From a virus (taxonomy: Duplodnaviria; Caudoviricetes), in the IMG/VR virus record IMGVR_UViG_2636415525_000002, positions 1 to 64,000 of that record: a stretch of DNA of 64,000 nt. One strand, written 5' to 3'. A model generated the notes under the pieces. That model did not search any database. It was not told where the DNA came from and was given only the letters and a program-made list of their open reading frames with translations. Both the position numbers and the translations under genes were made by a program. Below are positions 1 through 64,000 of the stretch, piece by piece (the first letter of the stretch is position 1; each line of letters starts with the position of its first letter).

Positions 1-3000
1 TCATGGCGTATTCCTTGGCACCTTGACAACCACCATCCCATTAGAGTTGACCCCAGAAACCGTTTTGACGAGATTTCCATTTCTAAACGCTTGCTCGACA
101 ACTTCGGCCGTCTTAATAAGTTGGGGGTCACCCGTATCTTTCAGTCTTTGAACCGAATATGCGACCCAGTTATCCGTCTGCTGCCCCGGAAGTCCCGTGG
201 CGCTGTTTGGAGGATTCAAACTGATCGATCCAGATTCATTAAGAGGCTTGACCTCGTTAACGTAGACAGTATTTCCTTTAACGTAGACTCCGTCAAAGCA
301 GTTGGCGCCGCACTTCCCGTCAAGCGGGGTAAAACCATTCCGCACGAAGTAGTTATTCGCCACATATTCACGGGCCTGGCCCTGCAAATCCTTCGACGGC
401 AGCTGGTCGAGTTGTGACAGCACGCCTTGTTCCGCGGTATTCAATTTCACCGGCATGCTCTCCATCGTCACCTTGCCGGTGCTGATGAATCCTTTGCCTG
501 TCGGATTCACAGGTCCCGCCAACCAAACATCAATCGACTCGCCCACGCGTGCAGCCGTCGACGCGATCTTGTTTGTAAGGATACCGCCGATGACCGTTTC
601 CTCGATCGTGTAATCGGGTTTCACGGAGCCGTTTTGCGTGGCGAAGGAATCCACTCGACTCTGATCGCGCTGGCTTGCACCCGGCACGATCGAGCCAGGC
701 AGCGAGCCCAATATGGCATTCAGGCTTTGATTGGAACGTTGCTCGGGTGTCGCACTGAAATACGTCTGCGCCGAACCGTCGGAGATGATAGGCGAACCGC
801 GTACCAGAATCGGCTTGCCCATATACTGCGACAACATGTCTTGCGCCGTCTGAAGGTTCGTCAGGTAGGAGCTGAGGCCCCCCATCGCGCCTTCGCTGGT
901 CGGATTGTTCGCCGTCTGGATCAGCGTCTGGAGATAGGCCATGTTCTCCTTGTTCGCCGTGTCGTCGACCATTCCCTTCGCCGCGCGCTCGAGCATGTCG
1001 GTCCAGTAGGTCGTTGCCTTCGCCACGCAGCTTGAATCGCCGCGGCATACCGCCTGCGCCTTTTCCTTTGCGAGCTGCTCGACAACCTTCACCTCTTCTA
1101 CGTGAAGCTGTCGATTGTAAAGCTCGTTGTTGACAGCCGAGCCCGCACCGGCCAGCGCACCGGATGAACCTCCACCCGCGACAGCGCCAGCCGCCGCACC
1201 GCCGGCCGTCGCCACGATCTCGTTCAACGCATTCCGCGCGGCGGCTTGCGCGCTCAGCGGCAACTGGCTCACCGTCTGATCGATGATCGGCTGCGCCAGG
1301 GACTGCAGCACATCACCGGCCAGTGAACCCGCGACCGCTCCGCCGATGTTGCCACCCGACAGCGCTGCCCCGATCGCCGCCACTGCGGCGTGCAGCGCGT
1401 CGCGACCTGCACCGCCTTCGCCGAACAATGCCTTCATCTGCGGGCTGCTGTTTTCCAGCTGAGTCGCCGCTTCCGCCACCGCGAACGTCGCCACCTTGCC
1501 GAACGCCTGCGCAAAGGCCATATTGTTCTGGACCTTCTGCAGGTTGAATGTGTTCTCCACCGTCTGGTTCGCGTTCGCCGTGTCGCGCGACAGCCCGGCC
1601 GTGCTGTCCGTGCCGTTCTGCTCATCCGATTTGACGACGATCTTCGCCGGGCTCACCGCGGCGCGCGTGACACCGCTCGCGCTATCACCCGTCTGTGCAA
1701 AGCTCGGGCCGCCCGACGTCGAAAAACCTTCCGACGATCCCGAATACGACATCTTGTTCTGGATGTCGGTAAATCCGAGGCTGCCGGTCGTCAGCGTATT
1801 GCTGTCTGCCGGCGCCGCGCTCGCGATCTGTGCGCCGTTGAGCTGCGTATGGCCCGCCACGTTGACATCAAACCCTTCCTTGCCAGCCACGATGCCGGTT
1901 TGCTGGTTCACCGACGCATAATTCGCGTCGATGCTGGTGTGGCCGATCGATGCGTCGACGCCGCCACCATAGCCGAACGTAAAGCTGCCGCTGACGCCCG
2001 TGTTGTGCTGGTTGCTGCTGTAGTTCGACGTATCCTGAAGACTCGTCATCGTCAGGTCGCCGCCGACATCGACCTTGACCTTGTCGCCTGAAACCTTGGC
2101 GCCCGACAACGTCGTGTCACCACCCGACTTCATCGTCAGCGTGTTGCCGGCCGCCACCGTCGTGTTGGTTTGCGTGACGCTATCGCCGTTGCCCTGTCCG
2201 TGCGAGTTCGAGCCATTCGCGAAGACGCTGATCCCCGTATTCTTGCCCACGCCGATCGCCACGCCTGCATTCCAGCCGGTCGAACTGTTCGAGCTCGTAC
2301 TCTGTTCGGTGCTCTGCGCGCTTTGCAGCGTGATCGCGTTGTTGGCGTCGAGCGCGACGTTCTTGCCGAGCACTGACGCTCCGGTCATCGCAATGTTTCC
2401 GGTGCCCGCCTGAGCGTTTCCGTTTGCGTCCGGTGTGCCCGTCGCGGTGATGGAGACGTTGCCGTTGCCTATGATCGACGAACCTTTCGCGCTCGAGATC
2501 GATGTCGTCGCATTGCTGCTGCTATGGCTCGACCCGATGCTGAACTGTACCTGAACGCCCTTGGCAGCTTCGCTCACGTTCCCGTTCGACAGGGCATTGG
2601 CCGCGTCCTTGATCCCGCCGCGGTTCTGGTAAGCCTGTTCGGCAGCCGCCACGGCCTGTACTGCGGCGAGGCGCGAATCGCCCGACTGCTGGCCTTGGCG
2701 GACGGCGCCTGCCATCGACTGTCCGAGTCCGACCAGGCCGCCGCCCAATCCGACACTCAAACCCGACTGGCTAAACTGCTGCGACTGCGCGTCCTTGTAG
2801 GTGTCGTACGCAGCATTTACCGTCACGTTTTGAGCGGCGATTCCGACATCCTGGCCCGCCACAATCGTGCTACCGGTAATCGTGGCATCCTTGCCGGCCT
2901 GGATCGTGACATTGCCCTGCGATGACCCGATCACACTCCCCTTATTCGTCACCGAGCTGCTTTGGTCTTGCTGGGCGGCCGAGCGCGAACCCACCGTCAC

Positions 3001-6000
3001 TGACAAACCACCATTCGTGAGCAGACCCGATTCCTTCTTGTCGAAATAGCTGGACGATTGAGTCGTGTCTTGCGAGGTCGTGATGTTGACGTTGCGCGTC
3101 GCCTGCAACGTCACGTCGTTCGTGCCAACGACGTTGCTACCCGCCACGTTGATGTCGCGGTTGCTGACGATGTTGACGCCGTCGGCCGACACCGTGCTGC
3201 CCTGGCTATAGGTCGCCGTCTGGTCGATGCCGCTTGCAACCTGCACGCCGCTCACGACATTGCTGTGGCTGTGCGTTTCGTGCGAGTTCAGCACATGCGT
3301 TTCGGTTGCCGCGCCGATATTCACATCGCCGCTCGCCATCAGGTTCGCATTGCCTTTATCCAGGCTGACCGTGCTGCCGCTGATCGTGAGATCCTTGCCA
3401 GACGCCAATGTGACGGTATCGCCACCCTTGAACGTCGTGCCTGTGAGCGCCTGATCGGACGTGTGCAGCGTCTCCGCATAGCTGCCGTGACTGTCGCTGC
3501 CCGAACTGTTGCTGTTCACCGTCGATGTCGCGCTCGCCGCGCCGAGCGTCACGTTGCCCTTGGCCGCGATTGTCCCGCCCTGGCCAAGGTCGATCTGCGC
3601 GCCCTTGGCCGTCAGGTCTCCGCCGACGCCGATGCTCGACTGTCCACCGACCGTCACCGAGCTGCCGGTGACCTTGTTGATGTCGGTATTCGACACGCCG
3701 TTCGCCCGCTGCACGATCTTGTGCTCGCCCGTCTGCACCGCGCCGAGATCCCAGTTGCCGCCAACGTTCATGCCGAGATTGCCGCCGACCGACAGGTTGC
3801 CCGCGTTCTGCTGGAAGTTGCCGCCCGTCGTGATCGACGCATCGCCCGCAACGTCAAGTTTGGCGGTCGGCCCGAGCGTGGTCACCACGCTCGTCGCGCC
3901 GTCGCGGCTCACACGCGTGTTCGTCTTCGTCGCCGTGTCGAGAATCAGATCCTTTCCGGCGTCCAGCTGCAAACTGCCGGCTTTCACGTTCGCCGACGTC
4001 AGGTCGACGTTGTTCTCGGTCTTCAGCGACATCAGCCCACCGCTTTGCAGCGCGCCGAATGCGTTGTCGATCTGCTTGCCCTGGATCGCCAGCGTGTTGT
4101 CCGCCTTGATCGTGCCGCTGTTCGTGAACGACTGTGCATTCTGGAAATCGACATTCGTCGCACTGATCAACGGGCCATCGATATTCTGCTGGCTGGCCTT
4201 CGCGAGATATACGACCGGCACGAGCACCGACTGACCGTCGACCACCCGCGTTTCCATCATGACCACGTTGCTGGTCAGCTTCGACACCTGATCGGCCGAC
4301 AGGCTCGCGCCTATCGGCAGATCGAGCGACTTCGACAGATCCGCGCCGGCCGCCATCAGCGACTGATACATCGTCTCCAGGTCGGCATACGGCCCGAGTA
4401 CCGCCTTGCCGGTCAACGACGTGACTTCGTTTCGCACGAGTTGCTGCTCGTAGAAACCGTCACCGAGACGCTTCGGGATGTGCGTGAAGTCGACGCCGAG
4501 CTGACCGAAGAAGTAGTCGCTCGAAATGAAATTCTTCTGGTTCGTGAACGCCGGATTCGTTTCGATCACGTAGCTCGCATTCGGGGCGGTAGTCGGCCGG
4601 TAGAGCCCGCCCTGCGGAATCGTGAGGTTGTTCAGCACGTTCAGCGCCGTCGCACTGGCGATGATCGGATCGACCGGCGCCGACTGACCGCCATGCACGG
4701 CCGACGCACCCGATTTTGCACCGCTCGCGTTACCGCTCAAGTTGGTGGGGGTGAGACCCGGCACCGACTGACCCGGCAGCAAGCCGAGCGACGGAATCGA
4801 TGCGTTGCCCGCCGTGTTGCTGACGCTGACGCCCGTGCCCGAAATCGTACCGTTCGAGCTCATCGTCGAAAAGTAGCCTGGCAACTTGTAATCCTTGATC
4901 GATGCCGGCGCCGCCTGCGTATAGCCGCCCGGGCGGCCGGTCACGAACGGCGCGTTGCCGAACGGCAATTGCCAGTCGTGTTCGGTGTTGTCGTAGTTGT
5001 TGTAGTGATACTGGCCCGAGTAGGAGACTGACACGCCCGGCAGGTTCTGACCGGACGCCGCCCAGCCGTCCGCGTCGTAGCGGGCCGGCATCTTGATGTC
5101 GCCGACCGCCGCGATGTTGCTCCAGTAGTTTTGCAGCGTGCCGACCGACGACGCATCGATCTTGCCGCCCGACACGATCTGGGCAGCCGGGCTGATGTCC
5201 GTTACGGTCGTCGCCGTCGCGCTGTCCGCATAGTAGGTCGTGAACTGATACGTACTGTTCCACTGCCCGCCGTGAGGCGGCTCGGTGTAGACGCCGCCGA
5301 TGCTGTCCGGATCCTTCACGCCGACCTGGCCCGTGCGGCCGCTGATCGGAATGCCGAACTGGCCGAGCAGCGACGGATCGATCGCGCTGGTCGACGTCTT
5401 CATCACTCGCCGCGTGCTCGTTATCTTGTCCGCATGCAGTTCCATGTCGCCTTCGGACTGGATCAGGGCAGACACATTGTTGACCAGCGCGGCGTTCGTG
5501 TAGTTGCCGCTCGCGTCCTTGCCGCCGCCCAGCACGACCTTGCCCATGCCGAAGATAGCGGTCGTCGCCATCGAATCTGTCGCAGTCGTGTCGTCGCGGT
5601 TTTCGATGTCGTGCGCGAGGATCTCCAGCGTGCCGTTGCTGTCGGATGCACCGATCAGCGCGGTCGGCCCGAGGTTCGAGATCGTGTTCGTCGCGTTGAG
5701 CGAGGCGCTGGCGCCCACGAGCGCGCCGGTATTAATCAGGTTGGTCGATTGCGTGTGCAGCAAGCCGCCAGCAGTCAACGCACCGACGTTGAAGATGGTG
5801 CCAGCGTGAACGCTCAGGTTGTTGACCGATTGCAGGTTCGCATTGTTCGTGAAGGTGCCGGGCAACGTGAAGGCGAGATCGTGACCGACATTGAACTGCG
5901 TGTCGGATGCCGCCGTGTAATCTCCCTGCAAGTTCACGTTCGCGTCGCGCGTTGCGCTGTACGTGCCGCCGCCCTGCAGCGTGGCCGCCGCGACCGACAG

Positions 6001-9000
6001 GTCGTGCGTCGAGCTGATCTGGCCGTTCGTGTTCGTGATGGCGCCGGCCGTCGTCACGTTCACGTCGCCGTTCGAGTTCGTGACGTTGCCAATGGTGCCG
6101 CCGCTGTTGTCCAGGGTGTTGCCTTGAACATGCAGCGATGCACCGCTGAGCTGACCGCTTTGCGTATTGCTGATCGACGCGGCGCTTACCGTCACATCGC
6201 CATTGCCGGTAATCGCGCCCATACCCGCTACGCCGCCGGCGTGGCTGTTGGCGATCTGGCTATCGCCTTGCACGGTCATCTTGCCCACGCCGAGATCGAC
6301 AATGGCCCCGTCCGCGTTGTCGATCGAGGCCGATTGAATGGCGAGCGTGCTAGCGTCGCCCGCAACCGATTGCCCCGCCTGAATGTGGCCGCCTCGGTTT
6401 GACAGAGCACCGCCATTCTTCAACGACAGCGACGCGTCCGATCGCAGCAGGCCCTGCGCGTTGTTCACGTCGCCCGCAATCGTGGCGTTGATGCCGCGCT
6501 GCGCGGCGAGGATACCGCTCGCGTTGTTCCAGGCGGCCGCGTTGACGATGGCTTGTCCCTTCGTCACGATGGTGCCCGACGCGTTGTTCAGCGCGCTGGC
6601 TCCATTGCCCGGCGCGATCGTCAGCGTGCCGGTGCCGGCATGCGTAATGGTGCCGCCTGCGTTGTTCAGCTCGGCCGGCGTGAGCGTCAGGTCCGTGCTG
6701 TTGGTCTGGATCACGCCGGCGGCCGAGTTGTCGAGTGTGCCGCTGACGTTCATCCCCATCGCTGACGATCCATACTGCGTGATCGTACCTCCGTGGTTCA
6801 CGAGGTTCGCGGCCGTCAGCGCAAGCTGATTGGCCTCGAGCTTGCCGCCGCTGTTGTCGAGCGTGGAATCGGCAGTGACCGACAGGTTCGGCCCGACGAT
6901 CGAACCGCCCTGATTCGTCATCGAGCCTGTGTGGATCGTTGCGTTCGTGCTCGCGCCGATCTGGCCGCCGTCGTTCGCGAGCGTACCGCTGGTGACGCTC
7001 AGATCCGTGTTCGACAACAGCTTGCCGTTCGCGTTGTTCAGCGTGCCGGCGACGGCTGCCGTCAGTCCGTTCTGCGCGTTGATCGAGCCCGATGCGTTGT
7101 TCAGCGCGCCGGTTTGGGCGACGACGCGCCCGTTGCTCGCGATCGAACCGCCTACGTTCGACACCGAGCCCGAACCGCCGCCGAGCGTCAGCGTGCCGTT
7201 GCCGGCATGCGTGATCGTGCCGCCGTCATTGACGATTGCCGTCGGCGCGAGCGTCAGATCAGTACTGTTGGTCTGCAGCGTGCCGCCATTCGAGTTGTCG
7301 AGCGTGCCCGACACGTTCACGCTCATCGCGCCGGCGCCGGTCTGCGTGATCGTGCCACCATGATTCACGATGTCGGTCGCGTTGAACGACACCTGGCTCG
7401 CCTGCACGGTGCCCGCGCTGTTGTCGAGCGTCGTGGCGCTGATCGTTGCCGTCTGGCCGGCGATCGAGCCGCCGTTGTTGACCAGGCGCGCGCCCGCGTC
7501 GACGGCCACTTTTTGCGCAGCCTGCAGCGTGCCGCTGCCGTTGTCGACCGACTGGCCCGATACCCGCAGATTCGTGTTGGATGTAAGCGCGCCGCGATTG
7601 ACAACGTTTGCGCCCTGGATCGACACATCGCCGTTGCCGCCGATCACGCCGCCTTGCGCGCCGTTCGCGGTGGTACCCGCCGCATTGGTCAACTGGCCGC
7701 TCGCCGTCACCGACAGGCCATCACCGTTGAGCGACGTAATTCGGCCCGCCGTATTATCCAGCGACGCACCGGCCACCGTCATGCCGGCCGCGCTTTGCAG
7801 GGTGCCCTGGTTGTTCGCGATGGCGCCGCCATGCACGTCCGCCGCGCTCTCGGATACCAGTTCGCCGGACTGGTTGGCGATCTGGCCGGCCACGTTGACC
7901 GACAGCGGCCCCTGCGACGAAACCTTGCCGCCCTGGTTCGACAGATTGCCGCCGGTCAGCGTCGAGCTCCCGCCGCTCGACAGGTTGCCGTGATCGTTGA
8001 TCACGGTACCCGATGCATTCGCTTGAATAGCGCCTTGCGCGCTCGTCGTCGCGTTCGACAGATTCACGTCGCCGGCCGTCGCGTTCAGCGACAGATTGCC
8101 GTTCGCCGCCGTCTGGCTGCCGGCGAGATTCACGCTGGCACCCGTCAGCGACGCATTGCCGCCCGCCACATTCTGGCCGGTCGCGGTCAGTTGGCCCGAC
8201 GCACTCAGGTTCAGGTCGCCGCTGTGCGTGACGGAACCGTCGTTGTTCACGCCAGCGCCGAGCGTGCCGGTCGAGTTGACGCTGCCAGCGTTGACCGTTG
8301 TATTTTGCTGCGCTGCGAGCGTGCCGGTGTTCGTAAGATCGGCGCTTGTGTTGGCCGACAGAGATTGCTGCGCGTACGTGGTGCCGCTATTCTGGATGCC
8401 GCTGGCGGCCGACAGCGCGAGGTTGCCGCTCGCGGTCGTCTTGCCCGTGAGCACGAGCCGGCCATCCGATTGCAGCGTCAAATCGCCTGCCTGCGCCGCG
8501 ATCGTCCCTGCGTTCGCGACGCCCACGCCTGCGGAGTTGCCAACCAGAAACACCCTATTGGCATACATGCCACCTAACTGAGCCACGTCAATCGCGACAG
8601 CCGGGGCAGGACCGTCGCCGGCAATCTGCGTCGCGGCAAGCGTGTCGTGATTAACCTGATTCGTACCGGCAATTACATTGAGATTCTTCGCATAGATCGC
8701 GGCATTTGCCTGTACAGCACGGGCGATGATGTCAGTCTGATCAACATTCGAGGTATCCAGGCCCGCACCTTGCACGGTCACCAGGCCGCGATTAACATTG
8801 AAGCCCGTCAACGATCCGTCCGCGCCAAACTGCGGCACGCCAGTTGTCAGGACCGCACGCGAGGTATTGATGAACCCGCCACCGTCCACGACGATACCGG
8901 CAGGGTTGGCCAGCACGATCTCCGCACGACTTCCCGCTATCTCGACGTACCCTTTGATCTGGCTGGCCGCCGTGCTGTTAACCTGGTTGACGATGATGCG

Positions 9001-9444
9001 CGCCGCCTGCCCCGCGCTCAGGTTCGGATTGCCGTTGATATAGCCGGCCTGCTGCGTGTTGACGATCGTCGGCGAGTTGTTCAGGATCGCGCCAGCATGC
9101 GACACGTCAAACTGGTTGTAGGTGTTCAGCGAAACGCCAGCACCACCCGGCTTGTTGATATTCACTTGCGGCAGGCCGTTGGGCGTCTGGATTACCGATG
9201 GTGCATTCGGCCCCGCCCCGACGATTTGTGCGTGCGCCCACATCGGTATCGCGCCTGCGGCAATCAGCGCGCCGAATGCGGCAAGACGTAACGCGAATTG
9301 CGTCACTACCTGCACACCGCTGCGATTGAGGGTACGCCGCGTTTCACCTGCGCTTGCTTTCCCCGCTGAGCTGGCCGTTTCTTCCACTGCGACCAACATA
9401 CCGTGCACGCGGCTGAACACCAGCCGATAATGGTTTTTATTCAT
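1..9444 (-). CDS. cdiA: CdiA/BcpA contact-dependent growth inhibition exoprotein (filamentous haemagglutinin family) with C-terminal nuclease-like toxin
   Basis: 3147 aa. ESPR-type N-terminus (MNKNHYRLVFSRVHGMLVAVEE), TPS domain (NPNL, NPAGI), long FHA repeats, the Burkholderia CT-demarcating NELYN motif (1114-1128) and a C-terminal E...FDG...NEVKP motif. Confidence 0.93.
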   Translation of the reverse strand: MNKNHYRLVFSRVHGMLVAVEETASSAGKASAGETRRTLNRSGVQVVTQFALRLAAFGALIAAGAIPMWAHAQIVGAGPNAPSVIQTPNGLPQVNINKPGGAGVSLNTYNQFDVSHAGAILNNSPTIVNTQQAGYINGNPNLSAGQAARIIVNQVNSTAASQIKGYVEIAGSRAEIVLANPAGIVVDGGGFINTSRAVLTTGVPQFGADGSLTGFNVNRGLVTVQGAGLDTSNVDQTDIIARAVQANAAIYAKNLNVIAGTNQVNHDTLAATQIAGDGPAPAVAIDVAQLGGMYANRVFLVGNSAGVGVANAGTIAAQAGDLTLQSDGRLVLTGKTTASGNLALSAASGIQNSGTTYAQQSLSANTSADLTNTGTLAAQQNTTVNAGSVNSTGTLGAGVNNDGSVTHSGDLNLSASGQLTATGQNVAGGNASLTGASVNLAGSQTAANGNLSLNATAGDVNLSNATTSAQGAIQANASGTVINDHGNLSSGGSSTLTGGNLSNQGGKVSSQGPLSVNVAGQIANQSGELVSESAADVHGGAIANNQGTLQSAAGMTVAGASLDNTAGRITSLNGDGLSVTASGQLTNAAGTTANGAQGGVIGGNGDVSIQGANVVNRGALTSNTNLRVSGQSVDNGSGTLQAAQKVAVDAGARLVNNGGSIAGQTATISATTLDNSAGTVQASQVSFNATDIVNHGGTITQTGAGAMSVNVSGTLDNSNGGTLQTNSTDLTLAPTAIVNDGGTITHAGNGTLTLGGGSGSVSNVGGSIASNGRVVAQTGALNNASGSINAQNGLTAAVAGTLNNANGKLLSNTDLSVTSGTLANDGGQIGASTNATIHTGSMTNQGGSIVGPNLSVTADSTLDNSGGKLEANQLALTAANLVNHGGTITQYGSSAMGMNVSGTLDNSAAGVIQTNSTDLTLTPAELNNAGGTITHAGTGTLTIAPGNGASALNNASGTIVTKGQAIVNAAAWNNASGILAAQRGINATIAGDVNNAQGLLRSDASLSLKNGGALSNRGGHIQAGQSVAGDASTLAIQSASIDNADGAIVDLGVGKMTVQGDSQIANSHAGGVAGMGAITGNGDVTVSAASISNTQSGQLSGASLHVQGNTLDNSGGTIGNVTNSNGDVNVTTAGAITNTNGQISSTHDLSVAAATLQGGGTYSATRDANVNLQGDYTAASDTQFNVGHDLAFTLPGTFTNNANLQSVNNLSVHAGTIFNVGALTAGGLLHTQSTNLINTGALVGASASLNATNTISNLGPTALIGASDSNGTLEILAHDIENRDDTTATDSMATTAIFGMGKVVLGGGKDASGNYTNAALVNNVSALIQSEGDMELHADKITSTRRVMKTSTSAIDPSLLGQFGIPISGRTGQVGVKDPDSIGGVYTEPPHGGQWNSTYQFTTYYADSATATTVTDISPAAQIVSGGKIDASSVGTLQNYWSNIAAVGDIKMPARYDADGWAASGQNLPGVSVSYSGQYHYNNYDNTEHDWQLPFGNAPFVTGRPGGYTQAAPASIKDYKLPGYFSTMSSNGTISGTGVSVSNTAGNASIPSLGLLPGQSVPGLTPTNLSGNASGAKSGASAVHGGQSAPVDPIIASATALNVLNNLTIPQGGLYRPTTAPNASYVIETNPAFTNQKNFISSDYFFGQLGVDFTHIPKRLGDGFYEQQLVRNEVTSLTGKAVLGPYADLETMYQSLMAAGADLSKSLDLPIGASLSADQVSKLTSNVVMMETRVVDGQSVLVPVVYLAKASQQNIDGPLISATNVDFQNAQSFTNSGTIKADNTLAIQGKQIDNAFGALQSGGLMSLKTENNVDLTSANVKAGSLQLDAGKDLILDTATKTNTRVSRDGATSVVTTLGPTAKLDVAGDASITTGGNFQQNAGNLSVGGNLGMNVGGNWDLGAVQTGEHKIVQRANGVSNTDINKVTGSSVTVGGQSSIGVGGDLTAKGAQIDLGQGGTIAAKGNVTLGAASATSTVNSNSSGSDSHGSYAETLHTSDQALTGTTFKGGDTVTLASGKDLTISGSTVSLDKGNANLMASGDVNIGAATETHVLNSHETHSHSNVVSGVQVASGIDQTATYSQGSTVSADGVNIVSNRDINVAGSNVVGTNDVTLQATRNVNITTSQDTTQSSSYFDKKESGLLTNGGLSVTVGSRSAAQQDQSSSVTNKGSVIGSSQGNVTIQAGKDATITGSTIVAGQDVGIAAQNVTVNAAYDTYKDAQSQQFSQSGLSVGLGGGLVGLGQSMAGAVRQGQQSGDSRLAAVQAVAAAEQAYQNRGGIKDAANALSNGNVSEAAKGVQVQFSIGSSHSSSNATTSISSAKGSSIIGNGNVSITATGTPDANGNAQAGTGNIAMTGASVLGKNVALDANNAITLQSAQSTEQSTSSNSSTGWNAGVAIGVGKNTGISVFANGSNSHGQGNGDSVTQTNTTVAAGNTLTMKSGGDTTLSGAKVSGDKVKVDVGGDLTMTSLQDTSNYSSNQHNTGVSGSFTFGYGGGVDASIGHTSIDANYASVNQQTGIVAGKEGFDVNVAGHTQLNGAQIASAAPADSNTLTTGSLGFTDIQNKMSYSGSSEGFSTSGGPSFAQTGDSASGVTRAAVSPAKIVVKSDEQNGTDSTAGLSRDTANANQTVENTFNLQKVQNNMAFAQAFGKVATFAVAEAATQLENSSPQMKALFGEGGAGRDALHAAVAAIGAALSGGNIGGAVAGSLAGDVLQSLAQPIIDQTVSQLPLSAQAAARNALNEIVATAGGAAAGAVAGGGSSGALAGAGSAVNNELYNRQLHVEEVKVVEQLAKEKAQAVCRGDSSCVAKATTYWTDMLERAAKGMVDDTANKENMAYLQTLIQTANNPTSEGAMGGLSSYLTNLQTAQDMLSQYMGKPILVRGSPIISDGSAQTYFSATPEQRSNQSLNAILGSLPGSIVPGASQRDQSRVDSFATQNGSVKPDYTIEETVIGGILTNKIASTAARVGESIDVWLAGPVNPTGKGFISTGKVTMESMPVKLNTAEQGVLSQLDQLPSKDLQGQAREYVANNYFVRNGFTPLDGKCGANCFDGVYVKGNTVYVNEVKPLNESGSISLNPPNSATGLPGQQTDNWVAYSVQRLKDTGDPQLIKTAEVVEQAFRNGNLVKTVSGVNSNGMVVVKVPRNTP

Positions 9445-9862
9445 AACCTTGGTCTACTCGCGATTTTCGTTCGATCCGCCCTCACGGCCTCGAACATCGC
9501 ATGGAATCTAATTGAAACCGTGGAAAGGCAGCGTCAAAGAGTGTCAACCGTTGCCGAGATACGACGGACGAAACAACTCGATACGTCGCTCAATTACTGC
9601 CACGCCAATCCGACTATCTCGATATTTTGGATAACCACATACTCTGTCGACCGCAAATGTCGACGGCATTGTTAATTGCAATCTGCGCGAATCTTACCTC
9701 ACGCATCATCTCAAAAACATCCCTGACAGAATTGCGAGGTCGAATCGGTACTCGACGAGGAATTTACTTTTTTTCAACCACATATCACCTTCCTGAGTAC
9801 AGCCAGCTACGGCCGCTCCGCCGATGCATTTCCGCATCGGCGCACTTCGCTCAGGAGTTTCC

Positions 9863-10603
9863 GTGATCTCTCATCCCCCTACCTTTGTGCTGATCGGGCT
9901 GGGCCTCGCGCTCGTCGCCATGTTCGCGGTGGGTTTCTATTGGCTCGCTACCAAGGACCGGCCGGCACGCCGACACGCAGCTGTTGCGCCCCCGCCGGCT
10001 CACAACGCTGTCGACCCGCGTTTCGTCGACGTCGATGAATTCGACGAATGGGAGGCGTTCGCGCCATATCCAGACCACGCAGTTCTCGCCGCGCATGAAG
10101 CCAACGCCGAATCGGTCAATAGCTATCCGCCGTTCGCTCGGCGTGAAGAGCCCGCCCATGCGCCCCAAGCGACCGACGCACGCCACGATCTGCACGACGC
10201 GATCGAATCGTTGATGGGTGAACCGGACAAGCCGGCGCCGCCCAAGCCTGCCACTGCGTCGTCATCCGGGCCGACGATTCGCTGTCCGCGTTGTCTGTCC
10301 TCGCGTATCGATACGCGCAATCGCGCCCGCAAAGCCGGCAGCACGATCGGCAGCGTTGCAGGGGCGACGGGTGGCATGGCCGCCGCGCTCGCTGGCGCGG
10401 AGACCGGTGCGGTCGTTGGCTCAATCGCCGGACCACTCGGCACGGTCTTCGGCGGGCTCGCCGGTGCGGTAATTGCCGGCCTCGTCGGCAGCGCCGCGGG
10501 CTGCGCGGCCGGATCTGCTGTTGGCGCAGCAATCGATGACAACGTACTGGACAATCACCACTGTCTCGCCTGCGGTCACGCCTTCAGTACCGCGCAGAAC
10601 TAA
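9863..10603 (+). CDS. Membrane protein with CxxC zinc-ribbon motifs flanking a glycine-zipper region
   Basis: AGGAG RBS then GTG at 9863. N-terminal hydrophobic helix, CPRC ... CLAC and a Gly/Ala-rich GxxxG run. Confidence 0.65.
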   Translation: MISHPPTFVLIGLGLALVAMFAVGFYWLATKDRPARRHAAVAPPPAHNAVDPRFVDVDEFDEWEAFAPYPDHAVLAAHEANAESVNSYPPFARREEPAHAPQATDARHDLHDAIESLMGEPDKPAPPKPATASSSGPTIRCPRCLSSRIDTRNRARKAGSTIGSVAGATGGMAAALAGAETGAVVGSIAGPLGTVFGGLAGAVIAGLVGSAAGCAAGSAVGAAIDDNVLDNHHCLACGHAFSTAQN

Positions 10604-10702
10604 ACGGTTCACCTCACTCCCCTCTCGCTGTTCTCCCCTCAGTTCTCTTTCCGTCCGGCGCTCGCCGGACTGTATGCCCTCGTCTTTATTCAAGGAGCCA
10701 CC

Positions 10703-11671
10703 ATGCATCTCGTTCAAACAATGGCTTACGTCGGAGCCGAACCCTGGCACGGCCTCGGAAACAAACTCACCCCGAAACAACCTCTCGAAGTCTGGAGACG
10801 CGCCGCCGGCATGGACTGGCGGATCGAAGAAGCTGAGGTGCGTTTCGTCGCTGCGGGCAATCGGAACCTCGGCTCAATTCACGCATTTCCCGAACAGAAG
10901 GTCTTGTACCGATCGGACACCAAAGCACCCTTGTCCGTTGTCTCTGCACGCTATCAGGTCGTGCAGCCCGAAGAGATTCTGGAGTTCTATCGCGACCTGA
11001 CGGAGATCGGCGGCTTCCAGCTCGAAACGGCAGGGGTGCTACGGCAGGGCCGCAAGCTCTGGGCGCTCGCCCGCACCGGTCAGTCCGGCATGCTTAAAGG
11101 CAAAGACGAGGTAAATGGCTACCTGCTGCTCGCCACGGCATGCGACGGCACGCTCGCGACGACGGCGCAGTTCACGTCGATCCGAGTCGTTTGCAATAAC
11201 ACGCTGCAAATCGCCTTGGGAAACAACGCCGGCGCGATCAAAGTCTCGCATCGATCGCAGTTTGATGCAGCCGCCGTGAAGCGACAGCTCGGCATCGCCG
11301 TTTCCACATGGGACGCCTTTATGGCCCGCACCAAAGCGTTGTCCGAACGCAAGGTGACGGACTCGGCGGCCGAAGCGTTCCTGCGCCGCGTGCTGACCTA
11401 CTCGACAGCCAATCTCCCGGATCGCGAAACGGTCGCCGTCAACGAACGCGCGATCAGGGCGGTGGGCCAGCTCTACGCCGGTCGCGGCAAGGGTGCGGAT
11501 CTTGCGTCCGCGTCGGGTACTGCATGGGGATTGCTGAATTCGGTGACGGAATACGTCGATCACCACCGGCGTGCCCGTACCGACGATCACCGTCTCGATG
11601 CCGCTTGGTTCGGTGCGGGAGCAACGCTCAAGCAGCGCGCCTGGGACGAGGCGATGAAACTTGTCGCATGA
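10703..11671 (+). CDS. DUF932 family phage/plasmid-related protein
   Basis: MAYVGAEPWHGLG start, RVVCNNTL and GTAWGLLNSVTEYVDH motifs. Strong AAGGAG RBS. Confidence 0.88.
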   Translation: MHLVQTMAYVGAEPWHGLGNKLTPKQPLEVWRRAAGMDWRIEEAEVRFVAAGNRNLGSIHAFPEQKVLYRSDTKAPLSVVSARYQVVQPEEILEFYRDLTEIGGFQLETAGVLRQGRKLWALARTGQSGMLKGKDEVNGYLLLATACDGTLATTAQFTSIRVVCNNTLQIALGNNAGAIKVSHRSQFDAAAVKRQLGIAVSTWDAFMARTKALSERKVTDSAAEAFLRRVLTYSTANLPDRETVAVNERAIRAVGQLYAGRGKGADLASASGTAWGLLNSVTEYVDHHRRARTDDHRLDAAWFGAGATLKQRAWDEAMKLVA

Positions 11672-11868
11672 CCAAGGCCATTCCGCCTCTTGCCGTCGAT
11701 ATGCGAATTCAGATCCCGCGTGGAGCCGGGTTACGGTTCGGTGGCCGTTATGCCACGATCCTGCAAATCAAACCCCAAGGCACGACTGTCCACCTCGGAA
11801 ATGGAAAACTCGTGACCTTCGCTGGCGACGCGTTGCAGGACGCCTTCCGACGCCCCCACTCAGCGTAA
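11668..11868 (+). CDS. Small hypothetical protein (66 aa)
   Basis: ATGA overlap with the DUF932 stop. This is the C-terminal part of track ORF 11308..11868 (MTKAIPPL...). Confidence 0.6.
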   Translation: MTKAIPPLAVDMRIQIPRGAGLRFGGRYATILQIKPQGTTVHLGNGKLVTFAGDALQDAFRRPHSA

Positions 11869-11943
11869 CACTCTTCCCCTGTACTCCCCTCACCTTTGGC
11901 CCGGTCAGATTCGTCTGCCGGGCTTCTTCGTTTTGGAGGTCTC

Positions 11944-12939
11944 TTGAACACTCCTCACCCCGAGCCACCGCGCACGCGAAAGCCAGCGCTGAAGCTCGTC
12001 AAGACCCACGATCTGTCGCGCGACGACTGGCTCGCGGTGCGCCGTACCGGCATTGGCGGATCGGATGCTGCAGCTGCGGTCGGGCTCAATCCGTACATGA
12101 GCGCGCTGGAATTGTGGCTCGACAAGACCGGACGCGCGGACGGTCTTCCCCGGCCTGATCCGGCCGATACGACGTCCCCTACGTATTGGGGCACGTTGTT
12201 GGAGCCCATCGTCGCGGCCGTTTATACCCGGCAGACCGGCAACAAGGTCCGCAAGGTCAACGCGGTGCTGCGACATCCATCGATCGCGTGGATGCTGGCG
12301 AACATCGACCGGGAGGTCGTCGGCGCGCCTGACGTCCAGATCCTCGAGTGCAAGACGGCCGGCGAGTATGGCACCCGCCTTTGGCGCGAAGGCGTGCCGG
12401 AGTATGTGCAGATCCAGGTTCAACATCAACTCGCCGTCACCGGCAAGACAGCAGCACACGTCGCGGTCCTGCTTTGCGGGCAGGCGCTTGAAGTGCATCG
12501 AATCGAACGGGACGACGCGTTGATCGGACGGCTCATCGAACTGGAACAGCGATTCTGGCGCTACGTGGAATCCGATACGCCGCCTCCTGCGGACGGATCG
12601 GAATCCGCCGACCGTGCGCTGCGTCACCTGTATCCCGGCAACGGTGAAACCATCGACTTCAGCAACGATCGGGTGCTGTCCTCCGTGTTCGCCGATCTGG
12701 TCGCCGTGCGAGCCGAGATCGAGACGCGCCAGCAACTCGAAGCGCAATTCAAGCAAACGCTCCAGCAAGCCATGGGTGACGCAACTCGGGCTGTATTCGA
12801 AACCGGCTCCGTTTCGTTCAAGCGCAGCAAGGATTCGTCCACCGTCGACCTAGAACGGCTGCTCGCCGACCACCCCGAGTTCGAAACGCAGTACGCCCGT
12901 TCGAAGCCGGGTTCGCGGCGCTTTCTCGTTTCCACCTGA
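11944..12939 (+). CDS. YqaJ-like viral recombinase / lambda-exonuclease family nuclease
   Basis: WLAVRRTGIGGSDAAA, WGTLLEP, ANIDR, LECKT and QVQHQLAVTG motifs. GGAGG RBS before TTG at 11944. Confidence 0.9.
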   Translation: MNTPHPEPPRTRKPALKLVKTHDLSRDDWLAVRRTGIGGSDAAAAVGLNPYMSALELWLDKTGRADGLPRPDPADTTSPTYWGTLLEPIVAAVYTRQTGNKVRKVNAVLRHPSIAWMLANIDREVVGAPDVQILECKTAGEYGTRLWREGVPEYVQIQVQHQLAVTGKTAAHVAVLLCGQALEVHRIERDDALIGRLIELEQRFWRYVESDTPPPADGSESADRALRHLYPGNGETIDFSNDRVLSSVFADLVAVRAEIETRQQLEAQFKQTLQQAMGDATRAVFETGSVSFKRSKDSSTVDLERLLADHPEFETQYARSKPGSRRFLVST

Positions 12940-12950
12940 TTCGATTCCCC

Positions 12951-13178
12951 ATGACCAACCTCGAATGTCTCACGGAGATCATGACGTTCTCCCGCTACGG
13001 CGCGCTCGCGCAAGCGTTCGTGATGGACGCACTCAGTAAGCACGCCGAGCGCGTTGCGACCGTACCCCTCGAAACGTTGCAAGAACAGTTCAGCGTTCAC
13101 CCGCTGATCAGCGTCGAAGCCTGGCAAGGCGTCGCCCAGGAAATCCACACGAAGCTCGAAACGCACTTCGCGCGATAG
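12951..13178 (+). CDS. Hypothetical protein
   Basis: 75-aa ATG ORF co-oriented within the island backbone operon. Confidence 0.6.
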   Translation: MTNLECLTEIMTFSRYGALAQAFVMDALSKHAERVATVPLETLQEQFSVHPLISVEAWQGVAQEIHTKLETHFAR

Positions 13179-13227
13179 CCGGTGCGCCGCCTGTAGACCT
13201 CCCACCCTTTTCTATTCAGAGGACCGC

Positions 13228-14133
13228 ATGCTCAAAGGTCTTGCTATTACTCCGCCCGTTGTCGGGCGCATCTCCATCGGTCGTATCGTCGAAAAGAACG
13301 GTAAACGCATCCCCGAGAAAGACGACCAATTCACCCTCACTACCCAAGTCCAACAACGCGGCGAATGGATGCTGCACCCGCTCAACGAAACGCTGCGAAA
13401 GGCAACGTCCGGCAAGCTACGCGCGATTCCGGTTCGCGTGCTGTTCAACGATCCCGATCTGAACCTGCGGTCGGAATATTCGTTGTTCGATCGCGAGACT
13501 GGACGACCCGTATGCGTCGGCAACGGTGAAACGTGCCGACGCGTCACCGACGTCGGTATCGAAACCCTTCCCTGCCCGTCGCCGGATGGATGCGTCTTCG
13601 GTCGTCAGAGCGGTTGCAAGCCCTACGGCCGCATGAACGTAACCATCGGGGACGACGATGAACTTGGTTCGTTCATCTTCCGGACGACGTCGTATAACAG
13701 TATCCGCACGCTCGCCGCACGTCTGCACTACTTCCGCGCCGTCTCTGGCAACCTGCTCGCCTGTCTGCCGCTAGAATTAAAAATTCGCGGCAAATCGACC
13801 ACACAGAGCTACCGGTCAGCCATCTACTACGTCGACCTCGGTGTACGTTCGGGAAGCAAGCTCGAACAAGCGCTGATCGAGGCGAAGGAACTGGACGCGC
13901 GCCGCCGCGAAGCCGGATTCGACCAGGCGGCACTCGATGCCGCCGCCCGGCTCGGCTTCGCCAACGGTACGTTCGAGGATAGTCCGGACGAGCGGGCCGC
14001 TGTTGCCGAAGAGTTCTATCCACACGATGCGCCGCAATCGGACGCTGGTGACGGCGGCTCTGCCGACACCCCAGCCACGCTTCGCCAGAAGCTCGAACGC
14101 AAAGCCGTCCTGCTCGGCGGCAAAGCAGCATGA
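13228..14133 (+). CDS. Gp3-like / recombination-directionality-factor-like protein, a usual partner of YqaJ
   Basis: MLKGLAITPPVVGRISIG start, CVGNGETC, CPSPDGC, CKPYGR and FRTTSYNS motifs. GAGG RBS. Confidence 0.75.
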   Translation: MLKGLAITPPVVGRISIGRIVEKNGKRIPEKDDQFTLTTQVQQRGEWMLHPLNETLRKATSGKLRAIPVRVLFNDPDLNLRSEYSLFDRETGRPVCVGNGETCRRVTDVGIETLPCPSPDGCVFGRQSGCKPYGRMNVTIGDDDELGSFIFRTTSYNSIRTLAARLHYFRAVSGNLLACLPLELKIRGKSTTQSYRSAIYYVDLGVRSGSKLEQALIEAKELDARRREAGFDQAALDAAARLGFANGTFEDSPDERAAVAEEFYPHDAPQSDAGDGGSADTPATLRQKLERKAVLLGGKAA

Positions 14134-15257
14134 GCGTTCGACGCGGGGCGATCGCGCTGGCGACGCTGGCAACGACCACTGCGCTCAGCCTGTCGATTCT
14201 GGCGGGCTGGCAGCGCGGCGGTACGTTACCGGAACGGCTGATCTGGATCGCCATCGGTACGGTGCTCGTCACGAGCGCGCACTTGTTGCCGGCACTGATT
14301 CGGAATGCACCGATTCCAGTTCGCATCACGGGTAGCGTTCTATGGGGCGCATGCCTCGTGACAGCGTGCTACGGGCATGCGGTGTTTTTCACGTTCGCCC
14401 AGCAGCATGCCGGCGAGCAACGGGCGACGACGGTGCAAGCGACTTCTGCTCCGTCGCCCGGTCGGAGTCTGATCGCCGTCATGGCGGAACGCGCCGCCGT
14501 GACGGCGCAGCTCGCCACAGCCAACGCCCGTTACTGCGTCGGCAACTGCGTGACGCTGGAAGGTCGGCGGGTCACGCTCACCGCCAGGATCGATGCGCTG
14601 AATGCCGAAGCCAATGAGGTGCGACGCCAGCAGGCTGCCGCGGATCGAGTCACGGCACGACAGGACGCGTTACTCGCTGATCCAGTCGCGTCACGACTTG
14701 CGGCGCTACTCGGCACGACCACCGCTCGTATCGATCTGCTGACCGGCCTCGTGTTCGCGGCGGTGCTGGAGGGCGTCGCGTGCCTGCTGTGGACAGTCGC
14801 GCTTCGGTTGCCGTTACCGAAGCCGTTACCAGTCGCGACTGGCGTAACCCCTGCAACAGTCACGGTGACGCCCGCCGTGACTCAGCCAATCGTCACGCCA
14901 GTCACGGAAGCGCCGAACGTGCCTGAACCTGTAGTTACGATAGTCACGGATGCGGGCGGCATGACTCAGCCGGCAGTCATGCCCGTAGCGGCCAGCCACG
15001 ACGACGAGACCGTTAGTCGCAATTCCGTAACGCCCAGTCACGATTGTACGACCACCGGTCATGCACCGCGCGACGATCCGATTACGCCCTTACCGCCTGC
15101 CGCCCCCGTCGACGATCACCTGTCGCGACTCATTCAGGATGTCGCGACTGGGCTCGTCCGTCCGACCGTTGCCGACATACGCCGTCATCTGGGCTGCTCT
15201 CAGGCCCGCGCTGCTGAACTACGTCGTCAGCTTGCCGAACGCAACGTGACGGCATAA
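14130..15257 (+). CDS. Multi-TM membrane protein with coiled coil and C-terminal HTH-like segment
   Basis: ATGA overlap. About 4 hydrophobic helices and a C-terminal RPTVADIRRHLGCSQARA. Paralog of 36460..37668. Confidence 0.75.
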   Translation: MSVRRGAIALATLATTTALSLSILAGWQRGGTLPERLIWIAIGTVLVTSAHLLPALIRNAPIPVRITGSVLWGACLVTACYGHAVFFTFAQQHAGEQRATTVQATSAPSPGRSLIAVMAERAAVTAQLATANARYCVGNCVTLEGRRVTLTARIDALNAEANEVRRQQAAADRVTARQDALLADPVASRLAALLGTTTARIDLLTGLVFAAVLEGVACLLWTVALRLPLPKPLPVATGVTPATVTVTPAVTQPIVTPVTEAPNVPEPVVTIVTDAGGMTQPAVMPVAASHDDETVSRNSVTPSHDCTTTGHAPRDDPITPLPPAAPVDDHLSRLIQDVATGLVRPTVADIRRHLGCSQARAAELRRQLAERNVTA

Positions 15258-15284
15258 AAAGCCGGGCTTCGCGCCCGGCTTTTT
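15255..15284. terminator. Bidirectional rho-independent terminator
   Basis: AAAAAGCCGGGC-TTCGC-GCCCGGCTTTTT. Confidence 0.8.
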
Positions 15285-15320
15285 GTCCGCCTCTGTCCAA
15301 CTTCTTTTCAGTCATGAAAC

Positions 15321-16127
15321 ATGGATACCTCCGCACTCGTTCCAAGCATCAGTATCGTGAACCTCGCAAACCAGCGTGTCGCCGTCGTCGAGCGCGTCCG
15401 CGCCGCTCTCGATCTGCTCGGCGAAGCCCAACAGCTTGCCAAGTCCGCGCATCTCGGCTTCCCCCGTCTCGTGCTCGATGAAAGCTACGGCTGTCGCGGC
15501 CGACCGACCGTTACCGGAGAGTATGCGAAGCGCGACGAAGCCGAAGCCGCTATGGTGCGCATCGTCGACGTGCGCGGCTGGGACTACCTGCTGTCAGAGT
15601 CGGGCCTGCGCACCTTCATGGATGCGAAGGCGCGTGACCAATGGAGCAAGCAAATTGCCGAAGGCGACGTGCCCGAACTCACCGTCGCAAACATCGAAGC
15701 CACTTTTTCTCAACTCTACGGCGCACGCGGCGACATGCTCGAACGCGGCGTGTTGCAGTGCTTCCAGCGGCTGTCGTGGAATTACAGGACGAATGAACCG
15801 TTCAAGTTCGGCAAGCGCATCATCGTGCGGTATCTGCTCTCGCAAGGCAGCTCAAATTATCACGTCACGAACGAACTGGACGATCTAACGCGGGTATTCA
15901 GCGTGCTCGACGGCGAGCCGGAGCCGGATCATCGGCATGGCATGTCAGCGCTCATTTCGGACGCGCAGCGTCAGCGAAAGACAGAGGCCGAGAACAGCTA
16001 TTTCCACCTGCGCTGGTTCAAGAACGGCAACGGGCACCTGACGTTCAAGCGTACTGATCTGGTCGACAAAATGAACAAGATCCTCGCGAAGCACTATCCG
16101 AACGCCGTGGCGTCCGAAGCCCGGTAG
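15321..16127 (+). CDS. DUF4942 domain protein
   Basis: LSWNYRTNEPFKFGKRII and YFHLRWFKNGNGHLTFKRTDLV motifs. Confidence 0.8.
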   Translation: MDTSALVPSISIVNLANQRVAVVERVRAALDLLGEAQQLAKSAHLGFPRLVLDESYGCRGRPTVTGEYAKRDEAEAAMVRIVDVRGWDYLLSESGLRTFMDAKARDQWSKQIAEGDVPELTVANIEATFSQLYGARGDMLERGVLQCFQRLSWNYRTNEPFKFGKRIIVRYLLSQGSSNYHVTNELDDLTRVFSVLDGEPEPDHRHGMSALISDAQRQRKTEAENSYFHLRWFKNGNGHLTFKRTDLVDKMNKILAKHYPNAVASEAR

Positions 16128-16202
16128 TTCCGCGACGCGTCCTGCGTCTCGTCTTTCCTTTATCCATTCAGCGGACTCGGTATCCGGTTTATCCGGAGGC
16201 CC

Positions 16203-16529
16203 GTGTTCGCCCATTACCTGGAGTATTTCGTGAATCCGCCATCCGTACAATCCGCCGGCCCGCGCTTCAAGCTCGGCCGGATCTTCGCCACGCCCGCCGC
16301 GCTGGTAGCAATTGCCGACGCGCACGTGTCGATCATCGACCTGTTGATCCGCCACATCCGCGGCGACTGGGGCGACCTCTCCGAATCCGACCGCCAGCAG
16401 AATGAGTTGTCGATTGATGCTGGGCTGCGCCTGCTGTCCAGCTACGTCCTACCCGGCGGGCAAACCGTCTGGGTCATCACCGAATGGGATCGCTCATCGA
16501 CGACGTTTTTGCTGCCTAGCGACTACTAG
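16203..16529 (+). CDS. Conserved plasmid/ICE-related small protein
   Basis: FKLGRIFATP, RHIRGDWGDL and VWVITEWDRSSTT motifs. GGAGG RBS. Confidence 0.75.
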   Translation: MFAHYLEYFVNPPSVQSAGPRFKLGRIFATPAALVAIADAHVSIIDLLIRHIRGDWGDLSESDRQQNELSIDAGLRLLSSYVLPGGQTVWVITEWDRSSTTFLLPSDY

Positions 16530-16532
16530 GCG

Positions 16533-16790
16533 TTATCGCGGCAGGGACGAAATCGGCGGGTTCAGCAGCGCGTCGATGAAGGTGTGCGGATCCGCGTCCA
16601 GCGCCCTCAGGAAATCGAGCAATTCCACGACATCCACACGGCGAGCGCCGCTTTCTACCTTCGAGACGAAGGCTTGTGGGCGCCCGAGGCGGTCGGCGAC
16701 GTCCTGCTGTAACAAACCGCGCTGTTTGCGCAGCTCGCCGAGCAGCGTCGCGATCCGCTGATAGCGGGGATCGTGGATTGGATGAGTCAT
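16533..16790 (-). CDS. XRE-family HTH transcriptional regulator
   Basis: LRKQRGLLQQDVADRLGRPQAFVSKVESGARRVD. Confidence 0.88.
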   Translation of the reverse strand: MTHPIHDPRYQRIATLLGELRKQRGLLQQDVADRLGRPQAFVSKVESGARRVDVVELLDFLRALDADPHTFIDALLNPPISSLPR

Positions 16791-16855
16791 GAAGAGATTC
16801 TAGATACGCATTTCGAATATTCTGTATCCGTATACGGTATATTCGGGAGGCTTAC

Positions 16856-17254
16856 ATGTTTCAACTGATTTGGCTGGGAGGCGGCGTCGTCACTGCACTG
16901 GCCGTCGTCTTCGACATGCGCCGGCTCGGCGCCCGCCGCGTCGGCTTGCCACCGATTGCATGGGGCGTTGCGTCCGTATGTCTGGGTCCCATTGCGGGGG
17001 CGATTTATCTGAGCCGGCGGAGCGCAGCACGGCAAGCGTTGATTGATGCGGTTTGGTTACTCGTCGGCGACCGGACCGTTCCCGATCAAGTCCGTCGGGA
17101 GCGGCTAATCGCTCTCGCAAGCGTCGGCGTGGTCGGTCCGGTGATTTACCGAGCGTGCGCTGCGGTCCTGCATACAGAACCGCCTGTCGAGGCGCAGCAG
17201 ATCACTCCCGCTCCATCGCGGGTGACCGACAACGACCTCAGCCGCCCCTTATAA
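16856..17254 (+). CDS. Hypothetical membrane protein
   Basis: GGGAGG RBS, two hydrophobic helices, divergent from the XRE gene. Confidence 0.65.
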   Translation: MFQLIWLGGGVVTALAVVFDMRRLGARRVGLPPIAWGVASVCLGPIAGAIYLSRRSAARQALIDAVWLLVGDRTVPDQVRRERLIALASVGVVGPVIYRACAAVLHTEPPVEAQQITPAPSRVTDNDLSRPL

Positions 17255-17263
17255 GGAAAAACG

Positions 17264-18055
17264 ATGTTGCAAACGACCAAAGACGTTCATCACCGCGGGG
17301 ATGCTTACCTCAATCTGGCTTGCCCTGTATGTGGCAGTCTGCCGATGCCATATTTCGAGCGGGACGGTTACTACATCGATCGCTGCCCGGAATGCCGGTT
17401 CGTCTACGTCCGTAACGTACCGTCAGATGCGACGCTCGCCGCGTTCTATTCCGGCTACTACGGCGATGTCAACGAATTCGTGCCGGTCTCCCGGAAGCGG
17501 CTATCGAAGCGCTTCTCGAAATCGGTTGAGAACTGGTGGCATGCCCGCAACCTTGTTCGGTGCGCAGCGGGTCGGCGCAAGCTGCTGGAGATCGGATATG
17601 GCGAAGGGCACCTATTGATGGCGCTCAAGCAGACGCGGCGATTCGAGCTGCGAGGCATCGACTATGCGACCGGGCCGATGGCCTACATGAGCGCAAACGG
17701 AATTGATGTGGCGCAAGGCAGCCTGTTCGACCAGCACTATCCGGACAACCGATTCGAGTTCATCGTCGGTTTCCATGTACTCGAACATGTTCAGCATCTG
17801 GGCGAGTTCATGTCCGAAGTACGGCGCGTGCTTGCGCCTGCTGGCCGCGTGTACTTCGTCGTGCCGTGCGTCACGCATTTCTCCGCTGTCCGCCGCGGGC
17901 AGAACTGGAAGCACTTCGGCCCGCCCGGCCACCTCTGGTACTTCTCCGTGACGGCCATGAGGCGATTCATAACGGACCAGGGCTTCAAGGTCCTGTCCGC
18001 TCACTGCATCTCGAACCGGACGCACCTGACCGTGCTGGCCGAAAAGACGTCCTAA
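17264..18055 (+). CDS. Class I SAM-dependent methyltransferase with N-terminal zinc ribbon
   Basis: CPVC...CPEC, LLEIGYGEG (motif I), HVLEHV and HLWYFS. Confidence 0.85.
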   Translation: MLQTTKDVHHRGDAYLNLACPVCGSLPMPYFERDGYYIDRCPECRFVYVRNVPSDATLAAFYSGYYGDVNEFVPVSRKRLSKRFSKSVENWWHARNLVRCAAGRRKLLEIGYGEGHLLMALKQTRRFELRGIDYATGPMAYMSANGIDVAQGSLFDQHYPDNRFEFIVGFHVLEHVQHLGEFMSEVRRVLAPAGRVYFVVPCVTHFSAVRRGQNWKHFGPPGHLWYFSVTAMRRFITDQGFKVLSAHCISNRTHLTVLAEKTS

Positions 18056-18108
18056 TTCGGTGCCTGGGTTCTGGCAAACATCACCCTCGGATCGCCAGAA
18101 CCGTTTCG

Positions 18109-18134
18109 CCGGCCGGTTCTCCGGTCGGTTTTTT
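18109..18134 (+). terminator. Rho-independent terminator
   Basis: CCGGCCGG-TTCT-CCGGTCGG followed by a T tract. Confidence 0.6.
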
Positions 18135-18513
18135 ATTTGTGTGCCAGTCGAGCTGCGAGCGTTTCGACGATCGATACCAAGGTTTCTCGATCTTGCGGGT
18201 TCAGCTTCGTAAGCAACTGGCTGAGATGCCGAGCCTGATCGTCGGGCCGATGGCTGGCTTCCGTCAACAGGTCGGCGACATTGCACTGAAACACCTTAGC
18301 CAGTTGGACCAAACGAGCAACCGTCGGCATGACGATGCCGCGCTCGATGCGCGAAATCGCTTCATTACCGATCCCGAGTTGTTCAGCCACGTCCTCCTGC
18401 GTCAGTTGGCTCTCCTCCCGACGCCGAGCGATTGCCTTGCCGACCCGCCGGGCGAGCCGTGTTTCTTCCGTATCCCGCATGTCCGCTCCCATTCCACCTA
18501 GATGGTTGGGCAT
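18133..18513 (-). CDS. XRE-family HTH transcriptional regulator
   Basis: LTQEDVAEQLGIGNEAISRIERG. The true start may be a downstream ATG. Confidence 0.85.
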   Translation of the reverse strand: MPNHLGGMGADMRDTEETRLARRVGKAIARRREESQLTQEDVAEQLGIGNEAISRIERGIVMPTVARLVQLAKVFQCNVADLLTEASHRPDDQARHLSQLLTKLNPQDRETLVSIVETLAARLAHK

Positions 18514-18609
18514 CGACCTATTGACATGAAGGACTTACAGGGTTGAGATTCATCTCTTTGAGTTGATATTCAACTGATTCCGCTTCCACATAAGAACAGG
18601 GCCATTCAC

Positions 18610-19803
18610 ATGAAAGTACAGAACTGCCGCTACCCGCTGATTCTTTCTAGCCTCGTTGCGGCTCTCGCATTGGCCGGCTGCAAAGGCGACGTGCTCGACT
18701 ATCGCAACGTCCAGTTCGCTAACGGGAAGGTCTATGCCGGGGATGCGAACCAACCGTTTTCCGGGACGCTTACCAACGTGCCGAGCAGGATCATCCTGGA
18801 GTCTCAATCGGGCTTCCGCAAAGTCGTTACGGGCATCGAGCGCGTCTTGCCCACACTCACGTACGACTACGTTCAGTCGCTCGGCATCGACTACTTCCCA
18901 ACCGATCTGCGCATTCCCGTTCCGGTCTACTGCGATACGCACGTTGACAACGGGATTCTGGACGGTAAAACCGTCTGCAAAGCGTCGAACACAGACAATG
19001 TTCGGCTTGAAATGGCATTCAAGGGGGGACGCCCCGACGGCCAGTTGACCATTTACACCCCAGACGGTGCGAGTCAAAAGCTCGCCTCCATCGCGTTCAG
19101 AGGCGGCGAACCGGATGGGCGACAGGAAATTTACAGCCCGACCACGCATCGACTGATTCACGCCTCGAACTGGACCAAGGGCACTCCCGAAGGTCAAGAA
19201 GAAGGGTTCGACGAAAACACCGGAAACCGCATCTTGATTGCGACGTATGTCAACGGACAGGTCAATGGCCCTTTCACGCGCTATGCGGCGGACGGCAAAC
19301 AGGTCACCTACCGAGCAATGTTCGCCAATGGCAAACCCGAAGGTACCGAGGAAACCTACGATCCGATGACTGGTAAACTTACCGGTCGTGCGGAGTACAC
19401 AAATGGGCTGTTGAACGGCACCGTCAAACGCTGGAATACTGACGGCAAGCTTGTCTACGAGAAGGATTATCAGAACGGACAAGAATCGCTGCCGGCTCCC
19501 GCTGTCACCGCATGTCTTGATCGGCGATACACCACTTTCTATCGCTCAGGCGACCTTCGCGAAAACGTCAATAGCGAACAACGAAACCAGTGGGAAGCCG
19601 AATGCAAGGAAGAATCCGGGGCCAGCGCGAGCTCGACACGACGATCTGAGTCGGCAGCGACGACCAGCTCATCGGATAGCGACATGTGCGTATCGATTTG
19701 GACGGCAGCCTTTCATCGCGAGAATGGTGACGATGCCATCGTGACAACCGACCAACTCAACGAATGGCAGTCGTGGTGTAAGAAAGGCAAACGTCCGTCG
19801 TGA
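18610..19803 (+). CDS. Lipoprotein with MORN-variant repeats (YwqK-like)
   Basis: LAGC lipobox and repeated G...Y.NG..(D/E/N)G units. Confidence 0.75.
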   Translation: MKVQNCRYPLILSSLVAALALAGCKGDVLDYRNVQFANGKVYAGDANQPFSGTLTNVPSRIILESQSGFRKVVTGIERVLPTLTYDYVQSLGIDYFPTDLRIPVPVYCDTHVDNGILDGKTVCKASNTDNVRLEMAFKGGRPDGQLTIYTPDGASQKLASIAFRGGEPDGRQEIYSPTTHRLIHASNWTKGTPEGQEEGFDENTGNRILIATYVNGQVNGPFTRYAADGKQVTYRAMFANGKPEGTEETYDPMTGKLTGRAEYTNGLLNGTVKRWNTDGKLVYEKDYQNGQESLPAPAVTACLDRRYTTFYRSGDLRENVNSEQRNQWEAECKEESGASASSTRRSESAATTSSSDSDMCVSIWTAAFHRENGDDAIVTTDQLNEWQSWCKKGKRPS

Positions 19804-19905
19804 CACATCGTCGTGAGCGGGCATATTGGGGATGCGCTTCGAGCGCATCCCTTCTTTTCCATGCTTTTCTTTTATTGATTTTTTGATGTCGTCCATCAAG
19901 TCGCG

Positions 19906-20493
19906 TTGTCGCATACCAACGTGCAACCGCTTGTCGGCCAGCTCAACGGCCCGGGCAACGTGAGCGCACACGGCACCATTCACGGGATTCCGTACCTGCG
20001 GCTCGCCGGTGGCGCGAATGCGATGATTCTCAATCCGCAGGTCGTCGACGTCGGACTCGTCGTGGTCTGCGATCGCGATACATCGTCGGCGCGTGCGAAT
20101 CTCGCGCCCGCCGCGTCCGGCAGCTTGCGCAAGCACGATCTGTCCGATTCGGTATACGTGTCGACGGTGCTGTCAGGCGTGCCGCAGCAGTACGTCGCGG
20201 TGCTGCCGTACGGCATCAACATCGTGTCGCCGAAACGCATTCGACTCTCCACACCGTCGATCGCGATTCAGGCGTCGAACGACATCGGCATGATGGCCGG
20301 CGGCGAACTGACCAAAGCCGCACCCGCCATCGCGCTCGATGGCGCAGTCACACAAGGTAAAGGCCACGAACGGCGGTACGGCCAGCATGGCTAGGCACTC
20401 ATCGTACAGCGCGACGTCGCCGCCGACGGCAAGAGCGTTCGCGATCATACACACCGCGATTCACAGGGCGGCACGACAAGCCCACCGATTTAA
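19906..20493 (+). pseudogene. Degenerate phage baseplate spike (Gp138/GpV-like) fragment
   Basis: NVQPLV...IPYLRLAGGANAMILNPQVVDVGLVVVCDRD...HDLSD. A shifted frame continues to DGKSVRDHTHRDSQGGTTSPPI*, a spike-tip HxH motif. No proper start. Confidence 0.7.
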
Positions 20494-20528
20494 GCGTGAC
20501 CGTGACGAGTTGACGCCGTGATGGCACC

Positions 20529-21140
20529 GTGATACGAATTCACACGCGGTTCGCGAATCTGATCCCTGTGAGTTCCAATATGACGCCCATCCAATTTAGA
20601 ACGATCGAAGAAGCCAAAGCGCTCGCGATTCCCGACACGTCTATGGCGTCGATGGACGAAGCGCGTCGAGATTTCGATTTTGCCGTCAACGGGAACGCGA
20701 GTCGACTCGTGAAGGTGAGGCGCATCTATCACGCGGCAGACCTCCTGGCGGCGGCCGTTTCGTCCGTAGCGGTATGCCAGAAAGGCTGCAATCATTGTTG
20801 CCACATCGACGTCGGGATCGTCGAAGTTGAAGCGCAATATATCGAACGAAATGTCGGTGTGAAGATGAAGGCGGGCTCGAGGCGAAGCTCTGGCTATGGC
20901 GAGACCAAAACGCCCTGCCCCTTCTTGCAAGCCGACGGCGCATGTGGCATCTATGAATTCAGGCCGTTCGCTTGCCGGACACACTTCGCGCTCGATGATC
21001 CACGCTATTGCGACGAGAACACCACCACGCACGTGACATACGACTCTCGCGGTAATCCCATGCTATCTGGATTGGCACGCTTGCTCATGCAATTGAACAA
21101 TCGAAATAACTGGCGAGATATTCGCGATTTCTTTGGCTGA
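20529..21140 (+). CDS. YkgJ-family cysteine-cluster (Zn/Fe-S) protein
   Basis: CQKGCNHCC ... CPFL...CGIYEFRPFACR. Start uncertain. Confidence 0.85.
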   Translation: MIRIHTRFANLIPVSSNMTPIQFRTIEEAKALAIPDTSMASMDEARRDFDFAVNGNASRLVKVRRIYHAADLLAAAVSSVAVCQKGCNHCCHIDVGIVEVEAQYIERNVGVKMKAGSRRSSGYGETKTPCPFLQADGACGIYEFRPFACRTHFALDDPRYCDENTTTHVTYDSRGNPMLSGLARLLMQLNNRNNWRDIRDFFG

Positions 21141-21424
21141 CGAATTCGAGCACCTTCGGGCTCACGACTTTTCGGCATCGGCGGATTCCGCATCGTTAGC
21201 GCGAACCTTTTTCGGCTGCCCTATACGAGACCTTCGCTGCTTGGCCGAGGCCATGCCCGCTCACCCACGCTCATGCTGTCATCGCGGCATGACGTATCGC
21301 TCACACTGGACTTCGAATTGACGATGCCTCAGGCATTCGTGTGTGCTCTTCGTCGCATTCGACAGCTTCAGATACAATCCTTCGAATCTGGTGGTAATGA
21401 GAAACTGCGATTAACGGAGCACAT

Positions 21425-22825
21425 GTGGACGCGAGTCAGACCGAAATCTTTTCCGCTCTTTTCTCGCCGGCGGCATTCTCAGAGGTCTTCACTTCGCGGT
21501 TCGCCAGAGCACGTAGCAAAGGCATCGACCGGTTGAGCGGATTTCAGTTTGCGCAACGGTCTGCTGTGGCTCTCACAGTCGCCAGCTACAAGTGTGTGAA
21601 CGGCTCGTTTCGCTTCTCGCCGTACCTCGAAGCGTTGAAGCTCAAGGGACGAGGTAAAGCCCCACGCGTGGTTGGAATTCCAACCATCAGGGACCGAGTT
21701 GTCTTGCATCAGCTCAATGCGTTCCTGAAGACCGTTTTCCCGGAATGCATTCCAGCAAACATTGCAAACGGGTATGTGCGACAGATAGCGGCCGACATTC
21801 CGCTACGCGCACCGAACGAGACGTTTGTCTACGGCGGAGACATTAAGAATTTCTACGATGCGATTCCCCGCGAACGCATGGTCAAAGTACTGGAAAAACG
21901 GATTACGGTTCCTGCGGCGCTAGACCTGATTCGAAGGGCAATTGCCACACCGACTGTCACCAAAAATTCTACCCGTACCCGGCGAAGCACAGGAGGACTT
22001 GAGCGCGGCGTTCCTCAGGGTCTGTCGATTTCGAATCTTCTCGCTGCGATCTACTTGCACTCGGTAGACGCGGAAATGCGTCGCTCTTTCAACGTAAGTT
22101 ACTTTCGCTACGTTGACGACATTCTGATCTACGGCGCGCGCAACGACGTTGAAAAAGCAAAGGCATCGCTCAAGGCGCGCCTGCAACGACGAGGACTGAG
22201 CCTGCACGCGGCTGGCTCAGGCAAGGCCCATTTTGCGGCGCTGGAAGAGCCGTTCGGCTATCTTGGCTATCTGTTCAACTCGCCAGCGATTACGGTTCGT
22301 GAGTCCACTGTAGAGCGGCTTCTGCAGTCACTTTCCGCACAGTTCAGTAGCTTTTCTCACAACAAGGATCGGCGTCTCGAAAAACACGCCTACCTCAACA
22401 TTGAACGCCTTAAAGAGATTTTTCTTCTCGAGCTCAACGATCGGATCACAGGCGCAATCAGCGAGAACCAGCGCTTCGGCTGGATCGCATTTTTCAGCCA
22501 GATCAACGACCTGACGCTTCTTCATCGTCTCGACTACGCGGTAAGCGCCATGTTTGAGCGCCTGCCTGAATTCGATCGCCGAAGCCCGCCCGGATTGAAG
22601 CGGTTCGCCCGAGCCTTTTTCGAAATCAAGTATCGACCCAACGGCAGCTACGTGCGCAACTACGACAGGAACGACACGCCGGTGCGAATGCTGCAGTTTC
22701 TAGTCGAGCGCGGCCGGGTTGCTCCGACAGAAATGCTGACCGACCAGCAGATTGCCAATCGTTACCAGAGTTACCTCGCTCGAGCGTTGGCCGCCATGCA
22801 TGCCGACGAAGGCTTCGCATACTAG
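21425..22825 (+). CDS. Reverse transcriptase, UG/Abi defence-associated type (UG17/DRT10-like)
   Basis: KGID (region 0), PTIRDR, DIKNFYD, GVPQGLSISN, catalytic YVDD, YLGY, and a C-terminal helical extension with GWIAFFSQIND. GGAG RBS then GTG. RT identity is secure, the subfamily is inferred. Confidence 0.9.
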   Translation: MDASQTEIFSALFSPAAFSEVFTSRFARARSKGIDRLSGFQFAQRSAVALTVASYKCVNGSFRFSPYLEALKLKGRGKAPRVVGIPTIRDRVVLHQLNAFLKTVFPECIPANIANGYVRQIAADIPLRAPNETFVYGGDIKNFYDAIPRERMVKVLEKRITVPAALDLIRRAIATPTVTKNSTRTRRSTGGLERGVPQGLSISNLLAAIYLHSVDAEMRRSFNVSYFRYVDDILIYGARNDVEKAKASLKARLQRRGLSLHAAGSGKAHFAALEEPFGYLGYLFNSPAITVRESTVERLLQSLSAQFSSFSHNKDRRLEKHAYLNIERLKEIFLLELNDRITGAISENQRFGWIAFFSQINDLTLLHRLDYAVSAMFERLPEFDRRSPPGLKRFARAFFEIKYRPNGSYVRNYDRNDTPVRMLQFLVERGRVAPTEMLTDQQIANRYQSYLARALAAMHADEGFAY

Positions 22826-22841
22826 GGAAGTCGGCTATACT
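22814..22841 (+). promoter_or_regulatory. Putative sigma70 promoter for the intergenic ncRNA
   Basis: TATACT -10 box at 22836-22841, weak -35 TTCGCA at 22814-22819. Predicted TSS near 22848 coincides with the 5' arm of the closing stem. Confidence 0.55.
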
Positions 22842-22847
22842 TTTTGC

Positions 22848-23013
22848 GCGCGACACCTACCGCCGTTAGGTGGTACCTCGGGCCCAGGGCCACGAGCGGA
22901 AGTGCTCCATTTTCGGCTTCATGCCGATTCCCGTTTCCCCGGGAACCTCGTGCGGACGCTGCTGTATGCGTTGTCGGGCGAGTGGATATTGCCTGATCCT
23001 CCAGGTGTCGCGC
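22848..23013 (+). ncRNA. Putative RT-associated structured ncRNA (template RNA)
   Basis: Perfect 11-bp terminal inverted repeat GCGCGACACCT / AGGTGTCGCGC enclosing five or more hairpins, located between the RT and SLATT genes. Confidence 0.75.
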
Positions 23014-23032
23014 CCTTCCTGACGAGGCGCTA

Positions 23033-23671
23033 ATGAGAGATACACTAGAACGACTAAAAACGACCATCTGGATCACTGCAGGTGCCCGATACAACGCGTC
23101 CAGACGTCTATTGCTTCGAGACTCGTTTTCGACCGTCAGCCTTGCCATGTTCTCGGTGGTGACAATCGGTCTGGCCGTCGTTCAGAAAATCTACTTTACC
23201 GCAGACTCGCCTGCCGACAAATACGGCACTGTACTGGGCGTTACCCTCGGCGCGTTCCTTCTCGCCATCAGCCTTCTGGAAGCGGGAAAAGGCAACGCCC
23301 TTTTGGCCGATGCCTTGCACCGCAACGCGGAAGAACTCACAGCGCTTACAAAGCGCATTGATCTACGAGTCTCGGCACACGATGCCGGCCGGTTGTTGAC
23401 TGAAGCAGATTTGGCCGAGTTCAACGAGGGCTATGAATCCATCAAGGCTCGCTGCGTCACGAACCACGCACCCAAGGATTATCTCCTCTTCATCGGTGAG
23501 AAGCGCATGGCACCGGAGTTTGCGAAACAAGACGGAACTCCCCGCGTGACCGGGTGGCAGTATCGTTGCCGACACACTTGGTGGCTTCTGTCGAGCGTCT
23601 GGTATTTTCTTTTGCTGTGGCTTACGATCGCCTACCTATGCTACGAAAACTGGGCCCAGTACGCGCGATGA
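23033..23671 (+). CDS. SLATT-domain (SLATT_5-like) transmembrane effector
   Basis: IWITAGARYNASRRL N-terminal motif, two TM helices, conserved H..A..L, YE...NH..DY and a C-terminal TM helix. GAGG RBS. Confidence 0.8.
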   Translation: MRDTLERLKTTIWITAGARYNASRRLLLRDSFSTVSLAMFSVVTIGLAVVQKIYFTADSPADKYGTVLGVTLGAFLLAISLLEAGKGNALLADALHRNAEELTALTKRIDLRVSAHDAGRLLTEADLAEFNEGYESIKARCVTNHAPKDYLLFIGEKRMAPEFAKQDGTPRVTGWQYRCRHTWWLLSSVWYFLLLWLTIAYLCYENWAQYAR

Positions 23672-23723
23672 GCGCTCAACTCGCCGTCCGAAGCTACGTC
23701 GTACCAGCGTCGCAGGCCCATCG

Positions 23724-24458
23724 ATGATAAATGCTCTTCCTTTCGCGCTCGTTTTGTACTGGCTGCTCGAATATGTGGTCAGGCGCGCAAGCTACTGTGC
23801 TGAAATGGAGCCTCCCGCCTTTCAACCGCCGTGGCAAACGGGATGCGAATGGGCCATTGTGATTAGCCCGGGATTCTGGCTCTCGCATTATTTCAAGAGC
23901 CGCATTCAACATTTCGCCGGCACCAACGCGGTGTCGGCCAGAAGAACCCTGATTACGCGAAGCAATTGGCTCAACGTGTTGGTCAGTATGATACTTCTAA
24001 TTCTGGGCCTCCTTACGGTGCTTGCGGCGCGCGGGACATTCGGCTGCTCGCTCGTCGCTGACCTCGTCGTGGTGCGCTACATTTCGCGCACCACCGAGAT
24101 CGGCTACGCATTTGGACGCGATGTCATGACGCCCCCCGACAACCGGAGCGGCCTCGACAAGCATGCACGTCTTACGCTCGCACTGCGTAGTTACGTCGAA
24201 CTGTTCGTGCTTGCTGTGCCAGTCTATCTCCTCTGCGTGCCGCACTACGAGACCGTGCTCAAGGCTCTTACGCTCTCGCTATCTGTCGGCACGCTCACCA
24301 ACGTCGGATACGGCTTCGTGGACGGGCACGGATTTCGAGCGCTTCTCGTCTTTCCCCAGGTTTTCTCAACGCTTAGCCTGGTCTTGCTCAGCCTTGCTTC
24401 CTACATTTCCCGGCCAGAGCCGAAAACGACTCGCGAAGCGGACACGGAGCCAAAATGA
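23724..24458 (+). CDS. Membrane protein with potassium-channel-like pore signature
   Basis: Several TM helices, with SVGTLTNVGYG between the last two resembling the TxGYG selectivity filter. Confidence 0.65.
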   Translation: MINALPFALVLYWLLEYVVRRASYCAEMEPPAFQPPWQTGCEWAIVISPGFWLSHYFKSRIQHFAGTNAVSARRTLITRSNWLNVLVSMILLILGLLTVLAARGTFGCSLVADLVVVRYISRTTEIGYAFGRDVMTPPDNRSGLDKHARLTLALRSYVELFVLAVPVYLLCVPHYETVLKALTLSLSVGTLTNVGYGFVDGHGFRALLVFPQVFSTLSLVLLSLASYISRPEPKTTREADTEPK

Positions 24459-24830
24459 TCATGTCGTTTTACCTCGATGAAAGCGGTCACAGTGGCAACC
24501 TCGTCAAGATTGGCGCTGCATACGATTTTCTTGACCAGCCGTACTTCTCACTGGCTGCGTCGGCGTTGAAGACGAGCAGCGATTGATGCGCCTGGTCGGC
24601 GAATTGAAACTCCGGCATCGGTTGCCGTCAGGCGAGCTCAAATCAAAGGGATTAGTGAGCAAACCAGCGTTCGTTTGCTGAACTCATCGAGACGAATCTA
24701 CGAGAGCATTTGCCTGTATTCGTTGAAGTGGTCGACAAGCGATATTTCGCTTGCATTCAAGTCGTCCTCAACCAGCTCTTGTCGCCGGTTCTGGGCTACG
24801 GACATCTGCGCTGTGCAACTCCGAGCTGAA
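24455..24830 (+). pseudogene. Frameshifted, truncated DUF3800-like gene
   Basis: Starts MIMSFYLDESGHSG. Other frames give GELKSKGL and VFVEVVDKRYF. At least two frameshifts. End approximate. Confidence 0.6.
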
Positions 24831-25170
24831 GCTTTTCCCGTAAGGCACTCGTTCCCCAACAATCTCCGGCCGCTTCCGGGTCACGTTCGCGTCAGCCTGC
24901 ATGGTCTACTCGTTTCCTCTCATTGCCACGGCATATTGGAAGATATTTAGTTGCCTTGGTCTCAATGCCATGCTCGTTCGAGCCGTGTACAGACAGTTTG
25001 TCGATCTCTGCTGCCAGGCGACGAGATCTCCAAGGAGCACCAAGAACAAGCGCGGCAAACGGAACGACAGACTTTTCCTCGTTGAGCATGGCTATAATGG
25101 TTCGCAGCACTCTTCAGCATTTACAACACGGTAAAAAGAATACAGACATCGTCTCTACGGGGAAACCATC

Positions 25171-26589
25171 ATGCCAGCACTCGACGAAAAAATCGTCGCC
25201 GACGTGGCCGAACGACTTCGCCGACACCTCGCCGGTAAAGCGGGATACGGGGATGCAGAATATCTAGCATCAGGTGGGTCAGCAGCAGTATTTTTAGTCC
25301 CGTCGCCTGCAGGGCAGTCCGTGTTCAAAGGATTTAACCCGAAATTCCTTGACGGAGTCTCGGGAGCCGCCGAGCGAAAGCGTTTAGATTTGCAACGAAA
25401 GCTAATAGGACATACTTGCCCTTCGCTAATCCAAACATTCGACGTTATCGAAGCCGAGGGTACGGCTTTCGTAGAGATGGAATACCTGGACTGGCCGCCA
25501 CTCACCGAAACTCTCGGCACGGTACCCGATGAAGCAATCATTCCCCTATTCACTCAGCTCGTCGACGCAGTTAAGTTTTTGGACACGCTCGGGATGGTCC
25601 ATCGTGACATCAAACCCGAAAACATCCACGTTTCGGCAGATTTCACGGCACTTAAACTGCTCGACCTTGGAGTTGTGCGAGAGATTGAGCAGAACGACGC
25701 CCCAGATGGCGCAATAACGGACCATGGAAGTACTCGACCGTTTCTTGCCACCGCGCAGTACAGTTCGCCAGAATACCTGTTCCGACTGGATGAGCCGTCT
25801 CCGAAACTATGGAAGGGGCTAAACTTCTACCAGCTTGGCGCCGTACTGCACGACCTCGTAGCAAAGCAGCCTCTATTTCAGTACGAGATGAGCCTCGAAA
25901 ATAGATGGCTTGTCGCGCGAGCGGTGCTCACAAAGGTGCCTGTATTCGTCGACGGCAACGCTGCACGATTGGCAAGCCTAAAATCGCTTGCGTCGCGTTG
26001 CCTCGTGAAAGATTTGGAATCCCGGCTCCAACTGGTAGGCTGGGAGGATTTCAATTTAGGGGATACGAAGGACCCCCTAGCCACATTGCGCGCCAGGCTT
26101 GCGAAAGGCAAGGTGAATGTGGGCGGCCAATTGAGCGCGGCCAACGCCTCGCGGCTCGACTTCGATAGAGGCGAATTCTTCCGTCGCTTCTGCGAAATGG
26201 TTCGGACCGAACTCTTGCAGGTATGCGGAACCGATATGCCTCTCACGCTCCGCCCGTCGGCCCCCGGAGATGTGCAGGTTGCTCAGCTAATTTTAGCTGT
26301 AAGCTCCGAGTGGACAGTCGAGTGCGAGCTACATTTCGATTGGCAGCAACAGCTTTATGAAAGAACCGTCAACGTGTCGCTTCAGGCAAAGTTGGTGCAA
26401 GCGGCGCAGCCCGTTGGTAAAGTTCAAACTAGCGCGAGGTTGGTCACCGTAGCTTCTATCGGAGAAAACGAAGCAGAGGGGGCCGCGACGGCTGCCTGCG
26501 CGGTGGCACAAGTGGCAGGCTCTGCTCTTGACCGACTAGAGAGCGCAGCGGATGCAAGCACACTCCACGATGCCGACCTAATTGCGTAA
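25171..26589 (+). CDS. Hanks-type Ser/Thr protein kinase with C-terminal domain of unknown function
   Basis: LASGGSAAVF Gly-loop, VFK, HRDIKPEN catalytic loop, DLG and YSSPE. TATAAT upstream at 25093-25098. Confidence 0.9.
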   Translation: MPALDEKIVADVAERLRRHLAGKAGYGDAEYLASGGSAAVFLVPSPAGQSVFKGFNPKFLDGVSGAAERKRLDLQRKLIGHTCPSLIQTFDVIEAEGTAFVEMEYLDWPPLTETLGTVPDEAIIPLFTQLVDAVKFLDTLGMVHRDIKPENIHVSADFTALKLLDLGVVREIEQNDAPDGAITDHGSTRPFLATAQYSSPEYLFRLDEPSPKLWKGLNFYQLGAVLHDLVAKQPLFQYEMSLENRWLVARAVLTKVPVFVDGNAARLASLKSLASRCLVKDLESRLQLVGWEDFNLGDTKDPLATLRARLAKGKVNVGGQLSAANASRLDFDRGEFFRRFCEMVRTELLQVCGTDMPLTLRPSAPGDVQVAQLILAVSSEWTVECELHFDWQQQLYERTVNVSLQAKLVQAAQPVGKVQTSARLVTVASIGENEAEGAATAACAVAQVAGSALDRLESAADASTLHDADLIA

Positions 26590-26604
26590 ACCCGGGGAGC
26601 AAAA

Positions 26605-27768
26605 ATGAACAAAGGTTGGTTTAGGTCAGTAAAAGAGCTTGACGACGACCAGAAGGCGTTCATCAAGCTTCCTCCATATGGCAAACACTCACTGGTTGGG
26701 CCGCCCGGATCAGGAAAGACAAATCTCTTATTACTTCGCGCAGAGTTTCTTGCGGGTACTGGCGAGAAGAATGTCCTTATTGTTACCTATACTCGTGCGC
26801 TGGCCGATTTCATTCGGACAGGCATCGGAGCCGCCGGCCTAATATCTCCCGACCAAGTTAAAACTTACCACTCCTGGGCATCAGACCATATTTTTCAGTA
26901 TTTGGGCCGTCCTGCACTGCAAAAGAACATTGACTTTGACGACCAGTCTCGCGCCGAAGTATTGGCATTGGTTAAAGAAGCAAACCTCCACATCCCAGCC
27001 CCCAAGCTCTTTAGCGCGATATTCGTAGATGAGGCGCAAGATCTAACATCAGAAGAGCTGGAGGCCCTTTTGGGCTTAAGCGATAATGTTTGCATTTGCG
27101 GCGATAATCGCCAGGGAATTTATAATCGAGATGGATTGACCATCGCCGACAAGTTGAGCTTGCAGCAGCACACTTTAAAGCGCCATTTTCGCATTGGCCA
27201 GCGCATAGCGCGCGTTGCGGATCGTTTGTTGCCACCCGCGTCGGGTGCTAATAGCCTAGAAGCGACGTCAAACTATAACCCAAAGGAACAAGGGGAATCC
27301 AGTGCGAAAATGCATCTCTTGAAAAGCAGGGATGAACAGTTCGAGAAGATGCTCGAAATAATACGCATCCAGCTTGATGCTTTTGCCGGCGACACAATCG
27401 GGATTTTTTGCGGAAAAAAGGATACCCGAACCGAGTTACGTGAAAGATTCAATTCGACCGACCTTGCCGATAAAGTGGCAGTTCATGGGGTGGATGCCGA
27501 TTCGACTTTCATGGGTGGGCGCCCGATTCATGTTTTAACTATGCATGGCGCAAAGGGAACCGAATTTCGGGCTGTGCATATGTACGCCACCGAGGAGCTT
27601 GCCGATTTTCCATTGAATCGTTCCCGACTTGGGTTTACGGCAATAACGCGAGCAAAGACCGCGCTGAATGCTTATCGCACAGGCGAAACAAACAAACCTC
27701 TCGAAAATGCATTCTCCGAACCAACGCATTTTGACCTTGAAGATTTACTGCCAGGTGATGCAGCATGA
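26605..27768 (+). CDS. Compact superfamily-1 (UvrD-like) helicase/ATPase
   Basis: GPPGSGKT, VDEAQD, GDNRQGIY, HFR, HGAKGTEF and TAITRAK. Confidence 0.88.
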   Translation: MNKGWFRSVKELDDDQKAFIKLPPYGKHSLVGPPGSGKTNLLLLRAEFLAGTGEKNVLIVTYTRALADFIRTGIGAAGLISPDQVKTYHSWASDHIFQYLGRPALQKNIDFDDQSRAEVLALVKEANLHIPAPKLFSAIFVDEAQDLTSEELEALLGLSDNVCICGDNRQGIYNRDGLTIADKLSLQQHTLKRHFRIGQRIARVADRLLPPASGANSLEATSNYNPKEQGESSAKMHLLKSRDEQFEKMLEIIRIQLDAFAGDTIGIFCGKKDTRTELRERFNSTDLADKVAVHGVDADSTFMGGRPIHVLTMHGAKGTEFRAVHMYATEELADFPLNRSRLGFTAITRAKTALNAYRTGETNKPLENAFSEPTHFDLEDLLPGDAA

Positions 27769-29174
27769 ATGAACACTTCATTCGTTGGCAAATGTACCCA
27801 CGGGATATTGTTCCCGAGGCGCTATTGGGTGCACTCCATCGTTGGAACGGCCCCGCGCAATTCTCGATTGAACCCTATGACCTAAGGGAGTCGCGGATAG
27901 CCGTTGGGTATTCCGATTCGCGGATGAGAGCCGACTACAATCCGCCTGTTCTCTTAGTGCTTGAAGACGAGTCGGCCATTGAAGCGCTTGCGTGGCTTAG
28001 AACATATGCTCCCGAGACAGCACCGCTGAGCCAGTACGCGCGGGTAGTCACCAGTCAAGATTGGGCGATTTTCAATAGACCCCCGCGAGATGTACGCGAT
28101 TCACGAGAGGATATTTGGGCGTCTGTCATTTTGGGTGAGGTTTTGGCGCATGGTGAAACCGACGTCGAACTGGCAGCTGTTCCTCTTTCGCGCGCTGGGG
28201 CATGTTTCTCCATGGCAATCGCACGGGCAGCCTGCACACATGGAACGGACGAGGCGACCAAGATGTGTGCCGACCGGCTGCGGCAGGTCGAAGCAGACCG
28301 ACGTTTCGTTCGGCGCGCAGTTACGGTCAGCGATCTGATGCCCATCTGGGCGATGGCTGGAGGTCAATTTGGAACGCCCGTTTCCGTCGAGGAGACCGCT
28401 AATCTGGTCCTCGATGCTGCGTTGAAGTTTATGCGCGACTCCGACCGCGCCGCCTTATTTTCAACGTCATTGAGTCTACAGAACATCCCGGGGCTCTCAA
28501 GCGATTCTATTGAAGAACGGGTCTTGGCTTTTCAACGTCTTTCTGCCGAATTAACAAATACAGAGTTACACGGTGCCAACAACGGACTACCCTCTGTCCT
28601 GCTCGCAGCAGCCGCATTCTTAGTAGGTCGGAGCACGTCCCATGTATTCCTGTTGAATCGCATTAGCAAGCGATTTCCTGCCGCACTAGCGTGGTACGGG
28701 CTGATTGCCGGGCTCGCAGGTCCATCAGCCTGGGATGCCGGGTGGTCTAAGGCTGCCAAGGGCATAGAGCGACAAGTGCGGTCGCGCTTCGACTGGTCGG
28801 AGTCCACAGGATTCGACCTGTGTTGGATTGAGTACTCATGGATGGCCTCAACCTTCGACGGACCAGATGCCTTCAATTCGCTCCCGAAGCTATCGCCTCG
28901 GGTCATTTCAATCGAAACCGTTCCCGGTGCGACATGTCAATTTCGTTTGGCGACAGGTTCCACGCTGGATTCGGATGCTCGGCTATCCAACGACAATACT
29001 CGCGAGAAGGATCTTCAGGCAGCCTTGTCGCAGTTTGTGACGCTAGCTAACCGAGCCCGCCATTTGCTGGAAGCGGCATATGTGCCCAGTCAGCAGAGCA
29101 TGGAGTTGTTCGATAGCGACGTCATCGCGCGCGGACGTTCCACTAAGGGCAAGAAAGGGAAATCCTCAAGCTAA
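27765..29174 (+). CDS. Hypothetical protein (469 aa), third gene of the kinase-helicase operon
   Basis: ATGA overlap with the helicase stop. Long ORF with no motif I recognise. Confidence 0.8.
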   Translation: MNEHFIRWQMYPRDIVPEALLGALHRWNGPAQFSIEPYDLRESRIAVGYSDSRMRADYNPPVLLVLEDESAIEALAWLRTYAPETAPLSQYARVVTSQDWAIFNRPPRDVRDSREDIWASVILGEVLAHGETDVELAAVPLSRAGACFSMAIARAACTHGTDEATKMCADRLRQVEADRRFVRRAVTVSDLMPIWAMAGGQFGTPVSVEETANLVLDAALKFMRDSDRAALFSTSLSLQNIPGLSSDSIEERVLAFQRLSAELTNTELHGANNGLPSVLLAAAAFLVGRSTSHVFLLNRISKRFPAALAWYGLIAGLAGPSAWDAGWSKAAKGIERQVRSRFDWSESTGFDLCWIEYSWMASTFDGPDAFNSLPKLSPRVISIETVPGATCQFRLATGSTLDSDARLSNDNTREKDLQAALSQFVTLANRARHLLEAAYVPSQQSMELFDSDVIARGRSTKGKKGKSSS

Positions 29175-29217
29175 AAGATTCGGCTCGCGATCGCCGAGCA
29201 TCGTCGTGCCTTGTCGG

Positions 29218-29251
29218 GATGCACTGGATGGTTAAAGCCATCCGGTGCATC
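29218..29251. repeat. 14-bp inverted repeat (hairpin) downstream of the operon
   Basis: GATGCACTGGATGG-TTAAAG-CCATCCGGTGCATC with one G-T pair and no U tract. Confidence 0.55.
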
Positions 29252-29387
29252 AACAACGGCCGTCTGAAGTTTGACCTTCCGGCCAACTCCATTCATGCGC
29301 CAGCGCGCGCTCACTTCGTCTGATGCCATGAGCTCGGATACAATCACACGCTCAGCGTAGCGGCACAGTCGCCGCCCTCTACTTCTC

Positions 29388-29461
29388 GGGCTCGTAGCTC
29401 AGTTGGTTAAAGCAGTCGACTCATAATCGATTGGTCGCCGGTTCGAGTTCGGCCGGGCCAA
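29388..29461 (+). tRNA. tRNA with CAT anticodon, Ile2 (lysidine)-like, with imperfect acceptor end
   Basis: TAGCTCAGTTGGTTAAAGCA D arm, GTCGA-CTCATAA-TCGAT anticodon arm and GCCGG-TTCGAGT-TCGGC T arm. G1:A72 mismatch and no encoded CCA. Confidence 0.8.
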
Positions 29462-29538
29462 AAAAAAACGAACGACAATGCGAACTCAACTGCCCAGCGT
29501 CACTCCAAGCGGCAGTTATTTGCTCGAGACACCTCCAC

Positions 29539-29865
29539 ATGAACAGCCCTACCATTCGCGAGTTGCAGAAGCAGCTCGGTCAGCTGAATCTGATTGTTGA
29601 AGAAACCAAGCAGCAAGAAAAGCAAACCAAACTCAAACAGATCGCCGAAAACGTTAAAGAGTACGGCATCACAGAGATCGAACTGCTGCGCGCCGCCGGC
29701 TTCGTCAAGGCCAAACGAAAGAAGACACCAGCCAAGTACTACGATCCGGATACGGGGCAGTCGTGGTCCGGCAAAGGCCCGCGTCCCAAGTGGCTCGTCG
29801 GCAAGAACCTCGACGACTATCTCATCCGAGAAGCCCCAAAGCCCTGGTGGCCAGAAGAACGCTGA
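29539..29865 (+). CDS. hns: H-NS family nucleoid-associated protein
   Basis: N-terminal coiled coil and PAKYYDPDTGQSWSGKGPRPKW DNA-binding motif. Confidence 0.88.
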   Translation: MNSPTIRELQKQLGQLNLIVEETKQQEKQTKLKQIAENVKEYGITEIELLRAAGFVKAKRKKTPAKYYDPDTGQSWSGKGPRPKWLVGKNLDDYLIREAPKPWWPEER

Positions 29866-29893
29866 CGCCACAGCAACTCGACGTCTCGACACA

Positions 29894-30397
29894 ATGTTTC
29901 ACCTTCACTGTACCCGTAAGCTACTCGATCGCCTGGGTCACCAGCCGACCTCCGTCCCGGAGAGCACACCGGCGTCCACATTGGGCCATTGGTACGCCAC
30001 GGCGCTGTTCTGGCGGCCTCAAGTGGTCCTTTTCGTCAACGAACGCACGCTCTTGCCAGTCCTCATACCGCTCGCGCCAGCAGCAACTCTGCCTGTTCGC
30101 TTCCCGGAAGCACTGGCGATCGTGTTGCAAGCGCATGGATGGGACGCCGCGAAAATCGATGCCGAGACGCAGTACATGCGCGAATGGGAAATCGTCAAGA
30201 CCGCCAACCGGAGTGTGGTTGGAATGCTCAACGAATTCGCATTTCTGGCACGCGCCTGGAAAGAAGAGCAAGGTGCGCCGCCGGATCTACACTGCCTCTC
30301 TATGAAGCTCGCCGACGTACCGTGTAAGCCCTTACGCTACGACAGTCCAGCGCAACGGGTACGTGCGCTCGCACAAAGCGCAACGCCGGTCCAATAG
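29894..30397 (+). CDS. DUF6933-like protein
   Basis: MFHLHCTRKLLDRL, LGHWYAT, FVNERTL and KTANRSVVGMLNEF. Confidence 0.7.
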   Translation: MFHLHCTRKLLDRLGHQPTSVPESTPASTLGHWYATALFWRPQVVLFVNERTLLPVLIPLAPAATLPVRFPEALAIVLQAHGWDAAKIDAETQYMREWEIVKTANRSVVGMLNEFAFLARAWKEEQGAPPDLHCLSMKLADVPCKPLRYDSPAQRVRALAQSATPVQ

Positions 30398-30432
30398 TTA
30401 GACAGAGTGGCCGACGAATGTACGGTCCTCCG

Positions 30433-30717
30433 TCATTTTTTGCGGATCCACTTTGCAAGTCGGTACCCACCGTAGGCGAATGCCGCAGCAGCCGCAACCG
30501 GTGCTGCGGCCGTAACTGCCACGCCTGCGGTCATCCCTCCACCCACGATGCTACCAATTGCCGCCAAGCCAGACGTAATGCCCGCACCACTCAGGCCCGC
30601 CGTCCCGCTTGCCGCGACTGCTGCTATCGCGCCGCTGACACCGGCCGCGCCGCCCACACCGCCACCAACGAGCGTACCGGCAGTTTCAAGGACCGAGGTT
30701 TTTTCCTTTTCCGTCAT
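30433..30717 (-). CDS. Small Gly/Ala-rich hydrophobic protein
   Basis: 94 aa, GLSGAGITSGLAAIGSIVGGGM and a basic C-terminus. Confidence 0.65.
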   Translation of the reverse strand: MTEKEKTSVLETAGTLVGGGVGGAAGVSGAIAAVAASGTAGLSGAGITSGLAAIGSIVGGGMTAGVAVTAAAPVAAAAAFAYGGYRLAKWIRKK

Positions 30718-30849
30718 TTCATATCTCTCAATCGATCAAAACATCCATCCGAATTTAATCCATAAACGGCTATATTTGGAAAAACTTGAGGCAACGGTCC
30801 CGAAAGCCCTTGCCCGTTGACGCTTAGCAATCTGTTTACTGGCGAGAGT

Positions 30850-32214
30850 TTACGCCTGCGCGAACATTTCCCACGGGTCCTGCCATTGAGTGGACTCATC
30901 TTTCGAACGCTTGCTCGGACTCGCATTCGTCATCGTTCGAGCACGCCGCTTCGACTTGAACGGAAGCGGACGCCTAGCCAACTCAGCTGACACATCAGGC
31001 TTTGTCCGCTTTCGTCCGCGCTTGCAGCCCGCAGCCTCGCGTATTTCGCTCTTGAAGAATAAGCGATCTCGCTCGCCCTTCATCATCTGTCCATAGAAAT
31101 CCGGCTTCACGATGTAGCCTGCGACGTTCGTCTCCAGCGCATGGCGCGGATCCACTTCATGGGCTTCGATCTTGCCGATACCTACCGCGTTCTTATACTT
31201 GCGTCGATTCTTGTGGCAGTTGTAGTAGACGCCCTTGCCCTTCGTAATAACATTCTTCCAGTGCTCACCGAACACCATTGCATGATGAATGCCGCGTTGC
31301 ACTTCGTTACCGTCGAGAAACATCAACGCATGGAAATGCCACTTCTTCTGCAAGCCGTGCTCAAGCTTCAGAGCGTAGGCTTTGAACACCATTCGCTTTG
31401 ACAACGTCATCCGCTTCAAATATCGCACCAAAGCCACCCGATGCCTCCGGACTTCCGCGTACGGAATCGATTGATGCACCTTCCCGTATCCGAAATCGAC
31501 CCGGACGACCAACAGGCGCTGGTGACGCCTGAACAATTCCCGAATCATCTTGAGCAACGAATCATAGTTCTTCGCCGCAAGTCGCGTATGACATCGCCAT
31601 TGGTCGCGAAACGATCGCGTCTGCCCTGCCGCGCGAATTGCCGCTACAGTGTCGTTCAGTCCGTATGAGAACGCCCATAGTTCTTCATCGGACAGACCAC
31701 GACGTATCCTCGCCCAATACTGCAACGTGTACCGCACCGGATCCAAATGCAATCCGGCAGCAGCATCAGCGTCGCGATCACGAGCAACATTGCGCTTGAA
31801 CAAAGCAACGAACGGGTTCACTCGATCGATAGGGTCGACCATTGAGAGGTATTCGAGGTCGATCTCCAAGCAGCTCAGAAACGCAGTTCCCAATCGGCTC
31901 GGCACGAGCTTTATCTGCCGCGGCGCACCGAATGCAACCCTTTGCCTACGCACTATGCTGAATAGTGCATCGTCAGAGTTGATGATCTGCCAGATGCACT
32001 TCGTAATCGACGCGGCATCTTCTGCTCGGGTACACGCGCCATCAGCAGGTCTGCGCTTGTCGAACTTCTTCATCGAATTGATAGCGTAATCGAGCAACCA
32101 TTCTTCCTTGGCTTGCTGATCTCGATTAAGTTTAGTTTCTTGTAATGACGCGTTCATATCATTTTTCGTTTGAGGCTCTTTCTGCCATGCAGAGATGCAG
32201 CCGTGCGTGAGCAA
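30850..32214 (-). CDS. Inovirus-Gp2 / YagK-like protein (HUH-type)
   Basis: LLVVRVDFGY, KLEHG..KKWHFH..FLDG, GKGVYYNC and GIGKI motifs. Start uncertain. Confidence 0.78.
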   Translation of the reverse strand: MLTHGCISAWQKEPQTKNDMNASLQETKLNRDQQAKEEWLLDYAINSMKKFDKRRPADGACTRAEDAASITKCIWQIINSDDALFSIVRRQRVAFGAPRQIKLVPSRLGTAFLSCLEIDLEYLSMVDPIDRVNPFVALFKRNVARDRDADAAAGLHLDPVRYTLQYWARIRRGLSDEELWAFSYGLNDTVAAIRAAGQTRSFRDQWRCHTRLAAKNYDSLLKMIRELFRRHQRLLVVRVDFGYGKVHQSIPYAEVRRHRVALVRYLKRMTLSKRMVFKAYALKLEHGLQKKWHFHALMFLDGNEVQRGIHHAMVFGEHWKNVITKGKGVYYNCHKNRRKYKNAVGIGKIEAHEVDPRHALETNVAGYIVKPDFYGQMMKGERDRLFFKSEIREAAGCKRGRKRTKPDVSAELARRPLPFKSKRRARTMTNASPSKRSKDESTQWQDPWEMFAQA

Positions 32215-32449
32215 TCAAATCCTCAGGCAGACAGACGAATTTGATTTATGATCTAAAAGAGTGAACTGGAACCTAACTATGAAAATACCGGTATTCATGA
32301 CGGCAACGAACACCATTCATGTTCGGAAAACATCTGCATGTGTCACCGGACATGCCGAGTATCAGCATGTCCGAACCAGATGTTCAAGTTAGTGCTAGTG
32401 ACGTCGCTCAGCGTCTGCGGCATAAAACGATCGCCGCAGCAGGACGAAA

Positions 32450-33991
32450 TTAACCAGCCAGTTCAACGAAGTTCAAATTGAGGAGTCGCGCCTTCATCTG
32501 ATCTCTCCACTCGTCACTGCCGAGCGAATCCCTTAGGACATCGTCAATCGCCTCCTCACGAACGCGCCATTCATCGTCTTCATCCGAGTACGGACGACGC
32601 TGGCGCAGATTGCGGTACTCCGTTACGCAAGCTCGAACAAGAAAGCCCCACTCCGAATTGTCAGTTTCGAGTTGAACTTGCTCAACATGCGCAACTTGAG
32701 CAACTTGAGCAACTTGAGCAACTTGAGCAACATTATGCGATACCGGCGCGGCAATGCTTGCCAAACCGAGCGGTACGTCGCCCGGGAACGGCACAATGCC
32801 CTGACCAGACGAACCACCTATATCAAAGATCGATCTCATCGCCTGATGCGACTGCCCGGGATGGCCGCTGAAATGCGCGGTTCCCAGCGCCCCGGGCGAC
32901 ATCGAACCGCCACAATTCAAAGACAAGTACCAGCGTTTCTCACCCATAGGCCGGCTGCTACTTACTCCGATCTTGCCAAATGCGCGACGGACAGTCGCCC
33001 ACGACAATCCAGCTCGCGCCGCCTCCTCTTGAACAACCTCGCTTGGCACCGGACCGGTAGCCAGTATCTCGCTCAAAAAGTCCGCAGCTTCCTGTAATCG
33101 ACTGTCTTTCGTCAGAACACTTGCACCGTCCGAGGCTTCGCTCAGGATTTCCTTGGGCGATCCGTCCAATGGCCCATCCCAAACGATCTTTGAACTTTCC
33201 ATGGTTCCTCTAGGCGTCGGAATGTCGGCTGCCTCCACGTGATATGCCAAACCGCCGTCAGTCGGACCAATGTTTGACTTAGCGCGTACGATTACGCTGC
33301 GCGGCACACCATCACCCGCGCGATCGCTTTCGTCCGGTGCAACAATCATCACGATTCGCGCGACCGCGCCGAAGGCGATGCTTCCATTCACGCGTTCAAG
33401 CGGATCTTTCTTTTTTGATCCCTTGGTTACGTGAGTGAGGCCTAGAACTGCGGCGCCGGTTTGCTCAGCAAATACCACAACGGGTTCAAGATCCTTACGT
33501 ACTTGAGTGTTGCTGTTCGAGTTGCCGGATACGATCTGCGCAATCGAATCGATGATGACAAGAACAACATCACGGAGCTCCTGGAGCTTTGCAGCAAGCC
33601 GCGGTAGATCGACACGAAAGTCGAACGCGCGACTGCGACCATTTTCGCTCGTTTCCCGCAGGATATAGACATTCTCGAGATTGGCACCGCTCGCGGCGAG
33701 CCTTGGCATCAAAGTATCCTCGACCCCATCTTCGCAGGTCCAGATCAACACTCGACCTCGAGGGGCACTGCTACCGTCTGGCCATGCACCACCGACCGAC
33801 AACGTCGCAGCGATCGCAAGAGCCAGCGTTGTCTTCCCTGTTGACGGGGGGCCAGCGAGGAGATGTAGCTTTCCGCGCGCCAACCAAAACTTCCACAACC
33901 AAAAGATTGGGAACATGGGAATCTCGCTTGCTGCCTCAAGGACTGGACCGTTCCCATTCGCCCCGAGCTTCGACCAAATGTTAGTGTGCAT
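32450..33991 (-). CDS. RecA-type AAA ATPase (RepA-like replicative helicase)
   Basis: GPPSTGKT, CEDG, VIIDS, THVTK, GSIAF.AVAR and KSNIG, plus a C-terminal winged-helix-like region. Confidence 0.85.
   Translation of the reverse strand: MHTNIWSKLGANGNGPVLEAASEIPMFPIFWLWKFWLARGKLHLLAGPPSTGKTTLALAIAATLSVGGAWPDGSSAPRGRVLIWTCEDGVEDTLMPRLAASGANLENVYILRETSENGRSRAFDFRVDLPRLAAKLQELRDVVLVIIDSIAQIVSGNSNSNTQVRKDLEPVVVFAEQTGAAVLGLTHVTKGSKKKDPLERVNGSIAFGAVARIVMIVAPDESDRAGDGVPRSVIVRAKSNIGPTDGGLAYHVEAADIPTPRGTMESSKIVWDGPLDGSPKEILSEASDGASVLTKDSRLQEAADFLSEILATGPVPSEVVQEEAARAGLSWATVRRAFGKIGVSSSRPMGEKRWYLSLNCGGSMSPGALGTAHFSGHPGQSHQAMRSIFDIGGSSGQGIVPFPGDVPLGLASIAAPVSHNVAQVAQVAQVAQVAHVEQVQLETDNSEWGFLVRACVTEYRNLRQRRPYSDEDDEWRVREEAIDDVLRDSLGSDEWRDQMKARLLNLNFVELAG
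32673..32731. repeat. 9-bp tandem repeat (GCAACTTGA)x4 plus degenerate copies
   Basis: Visible directly. Encodes VAQVAQVAQVAQVAHVEQVQ. Confidence 0.9.
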
Positions 33992-34057
33992 TTGCCCGGC
34001 CTCCGTGTTGGAGTGTAAGCGTGTCGGCAGCGCCGTCTTGACGACGGGATCTTGATG

Positions 34058-35629
34058 TCAGCTGTCGTCGCGGAGTTGATCAGCTATGGCCCACGGCATG
34101 AGCTGATCGACACGATTGATTGCGTGATCAGCAATGCGGGCAAGGACGAAGCGCAGATACGCTTCGGGATCGATGCCGTTGAGCTTCGCCGTTCCGATGA
34201 GGCTATAGATCGCGGCAGCGCGCTCGCCGCCGGAGTCGGCACCGGCGAACAGGTAATTCCGCCTCCCGATGGCCACTCCACGCAACGCTCGCTCGACCGG
34301 CAGGTTATCGATCTCGAGTTGGCCGTCGTCGCAATAGCGTGTGAGCGCTTCCCATCGGTTCAGCGCATAGAGAATCGCCCGACTCGTATCGGATTTCTTT
34401 GAGAGTGTCTCCAGCGTGGCGGTGAGCCAGGCGTGAAGCTGACTGAGAAGCGGTCGGGCATGTGCTTCTCGATACGCACGACGCTCGTCGGGCGGTTTGC
34501 CGCGTATCGCGTCTTCGATCTTGTACAACGCACCGATACGCTCGAGCGCTTCGGTATTCAATGCGTTCGGGCGCGCAGCGTGTAGCTCATAGAACTGGCG
34601 TCGGGCATGCGCCCAGCAGGCAGCTTCCCTCACGCGTCCGGTCTCGTAGATAGCCTGGTAGCCGCCATAGGCGTCCGCTTGCAGCGTGCCGCTGAACGTC
34701 TCGAGATGTTGTTGCGGATGGATGCCTTTGCGATCCGGCGTGTAAGCGAACCACACCGCTGGCGGCGTCATATCGGCTGACGATCGATCGTCACGCACAT
34801 AGACCCACAAGCGGCCAGTCTTCGTCTTGCCGTTGCCCGGTTCGAGCACTGGAACCGGCGTGTCGTCGGCATGCAGCTTCGTCCCGGTCATCACATGACG
34901 GCGTAATGCATCGACCAGTGGTTGTAAAAGCGTCGCGCCGTGGCCGACCCACTTCGCGAGCAACGAGCGGTCGAGTTCGACGCCTTCACGCGCATACATG
35001 ACCGACTGCCGATACAGCGGGATGTGGTCTGCGAACTTCGAGACCAGCACGTGCGCGAGTAGTCCAGGGCCCGCCAGGCCGCGCTCGATGGGACGACTCG
35101 GCGCTGCTGCTTGCGCGATGTGATCGCAGCACGCGCAGGCGAACTTGGGCCGCACATGACGGATTACGCGGAAGCTCGCAGGTACATATTCAAGTTGTTC
35201 GGAGACGTCTTCGCCTAGCAGCTTGAGCTTGCCGCCGCATTCCGAGCACGTCTCGGTCGATTGCGGCAAGTGCGTTTGCTCTTCACGTGGCAGATGCTCG
35301 GGCAGCGGCTTGCGAGGCGACTGTTCCGGCGCGGTACGAGGTGTCTTCGGGATTTCGATCGGAGCCGCGCCTTCGTCCGCTTCGAGTTCTTCCAGACGCA
35401 GTTCGAGTTGTTCGATCTGACGATCGAGCTTCTCCGACTTGCGACCGAACTGCATGCGGCGCAGCTTCGCAATCAGCAGCTTCAGATGCTCGATCTCTGC
35501 CTTGGCGGTGGCGTTCGCCGCCTTGTGCGATTCGACTACGTCCTCGAGATGCCCAATGCGAGCATCGCGCTCGAGCAGCATGGCTTTGAGCGCTTCGATG
35601 TCGTCCGGATAGGCGTTGGCCGCGGTCAT
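34058..35629 (-). CDS. tnpC: IS66 transposase TnpC
   Basis: FGRKSEK, CSECGG zinc finger, HADDTP, CWAHARR and [11 protein letters not shown]. Confidence 0.95.
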
Positions 35630-35658
35630 GCCGGCAGTTTACGCGGCGGCCGACGGGT

Positions 35659-36006
35659 TTACAACGCCGATGTCGGCTCGGTCGTTCGTATCGGCTGGCG
35701 CCAGTCGATACCTTCGAGCAGCATCGACAGTTGGGCTTGGCTCAGGCAGACAACGCCACCGTCGGCGCGTGGCCAAACGAATCGGCCCCGTTCCAGGCGT
35801 TTCATCAGAAGACACATGCCGTCGCCGCTCCACCACAGCACTTTGACCAGATCGCCGCGCTTGCCTCGGAACACGAACACGTGGCCGCTGAAGGGATCGC
35901 GTTCCAATACGGTCTGGACCTTCGCGGCCAAGCTGTTGAAGCCTGAACGCATATCAGTCACACCCGCGGCCAGCCAGACCTTTGTGCGGCTGGGCAGCCC
36001 GATCAT
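35659..36006 (-). CDS. tnpB: IS66 accessory protein TnpB
   Basis: [20 protein letters not shown] and [11 protein letters not shown]. Confidence 0.93.
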
Positions 36007-36410
36007 GCTGCCGATTCCGGTGTGTTGCGCAACATGCGCAGCACCAGCCGCAACGTGCCCTCGTTGGGCGAGCCCTCGATCCGCACACGAGTGTTACCGA
36101 CGTTGATCTCTATGGCGCCCATCGCGGCAGCGCCGATCACCGGCGTCGGCGCCACGGTCGCAGTCGGTCGCTCGATCTGTGGCGCTGGCGCTTCCAATGT
36201 GACCGGCAAAAATCCCACAGAATCGTATTCGCCGGCACGCAACGCGCGACGCCATTTGAATAACAAGTTCGTGTTCACCCCGTGTTCCATCGCCAGCCGC
36301 GCTACGGATACGCCCGGTTCGCAGGCCAGCTTGGCGAGTTTCCGTCGAAATTCGACGGGGTGATTAGGAATGCCTTTGCGTGAAGTTCTCTTCGGTGCTT
36401 CTGTTGACAC
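36003..36410 (-). CDS. tnpA: IS66 TnpA (HTH)
   Basis: [24 protein letters not shown]. Confidence 0.9.
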
Positions 36411-36459
36411 TGTGGTCCCCGCTACTCGCCGTGGTGGGGTCTACTCTGGCAACATTCAT

Positions 36460-37668
36460 TCACACCGTCGAGACGGTACCGGCGACTCGCTTACGTTGGA
36501 GTTGCCCACCGAACTGGACAAAATACTCTCGCTTCAACCGACTAGCTTTTGATTGCCCACACTTCAGAAACGAACGAATTGCTGCCTGCGTCGGCCTGAG
36601 GCGCCCAGCAACGACCGCTTTGTGAATCTCCCGGAGCAGGCGGAAATCGTCACCGACGCATTCACTGTCGGTAGCGGTGTCGTCAGCGGTCGTTACGCCT
36701 GCCGCCGACATCACGTCACGATCGGCAACCAACGGTGGATGATCGCCAGTCGCGACTCCCGACTCCTGTACGACCGCCCTTTGCTCCAAAGACTCGTCGA
36801 TAGGACCAGCCATGACTGCGGCGCGACTATTAGCGCGACTCGATCTAACCGACACCAGCATCCAACCAGTGATGGCAGCGCCTTCAAGGACAACCGAGCA
36901 GGCCAGCGCCAACAACAATTCCAGTCGTCCTTCGGTCGTACCAAGCCACGTCGCCACTTCTGACGCGACCGGATCGGCGCGCAACGCTGCGCGTGACGCT
37001 GCTTCTTGGTCGACCAGTCGATTATGTCGGTCCTCCTCGGCTTCGTGCCGCCGCGCTTCACCAGCTTCTGTTTCCAGTGTCGCGAGGTGCGTCTCGAGGA
37101 TCGTCCGACTGACTTTGAGCCACCGACAATCGCCAACACATGAGCGCGCCTCGACTCGGGCCAAATCGACCTTCGCCTTTGAGGTTTCTCGGGCAATTTC
37201 AGTCAACGTACGTCCAGGAGACGTTACTCTAAGGAATGGCTGAGTGATCGTCGGAGCCATCGCGACCCGTTGATCGCCGGCGTGTTGCCGGGAAACGAGG
37301 ACAAACGCGACCTGGCCGTACAGCACCACAATCAGGCCGACCGCCCACAACACAAAGGCGAACAGCCGAGCGAGACCAGCCAAGGCTTGCCGCAGTGCGG
37401 GCAACATGTGGACATAAAGGACAGCCACACAACCAATTGAGATGCTCATCGCCCGCTCAACGGTCAATCCACCTCGATACCAACCGGCATACATCGCGAT
37501 GGCGATCGATACTATCGTGGCGAACATCGCTCCGAACTTCAAAATCAAAAGGTTAATTACGGAAGTGCGGCTGGATTGGAACTGGTGGGTTTCATTTGCA
37601 AGATCCGCGCTCAGAAAGCGCACAGGGTTAAAGGGCGGGGGGGAGCCGCCGGCGTATCGCGTGCACAT
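36460..37668 (-). CDS. Multi-TM membrane protein, paralog of 14130..15257, with its last codons replaced by IS66
   Basis: QHAGDQR, ADPVA, VLEG and LRPTQAAIRSFLKCGQSKA. The IS66 is inserted after GGQLQ. Start uncertain. Confidence 0.75.
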   Translation of the reverse strand: MCTRYAGGSPPPFNPVRFLSADLANETHQFQSSRTSVINLLILKFGAMFATIVSIAIAMYAGWYRGGLTVERAMSISIGCVAVLYVHMLPALRQALAGLARLFAFVLWAVGLIVVLYGQVAFVLVSRQHAGDQRVAMAPTITQPFLRVTSPGRTLTEIARETSKAKVDLARVEARSCVGDCRWLKVSRTILETHLATLETEAGEARRHEAEEDRHNRLVDQEAASRAALRADPVASEVATWLGTTEGRLELLLALACSVVLEGAAITGWMLVSVRSSRANSRAAVMAGPIDESLEQRAVVQESGVATGDHPPLVADRDVMSAAGVTTADDTATDSECVGDDFRLLREIHKAVVAGRLRPTQAAIRSFLKCGQSKASRLKREYFVQFGGQLQRKRVAGTVSTV

Positions 37669-38019
37669 TCAAGCCCCCTCGATCAGTGCACGGATCAGAT
37701 CGGCCTTCCAGTAAAGACGGCGGTTTGCGGCCTTCTTCGGAACGACGGAGAAATAGCAGCCGTCCGTGGAATACGCTTTTCTCAGAGTCTGCGGACGGAG
37801 GCCAAGAAGGTCCGCAGCCTCGTCGGTAGTGAGATATTCGCGCCCAAACGACGGTGCGGATGTATGGCTGACAGCCGACGCCCGGAACGGGACATCGGCG
37901 GCAAGTTGGGCGGCGCCGCCGGAAACAGCGTAGAGACTCATTGTTCGCTCCAAAGGATTAGGAAAATCCGCGTCGCAGCATCCCGAGGCTGACAGGATCA
38001 ACACATCGGACCCAGTCAA
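37669..38019 (-). CDS. Excisionase/AlpA-like HTH DNA-binding protein
   Basis: YLTTDEAADLLGLRPQTLRK...PKK...RRLYW. The true start is probably the internal ATG near 37941. Confidence 0.75.
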   Translation of the reverse strand: MTGSDVLILSASGCCDADFPNPLERTMSLYAVSGGAAQLAADVPFRASAVSHTSAPSFGREYLTTDEAADLLGLRPQTLRKAYSTDGCYFSVVPKKAANRRLYWKADLIRALIEGA

Positions 38020-38060
38020 CTAGGTCACTGCGAACTGCGTGGAGCGAACAATATTTGTGA

Positions 38061-38130
38061 GCGAAGAGATACGAAACAGCTTCGAAGCTTACCGAAGGCT
38101 ACCGAAGCTAGTCGTGAACTATCGAAGCCT
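38061..38130. repeat. Helically phased array of CGAAG-core repeats with ~10-bp period
   Basis: CGAA(G) cores at 38062, 38072, 38083, 38093, 38103 and 38123. Confidence 0.65.
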
Positions 38131-39121
38131 ATTGTCGTGGGCCGCTCTTCTTCAAAGCATCCCAGCGGCGATTCAAACGGTTATTAAGCGCATCCTTCGT
38201 CAATCGGGCGGGGGCCTTCTTGTCTGTCGAATACCAGTCTTTCGAATACAGCAAAGCGCCGTCGTGATCCGTCTGTCCAGTGAAAGGCCGCTCTTCATTC
38301 AAAGCGAGTTCTCTTAGAGCCTGCCAGACTGTTGAGGTGTTATAAGAGCCAGTGGATGCAACAGCCTTATCAATTGGATCGTCCAGTTCGTTTCGCCGTT
38401 GCTTCAGTCGCGAAGACTTTCGAGTCACCTCGGCCACGCCCACGTCGCCAGCCACCATCTCCGGAGTGACGCTTACCTCGACATGGGGAATAGATTTATC
38501 CGTCATGCTTGGATTCGATTCGGATGGCTGATCCACCACTTCATTTGTGGCCGGGGCCGCACGGAAGAATCCGAGTATTTCCTCTGTCTCAAAACCAAGA
38601 CAGCTCAACCACTTCCGATCTGCAGCGTCAAACGCCGCAGAGTCGTCAATAACCGACTGTTGGGAAAGCGATTTTCGTCCAGACAGAAAATCATTGAATC
38701 GATCCTGGTTATAAGCAATCATGCGCTCCAGCATGGCCATAGCCCGCGTTCTACCTTCGACGTCTAGACGAACGGGCTGCCCAGTCACGCTCCAGTTTCT
38801 CCACTTCGGGCTTCGCTCTGCGTGCTCCATCAGTTCCCAATGCAGGCGACTCGCGGCAAACCAGCGACGATAAAGAGATTCCATTACCGGGGTCAGGGGC
38901 AATCCACGGTTGAACCGAGCCATTGGCAAGCTACTGATCCGTCTTGCGACAAAATCTTCAATCTGCTTGGCCTCACCTTCCGGGATTTCAACGCCATGCC
39001 TTGCGATCAAACTGATCACGCTATCGAGCGTAATACACGGGATCTTTGGCAAATCTTTGTCGTACAACGGCTCCGCGGCACGCTGGACCTTCGGTTCTTG
39101 CACTGTCATGGCCTTTAGCAA
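38129..39121 (-). CDS. Hypothetical protein at the island end
   Basis: 330-aa ORF co-oriented with the excisionase-like gene. Confidence 0.65.
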   Translation of the reverse strand: MLKAMTVQEPKVQRAAEPLYDKDLPKIPCITLDSVISLIARHGVEIPEGEAKQIEDFVARRISSLPMARFNRGLPLTPVMESLYRRWFAASRLHWELMEHAERSPKWRNWSVTGQPVRLDVEGRTRAMAMLERMIAYNQDRFNDFLSGRKSLSQQSVIDDSAAFDAADRKWLSCLGFETEEILGFFRAAPATNEVVDQPSESNPSMTDKSIPHVEVSVTPEMVAGDVGVAEVTRKSSRLKQRRNELDDPIDKAVASTGSYNTSTVWQALRELALNEERPFTGQTDHDGALLYSKDWYSTDKKAPARLTKDALNNRLNRRWDALKKSGPRQ

Positions 39122-39563
39122 ATCGGAAACTGAACGATGTATTGACTCGGCTGGTCATCGGATGCGTCAGGAACCACTCATCGCTTCCAGTGATTAGGCA
39201 GACACGGCCCCGATTTCACCGCTCCAGGTGGTTTGATTTTATCGCGACATACATGAAGGTCTCCGACAGGCACCCGGATCAGAACTTCGCGGAACTCGTC
39301 CCGCGTCCGCGCCACCACTTGGACATGCAATTGACGTGGCGTCAAAAACCGCTAAGGCCACCCATCGGATCCGAGCGTCGGAGCCGCGTGCTTCGTAGCG
39401 TGAACACGCCTCGCAGTCGCCCACGCCAAACTCGTGCTCGTCCGGCGAACAAAAGAGCATCGATGTGCATCCACGTTGACCCAATTGGGTTACATAGCGG
39501 TTACACGAGCATGCCGACAGAGGACGGGGAATTCGAAAATTTCAGCTAAGGTACTGATTTGAC

Positions 39564-39608
39564 TGGCCCGCCCTACACGATTCGAACGTGTGACCTACGG
39601 CTTAGAAG
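39564..39608 (-). other. att site: 45-bp 3' half of tRNA-Arg(TCT)
   Basis: Reverse complement is CTTCTAAGCCGTAGGTCACACGTTCGAATCGTGTAGGGCGGGCCA (anticodon loop, T arm, CCA). The 5' half is absent. Confidence 0.88.
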
Positions 39609-39754
39609 AACGGTAGTTTGCAAATCGATGGGAGCGGAAGCGTTGCTGGGTAACGATCTGAAGCGGTAGCCACCCCTAAGTCGGCTGCGCTTTCGCATCC
39701 ATTTTAGCCATTTCGCAGGCATTCAGGGCACACTTTGGGCACACTCCGAGAACT

Positions 39755-39955
39755 TCATTCCGGGCGCTCCGCCAAGCTGGTTCGCCAGTCCCCGACAAAC
39801 CCGAACGTCGGCGCTGGCTTGGGCTCCGAAAACCAGAAATCTGTATAGACGGCGACATTCGGGGCAAGGAACCAGTGCGCTTCTCCGTTGGCGTCCATTG
39901 CCCACCAGCGGGCGTTCTTCGGAGCCTTCTTCCAATCGATCTCGGGTTTGTCCAT
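39755..39955 (-). CDS. Small phage protein
   Basis: GGAGG RBS. IDWKKAPKNARWWAMDANG...DWRTSLAERP. Confidence 0.7.
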   Translation of the reverse strand: MDKPEIDWKKAPKNARWWAMDANGEAHWFLAPNVAVYTDFWFSEPKPAPTFGFVGDWRTSLAERPE

Positions 39956-39989
39956 GCGACCTCCATCGTGACGGTGGAAGTCTAGACGA

Positions 39990-40466
39990 TCAGTGAGGCG
40001 CCGTCAGGGCATCATAGTCGCGCTCGCACTGCTGGCCGGCGATGCGGGCACGGTCAGCGTACTCTGCCAGTTCGCCCGCGCGCTGATCAGCGCGGCCGAG
40101 CACGTCGGCAAGCAGATCGAGGGCGTCGCCGGCTGCCTGGCTTCCGGCGGTAACGGCGGGATGGCGGGCGGCTGCGACGAGCTGATCGACGCGCTGCTGC
40201 AGGCTGCCAGCGGCAGCACGAGCAGCAAAAGCATCCGCGAGTGCGGCCGTGCGTTGTTGGTTCGCATCGTTTGCAATCTCCTGTTGAGCCGCGGTGCGGC
40301 GTTGTTCCACGGTGCGCGCCGCCTCGACGGCGTCGAGCTGCGCCTTCTGCACGGTGGCGACCGTCGTGCGCACGCCGTCGGCGTGTCCCTTGAAGTACCC
40401 GCCGGCGAGGCCGACGACGGCCGCCGCGATCACGGCCAGCCAAACTCGGGGATCGAACCAGGTCAT
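39990..40466 (-). CDS. Rz-like i-spanin (DUF2514-like)
   Basis: N-terminal TM (MTWFDPRVWLAV...), coiled coil and ADRARIAGQQCERDYDAL. Lysis-cassette position. Confidence 0.82.
   Translation of the reverse strand: MTWFDPRVWLAVIAAAVVGLAGGYFKGHADGVRTTVATVQKAQLDAVEAARTVEQRRTAAQQEIANDANQQRTAALADAFAARAAAGSLQQRVDQLVAAARHPAVTAGSQAAGDALDLLADVLGRADQRAGELAEYADRARIAGQQCERDYDALTAPH
40004..40276 (-). CDS. Rz1-like o-spanin lipoprotein nested in Rz
   Basis: LLLLVLPLAAC lipobox, Pro-rich PPAIPPLPPEARQP, alternative frame inside Rz. Confidence 0.72.
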   Translation of the reverse strand: MQTMRTNNARPHSRMLLLLVLPLAACSSASISSSQPPAIPPLPPEARQPATPSICLPTCSAALISARANWQSTLTVPASPASSASATMMP

Positions 40467-41008
40467 TTCCGCTCCTTCGCATGCAATTGCTTCAGCTCGT
40501 CCGGTGAGTAGACGAAGCCCGGCAGCAGGAACGCCTGCACGCTCCAGACCGGGTCGCTTTCCTCGTGCCGGCCGTGATCCCTGCCTCGGTGATGGAGCGC
40601 GCACAGCAGCAGTTGGTTGTAGGTCGAATCGACGAACGCCTCCGGCCGGGCCGGGTCGAACGCCTCCCAGTCGAAGCCCTGCGTCAGCTTGATCACGTCC
40701 CAGACCGGGTGCTGGCGCGGGATCGGCACGATGCGCTGCAGCTTGTGGCTGAACATCGTGTCGACCTCGTTGAGCGCGACGCCGCGGATCCACTTCCAGT
40801 CGATCGCGTGCGAGAACGCCCACTCGAAGAACCGATGGTGCGACTCGACCGCCTGGTCGTCGCCGCAGACCGCGCAGACGTAGCCGCCGGCCGCCTTCAT
40901 CGCGCGCTTGCTCGCGCGGAACGTCGACGATTCGGTACGGGGCTCGTGGTCGGGATAGAAGACGTCCTCGGCGAGCGTACGCCGCGTCTCGTGAGTTTTC
41001 GTCGTCAT
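40463..41008 (-). CDS. Phage protein with HNH-like Cys/His motifs
   Basis: CAVCG...ESHH ... LLLCALHHRG..HG.H. Overlapping start/stop on both sides. Confidence 0.7.
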   Translation of the reverse strand: MTTKTHETRRTLAEDVFYPDHEPRTESSTFRASKRAMKAAGGYVCAVCGDDQAVESHHRFFEWAFSHAIDWKWIRGVALNEVDTMFSHKLQRIVPIPRQHPVWDVIKLTQGFDWEAFDPARPEAFVDSTYNQLLLCALHHRGRDHGRHEESDPVWSVQAFLLPGFVYSPDELKQLHAKERK

Positions 41009-41502
41009 AGGTCACGCTCGCACAATGCGCGCTCTTCGGCGCGACGTTTCACCAGACCCGGCAGCACGCGGCCGCCGGCCGTCACCCACTGCTGCCGGCC
41101 GTTGTCCGCCTCGTTCATTGCGCGGCATGCGCCCTTCCAGTCGCCCACGGTGAACCGCTTCGCCGTCGTGCTGCCGCAGTACGCGCCAGCTCCGACGTTG
41201 TAGGCGAAGCTCACGGCGGCCGCGAGCTGGTACGTGTGCCCCTTCAGGCCTGGCGTGCACTTCAGCACTGGCTCGGCGTGCTCGATGAGGCGCTGCTCGA
41301 GGCGCGCGCGGCACTCCTCGGGTGTGAAGCGCTGGCCGGCCCGCACGTCCTTCGTGTCGCCGTTGCATGCCGTGATGATCCCGATCGGGTCGGGTCGCGC
41401 GACGAGTTCGAGCCCCTCGAACTTCGGGACCATGGAAAAAAGAAGGGCTGCCGCAGCAGCCCCCACAACACCCGCCAGTGTCTTCTTCGGTACGTTAGCC
41501 AT
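41005..41502 (-). CDS. Endolysin (GH24 lysozyme, SAR-type)
   Basis: Ala/Gly-rich N-terminal helix, FEG...DPIGIITAC.G catalytic E-D-T spacing, SFAYNVG and LPGLVKRR. Confidence 0.92.
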   Translation of the reverse strand: MANVPKKTLAGVVGAAAAALLFSMVPKFEGLELVARPDPIGIITACNGDTKDVRAGQRFTPEECRARLEQRLIEHAEPVLKCTPGLKGHTYQLAAAVSFAYNVGAGAYCGSTTAKRFTVGDWKGACRAMNEADNGRQQWVTAGGRVLPGLVKRRAEERALCERDL

Positions 41503-41677
41503 CGAGCAGTGCCCTCTTCCCTTTGTTCTTGACCAGGTAGTACGCCTGCAGCCCGATGTACGCGATCGTCGCGACGGCCACCCACCAGTTGATGTCGTGG
41601 CCAGTCAGCCACAACCAGAAATTGCCTCCCACCGCCGGCGCCGCCTTGGCTGCGCTTACCGCGAGATCGTTCTTCAT
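41495..41677 (-). CDS. Holin
   Basis: 60 aa with a TM segment and basic C-terminus, directly upstream of the endolysin. Confidence 0.7.
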   Translation of the reverse strand: MKNDLAVSAAKAAPAVGGNFWLWLTGHDINWWVAVATIAYIGLQAYYLVKNKGKRALLDG

Positions 41678-41843
41678 CGAGTCCCCGAAATGAAAAAGAA
41701 AAGCCGCCCGGAGGCGGCGGCGAAATATTCTTGACCATCAGACCCAATAGGTCTACATTACTGGGCAGCGGTAGCGCATTCGCGTAGCCCGACACCCCGA
41801 AAGGAAACGACCATGAAACTCACTTTCCGCGCGCGCCCCGCGC

Positions 41844-42140
41844 GTGCCTACCTCCATGCCGATCAAGTACACACCTCCCGGAACTCGGGATCTCGCGACG
41901 CTCAAGCACGAGCTGAACATGACCGGCAAGCAGATGGCCGATCTGTTCTGGCTGGCCGGCGATCATCAGTGGCGCAAGTACACGGGCGGCCAGTCTCCGC
42001 GGGAGCTGAGCCCACACATGGCGTTTGTGGCGGCGGCGAAGCTCACGCTCGCGGAGGACGACTTCGCTCGCATCCTCGCGAAGATGGCGACGTTCGGCGC
42101 GCACGTCGAGGAGGCGCCCGATGGAGAGCCGCAGCCGTAG
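41844..42140 (+). CDS. Small HTH-type phage regulator
   Basis: DLATLKHELNMTGKQMADLFWLAGDHQWRKYTGG resembles an XRE-like HTH. Confidence 0.65.
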   Translation: MPTSMPIKYTPPGTRDLATLKHELNMTGKQMADLFWLAGDHQWRKYTGGQSPRELSPHMAFVAAAKLTLAEDDFARILAKMATFGAHVEEAPDGEPQP

Positions 42141-42142
42141 CG

Positions 42143-42880
42143 ATGGCCCTTGGCTGCAGTGCAGCCCTGACCGCGTGCGGAGGCGGCGGTGATGGCAGTG
42201 GCCAGCCCACCGCGCCCACGACACACCCCGATCCCGCGCCGAGCACCTCTCCTTCACCTTCGAAGACCGTCAAGATCGCGATGTATGGCGATTCGACTGC
42301 ATTCGGCACGACGTTCGAAGCCGGCGTGTATGTCCAGTCACCGCACAACGAACCCGCATCGATTCAATTCGCCCTTCAGCAGAAGTTCGGCGCCGCAGTG
42401 ACGGTCGAGAATCGCGGCGTGCCAGGATCGACCTGCGGTCAGTGGCTATGGGGGCAGCGCGACGTCAAACAGGCGTGGACGGTCGAGATGGCGAAGTCCG
42501 ACGCGCAAATCGTCACGATGAACTGCGCGATCAACGACGCCTTCCTGCCGAACGAGACCGACCAGGACTTCCAGTACGTCTACGGCCAGTTCGCGCAGAT
42601 CGCCCGCCAGTACGGGAAAGCATTCGTGATCATCACGCCGAACCCGATCGACGATCCGCACAACGTCCGTTTGGAGGAGCTCGTGCGTAGTCAGCACTAC
42701 GTCGCGCAGCTTCAACAGGTCGAGATCATCGACCAGTGGAGCACGATTCAGCAGGCAATGCCGAACTGGCAGGCCAATCTGCCCGATCGGATTCATCCGA
42801 ACGACGCTCTGTACGAATACATGGCGCAGATTTCTTCTGCAGCCCTGGACAGCCTGGTGGCCAGATATCTGTCCGATTGA
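42143..42880 (+). CDS. SGNH/GDSL hydrolase lipoprotein
   Basis: LTAC lipobox, YGDST (block I), NRGVPG, INDA and DRIHP (block V). Start uncertain because the frame is open from 41813. Confidence 0.8.
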   Translation: MALGCSAALTACGGGGDGSGQPTAPTTHPDPAPSTSPSPSKTVKIAMYGDSTAFGTTFEAGVYVQSPHNEPASIQFALQQKFGAAVTVENRGVPGSTCGQWLWGQRDVKQAWTVEMAKSDAQIVTMNCAINDAFLPNETDQDFQYVYGQFAQIARQYGKAFVIITPNPIDDPHNVRLEELVRSQHYVAQLQQVEIIDQWSTIQQAMPNWQANLPDRIHPNDALYEYMAQISSAALDSLVARYLSD

Positions 42881-42893
42881 ATGGTGCGACGAC

Positions 42894-44018
42894 ATGAGAG
42901 GTCGATATGGCAAAATGCACCGAATTTCACGCGATCTCTCATCCCTGATGCACCGGAATAATTTCGATTTCCTGCGGCTGTTCGCAGCGCTTCTAGTTGT
43001 TGTCGGGCATGCCTATGGAATCATGGCGCGCGAACAGCCGACATTGCTCGGTCCGCAAATTTCGGTGCTCGGGCTGATTATCTTTTTCTCGATCAGCGGC
43101 TACCTTGTAACGCGTAGTTGGGCCAACGACCCGTCGCTTGGCCGGTTTCTTATAAAGCGTGCGCTCCGGATTTTTCCGGGGCTGATCGTTGCAATCTCGG
43201 TGACGACCTTCATCATTGGACCGATCGCATCGGGCCTGCCGTTGATGTCATATCTGACATCCAGCGACACCTATGCCTACCTCCTGAACGGCGTCCTCCG
43301 TTATACCTACGGACTGCCCGGCCTATTCATTGGCAACCCGATCTCAGGGGCAGCAAACATCTCGCTCTGGAGCCTTCCAGTCGAATTCTCTCTCTACCTG
43401 GCAACCCCTCTCGTAGCCGTGCTTGCGATGCGTCGTCACGCATTGGCACTCGCGCTACTGACGGCTACTCTCGCGCTTTCCTCCATCTACCTCGCGTATT
43501 ACTACCGGGGACAGCATCCGGTTTTCTACGGAACGGATCTGATCGCCGCCTCGGGAATGGCCTTCTTCTTTACCTCAGGTGCATTTTTCGCGGCATCTCG
43601 GAGCAAATTCTATCTACCGATTGCGTGCCTCCTATTCGCTGGCTGGCTCATTGAACCGCGATATTTCGAAGGCATTTTGCGATTCCCTGTCGCGATGCTT
43701 GTCGCATTCGCAATACCCTACGTTGTCTTGACTATTGGAATGCGATCGTGGCCAATAATTCGGCGTGCTGGTAGATTCGGTGACGTATCGTATGGCATCT
43801 ATCTCTATGCCTTTCCAGTCCAACAAATCATTGCGCAGCATCTCGCGGGGAAGATCCCTGTAGGCCTTTCGATCGTTCTGTCGCTGGTAGTCGTCATTCC
43901 GATCGCCTTCGCCTCCTGGCATCTCGTCGAGAAACGAGCCATGAAGGCGAAGGGAAGGGAGATCAGTCGGCAACCGGCGAGGACATCCCCTGTTGAGCCA
44001 AATGAGGCAGTGCGTTGA
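42894..44018 (+). CDS. Acyltransferase-3 family membrane O-acyltransferase
   Basis: NNFDFLRLFAALLVVVGH, FFSISGYL, RALRIFPGL, WSLPVEF, SYGIYLY and SWHLVEK. Confidence 0.9.
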   Translation: MRGRYGKMHRISRDLSSLMHRNNFDFLRLFAALLVVVGHAYGIMAREQPTLLGPQISVLGLIIFFSISGYLVTRSWANDPSLGRFLIKRALRIFPGLIVAISVTTFIIGPIASGLPLMSYLTSSDTYAYLLNGVLRYTYGLPGLFIGNPISGAANISLWSLPVEFSLYLATPLVAVLAMRRHALALALLTATLALSSIYLAYYYRGQHPVFYGTDLIAASGMAFFFTSGAFFAASRSKFYLPIACLLFAGWLIEPRYFEGILRFPVAMLVAFAIPYVVLTIGMRSWPIIRRAGRFGDVSYGIYLYAFPVQQIIAQHLAGKIPVGLSIVLSLVVVIPIAFASWHLVEKRAMKAKGREISRQPARTSPVEPNEAVR

Positions 44019-44145
44019 AGAACGCTGCAAAACGAGGATCGGTGAGATCGACCTGCCCTTGATGGGGGAAAGTCTCGCTGTCTTGCTCGTTTGCAAATAC
44101 AGCGATGATGATCTTCTCGTCTGCGTCAGAAAACTGTACGAACAT
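43963..44145 (-). CDS. Small tail-fibre-associated protein
   Basis: GAGGAG RBS, directly follows the tail fibre gene. MFVQFSD...DPRF. Confidence 0.6.
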   Translation of the reverse strand: MFVQFSDADEKIIIAVFANEQDSETFPHQGQVDLTDPRFAAFFNALPHLAQQGMSSPVAD

Positions 44146-44154
44146 GTCAGCTCC

Positions 44155-45576
44155 TCAAAATTCGTAGCTAGCGACGCCCATCGTGAACGTCGGCGTCCCC
44201 GCCGATGATGTCGCCGTGTAATAGAGCGTCTGCGATACAGTGATCGGCAGATCCTTGTAGTTCGTCGAGATGCCGCCCGACGCGCTCACGCTATTGTTCA
44301 ATCCCTGAATGCCGACACCCGTCGATGCCGCATAGACGATGATCGACGAGTTCGGCGTCGACGACGTCGACGACACGGACATCGTTCCAGAAACCTTGCG
44401 TGCGTTCGGCGGCACGGCGCCCGAGATCGACAATGCTGTCGGCGATGCCTGCGTGGTGCTCGTCGTCAGCACCGTGACGGACGGGATCGAGATGGCCCGA
44501 TCGACCTGCGCGCCCACGATGAACTGGCCGCTCCCGTTCGTCGGCCACACGCTCACGAGCGCCGACGCCGTGTAGCCACTCGGCATGTTGGCGCCACCGT
44601 AGACGTTCGGCTGCACCGCGCTCGTTGCGTTCCTCGCGAGCAGTGCGCTTGCTCCGGTCGTAGGGTTGTAGATCGCGTAGAGCGCAACGTAGCCGCTCAC
44701 CGGCGCGCTGCCCGTGTCCATGCCGCCCGCGCCGGTCGTCGCGAGGTTGATCGTCTTGCTGAAACTGGCGAGCCGGTAGAAGCCGCCACCGAGCGCGGTT
44801 TCGACGACGATCTCATCAGCAGTGAAGGTCGCTGACGCGCTCGCTGCCGACACGTTCATGCTGGCGTTGCGCATGGCTCCGACGACGCCGCCGGATGTCC
44901 GCTGCGCGGTACTTGCAAATGGCAATTGAGCGCTTCCGCCAGTCGCAACCCATTGGCTCGGCGAAATCGCGACCAAGAGAAGGTTATCGCCCGGCCCGAC
45001 AACGACACTAGTGGCATTGCCTCCGCAAAGAATTGAATCTGAGCCTGCCCGAGTCACCGTGACCGAAGTGTTGCCGGCATTGGAATTGTTGAACAAGAAC
45101 GATCCGCCAGCAGGCATTGCAGAGCACGATGGAAGCGTGAAAGTCGACGCGGAACTTCCCCAAAAATTGATGACTGAGCCAGATTGCGAAGCCGTGAGAG
45201 TCTGACTCGACGTGTATGCATAGAATGCTTGGAAATTGCCAAGCGACCGCTGCGCGAATGCCGTCGTCGCGAGCTTCGTGCTGTTGTCGAACTGGGCGGC
45301 CGTGATGCCAGCCGCATTGATCGCCGCTTGAAGATTCGCCAGCAGCGTCGCGGTCGTGCCGTCGTCGATGGCGTTCTGGCCGGAAAAGTTGGCAGTGAAC
45401 TGCCCGAGCACCGCCGCCATGATCGAGCTTTGGCGCCACACCTTGTTGAGTTGCGCCGACAATGCAGTGCCGGACTGAAATCCCGCCAGGCGCGCAGTGA
45501 GCGCCGCGTACGTCGCCTGGTCGATAACGTTCGGGGAACTGCCGCCGCCGAATACGAGAAAGTCGCTGGTTGCCAT
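44155..45576 (-). CDS. Tail fibre protein
   Basis: GFQSGTALSAQLNKVWRQ N-terminal motif, DNSTKLATTAF repeat, position after the baseplate genes. Confidence 0.85.
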   Translation of the reverse strand: MATSDFLVFGGGSSPNVIDQATYAALTARLAGFQSGTALSAQLNKVWRQSSIMAAVLGQFTANFSGQNAIDDGTTATLLANLQAAINAAGITAAQFDNSTKLATTAFAQRSLGNFQAFYAYTSSQTLTASQSGSVINFWGSSASTFTLPSCSAMPAGGSFLFNNSNAGNTSVTVTRAGSDSILCGGNATSVVVGPGDNLLLVAISPSQWVATGGSAQLPFASTAQRTSGGVVGAMRNASMNVSAASASATFTADEIVVETALGGGFYRLASFSKTINLATTGAGGMDTGSAPVSGYVALYAIYNPTTGASALLARNATSAVQPNVYGGANMPSGYTASALVSVWPTNGSGQFIVGAQVDRAISIPSVTVLTTSTTQASPTALSISGAVPPNARKVSGTMSVSSTSSTPNSSIIVYAASTGVGIQGLNNSVSASGGISTNYKDLPITVSQTLYYTATSSAGTPTFTMGVASYEF

Positions 45577-45597
45577 CAATGCTCCGAGCAAAAAAAA

Positions 45598-46902
45598 GGT
45601 TCATCGCAGAAAACCGTGGAGCCTTGGAGAACGATTGCGTAACCTGACGCCTGATTTTATGGATGTCAGGAGGCGGAATTGCTCGATCGCAAGGCACTTC
45701 AGGCACTAGGTTGCTGGACAGGCTATCGGCTGGAGCGGGTGGAGTGGCCGCAGGGCGATAGCCGCACGCTGTCGCTCTACCTGAAGCCGGTCAGTCGGAT
45801 CATGTACTGCGAGCAATGCGGTGCGCGTTGCCAGCAGATTCATGAAACGACCGTACGGCGGGTACGTGATCTGCCGTTGTTCGAGTACCGGGTGGTGCTG
45901 CACGTGCCTCGACGCCGAGTCTGGTGCGAACGCTGCGGCGCAGCGCGGCTGGAGAAGCTGGACTGGCTGGGCCGCTACCAGCGGGTGACGGAGCGGTTTG
46001 CCCAGGCCTGCGAGAAGTTGCTGCAGGCCGCCAGCGTACAGGCCGTGGCGGCCTTCTACGATCTGGGCTGGCACACGGTCAAATCGATCGACAAGATGCG
46101 CTTGCGCGCGCGCGTGGCCGAACCGGACTGGTCGACGATCCGTTATCTGGCGATGGACGAGTTCGCGCTCCATAAAGGCCATCGCTACGCCACGGTGGTG
46201 GTTGATCCGATCGGCCGGCAGGTCCTCTGGGTTGGGCCCGGACGGTCACGCGAGACGGCGCGCGCCTTCTTCGAACAACTCCCCGAAGGCGTGGCCGAGC
46301 GCATCGAAGCGGTCGCAATCGACATGACCACGGCCTATGAGCTGGAGATCAAGGAACAGTGCCCGCAGGCGGAAATCGTCTTTGACCTGTACCACGTCGT
46401 GGCCAAGTACGGTCGCGAGGTGATCGATCGGGTACGGGTGGATCAGGCCAACCAACTGCGACATGACAAGCCGGCCCGCAAGGTTCTGAAGTCCAGTCGC
46501 TGGTTGCTGCTGCGCAACCGTCATAACCTGAAGCCAGAACAGGCCGTGCATCTGAAGGAACTGCTGGCGGCCAATCAGTCGCTGTTATGCGTCTATGTGC
46601 TGCGCGACGAGCTCAAACGGCTCTGGTTCTACCGCAAGCCGGCCTGCGCGGAAAAGGCTTGGGGGCAATGGTTCGAACAGGCTCAGCAAAGCGGGATCGC
46701 CGCCTTGCAAAAGTTCGCCCAGCGCTTGCAGGGTTACTGGCACGGAATCGTGGCCCGCTGCCGCCATCCGCTCAATACCAGCGTCGTCGAAGGCATCAAC
46801 AACACGATCAAGGTCATCAAGCGCCGAGCTTACGGGTACCGCGACGAGCAATACTTCTTCCTCAAGATCCGCGCCGCGTTCCCCGGGATTCCGCGATGAA
46901 CC
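45598..46902 (+). mobile_element. ISL3-family insertion sequence (1305 bp)
   Basis: IRs GGTTCATCGCAGAA / TTCCGCGATGAACC, flanked by A8 direct repeats at 45590-45597 and 46903-46910. Confidence 0.93.
45679..46899 (+). CDS. ISL3 transposase
   Basis: CEQCG zinc finger, MDEFALHKGH, IDM, FDLYHV and EGINNTIKVIKRRAYGYR. Confidence 0.95.
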   Translation: MLDRKALQALGCWTGYRLERVEWPQGDSRTLSLYLKPVSRIMYCEQCGARCQQIHETTVRRVRDLPLFEYRVVLHVPRRRVWCERCGAARLEKLDWLGRYQRVTERFAQACEKLLQAASVQAVAAFYDLGWHTVKSIDKMRLRARVAEPDWSTIRYLAMDEFALHKGHRYATVVVDPIGRQVLWVGPGRSRETARAFFEQLPEGVAERIEAVAIDMTTAYELEIKEQCPQAEIVFDLYHVVAKYGREVIDRVRVDQANQLRHDKPARKVLKSSRWLLLRNRHNLKPEQAVHLKELLAANQSLLCVYVLRDELKRLWFYRKPACAEKAWGQWFEQAQQSGIAALQKFAQRLQGYWHGIVARCRHPLNTSVVEGINNTIKVIKRRAYGYRDEQYFFLKIRAAFPGIPR

Positions 46903-46928
46903 AAAAAAAAGCCGCCCGAAGGCGGCTT
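46903..46928 (-). terminator. Rho-independent terminator whose U tract is the ISL3 target
   Basis: Plus strand AAAAAAAAGCCGCCCGAAGGCGGCTT. Confidence 0.7.
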
Positions 46929-46948
46929 GCAGACAATTCAGTTGGGCG

Positions 46949-47611
46949 TTAAACGGGACGGCTCCAGGCTCCGGCGTCGAACCCGGCCACGAGCTCATTG
47001 CTCATGTCGAATCCGAAGAGCGGCGATCCGTCAACAGTCGTCACGATCGTGTAATTGATCCGAACACCTTCGGGTTTCAGGGGGATGTATCCGCCGGAAA
47101 GCAGTGCGAGGAACGTCGCCGGCGGGACCTTCCCGGCGATGCCGATCGTCATCGACATGTCCTGGTGGTCCTCGATGAACACTTGCGTGTCGGCGTCGAA
47201 GATGCTGTTCAGGATTGCGGCGGACTGCTCGAGCGTCCCGTCCCAGTGGTTCGCGCCGATCTTCGCGCGGATGACCAGACGGTACGTGTCGTCATCGAGC
47301 ACCGTCAGGCCCGTGTCCGGATCGAACGGACCCTTCCAGATCCCCTGATCGAAGCCGAGCCCGGCGATGTCGAACGAAAAGTAGATGCCGGTCAGCGGCG
47401 TCCGGATTCGCCGCGACACGCCCACCCACAACCCGACCGTATCGAGCTGATCGCCAACGGCGACGTCTAGGTCGAACTTGCCGGGCATGCTCGCGAGTAA
47501 ATTCATCTGGTCGACGAGCGGTTGCACGAGCACGCCGAGGGTCGACATGAACCTCGGTTTGTCGCTGTGCTCGGACGTGATCAGCGCGGTGTAATCGTTC
47601 AGGTCGGCCAT
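46949..47611 (-). CDS. Baseplate wedge protein (DUF2612-like)
   Basis: AVGDQLDTVGLWVGVSR, LDDDTYR and DHQDMSM. Confidence 0.82.
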   Translation of the reverse strand: MADLNDYTALITSEHSDKPRFMSTLGVLVQPLVDQMNLLASMPGKFDLDVAVGDQLDTVGLWVGVSRRIRTPLTGIYFSFDIAGLGFDQGIWKGPFDPDTGLTVLDDDTYRLVIRAKIGANHWDGTLEQSAAILNSIFDADTQVFIEDHQDMSMTIGIAGKVPPATFLALLSGGYIPLKPEGVRINYTIVTTVDGSPLFGFDMSNELVAGFDAGAWSRPV

Positions 47612-48792
47612 CAGGTCACCACCAGCGTCACATTCGCGGGCGTGCACGACGCCGCCTCGTTGAACAGCAACGCGACGTCCGGCGCGCCGGCGCCGCGCGG
47701 CCCGCTCAGCGCCAGCCCGGACAGCTTGAAGGTCACACCGCCGCCGACGCTGTTCGCCGCGGTCAGCGCATCGCCCCACTCCACGCTGCCTGACAGGCCG
47801 CCTCCGATCTGGACGCCGTTGACGTAATCGGAGACCGCCTGCTGGATCTGCTGGCCGGTCTGTGTTGTGTAGCCAGCGAGCGCCTTGAGCGTGACCATGG
47901 CCGTGATTGGCGCGGCCGTCGGGCGGAAGAAACGAATCGTGATCGGGCGTCCGTAGATGTCCGTGACAACAATCGCCGTCGTGCCGTACGTGCCGGCCCC
48001 TGGCGTCTTCTTCGATGCGATCGCGTTGGCGATCGCCGTCGCGTCACCGCCCTCGACCACGAGCGAAATCGAGTGCGACGGGATGCCATTCGCGTCCGTC
48101 GCGCTCGTGTCGTTCTCGTACGCGACGTAGCGCGTGACGCCAGCGACATTCGCCACCGCGCCGATGATCCCGTCGAGCACCGTCAGCGATGGGAGCGCCG
48201 TCGACACGGTTTGGCGCTGGCGCAAGGCTGCGTCCGATTCGACCGGCGCACCCGCGGCCGCATCCGCCGGGTTCGTCACCGTCTGCCAGCCGAACGCCGG
48301 TGTCGCAATCTGGTTGATCGTGCCGGCGCGCGCAGCGACAGCGCCGATCGTCGCGCACGTCGCGGTGACGGTGATCGTCCCGCTCGGCGGGATCGTCACG
48401 GTCGCCGGCAGCAGCCATTTCACGCCGTTGCCGTCCTTCGCCGCGCCGTTCGTGATCGTCGCGCCGGCCTGGCCGACGAGCACCAGGTCCGCGCTCGAGT
48501 ACGACGCGACCTTGCGCGCGATGTCGTTGATCTTCACGTTGCTCGACAGCGCCGCGCCCTGCGCTGTCGCGGGGCTGAACGACTGGTAGATGGCGATCGC
48601 GACCGAGTTCACGTCGCTGATCGCCTTGGCGAACACGCCGAGCAGCTGACCGTCCTGGCTGTCGGGCTCCAGATACGTATCCGCGCCGTAGATTGCCCGG
48701 AACTGGTCCTGCAGGAACGAGAACACGTCGGCGTACGTCGGCGCCGTGATGCCGTTCGCGTCGATAGTGGGTGCGAGGGTCGTGATCGTCAC
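47611..48792 (-). CDS. Baseplate J/gp47-family protein
   Basis: DSQDGQ, ESDAALRQRQ, YENDT and PSHSISLVVEGG. Confidence 0.88.
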   Translation of the reverse strand: MTITTLAPTIDANGITAPTYADVFSFLQDQFRAIYGADTYLEPDSQDGQLLGVFAKAISDVNSVAIAIYQSFSPATAQGAALSSNVKINDIARKVASYSSADLVLVGQAGATITNGAAKDGNGVKWLLPATVTIPPSGTITVTATCATIGAVAARAGTINQIATPAFGWQTVTNPADAAAGAPVESDAALRQRQTVSTALPSLTVLDGIIGAVANVAGVTRYVAYENDTSATDANGIPSHSISLVVEGGDATAIANAIASKKTPGAGTYGTTAIVVTDIYGRPITIRFFRPTAAPITAMVTLKALAGYTTQTGQQIQQAVSDYVNGVQIGGGLSGSVEWGDALTAANSVGGGVTFKLSGLALSGPRGAGAPDVALLFNEAASCTPANVTLVVT

Positions 48793-49142
48793 AATGTCGC
48801 CTGTACCGTGGTGGTGCCGTAGATGGTGTTGATCGTCGCGGTGACCGTCAGCACGCGCGTCTCGGGATCGGCCGTGCTCGAGTAGCTCGTCAGCTCGGCC
48901 ACGCCCTGCGTGCCGAGAATGCACGTGCGGATAGCCGCGTCGTACTTTCCGCTCGTGTACTTCCCGAGCACGTCCGTCGCCCACGGCATGCCGGCCGTCG
49001 TGTCGAGGAACCATTCGCCGCGCAACAGGCGCAGCCGCGTCAGCACGGCCTGCGCGACCGTCTCTGGCGTGTTCACGAGGAAGTCGGCCGCGCCCCCGCC
49101 GAAGACGTAGTCGCCGTCAGCGTCGAGTTTTCGGTATCGCAT
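48789..49142 (-). CDS. Baseplate wedge / sheath initiator (gp25-like)
   Basis: MRYRKLDADGDYVFG and GEWFLDTTAG. Confidence 0.8.
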   Translation of the reverse strand: MRYRKLDADGDYVFGGGAADFLVNTPETVAQAVLTRLRLLRGEWFLDTTAGMPWATDVLGKYTSGKYDAAIRTCILGTQGVAELTSYSSTADPETRVLTVTATINTIYGTTTVQATL

Positions 49143-49153
49143 TCGTACCCCAA

Positions 49154-49197
49154 AAACGTTAGTAACGTTTGACGTTATTAACGCATTGCGTTATCAT
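49154..49197 (+). promoter_or_regulatory. higBA promoter with palindromic operators
   Basis: TTGACG-17 nt-TATCAT. Palindromes AAACGTTA-G-TAACGTTT (49154-49170) and TAACGCA-T-TGCGTTA (49179-49193). Confidence 0.75.
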
Positions 49198-49203
49198 CAA
49201 CCC

Positions 49204-49482
49204 ATGATTACATCGTTCAACTGCCGAGATACTGAGGCGCTGTTCAATGGCACGCGAGTCGCCCGCTTCGTCAATTTCGAACGCGTCTCGATTCGCAAGC
49301 TCCAGCAGTTGCACGCTGCGGCCGATCTGGACTTCCTTCGCATCCCGCCGAACAACCGGCTCGAAGCGCTGAAGGGCGACCGACAAGGCCAATTCAGCAT
49401 CCGCATTAACGACCAGTGGCGTATCTGCTTCAAGTTCGCCAATGGACGCGCCTCGGATGTGGAAATCGTCGACTACCACTGA
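49204..49482 (+). CDS. higB: HigB toxin (RelE/ParE superfamily)
   Basis: PPNNRLEALKGDRQGQFSIRINDQWRICF...VDYH. Confidence 0.92.
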   Translation: MITSFNCRDTEALFNGTRVARFVNFERVSIRKLQQLHAAADLDFLRIPPNNRLEALKGDRQGQFSIRINDQWRICFKFANGRASDVEIVDYH

Positions 49483-49499
49483 CCAACCCGGAGAAAGTC

Positions 49500-49799
49500 A
49501 TGACCCGAGAAGTACCCCTGGCGACGCCCGGTGAAATCCTGGCGGAAGACTGGCTGGAGCCGATGGGCATCAGCCAATACGCACTGGCGAAGGCGATCAG
49601 CGTCCCGGCTCGCCGCATTAACGAGATCGTGAAGGGCGACCGTGCCATCACGGCCGACACTGCAGTGCGCCTTGGTGCGTTCTTCGGCGTCGATCCGCAA
49701 AGCTGGATGAACCTCCAGACGCATTACGACACCGAACTCGCCAAGGAAAAGATCGGCGACGATGTGCTACGCGAAATCCGCGAGCACGCGCACGCTTGA
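49500..49799 (+). CDS. higA: HigA antitoxin
   Basis: PGEILAEDWL, RRINEIVKGDRAITADTA and WMNLQ. Confidence 0.92.
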   Translation: MTREVPLATPGEILAEDWLEPMGISQYALAKAISVPARRINEIVKGDRAITADTAVRLGAFFGVDPQSWMNLQTHYDTELAKEKIGDDVLREIREHAHA

Positions 49800-49819
49800 T
49801 CTCCCGTTCCAGAAACGAC

Positions 49820-49846
49820 AAACCCCGCTTCGAGCGGGGTTTTTTA
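49820..49846. terminator. Bidirectional terminator
   Basis: AAAACCCCGCTTCGAGCGGGGTTTTTT. Confidence 0.8.
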
Positions 49847-49861
49847 TTCGCGATCTGACAA

Positions 49862-50611
49862 TCAGTTGACCGGCCCCGTGTTGCCGCCCTGCGCATCCGG
49901 GTGCGTGTGCGTGTCGTCGACCCGCTTGCTGTTCGCCGTGATCTGGCCGATCACGTTCAGGATGCCGTTGAATACGGCGGCCGCGCCGCTCGCCGCGCTG
50001 CCAACCATGCCGCCAACGAACGTCAGCAGCCCAGTGATCGTCACCGCGGCCGAGAACGTCGACAGCGGCGCGACCACGTCGAAACCGCCCGGCGCCACGA
50101 TCTTCACCTTCTGCAGCGCCGGGTTCAGGTCGATGTACGTTGCGCCGTCGTCGCTGCGCAGTTGCGTCGAGCTGCCGCTGACGCCGGCGAGCGCGCGCGG
50201 CCGAGATCGAAAGCCGAGCAGCGCGAACCCGTCCGACAGGTCGTGCATGCGCAGCTCGGCCTGCTCCTGCACGCCGCCCGACTGCCACCAGGCGTCGATG
50301 CAGCGCGACGCGAACACGACGAGGCACTCGTCGCCGGGCACCACCGGGAACGTCAACGTACAATTTCCGCCAGCAGGAAACTGGACCGGGCAGTCGACCA
50401 GCAGCGGCAGCGCGACGCTCTGGATCGTGCCGTCGATATCGCGCACCAGCGCCTTGATGGCCGGCTGTACGCTGCACGTCGGCGGTCGGTCGGCTGCGCT
50501 TTCGAACGACTGGATAATGCCGGGCAATGCCGTCCAGACGCCCGCACGCAAGCCGTCGAACGCTTCGCGCAGGGCGACCTCCGGGTCGCCTACCCTTTCA
50601 CGTCGATCCAT
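49862..50611 (-). CDS. Baseplate spike (Gp138-like)
   Basis: WTALPGII, PGDECLVVFASRCID, RMHDLSD and a C-terminal HTH(P) metal-binding tip. Confidence 0.85.
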   Translation of the reverse strand: MDRRERVGDPEVALREAFDGLRAGVWTALPGIIQSFESAADRPPTCSVQPAIKALVRDIDGTIQSVALPLLVDCPVQFPAGGNCTLTFPVVPGDECLVVFASRCIDAWWQSGGVQEQAELRMHDLSDGFALLGFRSRPRALAGVSGSSTQLRSDDGATYIDLNPALQKVKIVAPGGFDVVAPLSTFSAAVTITGLLTFVGGMVGSAASGAAAVFNGILNVIGQITANSKRVDDTHTHPDAQGGNTGPVN

Positions 50612-50614
50612 GGG

Positions 50615-50992
50615 ATGAAAATGAAAAAACTGCTGTTGACCGCGGCGCTGCTCGCGCCGCTCGCCGCCGTCGCTGACGACGCCTACGTCTACCCGTTCGC
50701 CGGCATGCAGGTCGGCGTGACCGTCGAGAACGAATTCCCGACCATCCTGTACACGGGGAAAAAGTGCGACCTGCCGCTCGCCAATGCGAAGAACATGCGG
50801 CGCTACGAGTCCTACCGCGGCGTTTGGGATATCGGCTGCTGGGGCGAGACAATCGACGGCGACGCCGTGATCGTCGTGCCGCAGATGCCGACGAATTCGA
50901 TGCCGCTCAACGTACTCGCGCGCGCCGACGTGAAGCGCAACGGCGACAACACGACGATGACCATCAAGGCGCTTCCGACGTACGGCCGCTAA
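50615..50992 (+). CDS. Secreted moron protein
   Basis: Signal peptide MKMKKLLLTAALLAPLAAVA. Antisense, filling the gap between the hub and spike genes. Confidence 0.7.
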   Translation: MKMKKLLLTAALLAPLAAVADDAYVYPFAGMQVGVTVENEFPTILYTGKKCDLPLANAKNMRRYESYRGVWDIGCWGETIDGDAVIVVPQMPTNSMPLNVLARADVKRNGDNTTMTIKALPTYGR

Positions 50993-51957
50993 CCGAACCG
51001 CTTGATAACGTCGGCAGACGGCACCGCCGCCTTGTCCCTGAACGAATCTGGCAGCACCGTCACGTCGGCCGCCAAGCAGGTCACGCTTGTGTACCACTCT
51101 TCGCCGCGCGTATCGCCGCTTACCTCCGCGAGCATCACGTAGTAGAAGCCGTCGTCCTGCAGCTTCGCCTGCATCTCGATCCGCTCGTTCTCGGCCTGCT
51201 GGCCGACGTTCAGGCTGTACTCGTACTGCTGGATGCTCGCGTTGTCGAGCCAGATCAGCCGGCCGATCTTCACGCTCGGGTTCAGCAGCATCTTCACCTC
51301 TATGCCGTTTGCCGTCTGCTGCGGCAGTCCGACCATGCCGGTCTCCGACGTGATCTTCGGGATCTCGCCGGGTATGTACGCCGTCTCCGGCACCAGCACA
51401 ACCTTGCCGTCCTGGATGCTCCAGACCGTCTGCGTGGTTCGTGCGGTCCATCGCATAAAGTCCCGCGCCATGCCGAACATCACCTTGCCTCGCGGCAACG
51501 GATTCGACGGCAGTTCGGGCAAATATCCCTGCTGCACGCCATACGGATTCATCGCAGTGCATGCCGCCGCTACGTGATCGACGGCCGTCGATCCGGCCGC
51601 GAGCGTCGTGTTTACCACAGCGAAGTTGTACGCGGAGTCGCCATCCGCCGCCGTAATGTCGAGGAACGTGTCAGTCTGGGTCTCGCGCCCGCGGCGCACC
51701 TGCTTGATCGACCCGTCGAAGATGATCCCGTAGTTCCCCTCGTACCCGGCTTGCAGCACGACTCGCGCGAACTCCTTCTGCGCGCGGCGCGCCGTCGTCG
51801 CGGAGACGTTGTACACCCGGATACGCGCCGAGTTCGGCGTCTGGAGATCGCCACGCTGCACGCGGAACACGATCCGGAGCTCGGAAAGGTCGAGCGCCTC
51901 GCCGCTGTCGAAACCGATGATCAGCGACACCTTGCGGCCGAACTGCAATACGCTCAT
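50989..51957 (-). CDS. Baseplate hub protein
   Basis: PNSARIRVYN, LQAGY, DGDSAY and WSIQDG. Confidence 0.8.
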   Translation of the reverse strand: MSVLQFGRKVSLIIGFDSGEALDLSELRIVFRVQRGDLQTPNSARIRVYNVSATTARRAQKEFARVVLQAGYEGNYGIIFDGSIKQVRRGRETQTDTFLDITAADGDSAYNFAVVNTTLAAGSTAVDHVAAACTAMNPYGVQQGYLPELPSNPLPRGKVMFGMARDFMRWTARTTQTVWSIQDGKVVLVPETAYIPGEIPKITSETGMVGLPQQTANGIEVKMLLNPSVKIGRLIWLDNASIQQYEYSLNVGQQAENERIEMQAKLQDDGFYYVMLAEVSGDTRGEEWYTSVTCLAADVTVLPDSFRDKAAVPSADVIKRFG

Positions 51958-51998
51958 TGTCAGGAACCAATAAAAAACCCCGCCGGGGCGGGGTTCGA

Positions 51999-52409
51999 TC
52001 AATCACTTTGATTGTTGCAATATCTCTGACTGGCGACGCTGGTGAACTGCACGATTTTGTCTGCCATCGCGATGCATGCACTGGCGTCAACATCCCAATC
52101 GGTATCAACCTTGTAGTCCGCTTGGACCCGCAATCGCTTCAACTTCGAGATCAACCTTGCTGCCTGCTGAGCCTCCGTCCGCCCAGGCACCAACTGACGG
52201 CCCCACCGTTCCATCGCGTCGATGATCGCCCTATGACTGCTTGCATCGACGAACTCTTCAGCCTTCGGAGCAAAGTCTTTCGGCACGCACTCATTGCAGT
52301 TGTGAAGTGCTCCGTAATATGCACGTGAGACCGCACTCCTCATCGCTGCCTCGGAGTTCTGAGACATCGCAAGCGATCTAGCAACCTCGATGAATTCAAG
52401 CGGAGACAT
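51999..52409 (-). CDS. HEPN-domain protein
   Basis: RSAVSRAYYGALH, SSH and LKRLRVQADY are typical of HEPN (UPF0332-like) proteins. Confidence 0.75.
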   Translation of the reverse strand: MSPLEFIEVARSLAMSQNSEAAMRSAVSRAYYGALHNCNECVPKDFAPKAEEFVDASSHRAIIDAMERWGRQLVPGRTEAQQAARLISKLKRLRVQADYKVDTDWDVDASACIAMADKIVQFTSVASQRYCNNQSD

Positions 52410-53160
52410 CGGGAAATACCTCAATTGATGCACCGAACAGGCCAAGCTGCAGATCCGGAACTTGGTCAAACAGAAGCGGCGTCAGTCTCTCGTCAAGCTC
52501 TTGAACACGCTCAACCGACTCCCGAACAAACAGTTCGAAATACAAACTTTCTTCGCCAGGAATGGTTTCTACGAGATCGCGAATACCAACCAACCGCACC
52601 TTTTCGTCAAACAGAAACCGGGTGCAGACTCTTACGACATTCGCAACTGTCGAACTCCTCAATCCCATTCTCGACGAAATTTCGATGATCTCGCGCGCTC
52701 GCAACAGATACTCGTCGATTGACTTAGTGCGCTTCTCGAGTATCGAAAGCAGATTCTCAGTCTCCGCCCACCTTCCCGCGGTGAAATTGTTCGAAATTGC
52801 CTCTTGAAGATACATAAGAGCTTCTGGCGCAAGATTCGATGCTTCTTCGATCAAGATGGACGCCCGCTCCAGATCGTTCAAATCGCGAAACGCTCTCGCC
52901 CAGTTGGCAACGACTGCGTGATCACCACCTAAATTAACTGCTTTCGAAAACGCCCGATCAACGCCGTCAACATCCCACTTACAAGCAGAGATCACGCCGA
53001 GAAGTTGTTGCGACATAACCGGGTCGACGTTCATGCTCTCACGAGCATCCCGCTCGAACCGAGCCAATGAAAATTGGTCCGGTTCAATGCCTTTCATGCG
53101 CATGCCAGTAAGCGCCGTGAATGCACTGTGCGCTTTGGACAGCGGAACTGGATTTGCCAT
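52396..53160 (-). CDS. TPR-like helical hypothetical protein, partner of the HEPN gene
   Basis: AAGGA RBS, lower GC than its flanks, 14-bp overlap with the HEPN gene. Confidence 0.7.
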   Translation of the reverse strand: MANPVPLSKAHSAFTALTGMRMKGIEPDQFSLARFERDARESMNVDPVMSQQLLGVISACKWDVDGVDRAFSKAVNLGGDHAVVANWARAFRDLNDLERASILIEEASNLAPEALMYLQEAISNNFTAGRWAETENLLSILEKRTKSIDEYLLRAREIIEISSRMGLRSSTVANVVRVCTRFLFDEKVRLVGIRDLVETIPGEESLYFELFVRESVERVQELDERLTPLLFDQVPDLQLGLFGASIEVFPDVSA

Positions 53161-53222
53161 GTCCTTAAAATACGTCGCCGGTTGAACTATTTGATTGAAA
53201 TACTACACCAGTTGGGTTCAGC

Positions 53223-53540
53223 TCAGCCGGTCACCCAGAAAACGTGAGATCCGATGCCGAGATCCTCGTACGTCGGAACGTCGTCAGGATTGTCCGCCCC
53301 CTGAACCCACAAGCGACCTTGAAAGCCAAGGTGCTTGTACTGGCCGAGCAGATCGATGCCGGTCACCAACGGCAGGCCGGACACCATCGGGTTGTCCTGC
53401 GCATCCGCGACGTCGAGCACCCATCCCGCGCCGCCGGCCTTGCGGTACTGGACGGTCAGGCGGTAGTCGGTCCCGCTCAGCGTCACCGTGAAGCGCTCGG
53501 GGCGCGGCGAAAACGGAATCTCGAAGAAGCTCGGCATCAC
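53223..53540 (-). CDS. Baseplate plug-like protein
   Basis: WVLD...PLVTGIDLLGQY..LG. Confidence 0.75.
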   Translation of the reverse strand: MMPSFFEIPFSPRPERFTVTLSGTDYRLTVQYRKAGGAGWVLDVADAQDNPMVSGLPLVTGIDLLGQYKHLGFQGRLWVQGADNPDDVPTYEDLGIGSHVFWVTG

Positions 53541-54112
53541 ATACTCCCTGGCGGTACCGCGCCGCCCGGCGCTGGCGTCGCCGGCATGGCGGCCTTCGTG
53601 CCGCCGTTGCCGGTCTCGGCCGTCGACACCGGATCGGCCTGGTTCTCACGCGGCGGCAGCTTCGTCACCTGCGTCGACACGATCCGGATCTGCTTGAGCG
53701 TTGCCGTCAGAATCAGCGCGCTCGACGTCTTCACGTCAGTGGTAAGCCGCAGCCCCTGCAGAAGCATGTTCTGGTAGGTTCGGCGGCTCGTCGTGACGTC
53801 GAACGGTGTGCGCGCCTGCTGCAGCGCGAGCAGCTGCGAGTAGATCGCATTGACGTACTGCGCCGACGGCAAGCCGCCGCCGTCGAACGTCGCCTCCGCG
53901 GCACCGAGCAACGCCTCGTAGTCGGCATTGCTCCAGCCGCACCGCATCGAGATATCCGGCTGCCGCTTGAAGGCGTGATCGGTGATCTGCGCCCCTTGCT
54001 CGACCGGATGCTCGGTGATCGTGAGTTCGTCGTTGTAGACCTCCTCGATCGCGACCTGCACCGTAATGCTGCCAATCTTCTTCGGCGAGATCATGATCAT
54101 GTCGAGGATCAT
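53537..54112 (-). CDS. Dit-like / tail tube initiator protein
   Basis: ITEHPVEQGAQITDHA and RRTYQNML. Confidence 0.8.
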   Translation of the reverse strand: MILDMIMISPKKIGSITVQVAIEEVYNDELTITEHPVEQGAQITDHAFKRQPDISMRCGWSNADYEALLGAAEATFDGGGLPSAQYVNAIYSQLLALQQARTPFDVTTSRRTYQNMLLQGLRLTTDVKTSSALILTATLKQIRIVSTQVTKLPPRENQADPVSTAETGNGGTKAAMPATPAPGGAVPPGSM

Positions 54113-56235
54113 GCGATTACCCCCTGCATGTTGCGCACCATGTCGGAGTTGACCGCGCGCTGCTCGCGCTCAACCGCGCGACCGGCCGCCGAAGGATCGC
54201 CCGAGCCGGTCACGTGGATCTGCGTGGACTGATGCAGCTCGACCTTTGCCGGTCCGCCGCGCGCCGCCGACTGCGCGGCCAGCGCGCCGGCCGGTTGGTA
54301 CGTCGCGCGCGTGTTGCGCAGCGCGGTCTCCATCTCGGCGGCCGTAATGCTCGCGCGGTTGTTGCCTTTACCGGCGTAGTAGCTGCGACCGGTGTCCGGG
54401 TCCGCGACACTAGCCCACTCGCGCGACGATGCGCGCAGCGCGCCGCGCAGATCGTCGCTACGCCCTTCGACATAGTCGGCGATCGCGCGCCGCTTGTTGC
54501 GCACCAGATACTGCCCGAAGATCCGGTCCTGCAGCTTCCGGTCGAACATCTCGGACCCGCTCAACTTCAACCCGCGCGCGGCCTCGGCCAGGGTGCTGCC
54601 GATTATCTGGTAGCGGCCGGCCGCGTTGAACTGCCCCGCGCGCTGCGCGGCCATGACCTGCGCCAGCGTCATGCCTTCGAGGTTCTCAGTGCCGGCACGG
54701 TAACCGCCGCGCGCGCCGCGGTTCACGCTGTTGTAATCGCCTTCGCCGCGTGCGATCAGTTTGCCGAACGCCGTGTCCGCGAGCTGGCTGAGACGGCCGG
54801 CGAGACCGCTGTCGTCGGGAGCCGAAACACGCTCGATCCGCGGCGCCAGTATCGGCGCCGGAACGAGTTGTGGTATCGGATTCCGCGTACCGGAAGGCTG
54901 CGGCACCGGTGCCAACGGCTTTGCGCCACCCTGCGTCAGAGTGGGTTCCGGTGCAGCCAATGACGTCGCAGGGGTACGCGACTGCTCGACGCGCGGCGGC
55001 GTCAATTTCGCGCCGCCGCCATCCTTGACGCTGTCGATTTCCTCCTGCGTGTAGCCGCCGGTAGCGTCGAGGCCGCGGCGATCCTTCAGCGTGAGGATGT
55101 CCCACAGCGAGCGAAAGCGGCCGCCCGACAGCTTCGTGATCAGACCGTCGATCTGGTCGCGCACGCCGTCGCCGATTTTCCAGCCGAGGAAAGCCGCGCC
55201 GACGGCGGCCGCACTCGAGGCGAGCGCGGCAAGCTCGACGCCCACCGCAGAAAGCAGACCGGTTGCGCCACTGGCCGCCGCACCGCCCGCGCGCAGCGCC
55301 CCCACGATCTTCCAGATACCTCCGGCGATCTTGAATACGCCCAGCGCCTTCAGCGCGACACCGAGCAGCAGAATCTTCGTCGACCAACCGTCCGTCGCCC
55401 GGTCGAGCTCGATAAACCGATCTACCAGCTTCGCAAGCGGCGGCCCCGCGGCCTCGGCCACTTTCAGGATGGCACTCGCGATGTCGGCGATCCTGTTGGC
55501 GATCTCGTCACCGTGGTCGTCCATCCAACGCTGAAACCGATCGAGGCTTGGCCCGACCTTCTGCAGCATCGCGCCCTCGACGCGGATGCCGAGGTTCTCG
55601 AACGACGTGCCGAGTCCACGCAACTGCGTCATGAAGCGGTGCGAATCGTCGGCCGCCTTGTCCAGACCGGTCGACTTCGACATCTCGCGGTACTGCGCGA
55701 GTAGCTTCTCGAAGTCCCCGTTACGCATCGCGAGCATCAGGTTCTCGTCGATGCCGAGGATGTTGCCGTACTGGCTCGCGAGCCACGTCGGCTTGTTCGC
55801 CAGCGACTTCCCGAGGTCGGACATGATGTCGACCGTGTCGCGCAGCTCGCCATTCGCGTTCCGCGTCTGCACGCCCAGCGTCGTGAGGTAGCCCTCGCCG
55901 GCCGGGTTGTTGCGCAGGAAGCGCGCGAGATTCTCGATCGTGCCGGTTGCCGCCTCGGCCGAGACGCCCATGTTCCGCGCGGCAAACTCGAAGCCGCGCA
56001 GGTTGGCCGCCGACGCGCCCGTGCGCTGCGACACGAAATACAGGCGCTCCAGCTTCGACGCGAATGCCGCGACGCCGGCGCTCACCGTGAGCGCGGCGCC
56101 GGACACCGTGGCGATCAGCTGCTTGACGCCCTTCGTCGTGCCTTCGACGCCTTCCTTGAAGTTCTTCAGGCCCTTCTCGTCGACCTTGAAGCCGAGCGCG
56201 ACCAGGAACTCGCGGATGACGACCGAATCAGCCAT
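54109..56235 (-). CDS. Tape measure protein with C-terminal lysozyme-like domain
   Basis: REFLVALGF start, a helical region, and GEGDYN...AAGRYQII...EWASV. Confidence 0.85.
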   Translation of the reverse strand: MADSVVIREFLVALGFKVDEKGLKNFKEGVEGTTKGVKQLIATVSGAALTVSAGVAAFASKLERLYFVSQRTGASAANLRGFEFAARNMGVSAEAATGTIENLARFLRNNPAGEGYLTTLGVQTRNANGELRDTVDIMSDLGKSLANKPTWLASQYGNILGIDENLMLAMRNGDFEKLLAQYREMSKSTGLDKAADDSHRFMTQLRGLGTSFENLGIRVEGAMLQKVGPSLDRFQRWMDDHGDEIANRIADIASAILKVAEAAGPPLAKLVDRFIELDRATDGWSTKILLLGVALKALGVFKIAGGIWKIVGALRAGGAAASGATGLLSAVGVELAALASSAAAVGAAFLGWKIGDGVRDQIDGLITKLSGGRFRSLWDILTLKDRRGLDATGGYTQEEIDSVKDGGGAKLTPPRVEQSRTPATSLAAPEPTLTQGGAKPLAPVPQPSGTRNPIPQLVPAPILAPRIERVSAPDDSGLAGRLSQLADTAFGKLIARGEGDYNSVNRGARGGYRAGTENLEGMTLAQVMAAQRAGQFNAAGRYQIIGSTLAEAARGLKLSGSEMFDRKLQDRIFGQYLVRNKRRAIADYVEGRSDDLRGALRASSREWASVADPDTGRSYYAGKGNNRASITAAEMETALRNTRATYQPAGALAAQSAARGGPAKVELHQSTQIHVTGSGDPSAAGRAVEREQRAVNSDMVRNMQGVIA

Positions 56236-56470
56236 TTTCACTTTCCATCTTGCGGCGGAACGCCGCTTCGTTGTCTGCCCGGACGGCAAGGGAATCGTTC
56301 ATCAGCGCGACGTCGGCGAGGCCGAGCGTTCCATCGATCAGCGACTCGTACCGGCACATCTGGGCGTGCACCGGCGCGAGCAGCCAGTCCTCGCCGCCGG
56401 GCAGCGTGCGGATCCAGCCTACGTCGCCGCCGGGCTGCTCGCTTGGCTGGTAAGCAGCCCGCTGATAAAA
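56228..56470 (-). CDS. Tail assembly chaperone C-terminal extension (gpT-like), probably reached by -1 frameshift
   Basis: LPGGEDWLLAPV...YESLIDG..LADVALMND lies in the -1 frame relative to 56419..56976. Confidence 0.65.
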   Translation of the reverse strand, partial: FYQRAAYQPSEQPGGDVGWIRTLPGGEDWLLAPVHAQMCRYESLIDGTLGLADVALMNDSLAVRADNEAAFRRKMESENG

Positions 56471-56976
56471 GAACCGAGGTTCGCCACCACGACGCGCACG
56501 ACGAGCGGCAGCATCACGTCGATGCCGATGTCGTCGAACATCGACGTCTTGTGAGTGATGTTCCAGACCTTCGCCCAGCCGGCGCCCTGCCAACGCTCGA
56601 CTACCGACAGGCACGTGCCGAACACGTATTCCGCGTCCTCGTCCTTCAGCCCGGCCAGCGCATCGGCGAACGGCTGCAACACTGGGGCGATTGCGTCAAC
56701 CATCGACAGCAGTTCGCGCGACTTGTCGACCGCGGGCGTGGGCGCTTGCGCTTCCTGACTGGAAGCCTCGCCCTCGGCAAGCGCCGCAAGCGCGGCGTTC
56801 GCTACCGCCTGCTGCCGCGCGACGTCGGCTTGCTCAAGCTCGGCGTAGAACTTCATCAGGACCGGGATCATCGGCGGGATGATCGGCGCGATGCGCCGCG
56901 AGACGTGGAACTGCTGCATCGCGCTCAGCTTGCCGATCGCGTACCGCACGCCGTTGAGTTGGATTTCGGTCGTCAT
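56419..56976 (-). CDS. Tail assembly chaperone (gpG-like)
   Basis: KLSAMQQFHVSRRIAP and MFDDI. Located between the tube and tape measure genes. Confidence 0.8.
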   Translation of the reverse strand: MTTEIQLNGVRYAIGKLSAMQQFHVSRRIAPIIPPMIPVLMKFYAELEQADVARQQAVANAALAALAEGEASSQEAQAPTPAVDKSRELLSMVDAIAPVLQPFADALAGLKDEDAEYVFGTCLSVVERWQGAGWAKVWNITHKTSMFDDIGIDVMLPLVVRVVVANLGSFISGLLTSQASSPAAT

Positions 56977-57053
56977 GTTCAGCTCCGCAATCCGTTGACC
57001 GAGCATCTATCAAAATAGATAATGTTCTTGTTCATATATACCTTGAGGTTTCA

Positions 57054-57602
57054 ATGCGTGAGCTGCCGATTGAGTATCTTCGCGAGTGCCTTGATTACGA
57101 CCCGCAATCGGGTCATCTGACATGGCGAGTCCGCCCCGAGTCCCACTTCAGCACCAAGTCCGTCGCACAACGCTTCAACAGCTTGTATGCGGGAAAAATT
57201 GCGGGCGGCCGCGTAGCGAACGGCTATCTCATGCTTCCGTTCAAGGACGAAAACGGCAAGCGGGTGATGGTCTACGCTCACCGAATTGCGTTCGCACTTC
57301 ACCATGGCCGATTCCCGGTTGCTGAAATCGATCACGTCAATGGCATTAAAGAAGACAACCGCGCGGAGAATCTTCGAGAAGCAACGCGCCTAAAGAACGC
57401 GGCCAATACTGTCTTCGACTACGACAACATGCGCGGCACGAAGCGACGCGGCGACAGGTGGCTTGCGCAAATCAGCCATCGAGGCGAGAACGTCTACCTA
57501 GGCTCCTACGACACTGAAGCCGAGGCATACGCTGCATTTTGTGGTGCCGCCACTCTCGCGCGACGAGAATTTGCGAAGCTCACACACACGCGAGACGACT
57601 AG
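57054..57602 (+). CDS. HNH homing endonuclease with AP2-like domain
   Basis: YAHRIAF, IDHVNGIKEDNRAENLR and WLAQI...YLGSYDT. Confidence 0.88.
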   Translation: MRELPIEYLRECLDYDPQSGHLTWRVRPESHFSTKSVAQRFNSLYAGKIAGGRVANGYLMLPFKDENGKRVMVYAHRIAFALHHGRFPVAEIDHVNGIKEDNRAENLREATRLKNAANTVFDYDNMRGTKRRGDRWLAQISHRGENVYLGSYDTEAEAYAAFCGAATLARREFAKLTHTRDD

Positions 57603-58039
57603 TACTGACCCAGCAGACTGTCGATCTTGATCGAGTCGAAGACCCATTCGAGGATGTCGCCGTCCTTCGCGTACTTGATGTCCGGCACCTTCTTGAACGC
57701 GCAGCTGCGCGCGGTATGGAGGTCGCCGGCCGCCGACTGCCCCACCTCGATCAGATTCTTTCCCCACAAGCGGCTGTCGAGCTGCTGCGCGTCGTACAGC
57801 GCCATCAGCTTCGCGTTGATCGGTGCCGTCTTGAGGTATCGGAGCGTGACCTGACCGGATTTGTCGGCGTGCAGGCTGTGCATGCCCTCGCCATCCGAGC
57901 CGATCGTCATCGTGTTCTTGTCGCCCGCGCGCACGATCGTGATGCCTTCTTCTGCGGTCGCTTCGCCGTAGCCGAGCGAGAACGCGCCGCCCGGGCCGAC
58001 GATCGTCGCCGTGACGTCCTGAAAGCTGTAAGTCGCCAT
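57599..58039 (-). CDS. Tail tube protein (DUF3277-like)
   Basis: MATYSFQDV and GSDGEGMHS. Follows the sheath gene. Confidence 0.85.
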   Translation of the reverse strand: MATYSFQDVTATIVGPGGAFSLGYGEATAEEGITIVRAGDKNTMTIGSDGEGMHSLHADKSGQVTLRYLKTAPINAKLMALYDAQQLDSRLWGKNLIEVGQSAAGDLHTARSCAFKKVPDIKYAKDGDILEWVFDSIKIDSLLGQY

Positions 58040-58054
58040 GTTGAGATGCCCCTG

Positions 58055-59530
58055 TTAGCGGTTAACGTTGACGAGGATGTCGGCGCCGTGGATCGCGCCG
58101 GCTTCCTTCGCCGCGACCTGGAACGTGACGGACTTACGCGCCTCGCGATCCGCCTGCGACTGCGTCGCGATGGGCGGTGCGTAGACGTAGTAACCCTTCG
58201 CGAGCGTGTCGCCTTGGTTCAGTGCGCCGAAGCCAGCCGAATTCCAGACACCGGGCGCTAGGTAGCCGTTGTTCACCGCCGCCTCACACGCAGCCGAAAT
58301 GGTCGCCGCGATCAGCGCGTTGCCGCCGTCGGTCTGCGGGATCTTCGTCGGGCTCTGGTACAGCAGGTTGTAGACGTCCGTCTCGATGCGGTTGCGGAAC
58401 CAGATCGCGTTGTAGACGGAGTCGGCGAACAGCCCGCTCGGCGTCACGCCGTACTGGATGATCGACGTGTCGTTGCTGTAGTTCACGAACACGTTGCAGT
58501 TCTTCGCCTGCAGCGCGTTCGCCTGCGTGCTGGTGAGCTGCTCGGCAGCAACGCTCGGCTCCTGCTTGAACATGAGCGTGATCGTCGTGTTGTTGCCGTC
58601 GAAGTTCACCGTCAGCAGCCGGCCGAGCAGCGACGACACCGCGTACGGCGTCGAGCTCGAGTACTGGATGATCGTGTACTTCAGCTTCAGCGCCTTCAGC
58701 TTGCTCGCGATGTCGGTCGACACGGTCGAGTCGAGCACCTGCGGGTTTTGCGTCGTGATGCCGTAGATGTGCCGCTGGTCGGCTTCGATGAGGTTCGCGA
58801 CCGCGATGTGTTGATCGTCGGTGATCGATGCGTCCACGAAGTCGAGGCCGAGGAACTGGTTCGAGAAGCGATCGAGGAACAGCGCGGCCGCGTCGACGGG
58901 CTGCTCGGGCGCGATGCCGTCCGCCGGCACGCCGGCGAGGTTGCTCGTGAGGCCGAGCATCGCCGAGATGTCGGTACCGCTGCCCGGCGCCGTCGCATAA
59001 CCGACCTTCGAGTTCGTGCCGGTGGTGTTCGACGTCACGACGAATTGCGAGCCGGTCCACGCGATCGTCGCGCCCGTGAGCTTCGCATTGATGGCGCTCG
59101 CGACACCATTCAGATTCGTCTGGGCCGAGAAGTCGAGGCCGCTGACGGTCTTCGCAGCGCCGTCGATCGTGATGCTGAACGCGCCAGTGGTCACCGCTTC
59201 CCACAGCGCGATGTCCTGCTGCGCGGCTGACAGCACGCCACCGCGAAGCGAGCCGGACGTTGCCGTCTTCGCCCACCGGCCGATCATCAGCTGTTGCGGC
59301 TGCGGCACCTGGTTGAAGTAGAGCGCTGCGGCGAAGTACTCCGGCGTGTTCGTGCCGAAGTCGGCTGTCACCTCGTCGATGCCGCCGTACGTGCGCGCGC
59401 GCTCGTTCGTATCGATGACGGCCGACGGGCCGAGAATCAGCCCGGTGTTCATGTTCGCGCCCTGCGCCGCGAGCGCGGCGAGGTTGATCGTCACGTTGAT
59501 CAGGCGCGATACCGGCAATCCGTTGGACAT
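58055..59530 (-). CDS. Tail sheath protein (DUF3383-like)
   Basis: DFG...PEY.AA.LYF.Q.PQP, KIPQTD.G, REARK and GAIH. Confidence 0.88.
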
Positions 59531-59539
59531 GCTGGTCCC

Positions 59540-60130
59540 CTACGAGTGGATGTTCGAAACGCCGGCCACGGGCGTCGACGAGTCGGTCGTCGTCGCCACG
59601 ATGGCCGATTTCAGGTTGAGGACCGAATAGGTCCGGGTGATCTTGCGGCGCAGCGTCACGGTCATGTCATAGCGCCGCACCCACTGCTGATTGACAAAGT
59701 CCGGCACCGGGCGGATCGCGCTGACGCCGACGAATGCCATGTCCTGCAGTTGGAGCTGCTCGCGGTTCTGCGGGATCGCGAGACCGTCGGCGAGACGCTG
59801 CGCGTAACCCTTCGCGCGCGGGCCGTAGAACGTGCATAGGACGTCTATGTCCTGGTGGCGGATGTACGTGTCGTGCCCGTCGCCAGTGCCGTCGTGCTGG
59901 ATCGCCGGCGCGGCGTCCGGCTCCTGCTCCTGCACGCCGAACGCGCACCAGTCGACGGACGGCTCGGGCTGCTTCGGGACGGTGGGCTGCCAACGCGGCC
60001 GCACGAGGTCGCCGGGGAGCGCCGTGATGCCTGCGATCAGGTCGTGGACGAGATCGTCGAGGGCGTCATCCTCGGCCGGCGGCGCATCGACGGCTGGCGC
60101 CAGATATCCGCCGGTCGAGCTGTCGGTCAT
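59540..60130 (-). CDS. Neck/tail terminator protein
   Basis: DSSTGGYL, VRPRWQ and RRYD. Head-tail position. Confidence 0.75.
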   Translation of the reverse strand: MTDSSTGGYLAPAVDAPPAEDDALDDLVHDLIAGITALPGDLVRPRWQPTVPKQPEPSVDWCAFGVQEQEPDAAPAIQHDGTGDGHDTYIRHQDIDVLCTFYGPRAKGYAQRLADGLAIPQNREQLQLQDMAFVGVSAIRPVPDFVNQQWVRRYDMTVTLRRKITRTYSVLNLKSAIVATTTDSSTPVAGVSNIHS

Positions 60131-60134
60131 AGGG

Positions 60135-60506
60135 TCATCCCGAGAGAGGTTTCAGGTCGCACGTGGCGCATACGAAGCCGCGGCCGAAGTGCGAGTAGTC
60201 GTTCACGTTCACGACGGTGTAGGTGCGGCCCGCCCACACGACTTCGTCGGCGTCCTGACCGAGACTGCCGTCCAACAGCCGGAACGTCGTGTGCAGCGTG
60301 ATCGAGCCGATGATTCGGCTGCCGTCCGCATTGCGGTGCAGGATGTCGCCCTTGTCGCTCGTCACGACCGCGGCGAACGGCGTCGACGCCGCCGTGTTCT
60401 GCCCGCGGCCGTGGCCGTCGACTGTCTGCGTCATTCGATTGCAGATCAGGCCCGTGTCCATGAAATCCGGATCGAGTAGGACCTCGGTTGCGTCGAGGAA
60501 GGCCAT
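60135..60506 (-). CDS. Head closure protein
   Basis: LLDPDF, ADEVVW.G..Y.V and FGRGF. Confidence 0.7.
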   Translation of the reverse strand: MAFLDATEVLLDPDFMDTGLICNRMTQTVDGHGRGQNTAASTPFAAVVTSDKGDILHRNADGSRIIGSITLHTTFRLLDGSLGQDADEVVWAGRTYTVVNVNDYSHFGRGFVCATCDLKPLSG

Positions 60507-60522
60507 AGTGAGCGCACCAACG

Positions 60523-60548
60523 AAAAAGGGCCGCGCATGGCGGCCCTT
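60523..60548 (-). terminator. Terminator-like hairpin within the late operon
   Basis: Minus strand AAGGGCCGCCATGCGCGGCCCTTTTT. Confidence 0.6.
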
Positions 60549-60567
60549 GGAGCTGTGAGACTGGAAA

Positions 60568-61047
60568 CTACTTCTTGTGGACCACGTACGTGATCGCGTT
60601 TCGATACTGAGCGGTGTCGACCAGCGTGTTCTCTCGCGTGACGCCGCGGCGCCGGCGCGCGGCCAGCGTCGAGTCAGCGAGTTTGGGCGGGATGTTGCTG
60701 TTGATCTTCGCGCGCACGCCGTTTTGCCCGGCGAGACCGGCCAGCTTCAGCCTGCGCTCGACCTGTTCGAGATCGCCGTCGAGCGCCGCTTCGACGCCCT
60801 TCTGGAGCTGCGGCTCGAACTTCGGCCGCGCGTCCTGCACGCCGGGCACCAGGTGCGGGCGCGCCGGGATGTTGTTGGCCGGCGAACCGTTTTCCATGAT
60901 GTAGCCGATCTCGGCGTTGCTGAGCGGCTCGCCTTCGTTCTTCCGTCCGGCGGTGCTGTCGGGCACGCCGACGAGCACCTCCTTCTTCACGAGCCCGCTG
61001 ATCGACTTCAGCACCTCGTCGAGGCGGTCGATTTTCATGCCGTCCAT
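60568..61047 (-). CDS. Neck / tail completion protein
   Basis: VLVGVP, ENGSP..NIPARP and LVDT..YRNAITY. Confidence 0.78.
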   Translation of the reverse strand: MDGMKIDRLDEVLKSISGLVKKEVLVGVPDSTAGRKNEGEPLSNAEIGYIMENGSPANNIPARPHLVPGVQDARPKFEPQLQKGVEAALDGDLEQVERRLKLAGLAGQNGVRAKINSNIPPKLADSTLAARRRRGVTRENTLVDTAQYRNAITYVVHKK

Positions 61048-61075
61048 GGGATTCTCCCGATGGGCGGCGGCAGCG

Positions 61076-61459
61076 TTACAGCTGAATGCCGCCCGAGCCC
61101 ATCATCTGCGCGAGGCTGAGATAGCGAACGCCGTACATCGTGGCGTTCCAGAAACCGCCGTCCTTGATGGCGACAGCCGCGGTGTCGTAGCTCGCGCTCA
61201 CCTTGTCGACGGCCTTCGACGACTGCGGCCCGGTCACCTGCCCGGGCACGCCGCCGACTGCGGCCGTCTTCTGGTCCTTAAGCGCGAGCGCGAGGTGGTG
61301 CGCGGTGACCAGCGCGACACCCAGATCCGTCAGCTCGCGCCACCGATCAGCATTGACTAGCGAGACCGCGACCGTCATCCAAAACTGGACGAGGGAGTCG
61401 GGGTACGTCGTCGTGTCGTTGAACTCGGGAAACGATTGTCGGAACTGGGCGATATCCAC
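61076..61459 (-). CDS. Head-tail connector (DUF4054-like)
   Basis: FRQSFPEF, AHHLAL and WNATMYG. Confidence 0.82.
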   Translation of the reverse strand: MDIAQFRQSFPEFNDTTTYPDSLVQFWMTVAVSLVNADRWRELTDLGVALVTAHHLALALKDQKTAAVGGVPGQVTGPQSSKAVDKVSASYDTAAVAIKDGGFWNATMYGVRYLSLAQMMGSGGIQL

Positions 61460-61522
61460 GTGTCACCTTGCCAAAATGCGGATGCCCGGCGCGCGCCTGC
61501 ATGGCGCGGCGCCGGGAGGCCA

Positions 61523-61990
61523 TTATGCCTTCTTCCCGCTGCTGGACTTCTGGTTGGCGCCGTCGGCTGCGCCATCCTTCGCAGCGGCCGCGGCGTCCTT
61601 CTGGGCTGCCTCGAAGGCCGCGACCCGCGCGGCGAGATCCTGCTCGCTCGCCGCGACCGCAGCTTCGCGCGTGTCGAGCGCGGCCGCGCGGTCGTCCAGC
61701 CCCTTGCCGAACGTATCGAGCTCGGTGCGCAGCCTTTCAAGCCGGTCCGACTCGGCCTGGAGATCGGACTTCGCCGCGGCGAGCGCCGCAGCCTGATCGG
61801 TCGCGCCGCCTTGCGAGTCACCCACATCGCCGGACTTCTCCGGCAGCGGGCCCGTGTGCGCCTTCGCGTACCAGTGCTCGGCGATGAAGTCCTCGACCTC
61901 CTGTACGCCGGCCTCGACACGCCGGACGACTTCCTCGCCCTCGTGCACCAGCCGAATCGTGAACGCCGTCAGAACGTTGATCTTCGCCAT
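61523..61990 (-). CDS. Phage protein following the major capsid gene
   Basis: HWYAKAH motif and a coiled-coil C-terminus. Confidence 0.7.
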   Translation of the reverse strand: MAKINVLTAFTIRLVHEGEEVVRRVEAGVQEVEDFIAEHWYAKAHTGPLPEKSGDVGDSQGGATDQAAALAAAKSDLQAESDRLERLRTELDTFGKGLDDRAAALDTREAAVAASEQDLAARVAAFEAAQKDAAAAAKDGAADGANQKSSSGKKA

Positions 61991-61991
61991 G

Positions 61992-63083
61992 TCAGATCCC
62001 GTCCCGGTAAGCAGCCGTCGTGCCGTAGCGCCATTCGACGCGGCCGATACGCGACCAGTAGGTCGTGATCTGGAACAGCGAGCGGTACTCGAGCGGCGTG
62101 CGCTGCAGGTCCGTCATCGGGAACTGGACGTACTTCTTGTCGCTGTTGTACGCGACCATCCGGTCTACGGTGTTGAGCTGGCCCTGCGTGCCGCCAGCGC
62201 CGGCGCCGATCAGCCACTTCAGCTCGAGGATTTCGAGCGGCGTACCTTGCTGCGTGCAGATGTTGTTCTCGAGCAGGTAAGTCAGGATCGACTTGTTACC
62301 GGCGTCGCTGACGATCTGCGAAGCTGCCCAACCCAGCTTTGCGGGCGGCAACATGAGGCGGTTCGGCTTCACCTTCCAGCCGGACGCTTGCCATGCCGAC
62401 GTCAGGATCTCGTTGACGTCCTTGAGGATCTCCTTCGGCGTCTTCGTCTCCCACTGCGGGGTACCGGCCGCGCCGTTCGCCACGTTCGAAACGCTCCCGA
62501 CCGCGCCGACCGAATTCACCAAGCCGGTGAAGTTCATCTGCGGATCGCCGTAGTAGACGATCTGGTCGAGGTCCATGTTGCGCTTCATGTTCATCGCCTC
62601 GACCTTCTGCGAGTCGATGGGCATGCCGAGCGCTTGTGACTTGATCAACTCGGGCACCGTGTACTTGACTTCGGCGCCCCAGAGCAGCATCGGTTGTGCG
62701 GTCTTGCCGATGTCGACCGACGGGCCTGCCAGCGCGTTGCCCTCGTTCGAGATCCAGTTCAGCCCGTTCGGGTTGATGCCGCCGCTCATCCCGAACGCCG
62801 AGTTCGTGAACGACGCGACTTCGTCGGCCGCCGACACGTCGCTGCGAATGTAGATGTCGCGCGACCACGTGTACTCGACGAGCGGCTCGTTGAGCGTCGG
62901 GTCGAGGCGTTCGAGCTGGCCGACGAGGAACGCGCCGGTCGAGTCGATCGTCGCGCGATCGTAGGTGTATTGCTGGTCCTGCGTGCGCGCGCGGACGAGT
63001 CGGCGCGTCGCGTCCGCAACGGCCGCCGACATCGGGATCGACGCCCCGGCCCGGCGCAGGTGCTTCAGTTCGGACATGTCCAT
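61992..63083 (-). CDS. Major capsid protein (DUF2184-like)
   Basis: QLERLD, TWSRDI, YTVPEL, GL.N and YRDGI C-terminus. Confidence 0.88.
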   Translation of the reverse strand: MDMSELKHLRRAGASIPMSAAVADATRRLVRARTQDQQYTYDRATIDSTGAFLVGQLERLDPTLNEPLVEYTWSRDIYIRSDVSAADEVASFTNSAFGMSGGINPNGLNWISNEGNALAGPSVDIGKTAQPMLLWGAEVKYTVPELIKSQALGMPIDSQKVEAMNMKRNMDLDQIVYYGDPQMNFTGLVNSVGAVGSVSNVANGAAGTPQWETKTPKEILKDVNEILTSAWQASGWKVKPNRLMLPPAKLGWAASQIVSDAGNKSILTYLLENNICTQQGTPLEILELKWLIGAGAGGTQGQLNTVDRMVAYNSDKKYVQFPMTDLQRTPLEYRSLFQITTYWSRIGRVEWRYGTTAAYRDGI

Positions 63084-63102
63084 GTAATGGCTCCAGAAAT
63101 GC

Positions 63103-63126
63103 AAAAGCCCCGCGGTTGCGGGGCTT
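63103..63126 (-). terminator. Terminator-like hairpin upstream of the capsid gene
   Basis: Minus strand AAGCCCCGCAACCGCGGGGCTTTT. Confidence 0.6.
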
Positions 63127-63153
63127 CGGGGTGAAGCGCTGTTCAGCGCCGGA

Positions 63154-63660
63154 TCAGATGTTGACGGCGATTTCGGCGATGCCGTACGAGTCGGCCGGGC
63201 CGGTGAAATACCAATTCGCCGGCATCGCGACGGTGTTCGTGCCGTCCGCCGCCGCCTCGAAACCGCCGAGCGGCTTGCCGGCAGCTGCGGCCGCGACGCG
63301 CACATACACCGTGCCGTTCTTCGTGGCCGGCGCGGTGCCGCCCAGAACGACATCGACGTAGCCGCGCTTCAGGATGTCGGTCGGACCGCTGGTCGGCGGC
63401 GTCGACGTGCCGAGCGGGTCCGTGCCGTTGCCCTGGATCGGGTACGCACGCAGATTCACGCCATACACGGTGTCGGCCGTGTCAGCCGCGTTGTTGATCG
63501 GCTGAATCTTGCCGTTCACCATTTTCACGGGAACGCCGAACGCCGTCGGCGGTGCTGCCGGGTCGATCAGCTGCGTTTCGATCGTGGCGACTTCAGCACG
63601 CTGGAGATCGCCGGCAAAACCTGCCGGCATGCGGTATTGATAAGCTTGCAACGAGGGCAT
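63154..63660 (-). CDS. Capsid cement/decoration protein
   Basis: RMPAGFAG, ILKRGY and VYVRVA. Located between the protease/scaffold and capsid genes. Confidence 0.75.
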   Translation of the reverse strand: MPSLQAYQYRMPAGFAGDLQRAEVATIETQLIDPAAPPTAFGVPVKMVNGKIQPINNAADTADTVYGVNLRAYPIQGNGTDPLGTSTPPTSGPTDILKRGYVDVVLGGTAPATKNGTVYVRVAAAAAGKPLGGFEAAADGTNTVAMPANWYFTGPADSYGIAEIAVNI

Positions 63661-63669
63661 GTCGGCTCC

Positions 63670-64000
63670 TTACTTGCGGACCTTCCAGAATTCCGCGTGG
63701 ATTGCGTTGATGTCTTTCCGCTCGGCCTGAGCGGAATCGTTCGTCCGGCGCTGTGTGACTCCGGAGTTCTTGCTGCGCACGATCTCCGACGCTGCATTGA
63801 AGAACGCCGTCACGGAATCGCAGGTCATGTTCGCGACGTTCGCGCCGCCGACCACCGACTTGACCAGTTCGGCGTTCTCGTTGTCCAGCGCGGCGCGCAG
63901 CGCGCGGCGGCGCAGCACGCAGATGGCGTCGACCGTCTTCTTGCGGACCGCCTTCGCATCGAACGTCGGCAGTCGAACGCCCGGCGCGAGGATCTCGGCG
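63670..64000 (-). CDS. C-terminus of prohead protease/scaffold (DUF2213-like), partial
   Basis: Frame open to the window edge (AEILAPG...FFNAASE...FWK), in the expected position. Confidence 0.6.
   Translation of the reverse strand, partial: AEILAPGVRLPTFDAKAVRKKTVDAICVLRRRALRAALDNENAELVKSVVGGANVANMTCDSVTAFFNAASEIVRSKNSGVTQRRTNDSAQAERKDINAIHAEFWKVRK

Follow-up and report, generated by a model that had tools for sequence, protein, structure and literature searches.

A gene for a reverse transcriptase (RT), a spacer and a gene for a SLATT membrane protein follow one another on the plus strand of the 64,000-nucleotide stretch of viral DNA analyzed here (the window), with the coordinates that an initial annotation had given. 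The noncoding RNA (ncRNA) encoded in the spacer has the same orientation, so that all parts are co-oriented, as that annotation had described. The main features of the locus are:

21425..22825, plus strand: DRT10 (UG17) RT, 466 aa (PADLOC RT_UG17, Pfam RVT_1)
22814..22841, plus strand: sigma-70-like internal promoter, TTCGCA-16-TATACT (consensus scan)
22826-23032, plus strand: spacer between RT and SLATT, 207 bp
22848..23013, plus strand: DRT10 ncRNA, about 166 nt (covariance model, covariation, MFE folds)
23033..23671, plus strand: SLATT_5 membrane effector, 212 aa (Pfam SLATT_5, PADLOC RTasSLATT)

The GC content is 0.52-0.57 between about 18 and 34 kb of the window, compared with about 0.60-0.66 outside; genes of mobile elements lie on both flanks of the locus, and the source viral record is classed as a provirus. 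Because of these three features, the island-cargo setting proposed previously is plausible. Two neighboring genes were considered as further parts of the system and rejected. Among the 80 related loci used for neighbor-gene comparison (L003-L082), both the 244-aa membrane protein (23724-24458) and the 203-aa CxxCxxCC protein (20529-21140) have a homologue only in the near-identical locus L004, and they are therefore not DRT10 components.

The RT and SLATT proteins and their relatives

The RT gene starts with GTG, 9 nt downstream of a GGAG sequence, and its product carries an intact catalytic YVDD motif (residues 229-232). It matches the PADLOC model RT_UG17 over profile positions 3-426 of 429 (E 4.1e-134, 446 bits), the runner-up model being a generic RT (108 bits). 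Since Pfam recognizes RVT_1 alone (residues 78-282), the protein has no endonuclease or maturase domain by this criterion, and a search of its sequence for the VTG tripeptide found none. These results agree with its earlier description as a stand-alone RT with an intact active site. Its final residue, Y466, is invariant across 20 aligned RTs and aligns with Y467 of an E. coli RT (locus L083, see below); Tyr466 is thus the predicted priming residue. The SLATT gene is preceded by GAGG, 8 nt 5' of its ATG, and encodes a protein that matches Pfam SLATT_5 (E 1.2e-30) and PADLOC RTasSLATT (PDLC03819, E 2.4e-38). It has hydrophobic segments at about residues 31-55, 64-85 and 184-204, in keeping with the transmembrane protein that had been proposed. 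A PDB sequence search with it returned no match.

Of the 73 sampled loci in which a SLATT gene was detected, 39 have the order RT, spacer, SLATT, with a gap of 147-350 bp. In an RT tree that was built without the published reference loci of Methylotenera mobilis JLW8 and E. coli H120, a single clade with SH-aLRT 100 unites all 39 rows showing this order, namely 38 of those loci plus the window itself, and the gene-order label requires one change on the tree. The profile match to RT_UG17 bears out the previous assignment of the RT to UG17, and the locus is neither a retron nor a group II intron. As for wider distribution, a protein search of a phage collection gave 26 matching records, none of which spans 80% of the RT and all of which are less than 60% identical. 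In a plasmid collection, 10 records cover at least 80% of the RT, and these were rejected as members of the same subtype, given identities of 24-32% among the matches listed. When the window DNA served as query, no match was found among E. coli genomes; when a relative from Serratia (L022) was used instead, 5 of 5426 genomes matched, one of which was used for the comparison below.

This arrangement has already been described. Sanchez-Nieto et al. (2026) describe a UG17 subtype with the order RT, spacer of about 200 bp and SLATT and with putative promoters before both genes, predict ncRNAs 5' of SLATT in all three UG17 subtypes, and assign the RT-SLATT locus of E. coli H120 to UG17-B; that UG17-B is the RT-SLATT subtype follows from elimination of the others. 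Chen et al. (bioRxiv 10.64898/2026.10.08.757509) tested the H120 system for defense and report cryo-EM structures of its RT2:ncRNA1 complexes with Tyr467-linked cDNA. The gene order is therefore not new, and there is no support for the suggestion in the initial annotation that this order, with its internal promoter and cDNA product, might represent an undescribed variant.

The spacer ncRNA and its promoter

In its predicted fold, the spacer forms a closed structure of several hairpins with an MFE of -89.6 kcal/mol (z -2.65; 2 of 200 shuffles fold equally well), compared with a z-score of -1.52 for the minus strand. The z-score by itself is modest evidence for a structured RNA; the strong evidence comes from a covariance model match and from covariation. 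Model R1, built from 14 relatives with the window left out, matches positions 22844-23017 over its full length (69 bits, E 5e-17), and every one of its 29 plus-strand matches lies inside an RT-SLATT spacer; a second model, R2, scores 90.7 bits on the window ncRNA. In the ncRNA alignment, 92.3% of the cells pair, compared with 39-48% when the partners are slid, and compensatory changes on both sides are seen at 47 of the 50 base pairs across 29 distinct spacer sequences. None of 500 shuffles reaches any of the covariation measures, although the alignment was fitted to the model, which biases it toward the structure. The gap filled by a multi-hairpin RNA, as first noted, is thus supported by the fold, by an independent model match and by covariation. 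Iterating the model gained 7 further spacers and gave no match in 8 RT-SLATT loci or in 27 SLATT-RT loci; published UG17 covariance models likewise work within one subtype only. The elements of the ncRNA, whose 3' end lies 19 nt before the SLATT ATG, are:

22848-22858 paired with 23003-23013, plus strand: basal stem P1 (MFE folds)
22859-22874, plus strand: SL2 (MFE folds)
22877-22896, plus strand: SL3 (MFE folds)
22897..22912, plus strand: Loop A, 16 nt, between SL3 and SL4
22913-22927, plus strand: SL4 (MFE folds)
22928-22945, plus strand: SL5 (MFE folds)
22947-22982, plus strand: SL6 (MFE folds)
22983..23002, plus strand: Loop B, flanked by SL6 and P1 (3' strand), candidate template loop

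In the putative internal promoter, the -35 element TTCGCA overlaps the final RT codons and the -10 element TATACT occupies 22836-22841. The consensus scan of the 3-kb region returned 2 promoter-like sites, against 1.0 expected from shuffles; a TAnnnT hexamer starts 8-16 nt 5' of model position 1 in 28 of the 29 ncRNA-bearing spacers. The ncRNA is predicted to start near G22848, and the internal promoter, already proposed in the initial annotation, would drive the ncRNA and probably SLATT as well. For the RT gene itself, a scan of the 284 bp directly upstream found no promoter site, the nearest promoter-like sequence in a simple consensus scan being at 21072-21101, about 320 nt 5'. One RNA library (X1) contains two 151-nt contigs from the locus (22950-23100 and 23172-23322) at a depth of 2-3, which are unstranded and may reflect DNA carry-over. 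In another (X2), a single 365-nt piece of the RT gene (21907-22271, 7 differences) was found within unrelated sequence.

Loops A and B and the candidate template

The two loops are laid out pseudo-symmetrically in the predicted structures of the window and of most of 26 singly folded spacers, and both open with NGGA. RNAalifold placed small hairpins inside them, which we rejected, as they show no two-sided changes and the loops are single-stranded in published structures. Loop B consists of a 2-nt linker, GAUAUUGCCU (22985-22994), GAU (22995-22997) and CCUCC, from which we infer that GAUAUUGCCU serves as the A-B part of an A-B-A' template and the following GAU as A'. The pattern GAU-N5-8-GAU occurs at Loop B offset 2 in 24 of 28 aligned ncRNAs, and in 11 of these 24 the template is GAUAUGACCU; the 10-nt template of the window is unique and differs from GAUAUGACCU at two positions. 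Mean column identity is 0.864 in Loop A and 0.78 in Loop B, compared with 0.685 in paired columns. Loop A, the most conserved stretch of the ncRNA, has neither an A-B-A' repeat nor a repeated trinucleotide in its 16 nt, read by eye. In the alignment with the E. coli ncRNA it corresponds to loop 1, and by homology with the loops described by Ramirez et al. and Chen et al. it would occupy the active site of a second RT and yield a short abortive product only.

A different template register within the same DRT10 system has to be considered because CCU recurs in Loop B with a period of 6. Under such a register, another part of Loop B (CCUGAU-CCU) would template a 6-nt unit, or Loop A would be the productive one. 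Ramirez et al. (bioRxiv 10.64898/2026.06.29.735271) show that repeats can be templated by either loop if it contains an A-B-A' pattern, and that the repeat moves when the linker is slightly altered. Nevertheless, the CCU repeat is confined to the window and the near-identical L004, whereas GAU...GAU is kept at a fixed offset in the 24 ncRNAs mentioned and corresponds to the cDNA-paired nucleotides in the structure of the E. coli system by Chen et al. These points, together with the lack of any repeated trinucleotide in Loop A, make another register unlikely, and the template assigned above, GAUAUUGCCU followed by GAU, is retained in what follows.

The closest described counterpart is the H120 system, with which the comparison was made through the E. 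coli 1008S13 locus L083, using the numbering of Chen et al.; in L083 this numbering reproduces all 16 protein residues and all 9 nucleotides checked from that work. The L083 RT (469 aa) is 49% identical to the window RT with 2 gaps, and the two share 15 of the 16 residues named by Chen et al. (among them D231/D232, H312, R36, R379 and Y466 in window numbering), the difference being an RNA-pocket residue (L175 in E. coli, A174 in the window). The H120 locus has the same order of RT, ncRNA spacer of about 200 bp and SLATT, and the histidine that Chen et al. describe as stacking on the template boundary G (H313) is kept in the window. The ncRNA of L083 is matched by the same covariance model, and in both RNAs the two loops start with NGGA and Loop B carries GAU...GAU, with 7 nt following the first copied G in each. 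Where these authors model the cDNA 5'-CAGT-3', the E. coli loop reads ACUG. The two systems also differ as follows: (i) the template is 10 nt long (GAUAUUGCCU) in the window and 9 nt (GAUUGGACU) in E. coli; (ii) the window RNA, of about 166 nt, has six helices, with one stem-loop more than the E. coli RNA, for which Chen et al. give five stem-loops and in which the covariance-model match spans 144 nt; (iii) the priming tyrosine is the last residue in the window and the third from last in E. coli; and (iv) the window locus lies in a Burkholderia island, whereas L083 lies in a P4-like satellite that carries a tyrosine recombinase and sits at tRNA-Sec.

Similar features are found in DRT10 systems with other arrangements, namely Eco_1 and Eco_3, described by Tang et al. 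(2025, bioRxiv 10.1101/2025.10.16.682844) and Ramirez et al. (2026), and UG17-A of Escherichia sp. E3659. Like the window locus, these three are tripartite (ncRNA, SLATT and RT), with a pseudo-symmetric ncRNA directly 5' of SLATT that carries Loops A and B and an A-B-A' template flanked by a stable stem-loop on one side and by the basal stem on the other. They also have a C-terminal priming residue and produce tandem-repeat cDNA, both of which are predictions in the window. Unlike the window, the E3659 system has the order ncRNA-SLATT-RT with overlapping SLATT and RT genes (Sanchez-Nieto et al. 2026). DRT9 (UG28) and DRT2 (UG2) are likewise Class 2 stand-alone RTs with a cis-encoded ncRNA template, and DRT9 uses protein priming, as predicted here. 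In contrast, the window RT scores far lower with their profiles than with that of UG17, the window has no poly-U template, and Chen et al. describe DRT2 and DRT9 as needing no SLATT effector.

Identity of the system and proposed mechanism

Taken together, these data leave us highly confident that an intact DRT10 (UG17) antiphage system is encoded here and that it belongs to the RT-ncRNA-SLATT subtype already published as UG17-B, like that of E. coli H120, in line with the tripartite assignment first made. A silent or decayed copy that no longer defends its host is improbable: the signal in RNA libraries is only a trace and the scan gave no clear RT promoter, but neither open reading frame is truncated, the RT keeps its catalytic, RNA-contact and priming residues, the ncRNA retains all helices and both loops, and Burkholderia paludis carries a 98% identical copy. 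Another kind of RT system, be it a retron, a group II intron or a homopolymer synthase like DRT9, might be read from public annotations of RT homologues as 'retron-type' or 'maturase family' and from a PDB search in which no DRT10 entry appeared and the matches, to group II-like RTs and to DRT2/DRT3, had E-values no better than 7e-13 (the best being a group II-like RT). Such a reading is scarcely credible in view of the UG17 score of 446 bits against 47 for Drt9, 68 for Drt2 and 106 for Drt3a, the absence of a retron RT model from the best 25 of 80 matching PADLOC families, the lack of a VTG motif and of maturase or endonuclease domains, an Rfam scan of 20000-25000 without any family, group II intron and retron RNAs included, at E up to 1, and the absence from both loops of a long uridine-only tract such as a poly-dA template would need, the longest run being the UUU with which Loop A ends.

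For the UG17-B system, the following mechanism can be proposed by homology with the published systems. Transcription from the internal promoter would start at about 22848, and the RNA of about 166 nt would fold into the basal stem and five stem-loops, presenting two single-stranded loops. One RNA would be bound by two RT molecules, one per loop, and the hydroxyl of the C-terminal Tyr466 may prime cDNA synthesis. Loop B would be copied from opposite G22995 to G22985, where SL6 fixes the 5' boundary; the end of the cDNA could then re-anneal on the downstream GAU and the cycle repeat. The predicted product is a protein-linked DNA in which the 10-nt unit AGGCAATATC recurs in tandem, and Loop A would give a short abortive product only. 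According to the published model, the cDNA would build up during infection, a process that in E. coli host ExoI/SbcB restrains and a phage SSB-like protein triggers, and the accumulated cDNA would activate the SLATT membrane protein, stopping the infected cell.

The conservation of the template also deserves comment. Whereas Tang et al. describe the template-loop sequence of Eco_3-like systems as poorly conserved, it is well conserved in the RT-ncRNA-SLATT clade. Because of this conservation, one might speculate that the repeat sequence itself, and not just the bulk or single-strandedness of the cDNA, is recognized by SLATT or by some factor of the host or the phage, in which case the template of the window would be a specificity variant instead of neutral drift; we regard this as a tentative idea and rather doubtful.

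Altogether, the locus adds little that is new, as the genetics, RNA, product and structure of the system were published in 2025-2026, and it represents a clean, intact example from Burkholderia. Its value is that of an annotated reference for a high-GC host, in which the limits of the ncRNA are given exactly, the loops and the template are located by coordinates and a 10-nt repeat is predicted. Beyond this, the conserved template loop of the clade may be relevant to the sensing of the cDNA.

The locus and its relatives

The locus under study very probably belongs to a known, structurally characterised DRT10/UG17 subtype. Its three parts lie exactly, by the ORF list, where the initial annotation had placed them, and share its orientation:

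21425-22825, plus strand: reverse transcriptase (RT), 466 aa, GTG start, GGAG 9 nt upstream
22826-23032, plus strand: 207-bp spacer between RT and SLATT
23033-23671, plus strand: SLATT_5 protein, 212 aa

RVT_1 (residues 78-282) is the sole Pfam domain of the RT, in keeping with the described enzyme with an intact YVDD (residues 229-232) and without an endonuclease domain; the VTG tripeptide is likewise absent from its 466-aa sequence. In PADLOC, the RT matched RT_UG17 with an E-value of 4.1e-134 over profile positions 3-426 of 429, followed by a generic RT model (108 bits), Drt3a (106), Drt2 (68) and Drt9 (47), which bears out the proposed identity as DRT10, the present name of the UG17 system. 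The second protein matched Pfam SLATT_5 (E 1.2e-30) and the PADLOC model RTasSLATT (E 2.4e-38).

Of 8000 candidates scored in a protein search with the RT, 1162 matched at E up to 1e-10; the closest named matches came from Burkholderia multivorans and B. dolosa (75% identity). A genome scan with a 20-sequence RT alignment matched 218 stretches, 202 of which encode relatives (the top one in Burkholderia paludis MSh1, 98%); the 80 best were retained. SLATT was sought in these loci by an iterated search with the window protein, which located it in 72; a 73rd match, in L027, falls inside the RT frame and was rejected as spurious.

Gene orders among the best 80 of 202 relatives
RT then SLATT, gap 147-350 bp (147-240 bp in 38 of these): 39 loci
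RT then SLATT, longer gap, RT truncated at contig end (L048, L071): 2 loci
RT then SLATT, gap about 10 bp: 4 loci
SLATT then RT: 27 loci

We also placed the RT in a phylogeny, as the initial annotation had suggested. Seventy-one RTs entered a maximum-likelihood tree: those of the window and of 69 loci, with the other RT of the record serving as outgroup; L027 and all RT frames under 380 aa were omitted. In this tree, built by a quick method and with a very long outgroup branch, the 39 rows with the RT-SLATT order and a gap of approximately 200 bp (the window and 38 loci) lie together on the same side of a branch (SH-aLRT 100), and the window RT is sister to that of B. paludis. The RT-spacer-SLATT label requires 1 change on this tree, against a shuffled mean of 23.8.

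Genomic surroundings

The record, 97,424 bases long, is classified as a provirus. Leftmost in the window is a TpsA-type haemagglutinin gene (1-9444, minus strand) whose product, a two-partner-secretion exoprotein, has at least 3147 aa and carries ESPR, TPS and haemagglutinin repeats; the reading frame extends to the first base of the window, so that the C-terminal end may lie outside. To its right follow island genes (DUF932, YqaJ, a Gp3-like directionality factor and DUF4942). A lower-GC stretch, at about 18 to 34 kb, carries a methyltransferase, an XRE regulator, the DRT10 locus, a kinase-helicase operon, tRNA-Met, a primase-like ATPase and an IS66 transposase, and phage genes occupy the window beyond it. 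Just downstream of the defence genes lie three features that may mark an island boundary or attachment site:

29388-29461: tRNA-Met
32450-33991, minus strand: AAA_25 primase/helicase-like gene
34058-35629, minus strand: intact IS66-family transposase

The genes directly flanking DRT10 are not conserved with it in the relatives. The 244-aa protein encoded 52 bp after SLATT (23724-24458) contains several hydrophobic segments and gave no Pfam or PADLOC match; it was rejected as a DRT10 part, as its homologue occurs only in the near-identical B. paludis copy among the 80 loci. Three tightly packed plus-strand genes at 25171-29174 may form a defence operon of their own; they encode a Ser/Thr kinase (Pkinase E 1e-20; PADLOC PD-T4-6 E 7.5e-21), a 387-aa UvrD-type helicase (PADLOC C3a187 'NERD+UvrD' E 3e-23, with GajB-like matches) and a 469-aa protein that matched nothing in Pfam, PADLOC or PHROG. 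Outside the window, the record holds a second RT of 433 aa (1207-2508 of region L002; contig 90237-91091 region), unrelated to the DRT10 RT, with a generic RT model (E 5e-36) and then UG4 (E 2e-22) as best PADLOC matches; a cytosine-methyltransferase-like gene comes after it.

A structured RNA in the spacer

The fold of the spacer is moderately unusual (z -2.65 on the plus and -1.52 on the minus strand), and an Rfam scan of 20000-25000 gave no match at E up to 1; the decisive evidence for an ncRNA is comparative rather than this fold. Single-sequence folds of 26 spacers share, in nearly all, one 5' to 3' layout: a basal stem, two hairpins, a loop, three hairpins and a second loop. A covariance model built from 14 relatives (R1; window excluded, two small RNAalifold hairpins inside the loops removed beforehand) matched the window over its full length at 22844-23017 (69 bits, E 5e-17). 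All 29 plus-strand matches of R1 lie in RT-SLATT spacers or downstream of an RT, and its one weak antisense match is to the same element. When the 29 distinct rows were aligned, 92.3% of cells were paired, against 38.6-47.9% with partners slid, two-sided changes occurred in 47 of 50 pairs, against 23-31, and none of 500 shuffles reached any covariation measure, in an alignment of related sequences whose fitting to the model favours structure. The R1 match and the covariation bear out the proposed multi-hairpin RNA in the gap. The iterated model R2 gained seven spacers among 51 further sources (four cyanobacterial loci, two Gallionellaceae and one archaeal MAG) and matched in none of the 27 SLATT-RT loci; eight RT-SLATT loci had no match by R1 or R2. 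Predicted folds and R2 delimit the following elements:

22848-22858 paired with 23003-23013, plus strand: basal stem P1
22859-22874, plus strand: SL2
22877-22896, plus strand: SL3
22897-22912, plus strand: Loop A
22913-22927, plus strand: SL4
22928-22945, plus strand: SL5
22947-22982, plus strand: SL6
22983-23002, plus strand: Loop B

Conservation is higher in the loops than in the stems, with mean column identities of 0.864 (Loop A), 0.779 (Loop B), 0.685 (paired columns) and 0.575 (other unpaired columns). The best conserved stretch of all is Loop A (consensus cGGAAGUGCuCc), which exceeds even the template loop.

The internal promoter proposed before ncRNA and SLATT is predicted here too: in 28 of 29 ncRNA spacers, a TAnnnT hexamer begins 8-16 nt upstream of model position 1, and the promoter scan found TTCGCA (22814-22819) with TATACT (22836-22841) on the plus strand of the window. 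The position of TATACT suggests that transcription likely starts near 22848, the first base of the basal stem. Among four RNA runs compared, one library yielded two identical 151-nt contigs (22950-23100 and 23172-23322, depth 2-3), which are compatible with a read-through transcript from ncRNA to SLATT and prove nothing; a second yielded a chimeric piece of the RT, and the other two, both raw-read runs, gave no reads.

The four short-gap loci (L054, L056, L073 and L080, from Fusobacteriaceae, Spirochaetes and two Bacillota) separate RT and SLATT by just 8-12 bp, fall amid SLATT-RT relatives in the RT tree and have no R1 or R2 match. The UG17 text consulted names just two architectures.

Predicted template and product, and subtype placement

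DRT10 has been described as a tripartite system of ncRNA, SLATT and RT, with the ncRNA upstream of SLATT and an A-B-A' pattern in the template loop that programs protein-primed tandem-repeat cDNA (Tang et al., bioRxiv 10.1101/2025.10.16.682844). Two RTs bind a single pseudo-symmetric RNA, whose two loops are called Loop A and Loop B, and the residue that primes synthesis lies at the C-terminus, being Tyr in one and Ser in the other of two homologues (Ramirez et al., bioRxiv 10.64898/2026.06.29.735271). UG17 is divided into subtypes A, B and C, each with an ncRNA of its own; UG17-B has RNA-seq support in Methylotenera mobilis and includes the RT-SLATT locus of E. coli H120 (Sanchez-Nieto et al., bioRxiv 10.64898/2026.04.29.721553). 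The H120 system has been tested and its RT2:ncRNA1 structures solved, with Tyr467 bearing the linked cDNA (Chen et al., bioRxiv 10.64898/2026.10.08.757509).

Window DNA as query found no match in E. coli genomes; a Serratia relative (L022) matched 5 of 5426 complete ones. One of these five, the UG17-B locus in E. coli 1008S13 (L083, 461894-470033), consists of a 469-aa RT, 49% identical to the window RT (226/464, 2 gaps), a 194-bp spacer that fits R2 (59 bits) and a SLATT gene. It sits in a decayed P4-like satellite with pseudogenes for primase, Psu and RhuM, neighboured by a tyrosine recombinase and tRNA-Sec. All 16 residues cited from Chen et al. (R37, R64, F65, E70, L72, R77, V83, R172, L175, T176, T178, D232, D233, H313, R380 and Y467) occur at the stated number in the 1008S13 RT, and the window RT keeps 15 of them at numbering minus one, the sole change being L175 to A174. 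Nucleotide 1 of the E. coli RNA was put at L083:4355, 7 nt after a TATATT box, on the basis of the fit of G125, A131 and C132; six more named nucleotides (G52, G65, A67, U80, U85 and G113) then matched unadjusted. Judged by this agreement in numbering, L083 was treated as the equivalent of the H120 system.

In E. coli Loop B, G125-U133 reads GAUUGGACU, followed by GAU at G134-U136, and seven nt lie between G134 and the basal stem. Chen et al. modelled a cDNA 5'-CAGT-3' whose bases 3 and 4 pair with C132 and A131, a 9-nt 5' linker from G125, on which H313 is stacked, and a 7-nt 3' linker in the template loop. The pairing and linkers place the start of copying opposite G134, where A' begins, and make G125-U133 the E. 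coli repeat template. Window Loop B has the same layout, with G22985-U22994 (GAUAUUGCCU) followed by GAU (22995-22997) and seven nt after G22995. GAU-N5-8-GAU occurs at Loop B offset 2 in 24 of 28 aligned RNAs (it is missing from L048, L025, L024 and L034), with a template that measures 10 nt in 15 RNAs, 9 nt in 7, and 8 and 11 nt in one each. By analogy with E. coli and this shared pattern, the predicted product would be tandem AGGCAATATC linked to Y466, and we consider the exact template assignment fairly likely to be right. By eye, the 16 nt of Loop A contain no repeated trinucleotide, and by analogy with Eco_3 this loop would give only a short abortive product, an expectation that contrasts with its high conservation.

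Taken together, the reading of the locus as DRT10/UG17 with RT, ncRNA and SLATT stands, while its proposal as an undescribed variant is not supported, since this order is already published as UG17-B and its E. coli H120 member has been characterised experimentally. On the published descriptions, the gene arrangement is not new, and the locus adds a further member to the known subtype UG17-B.
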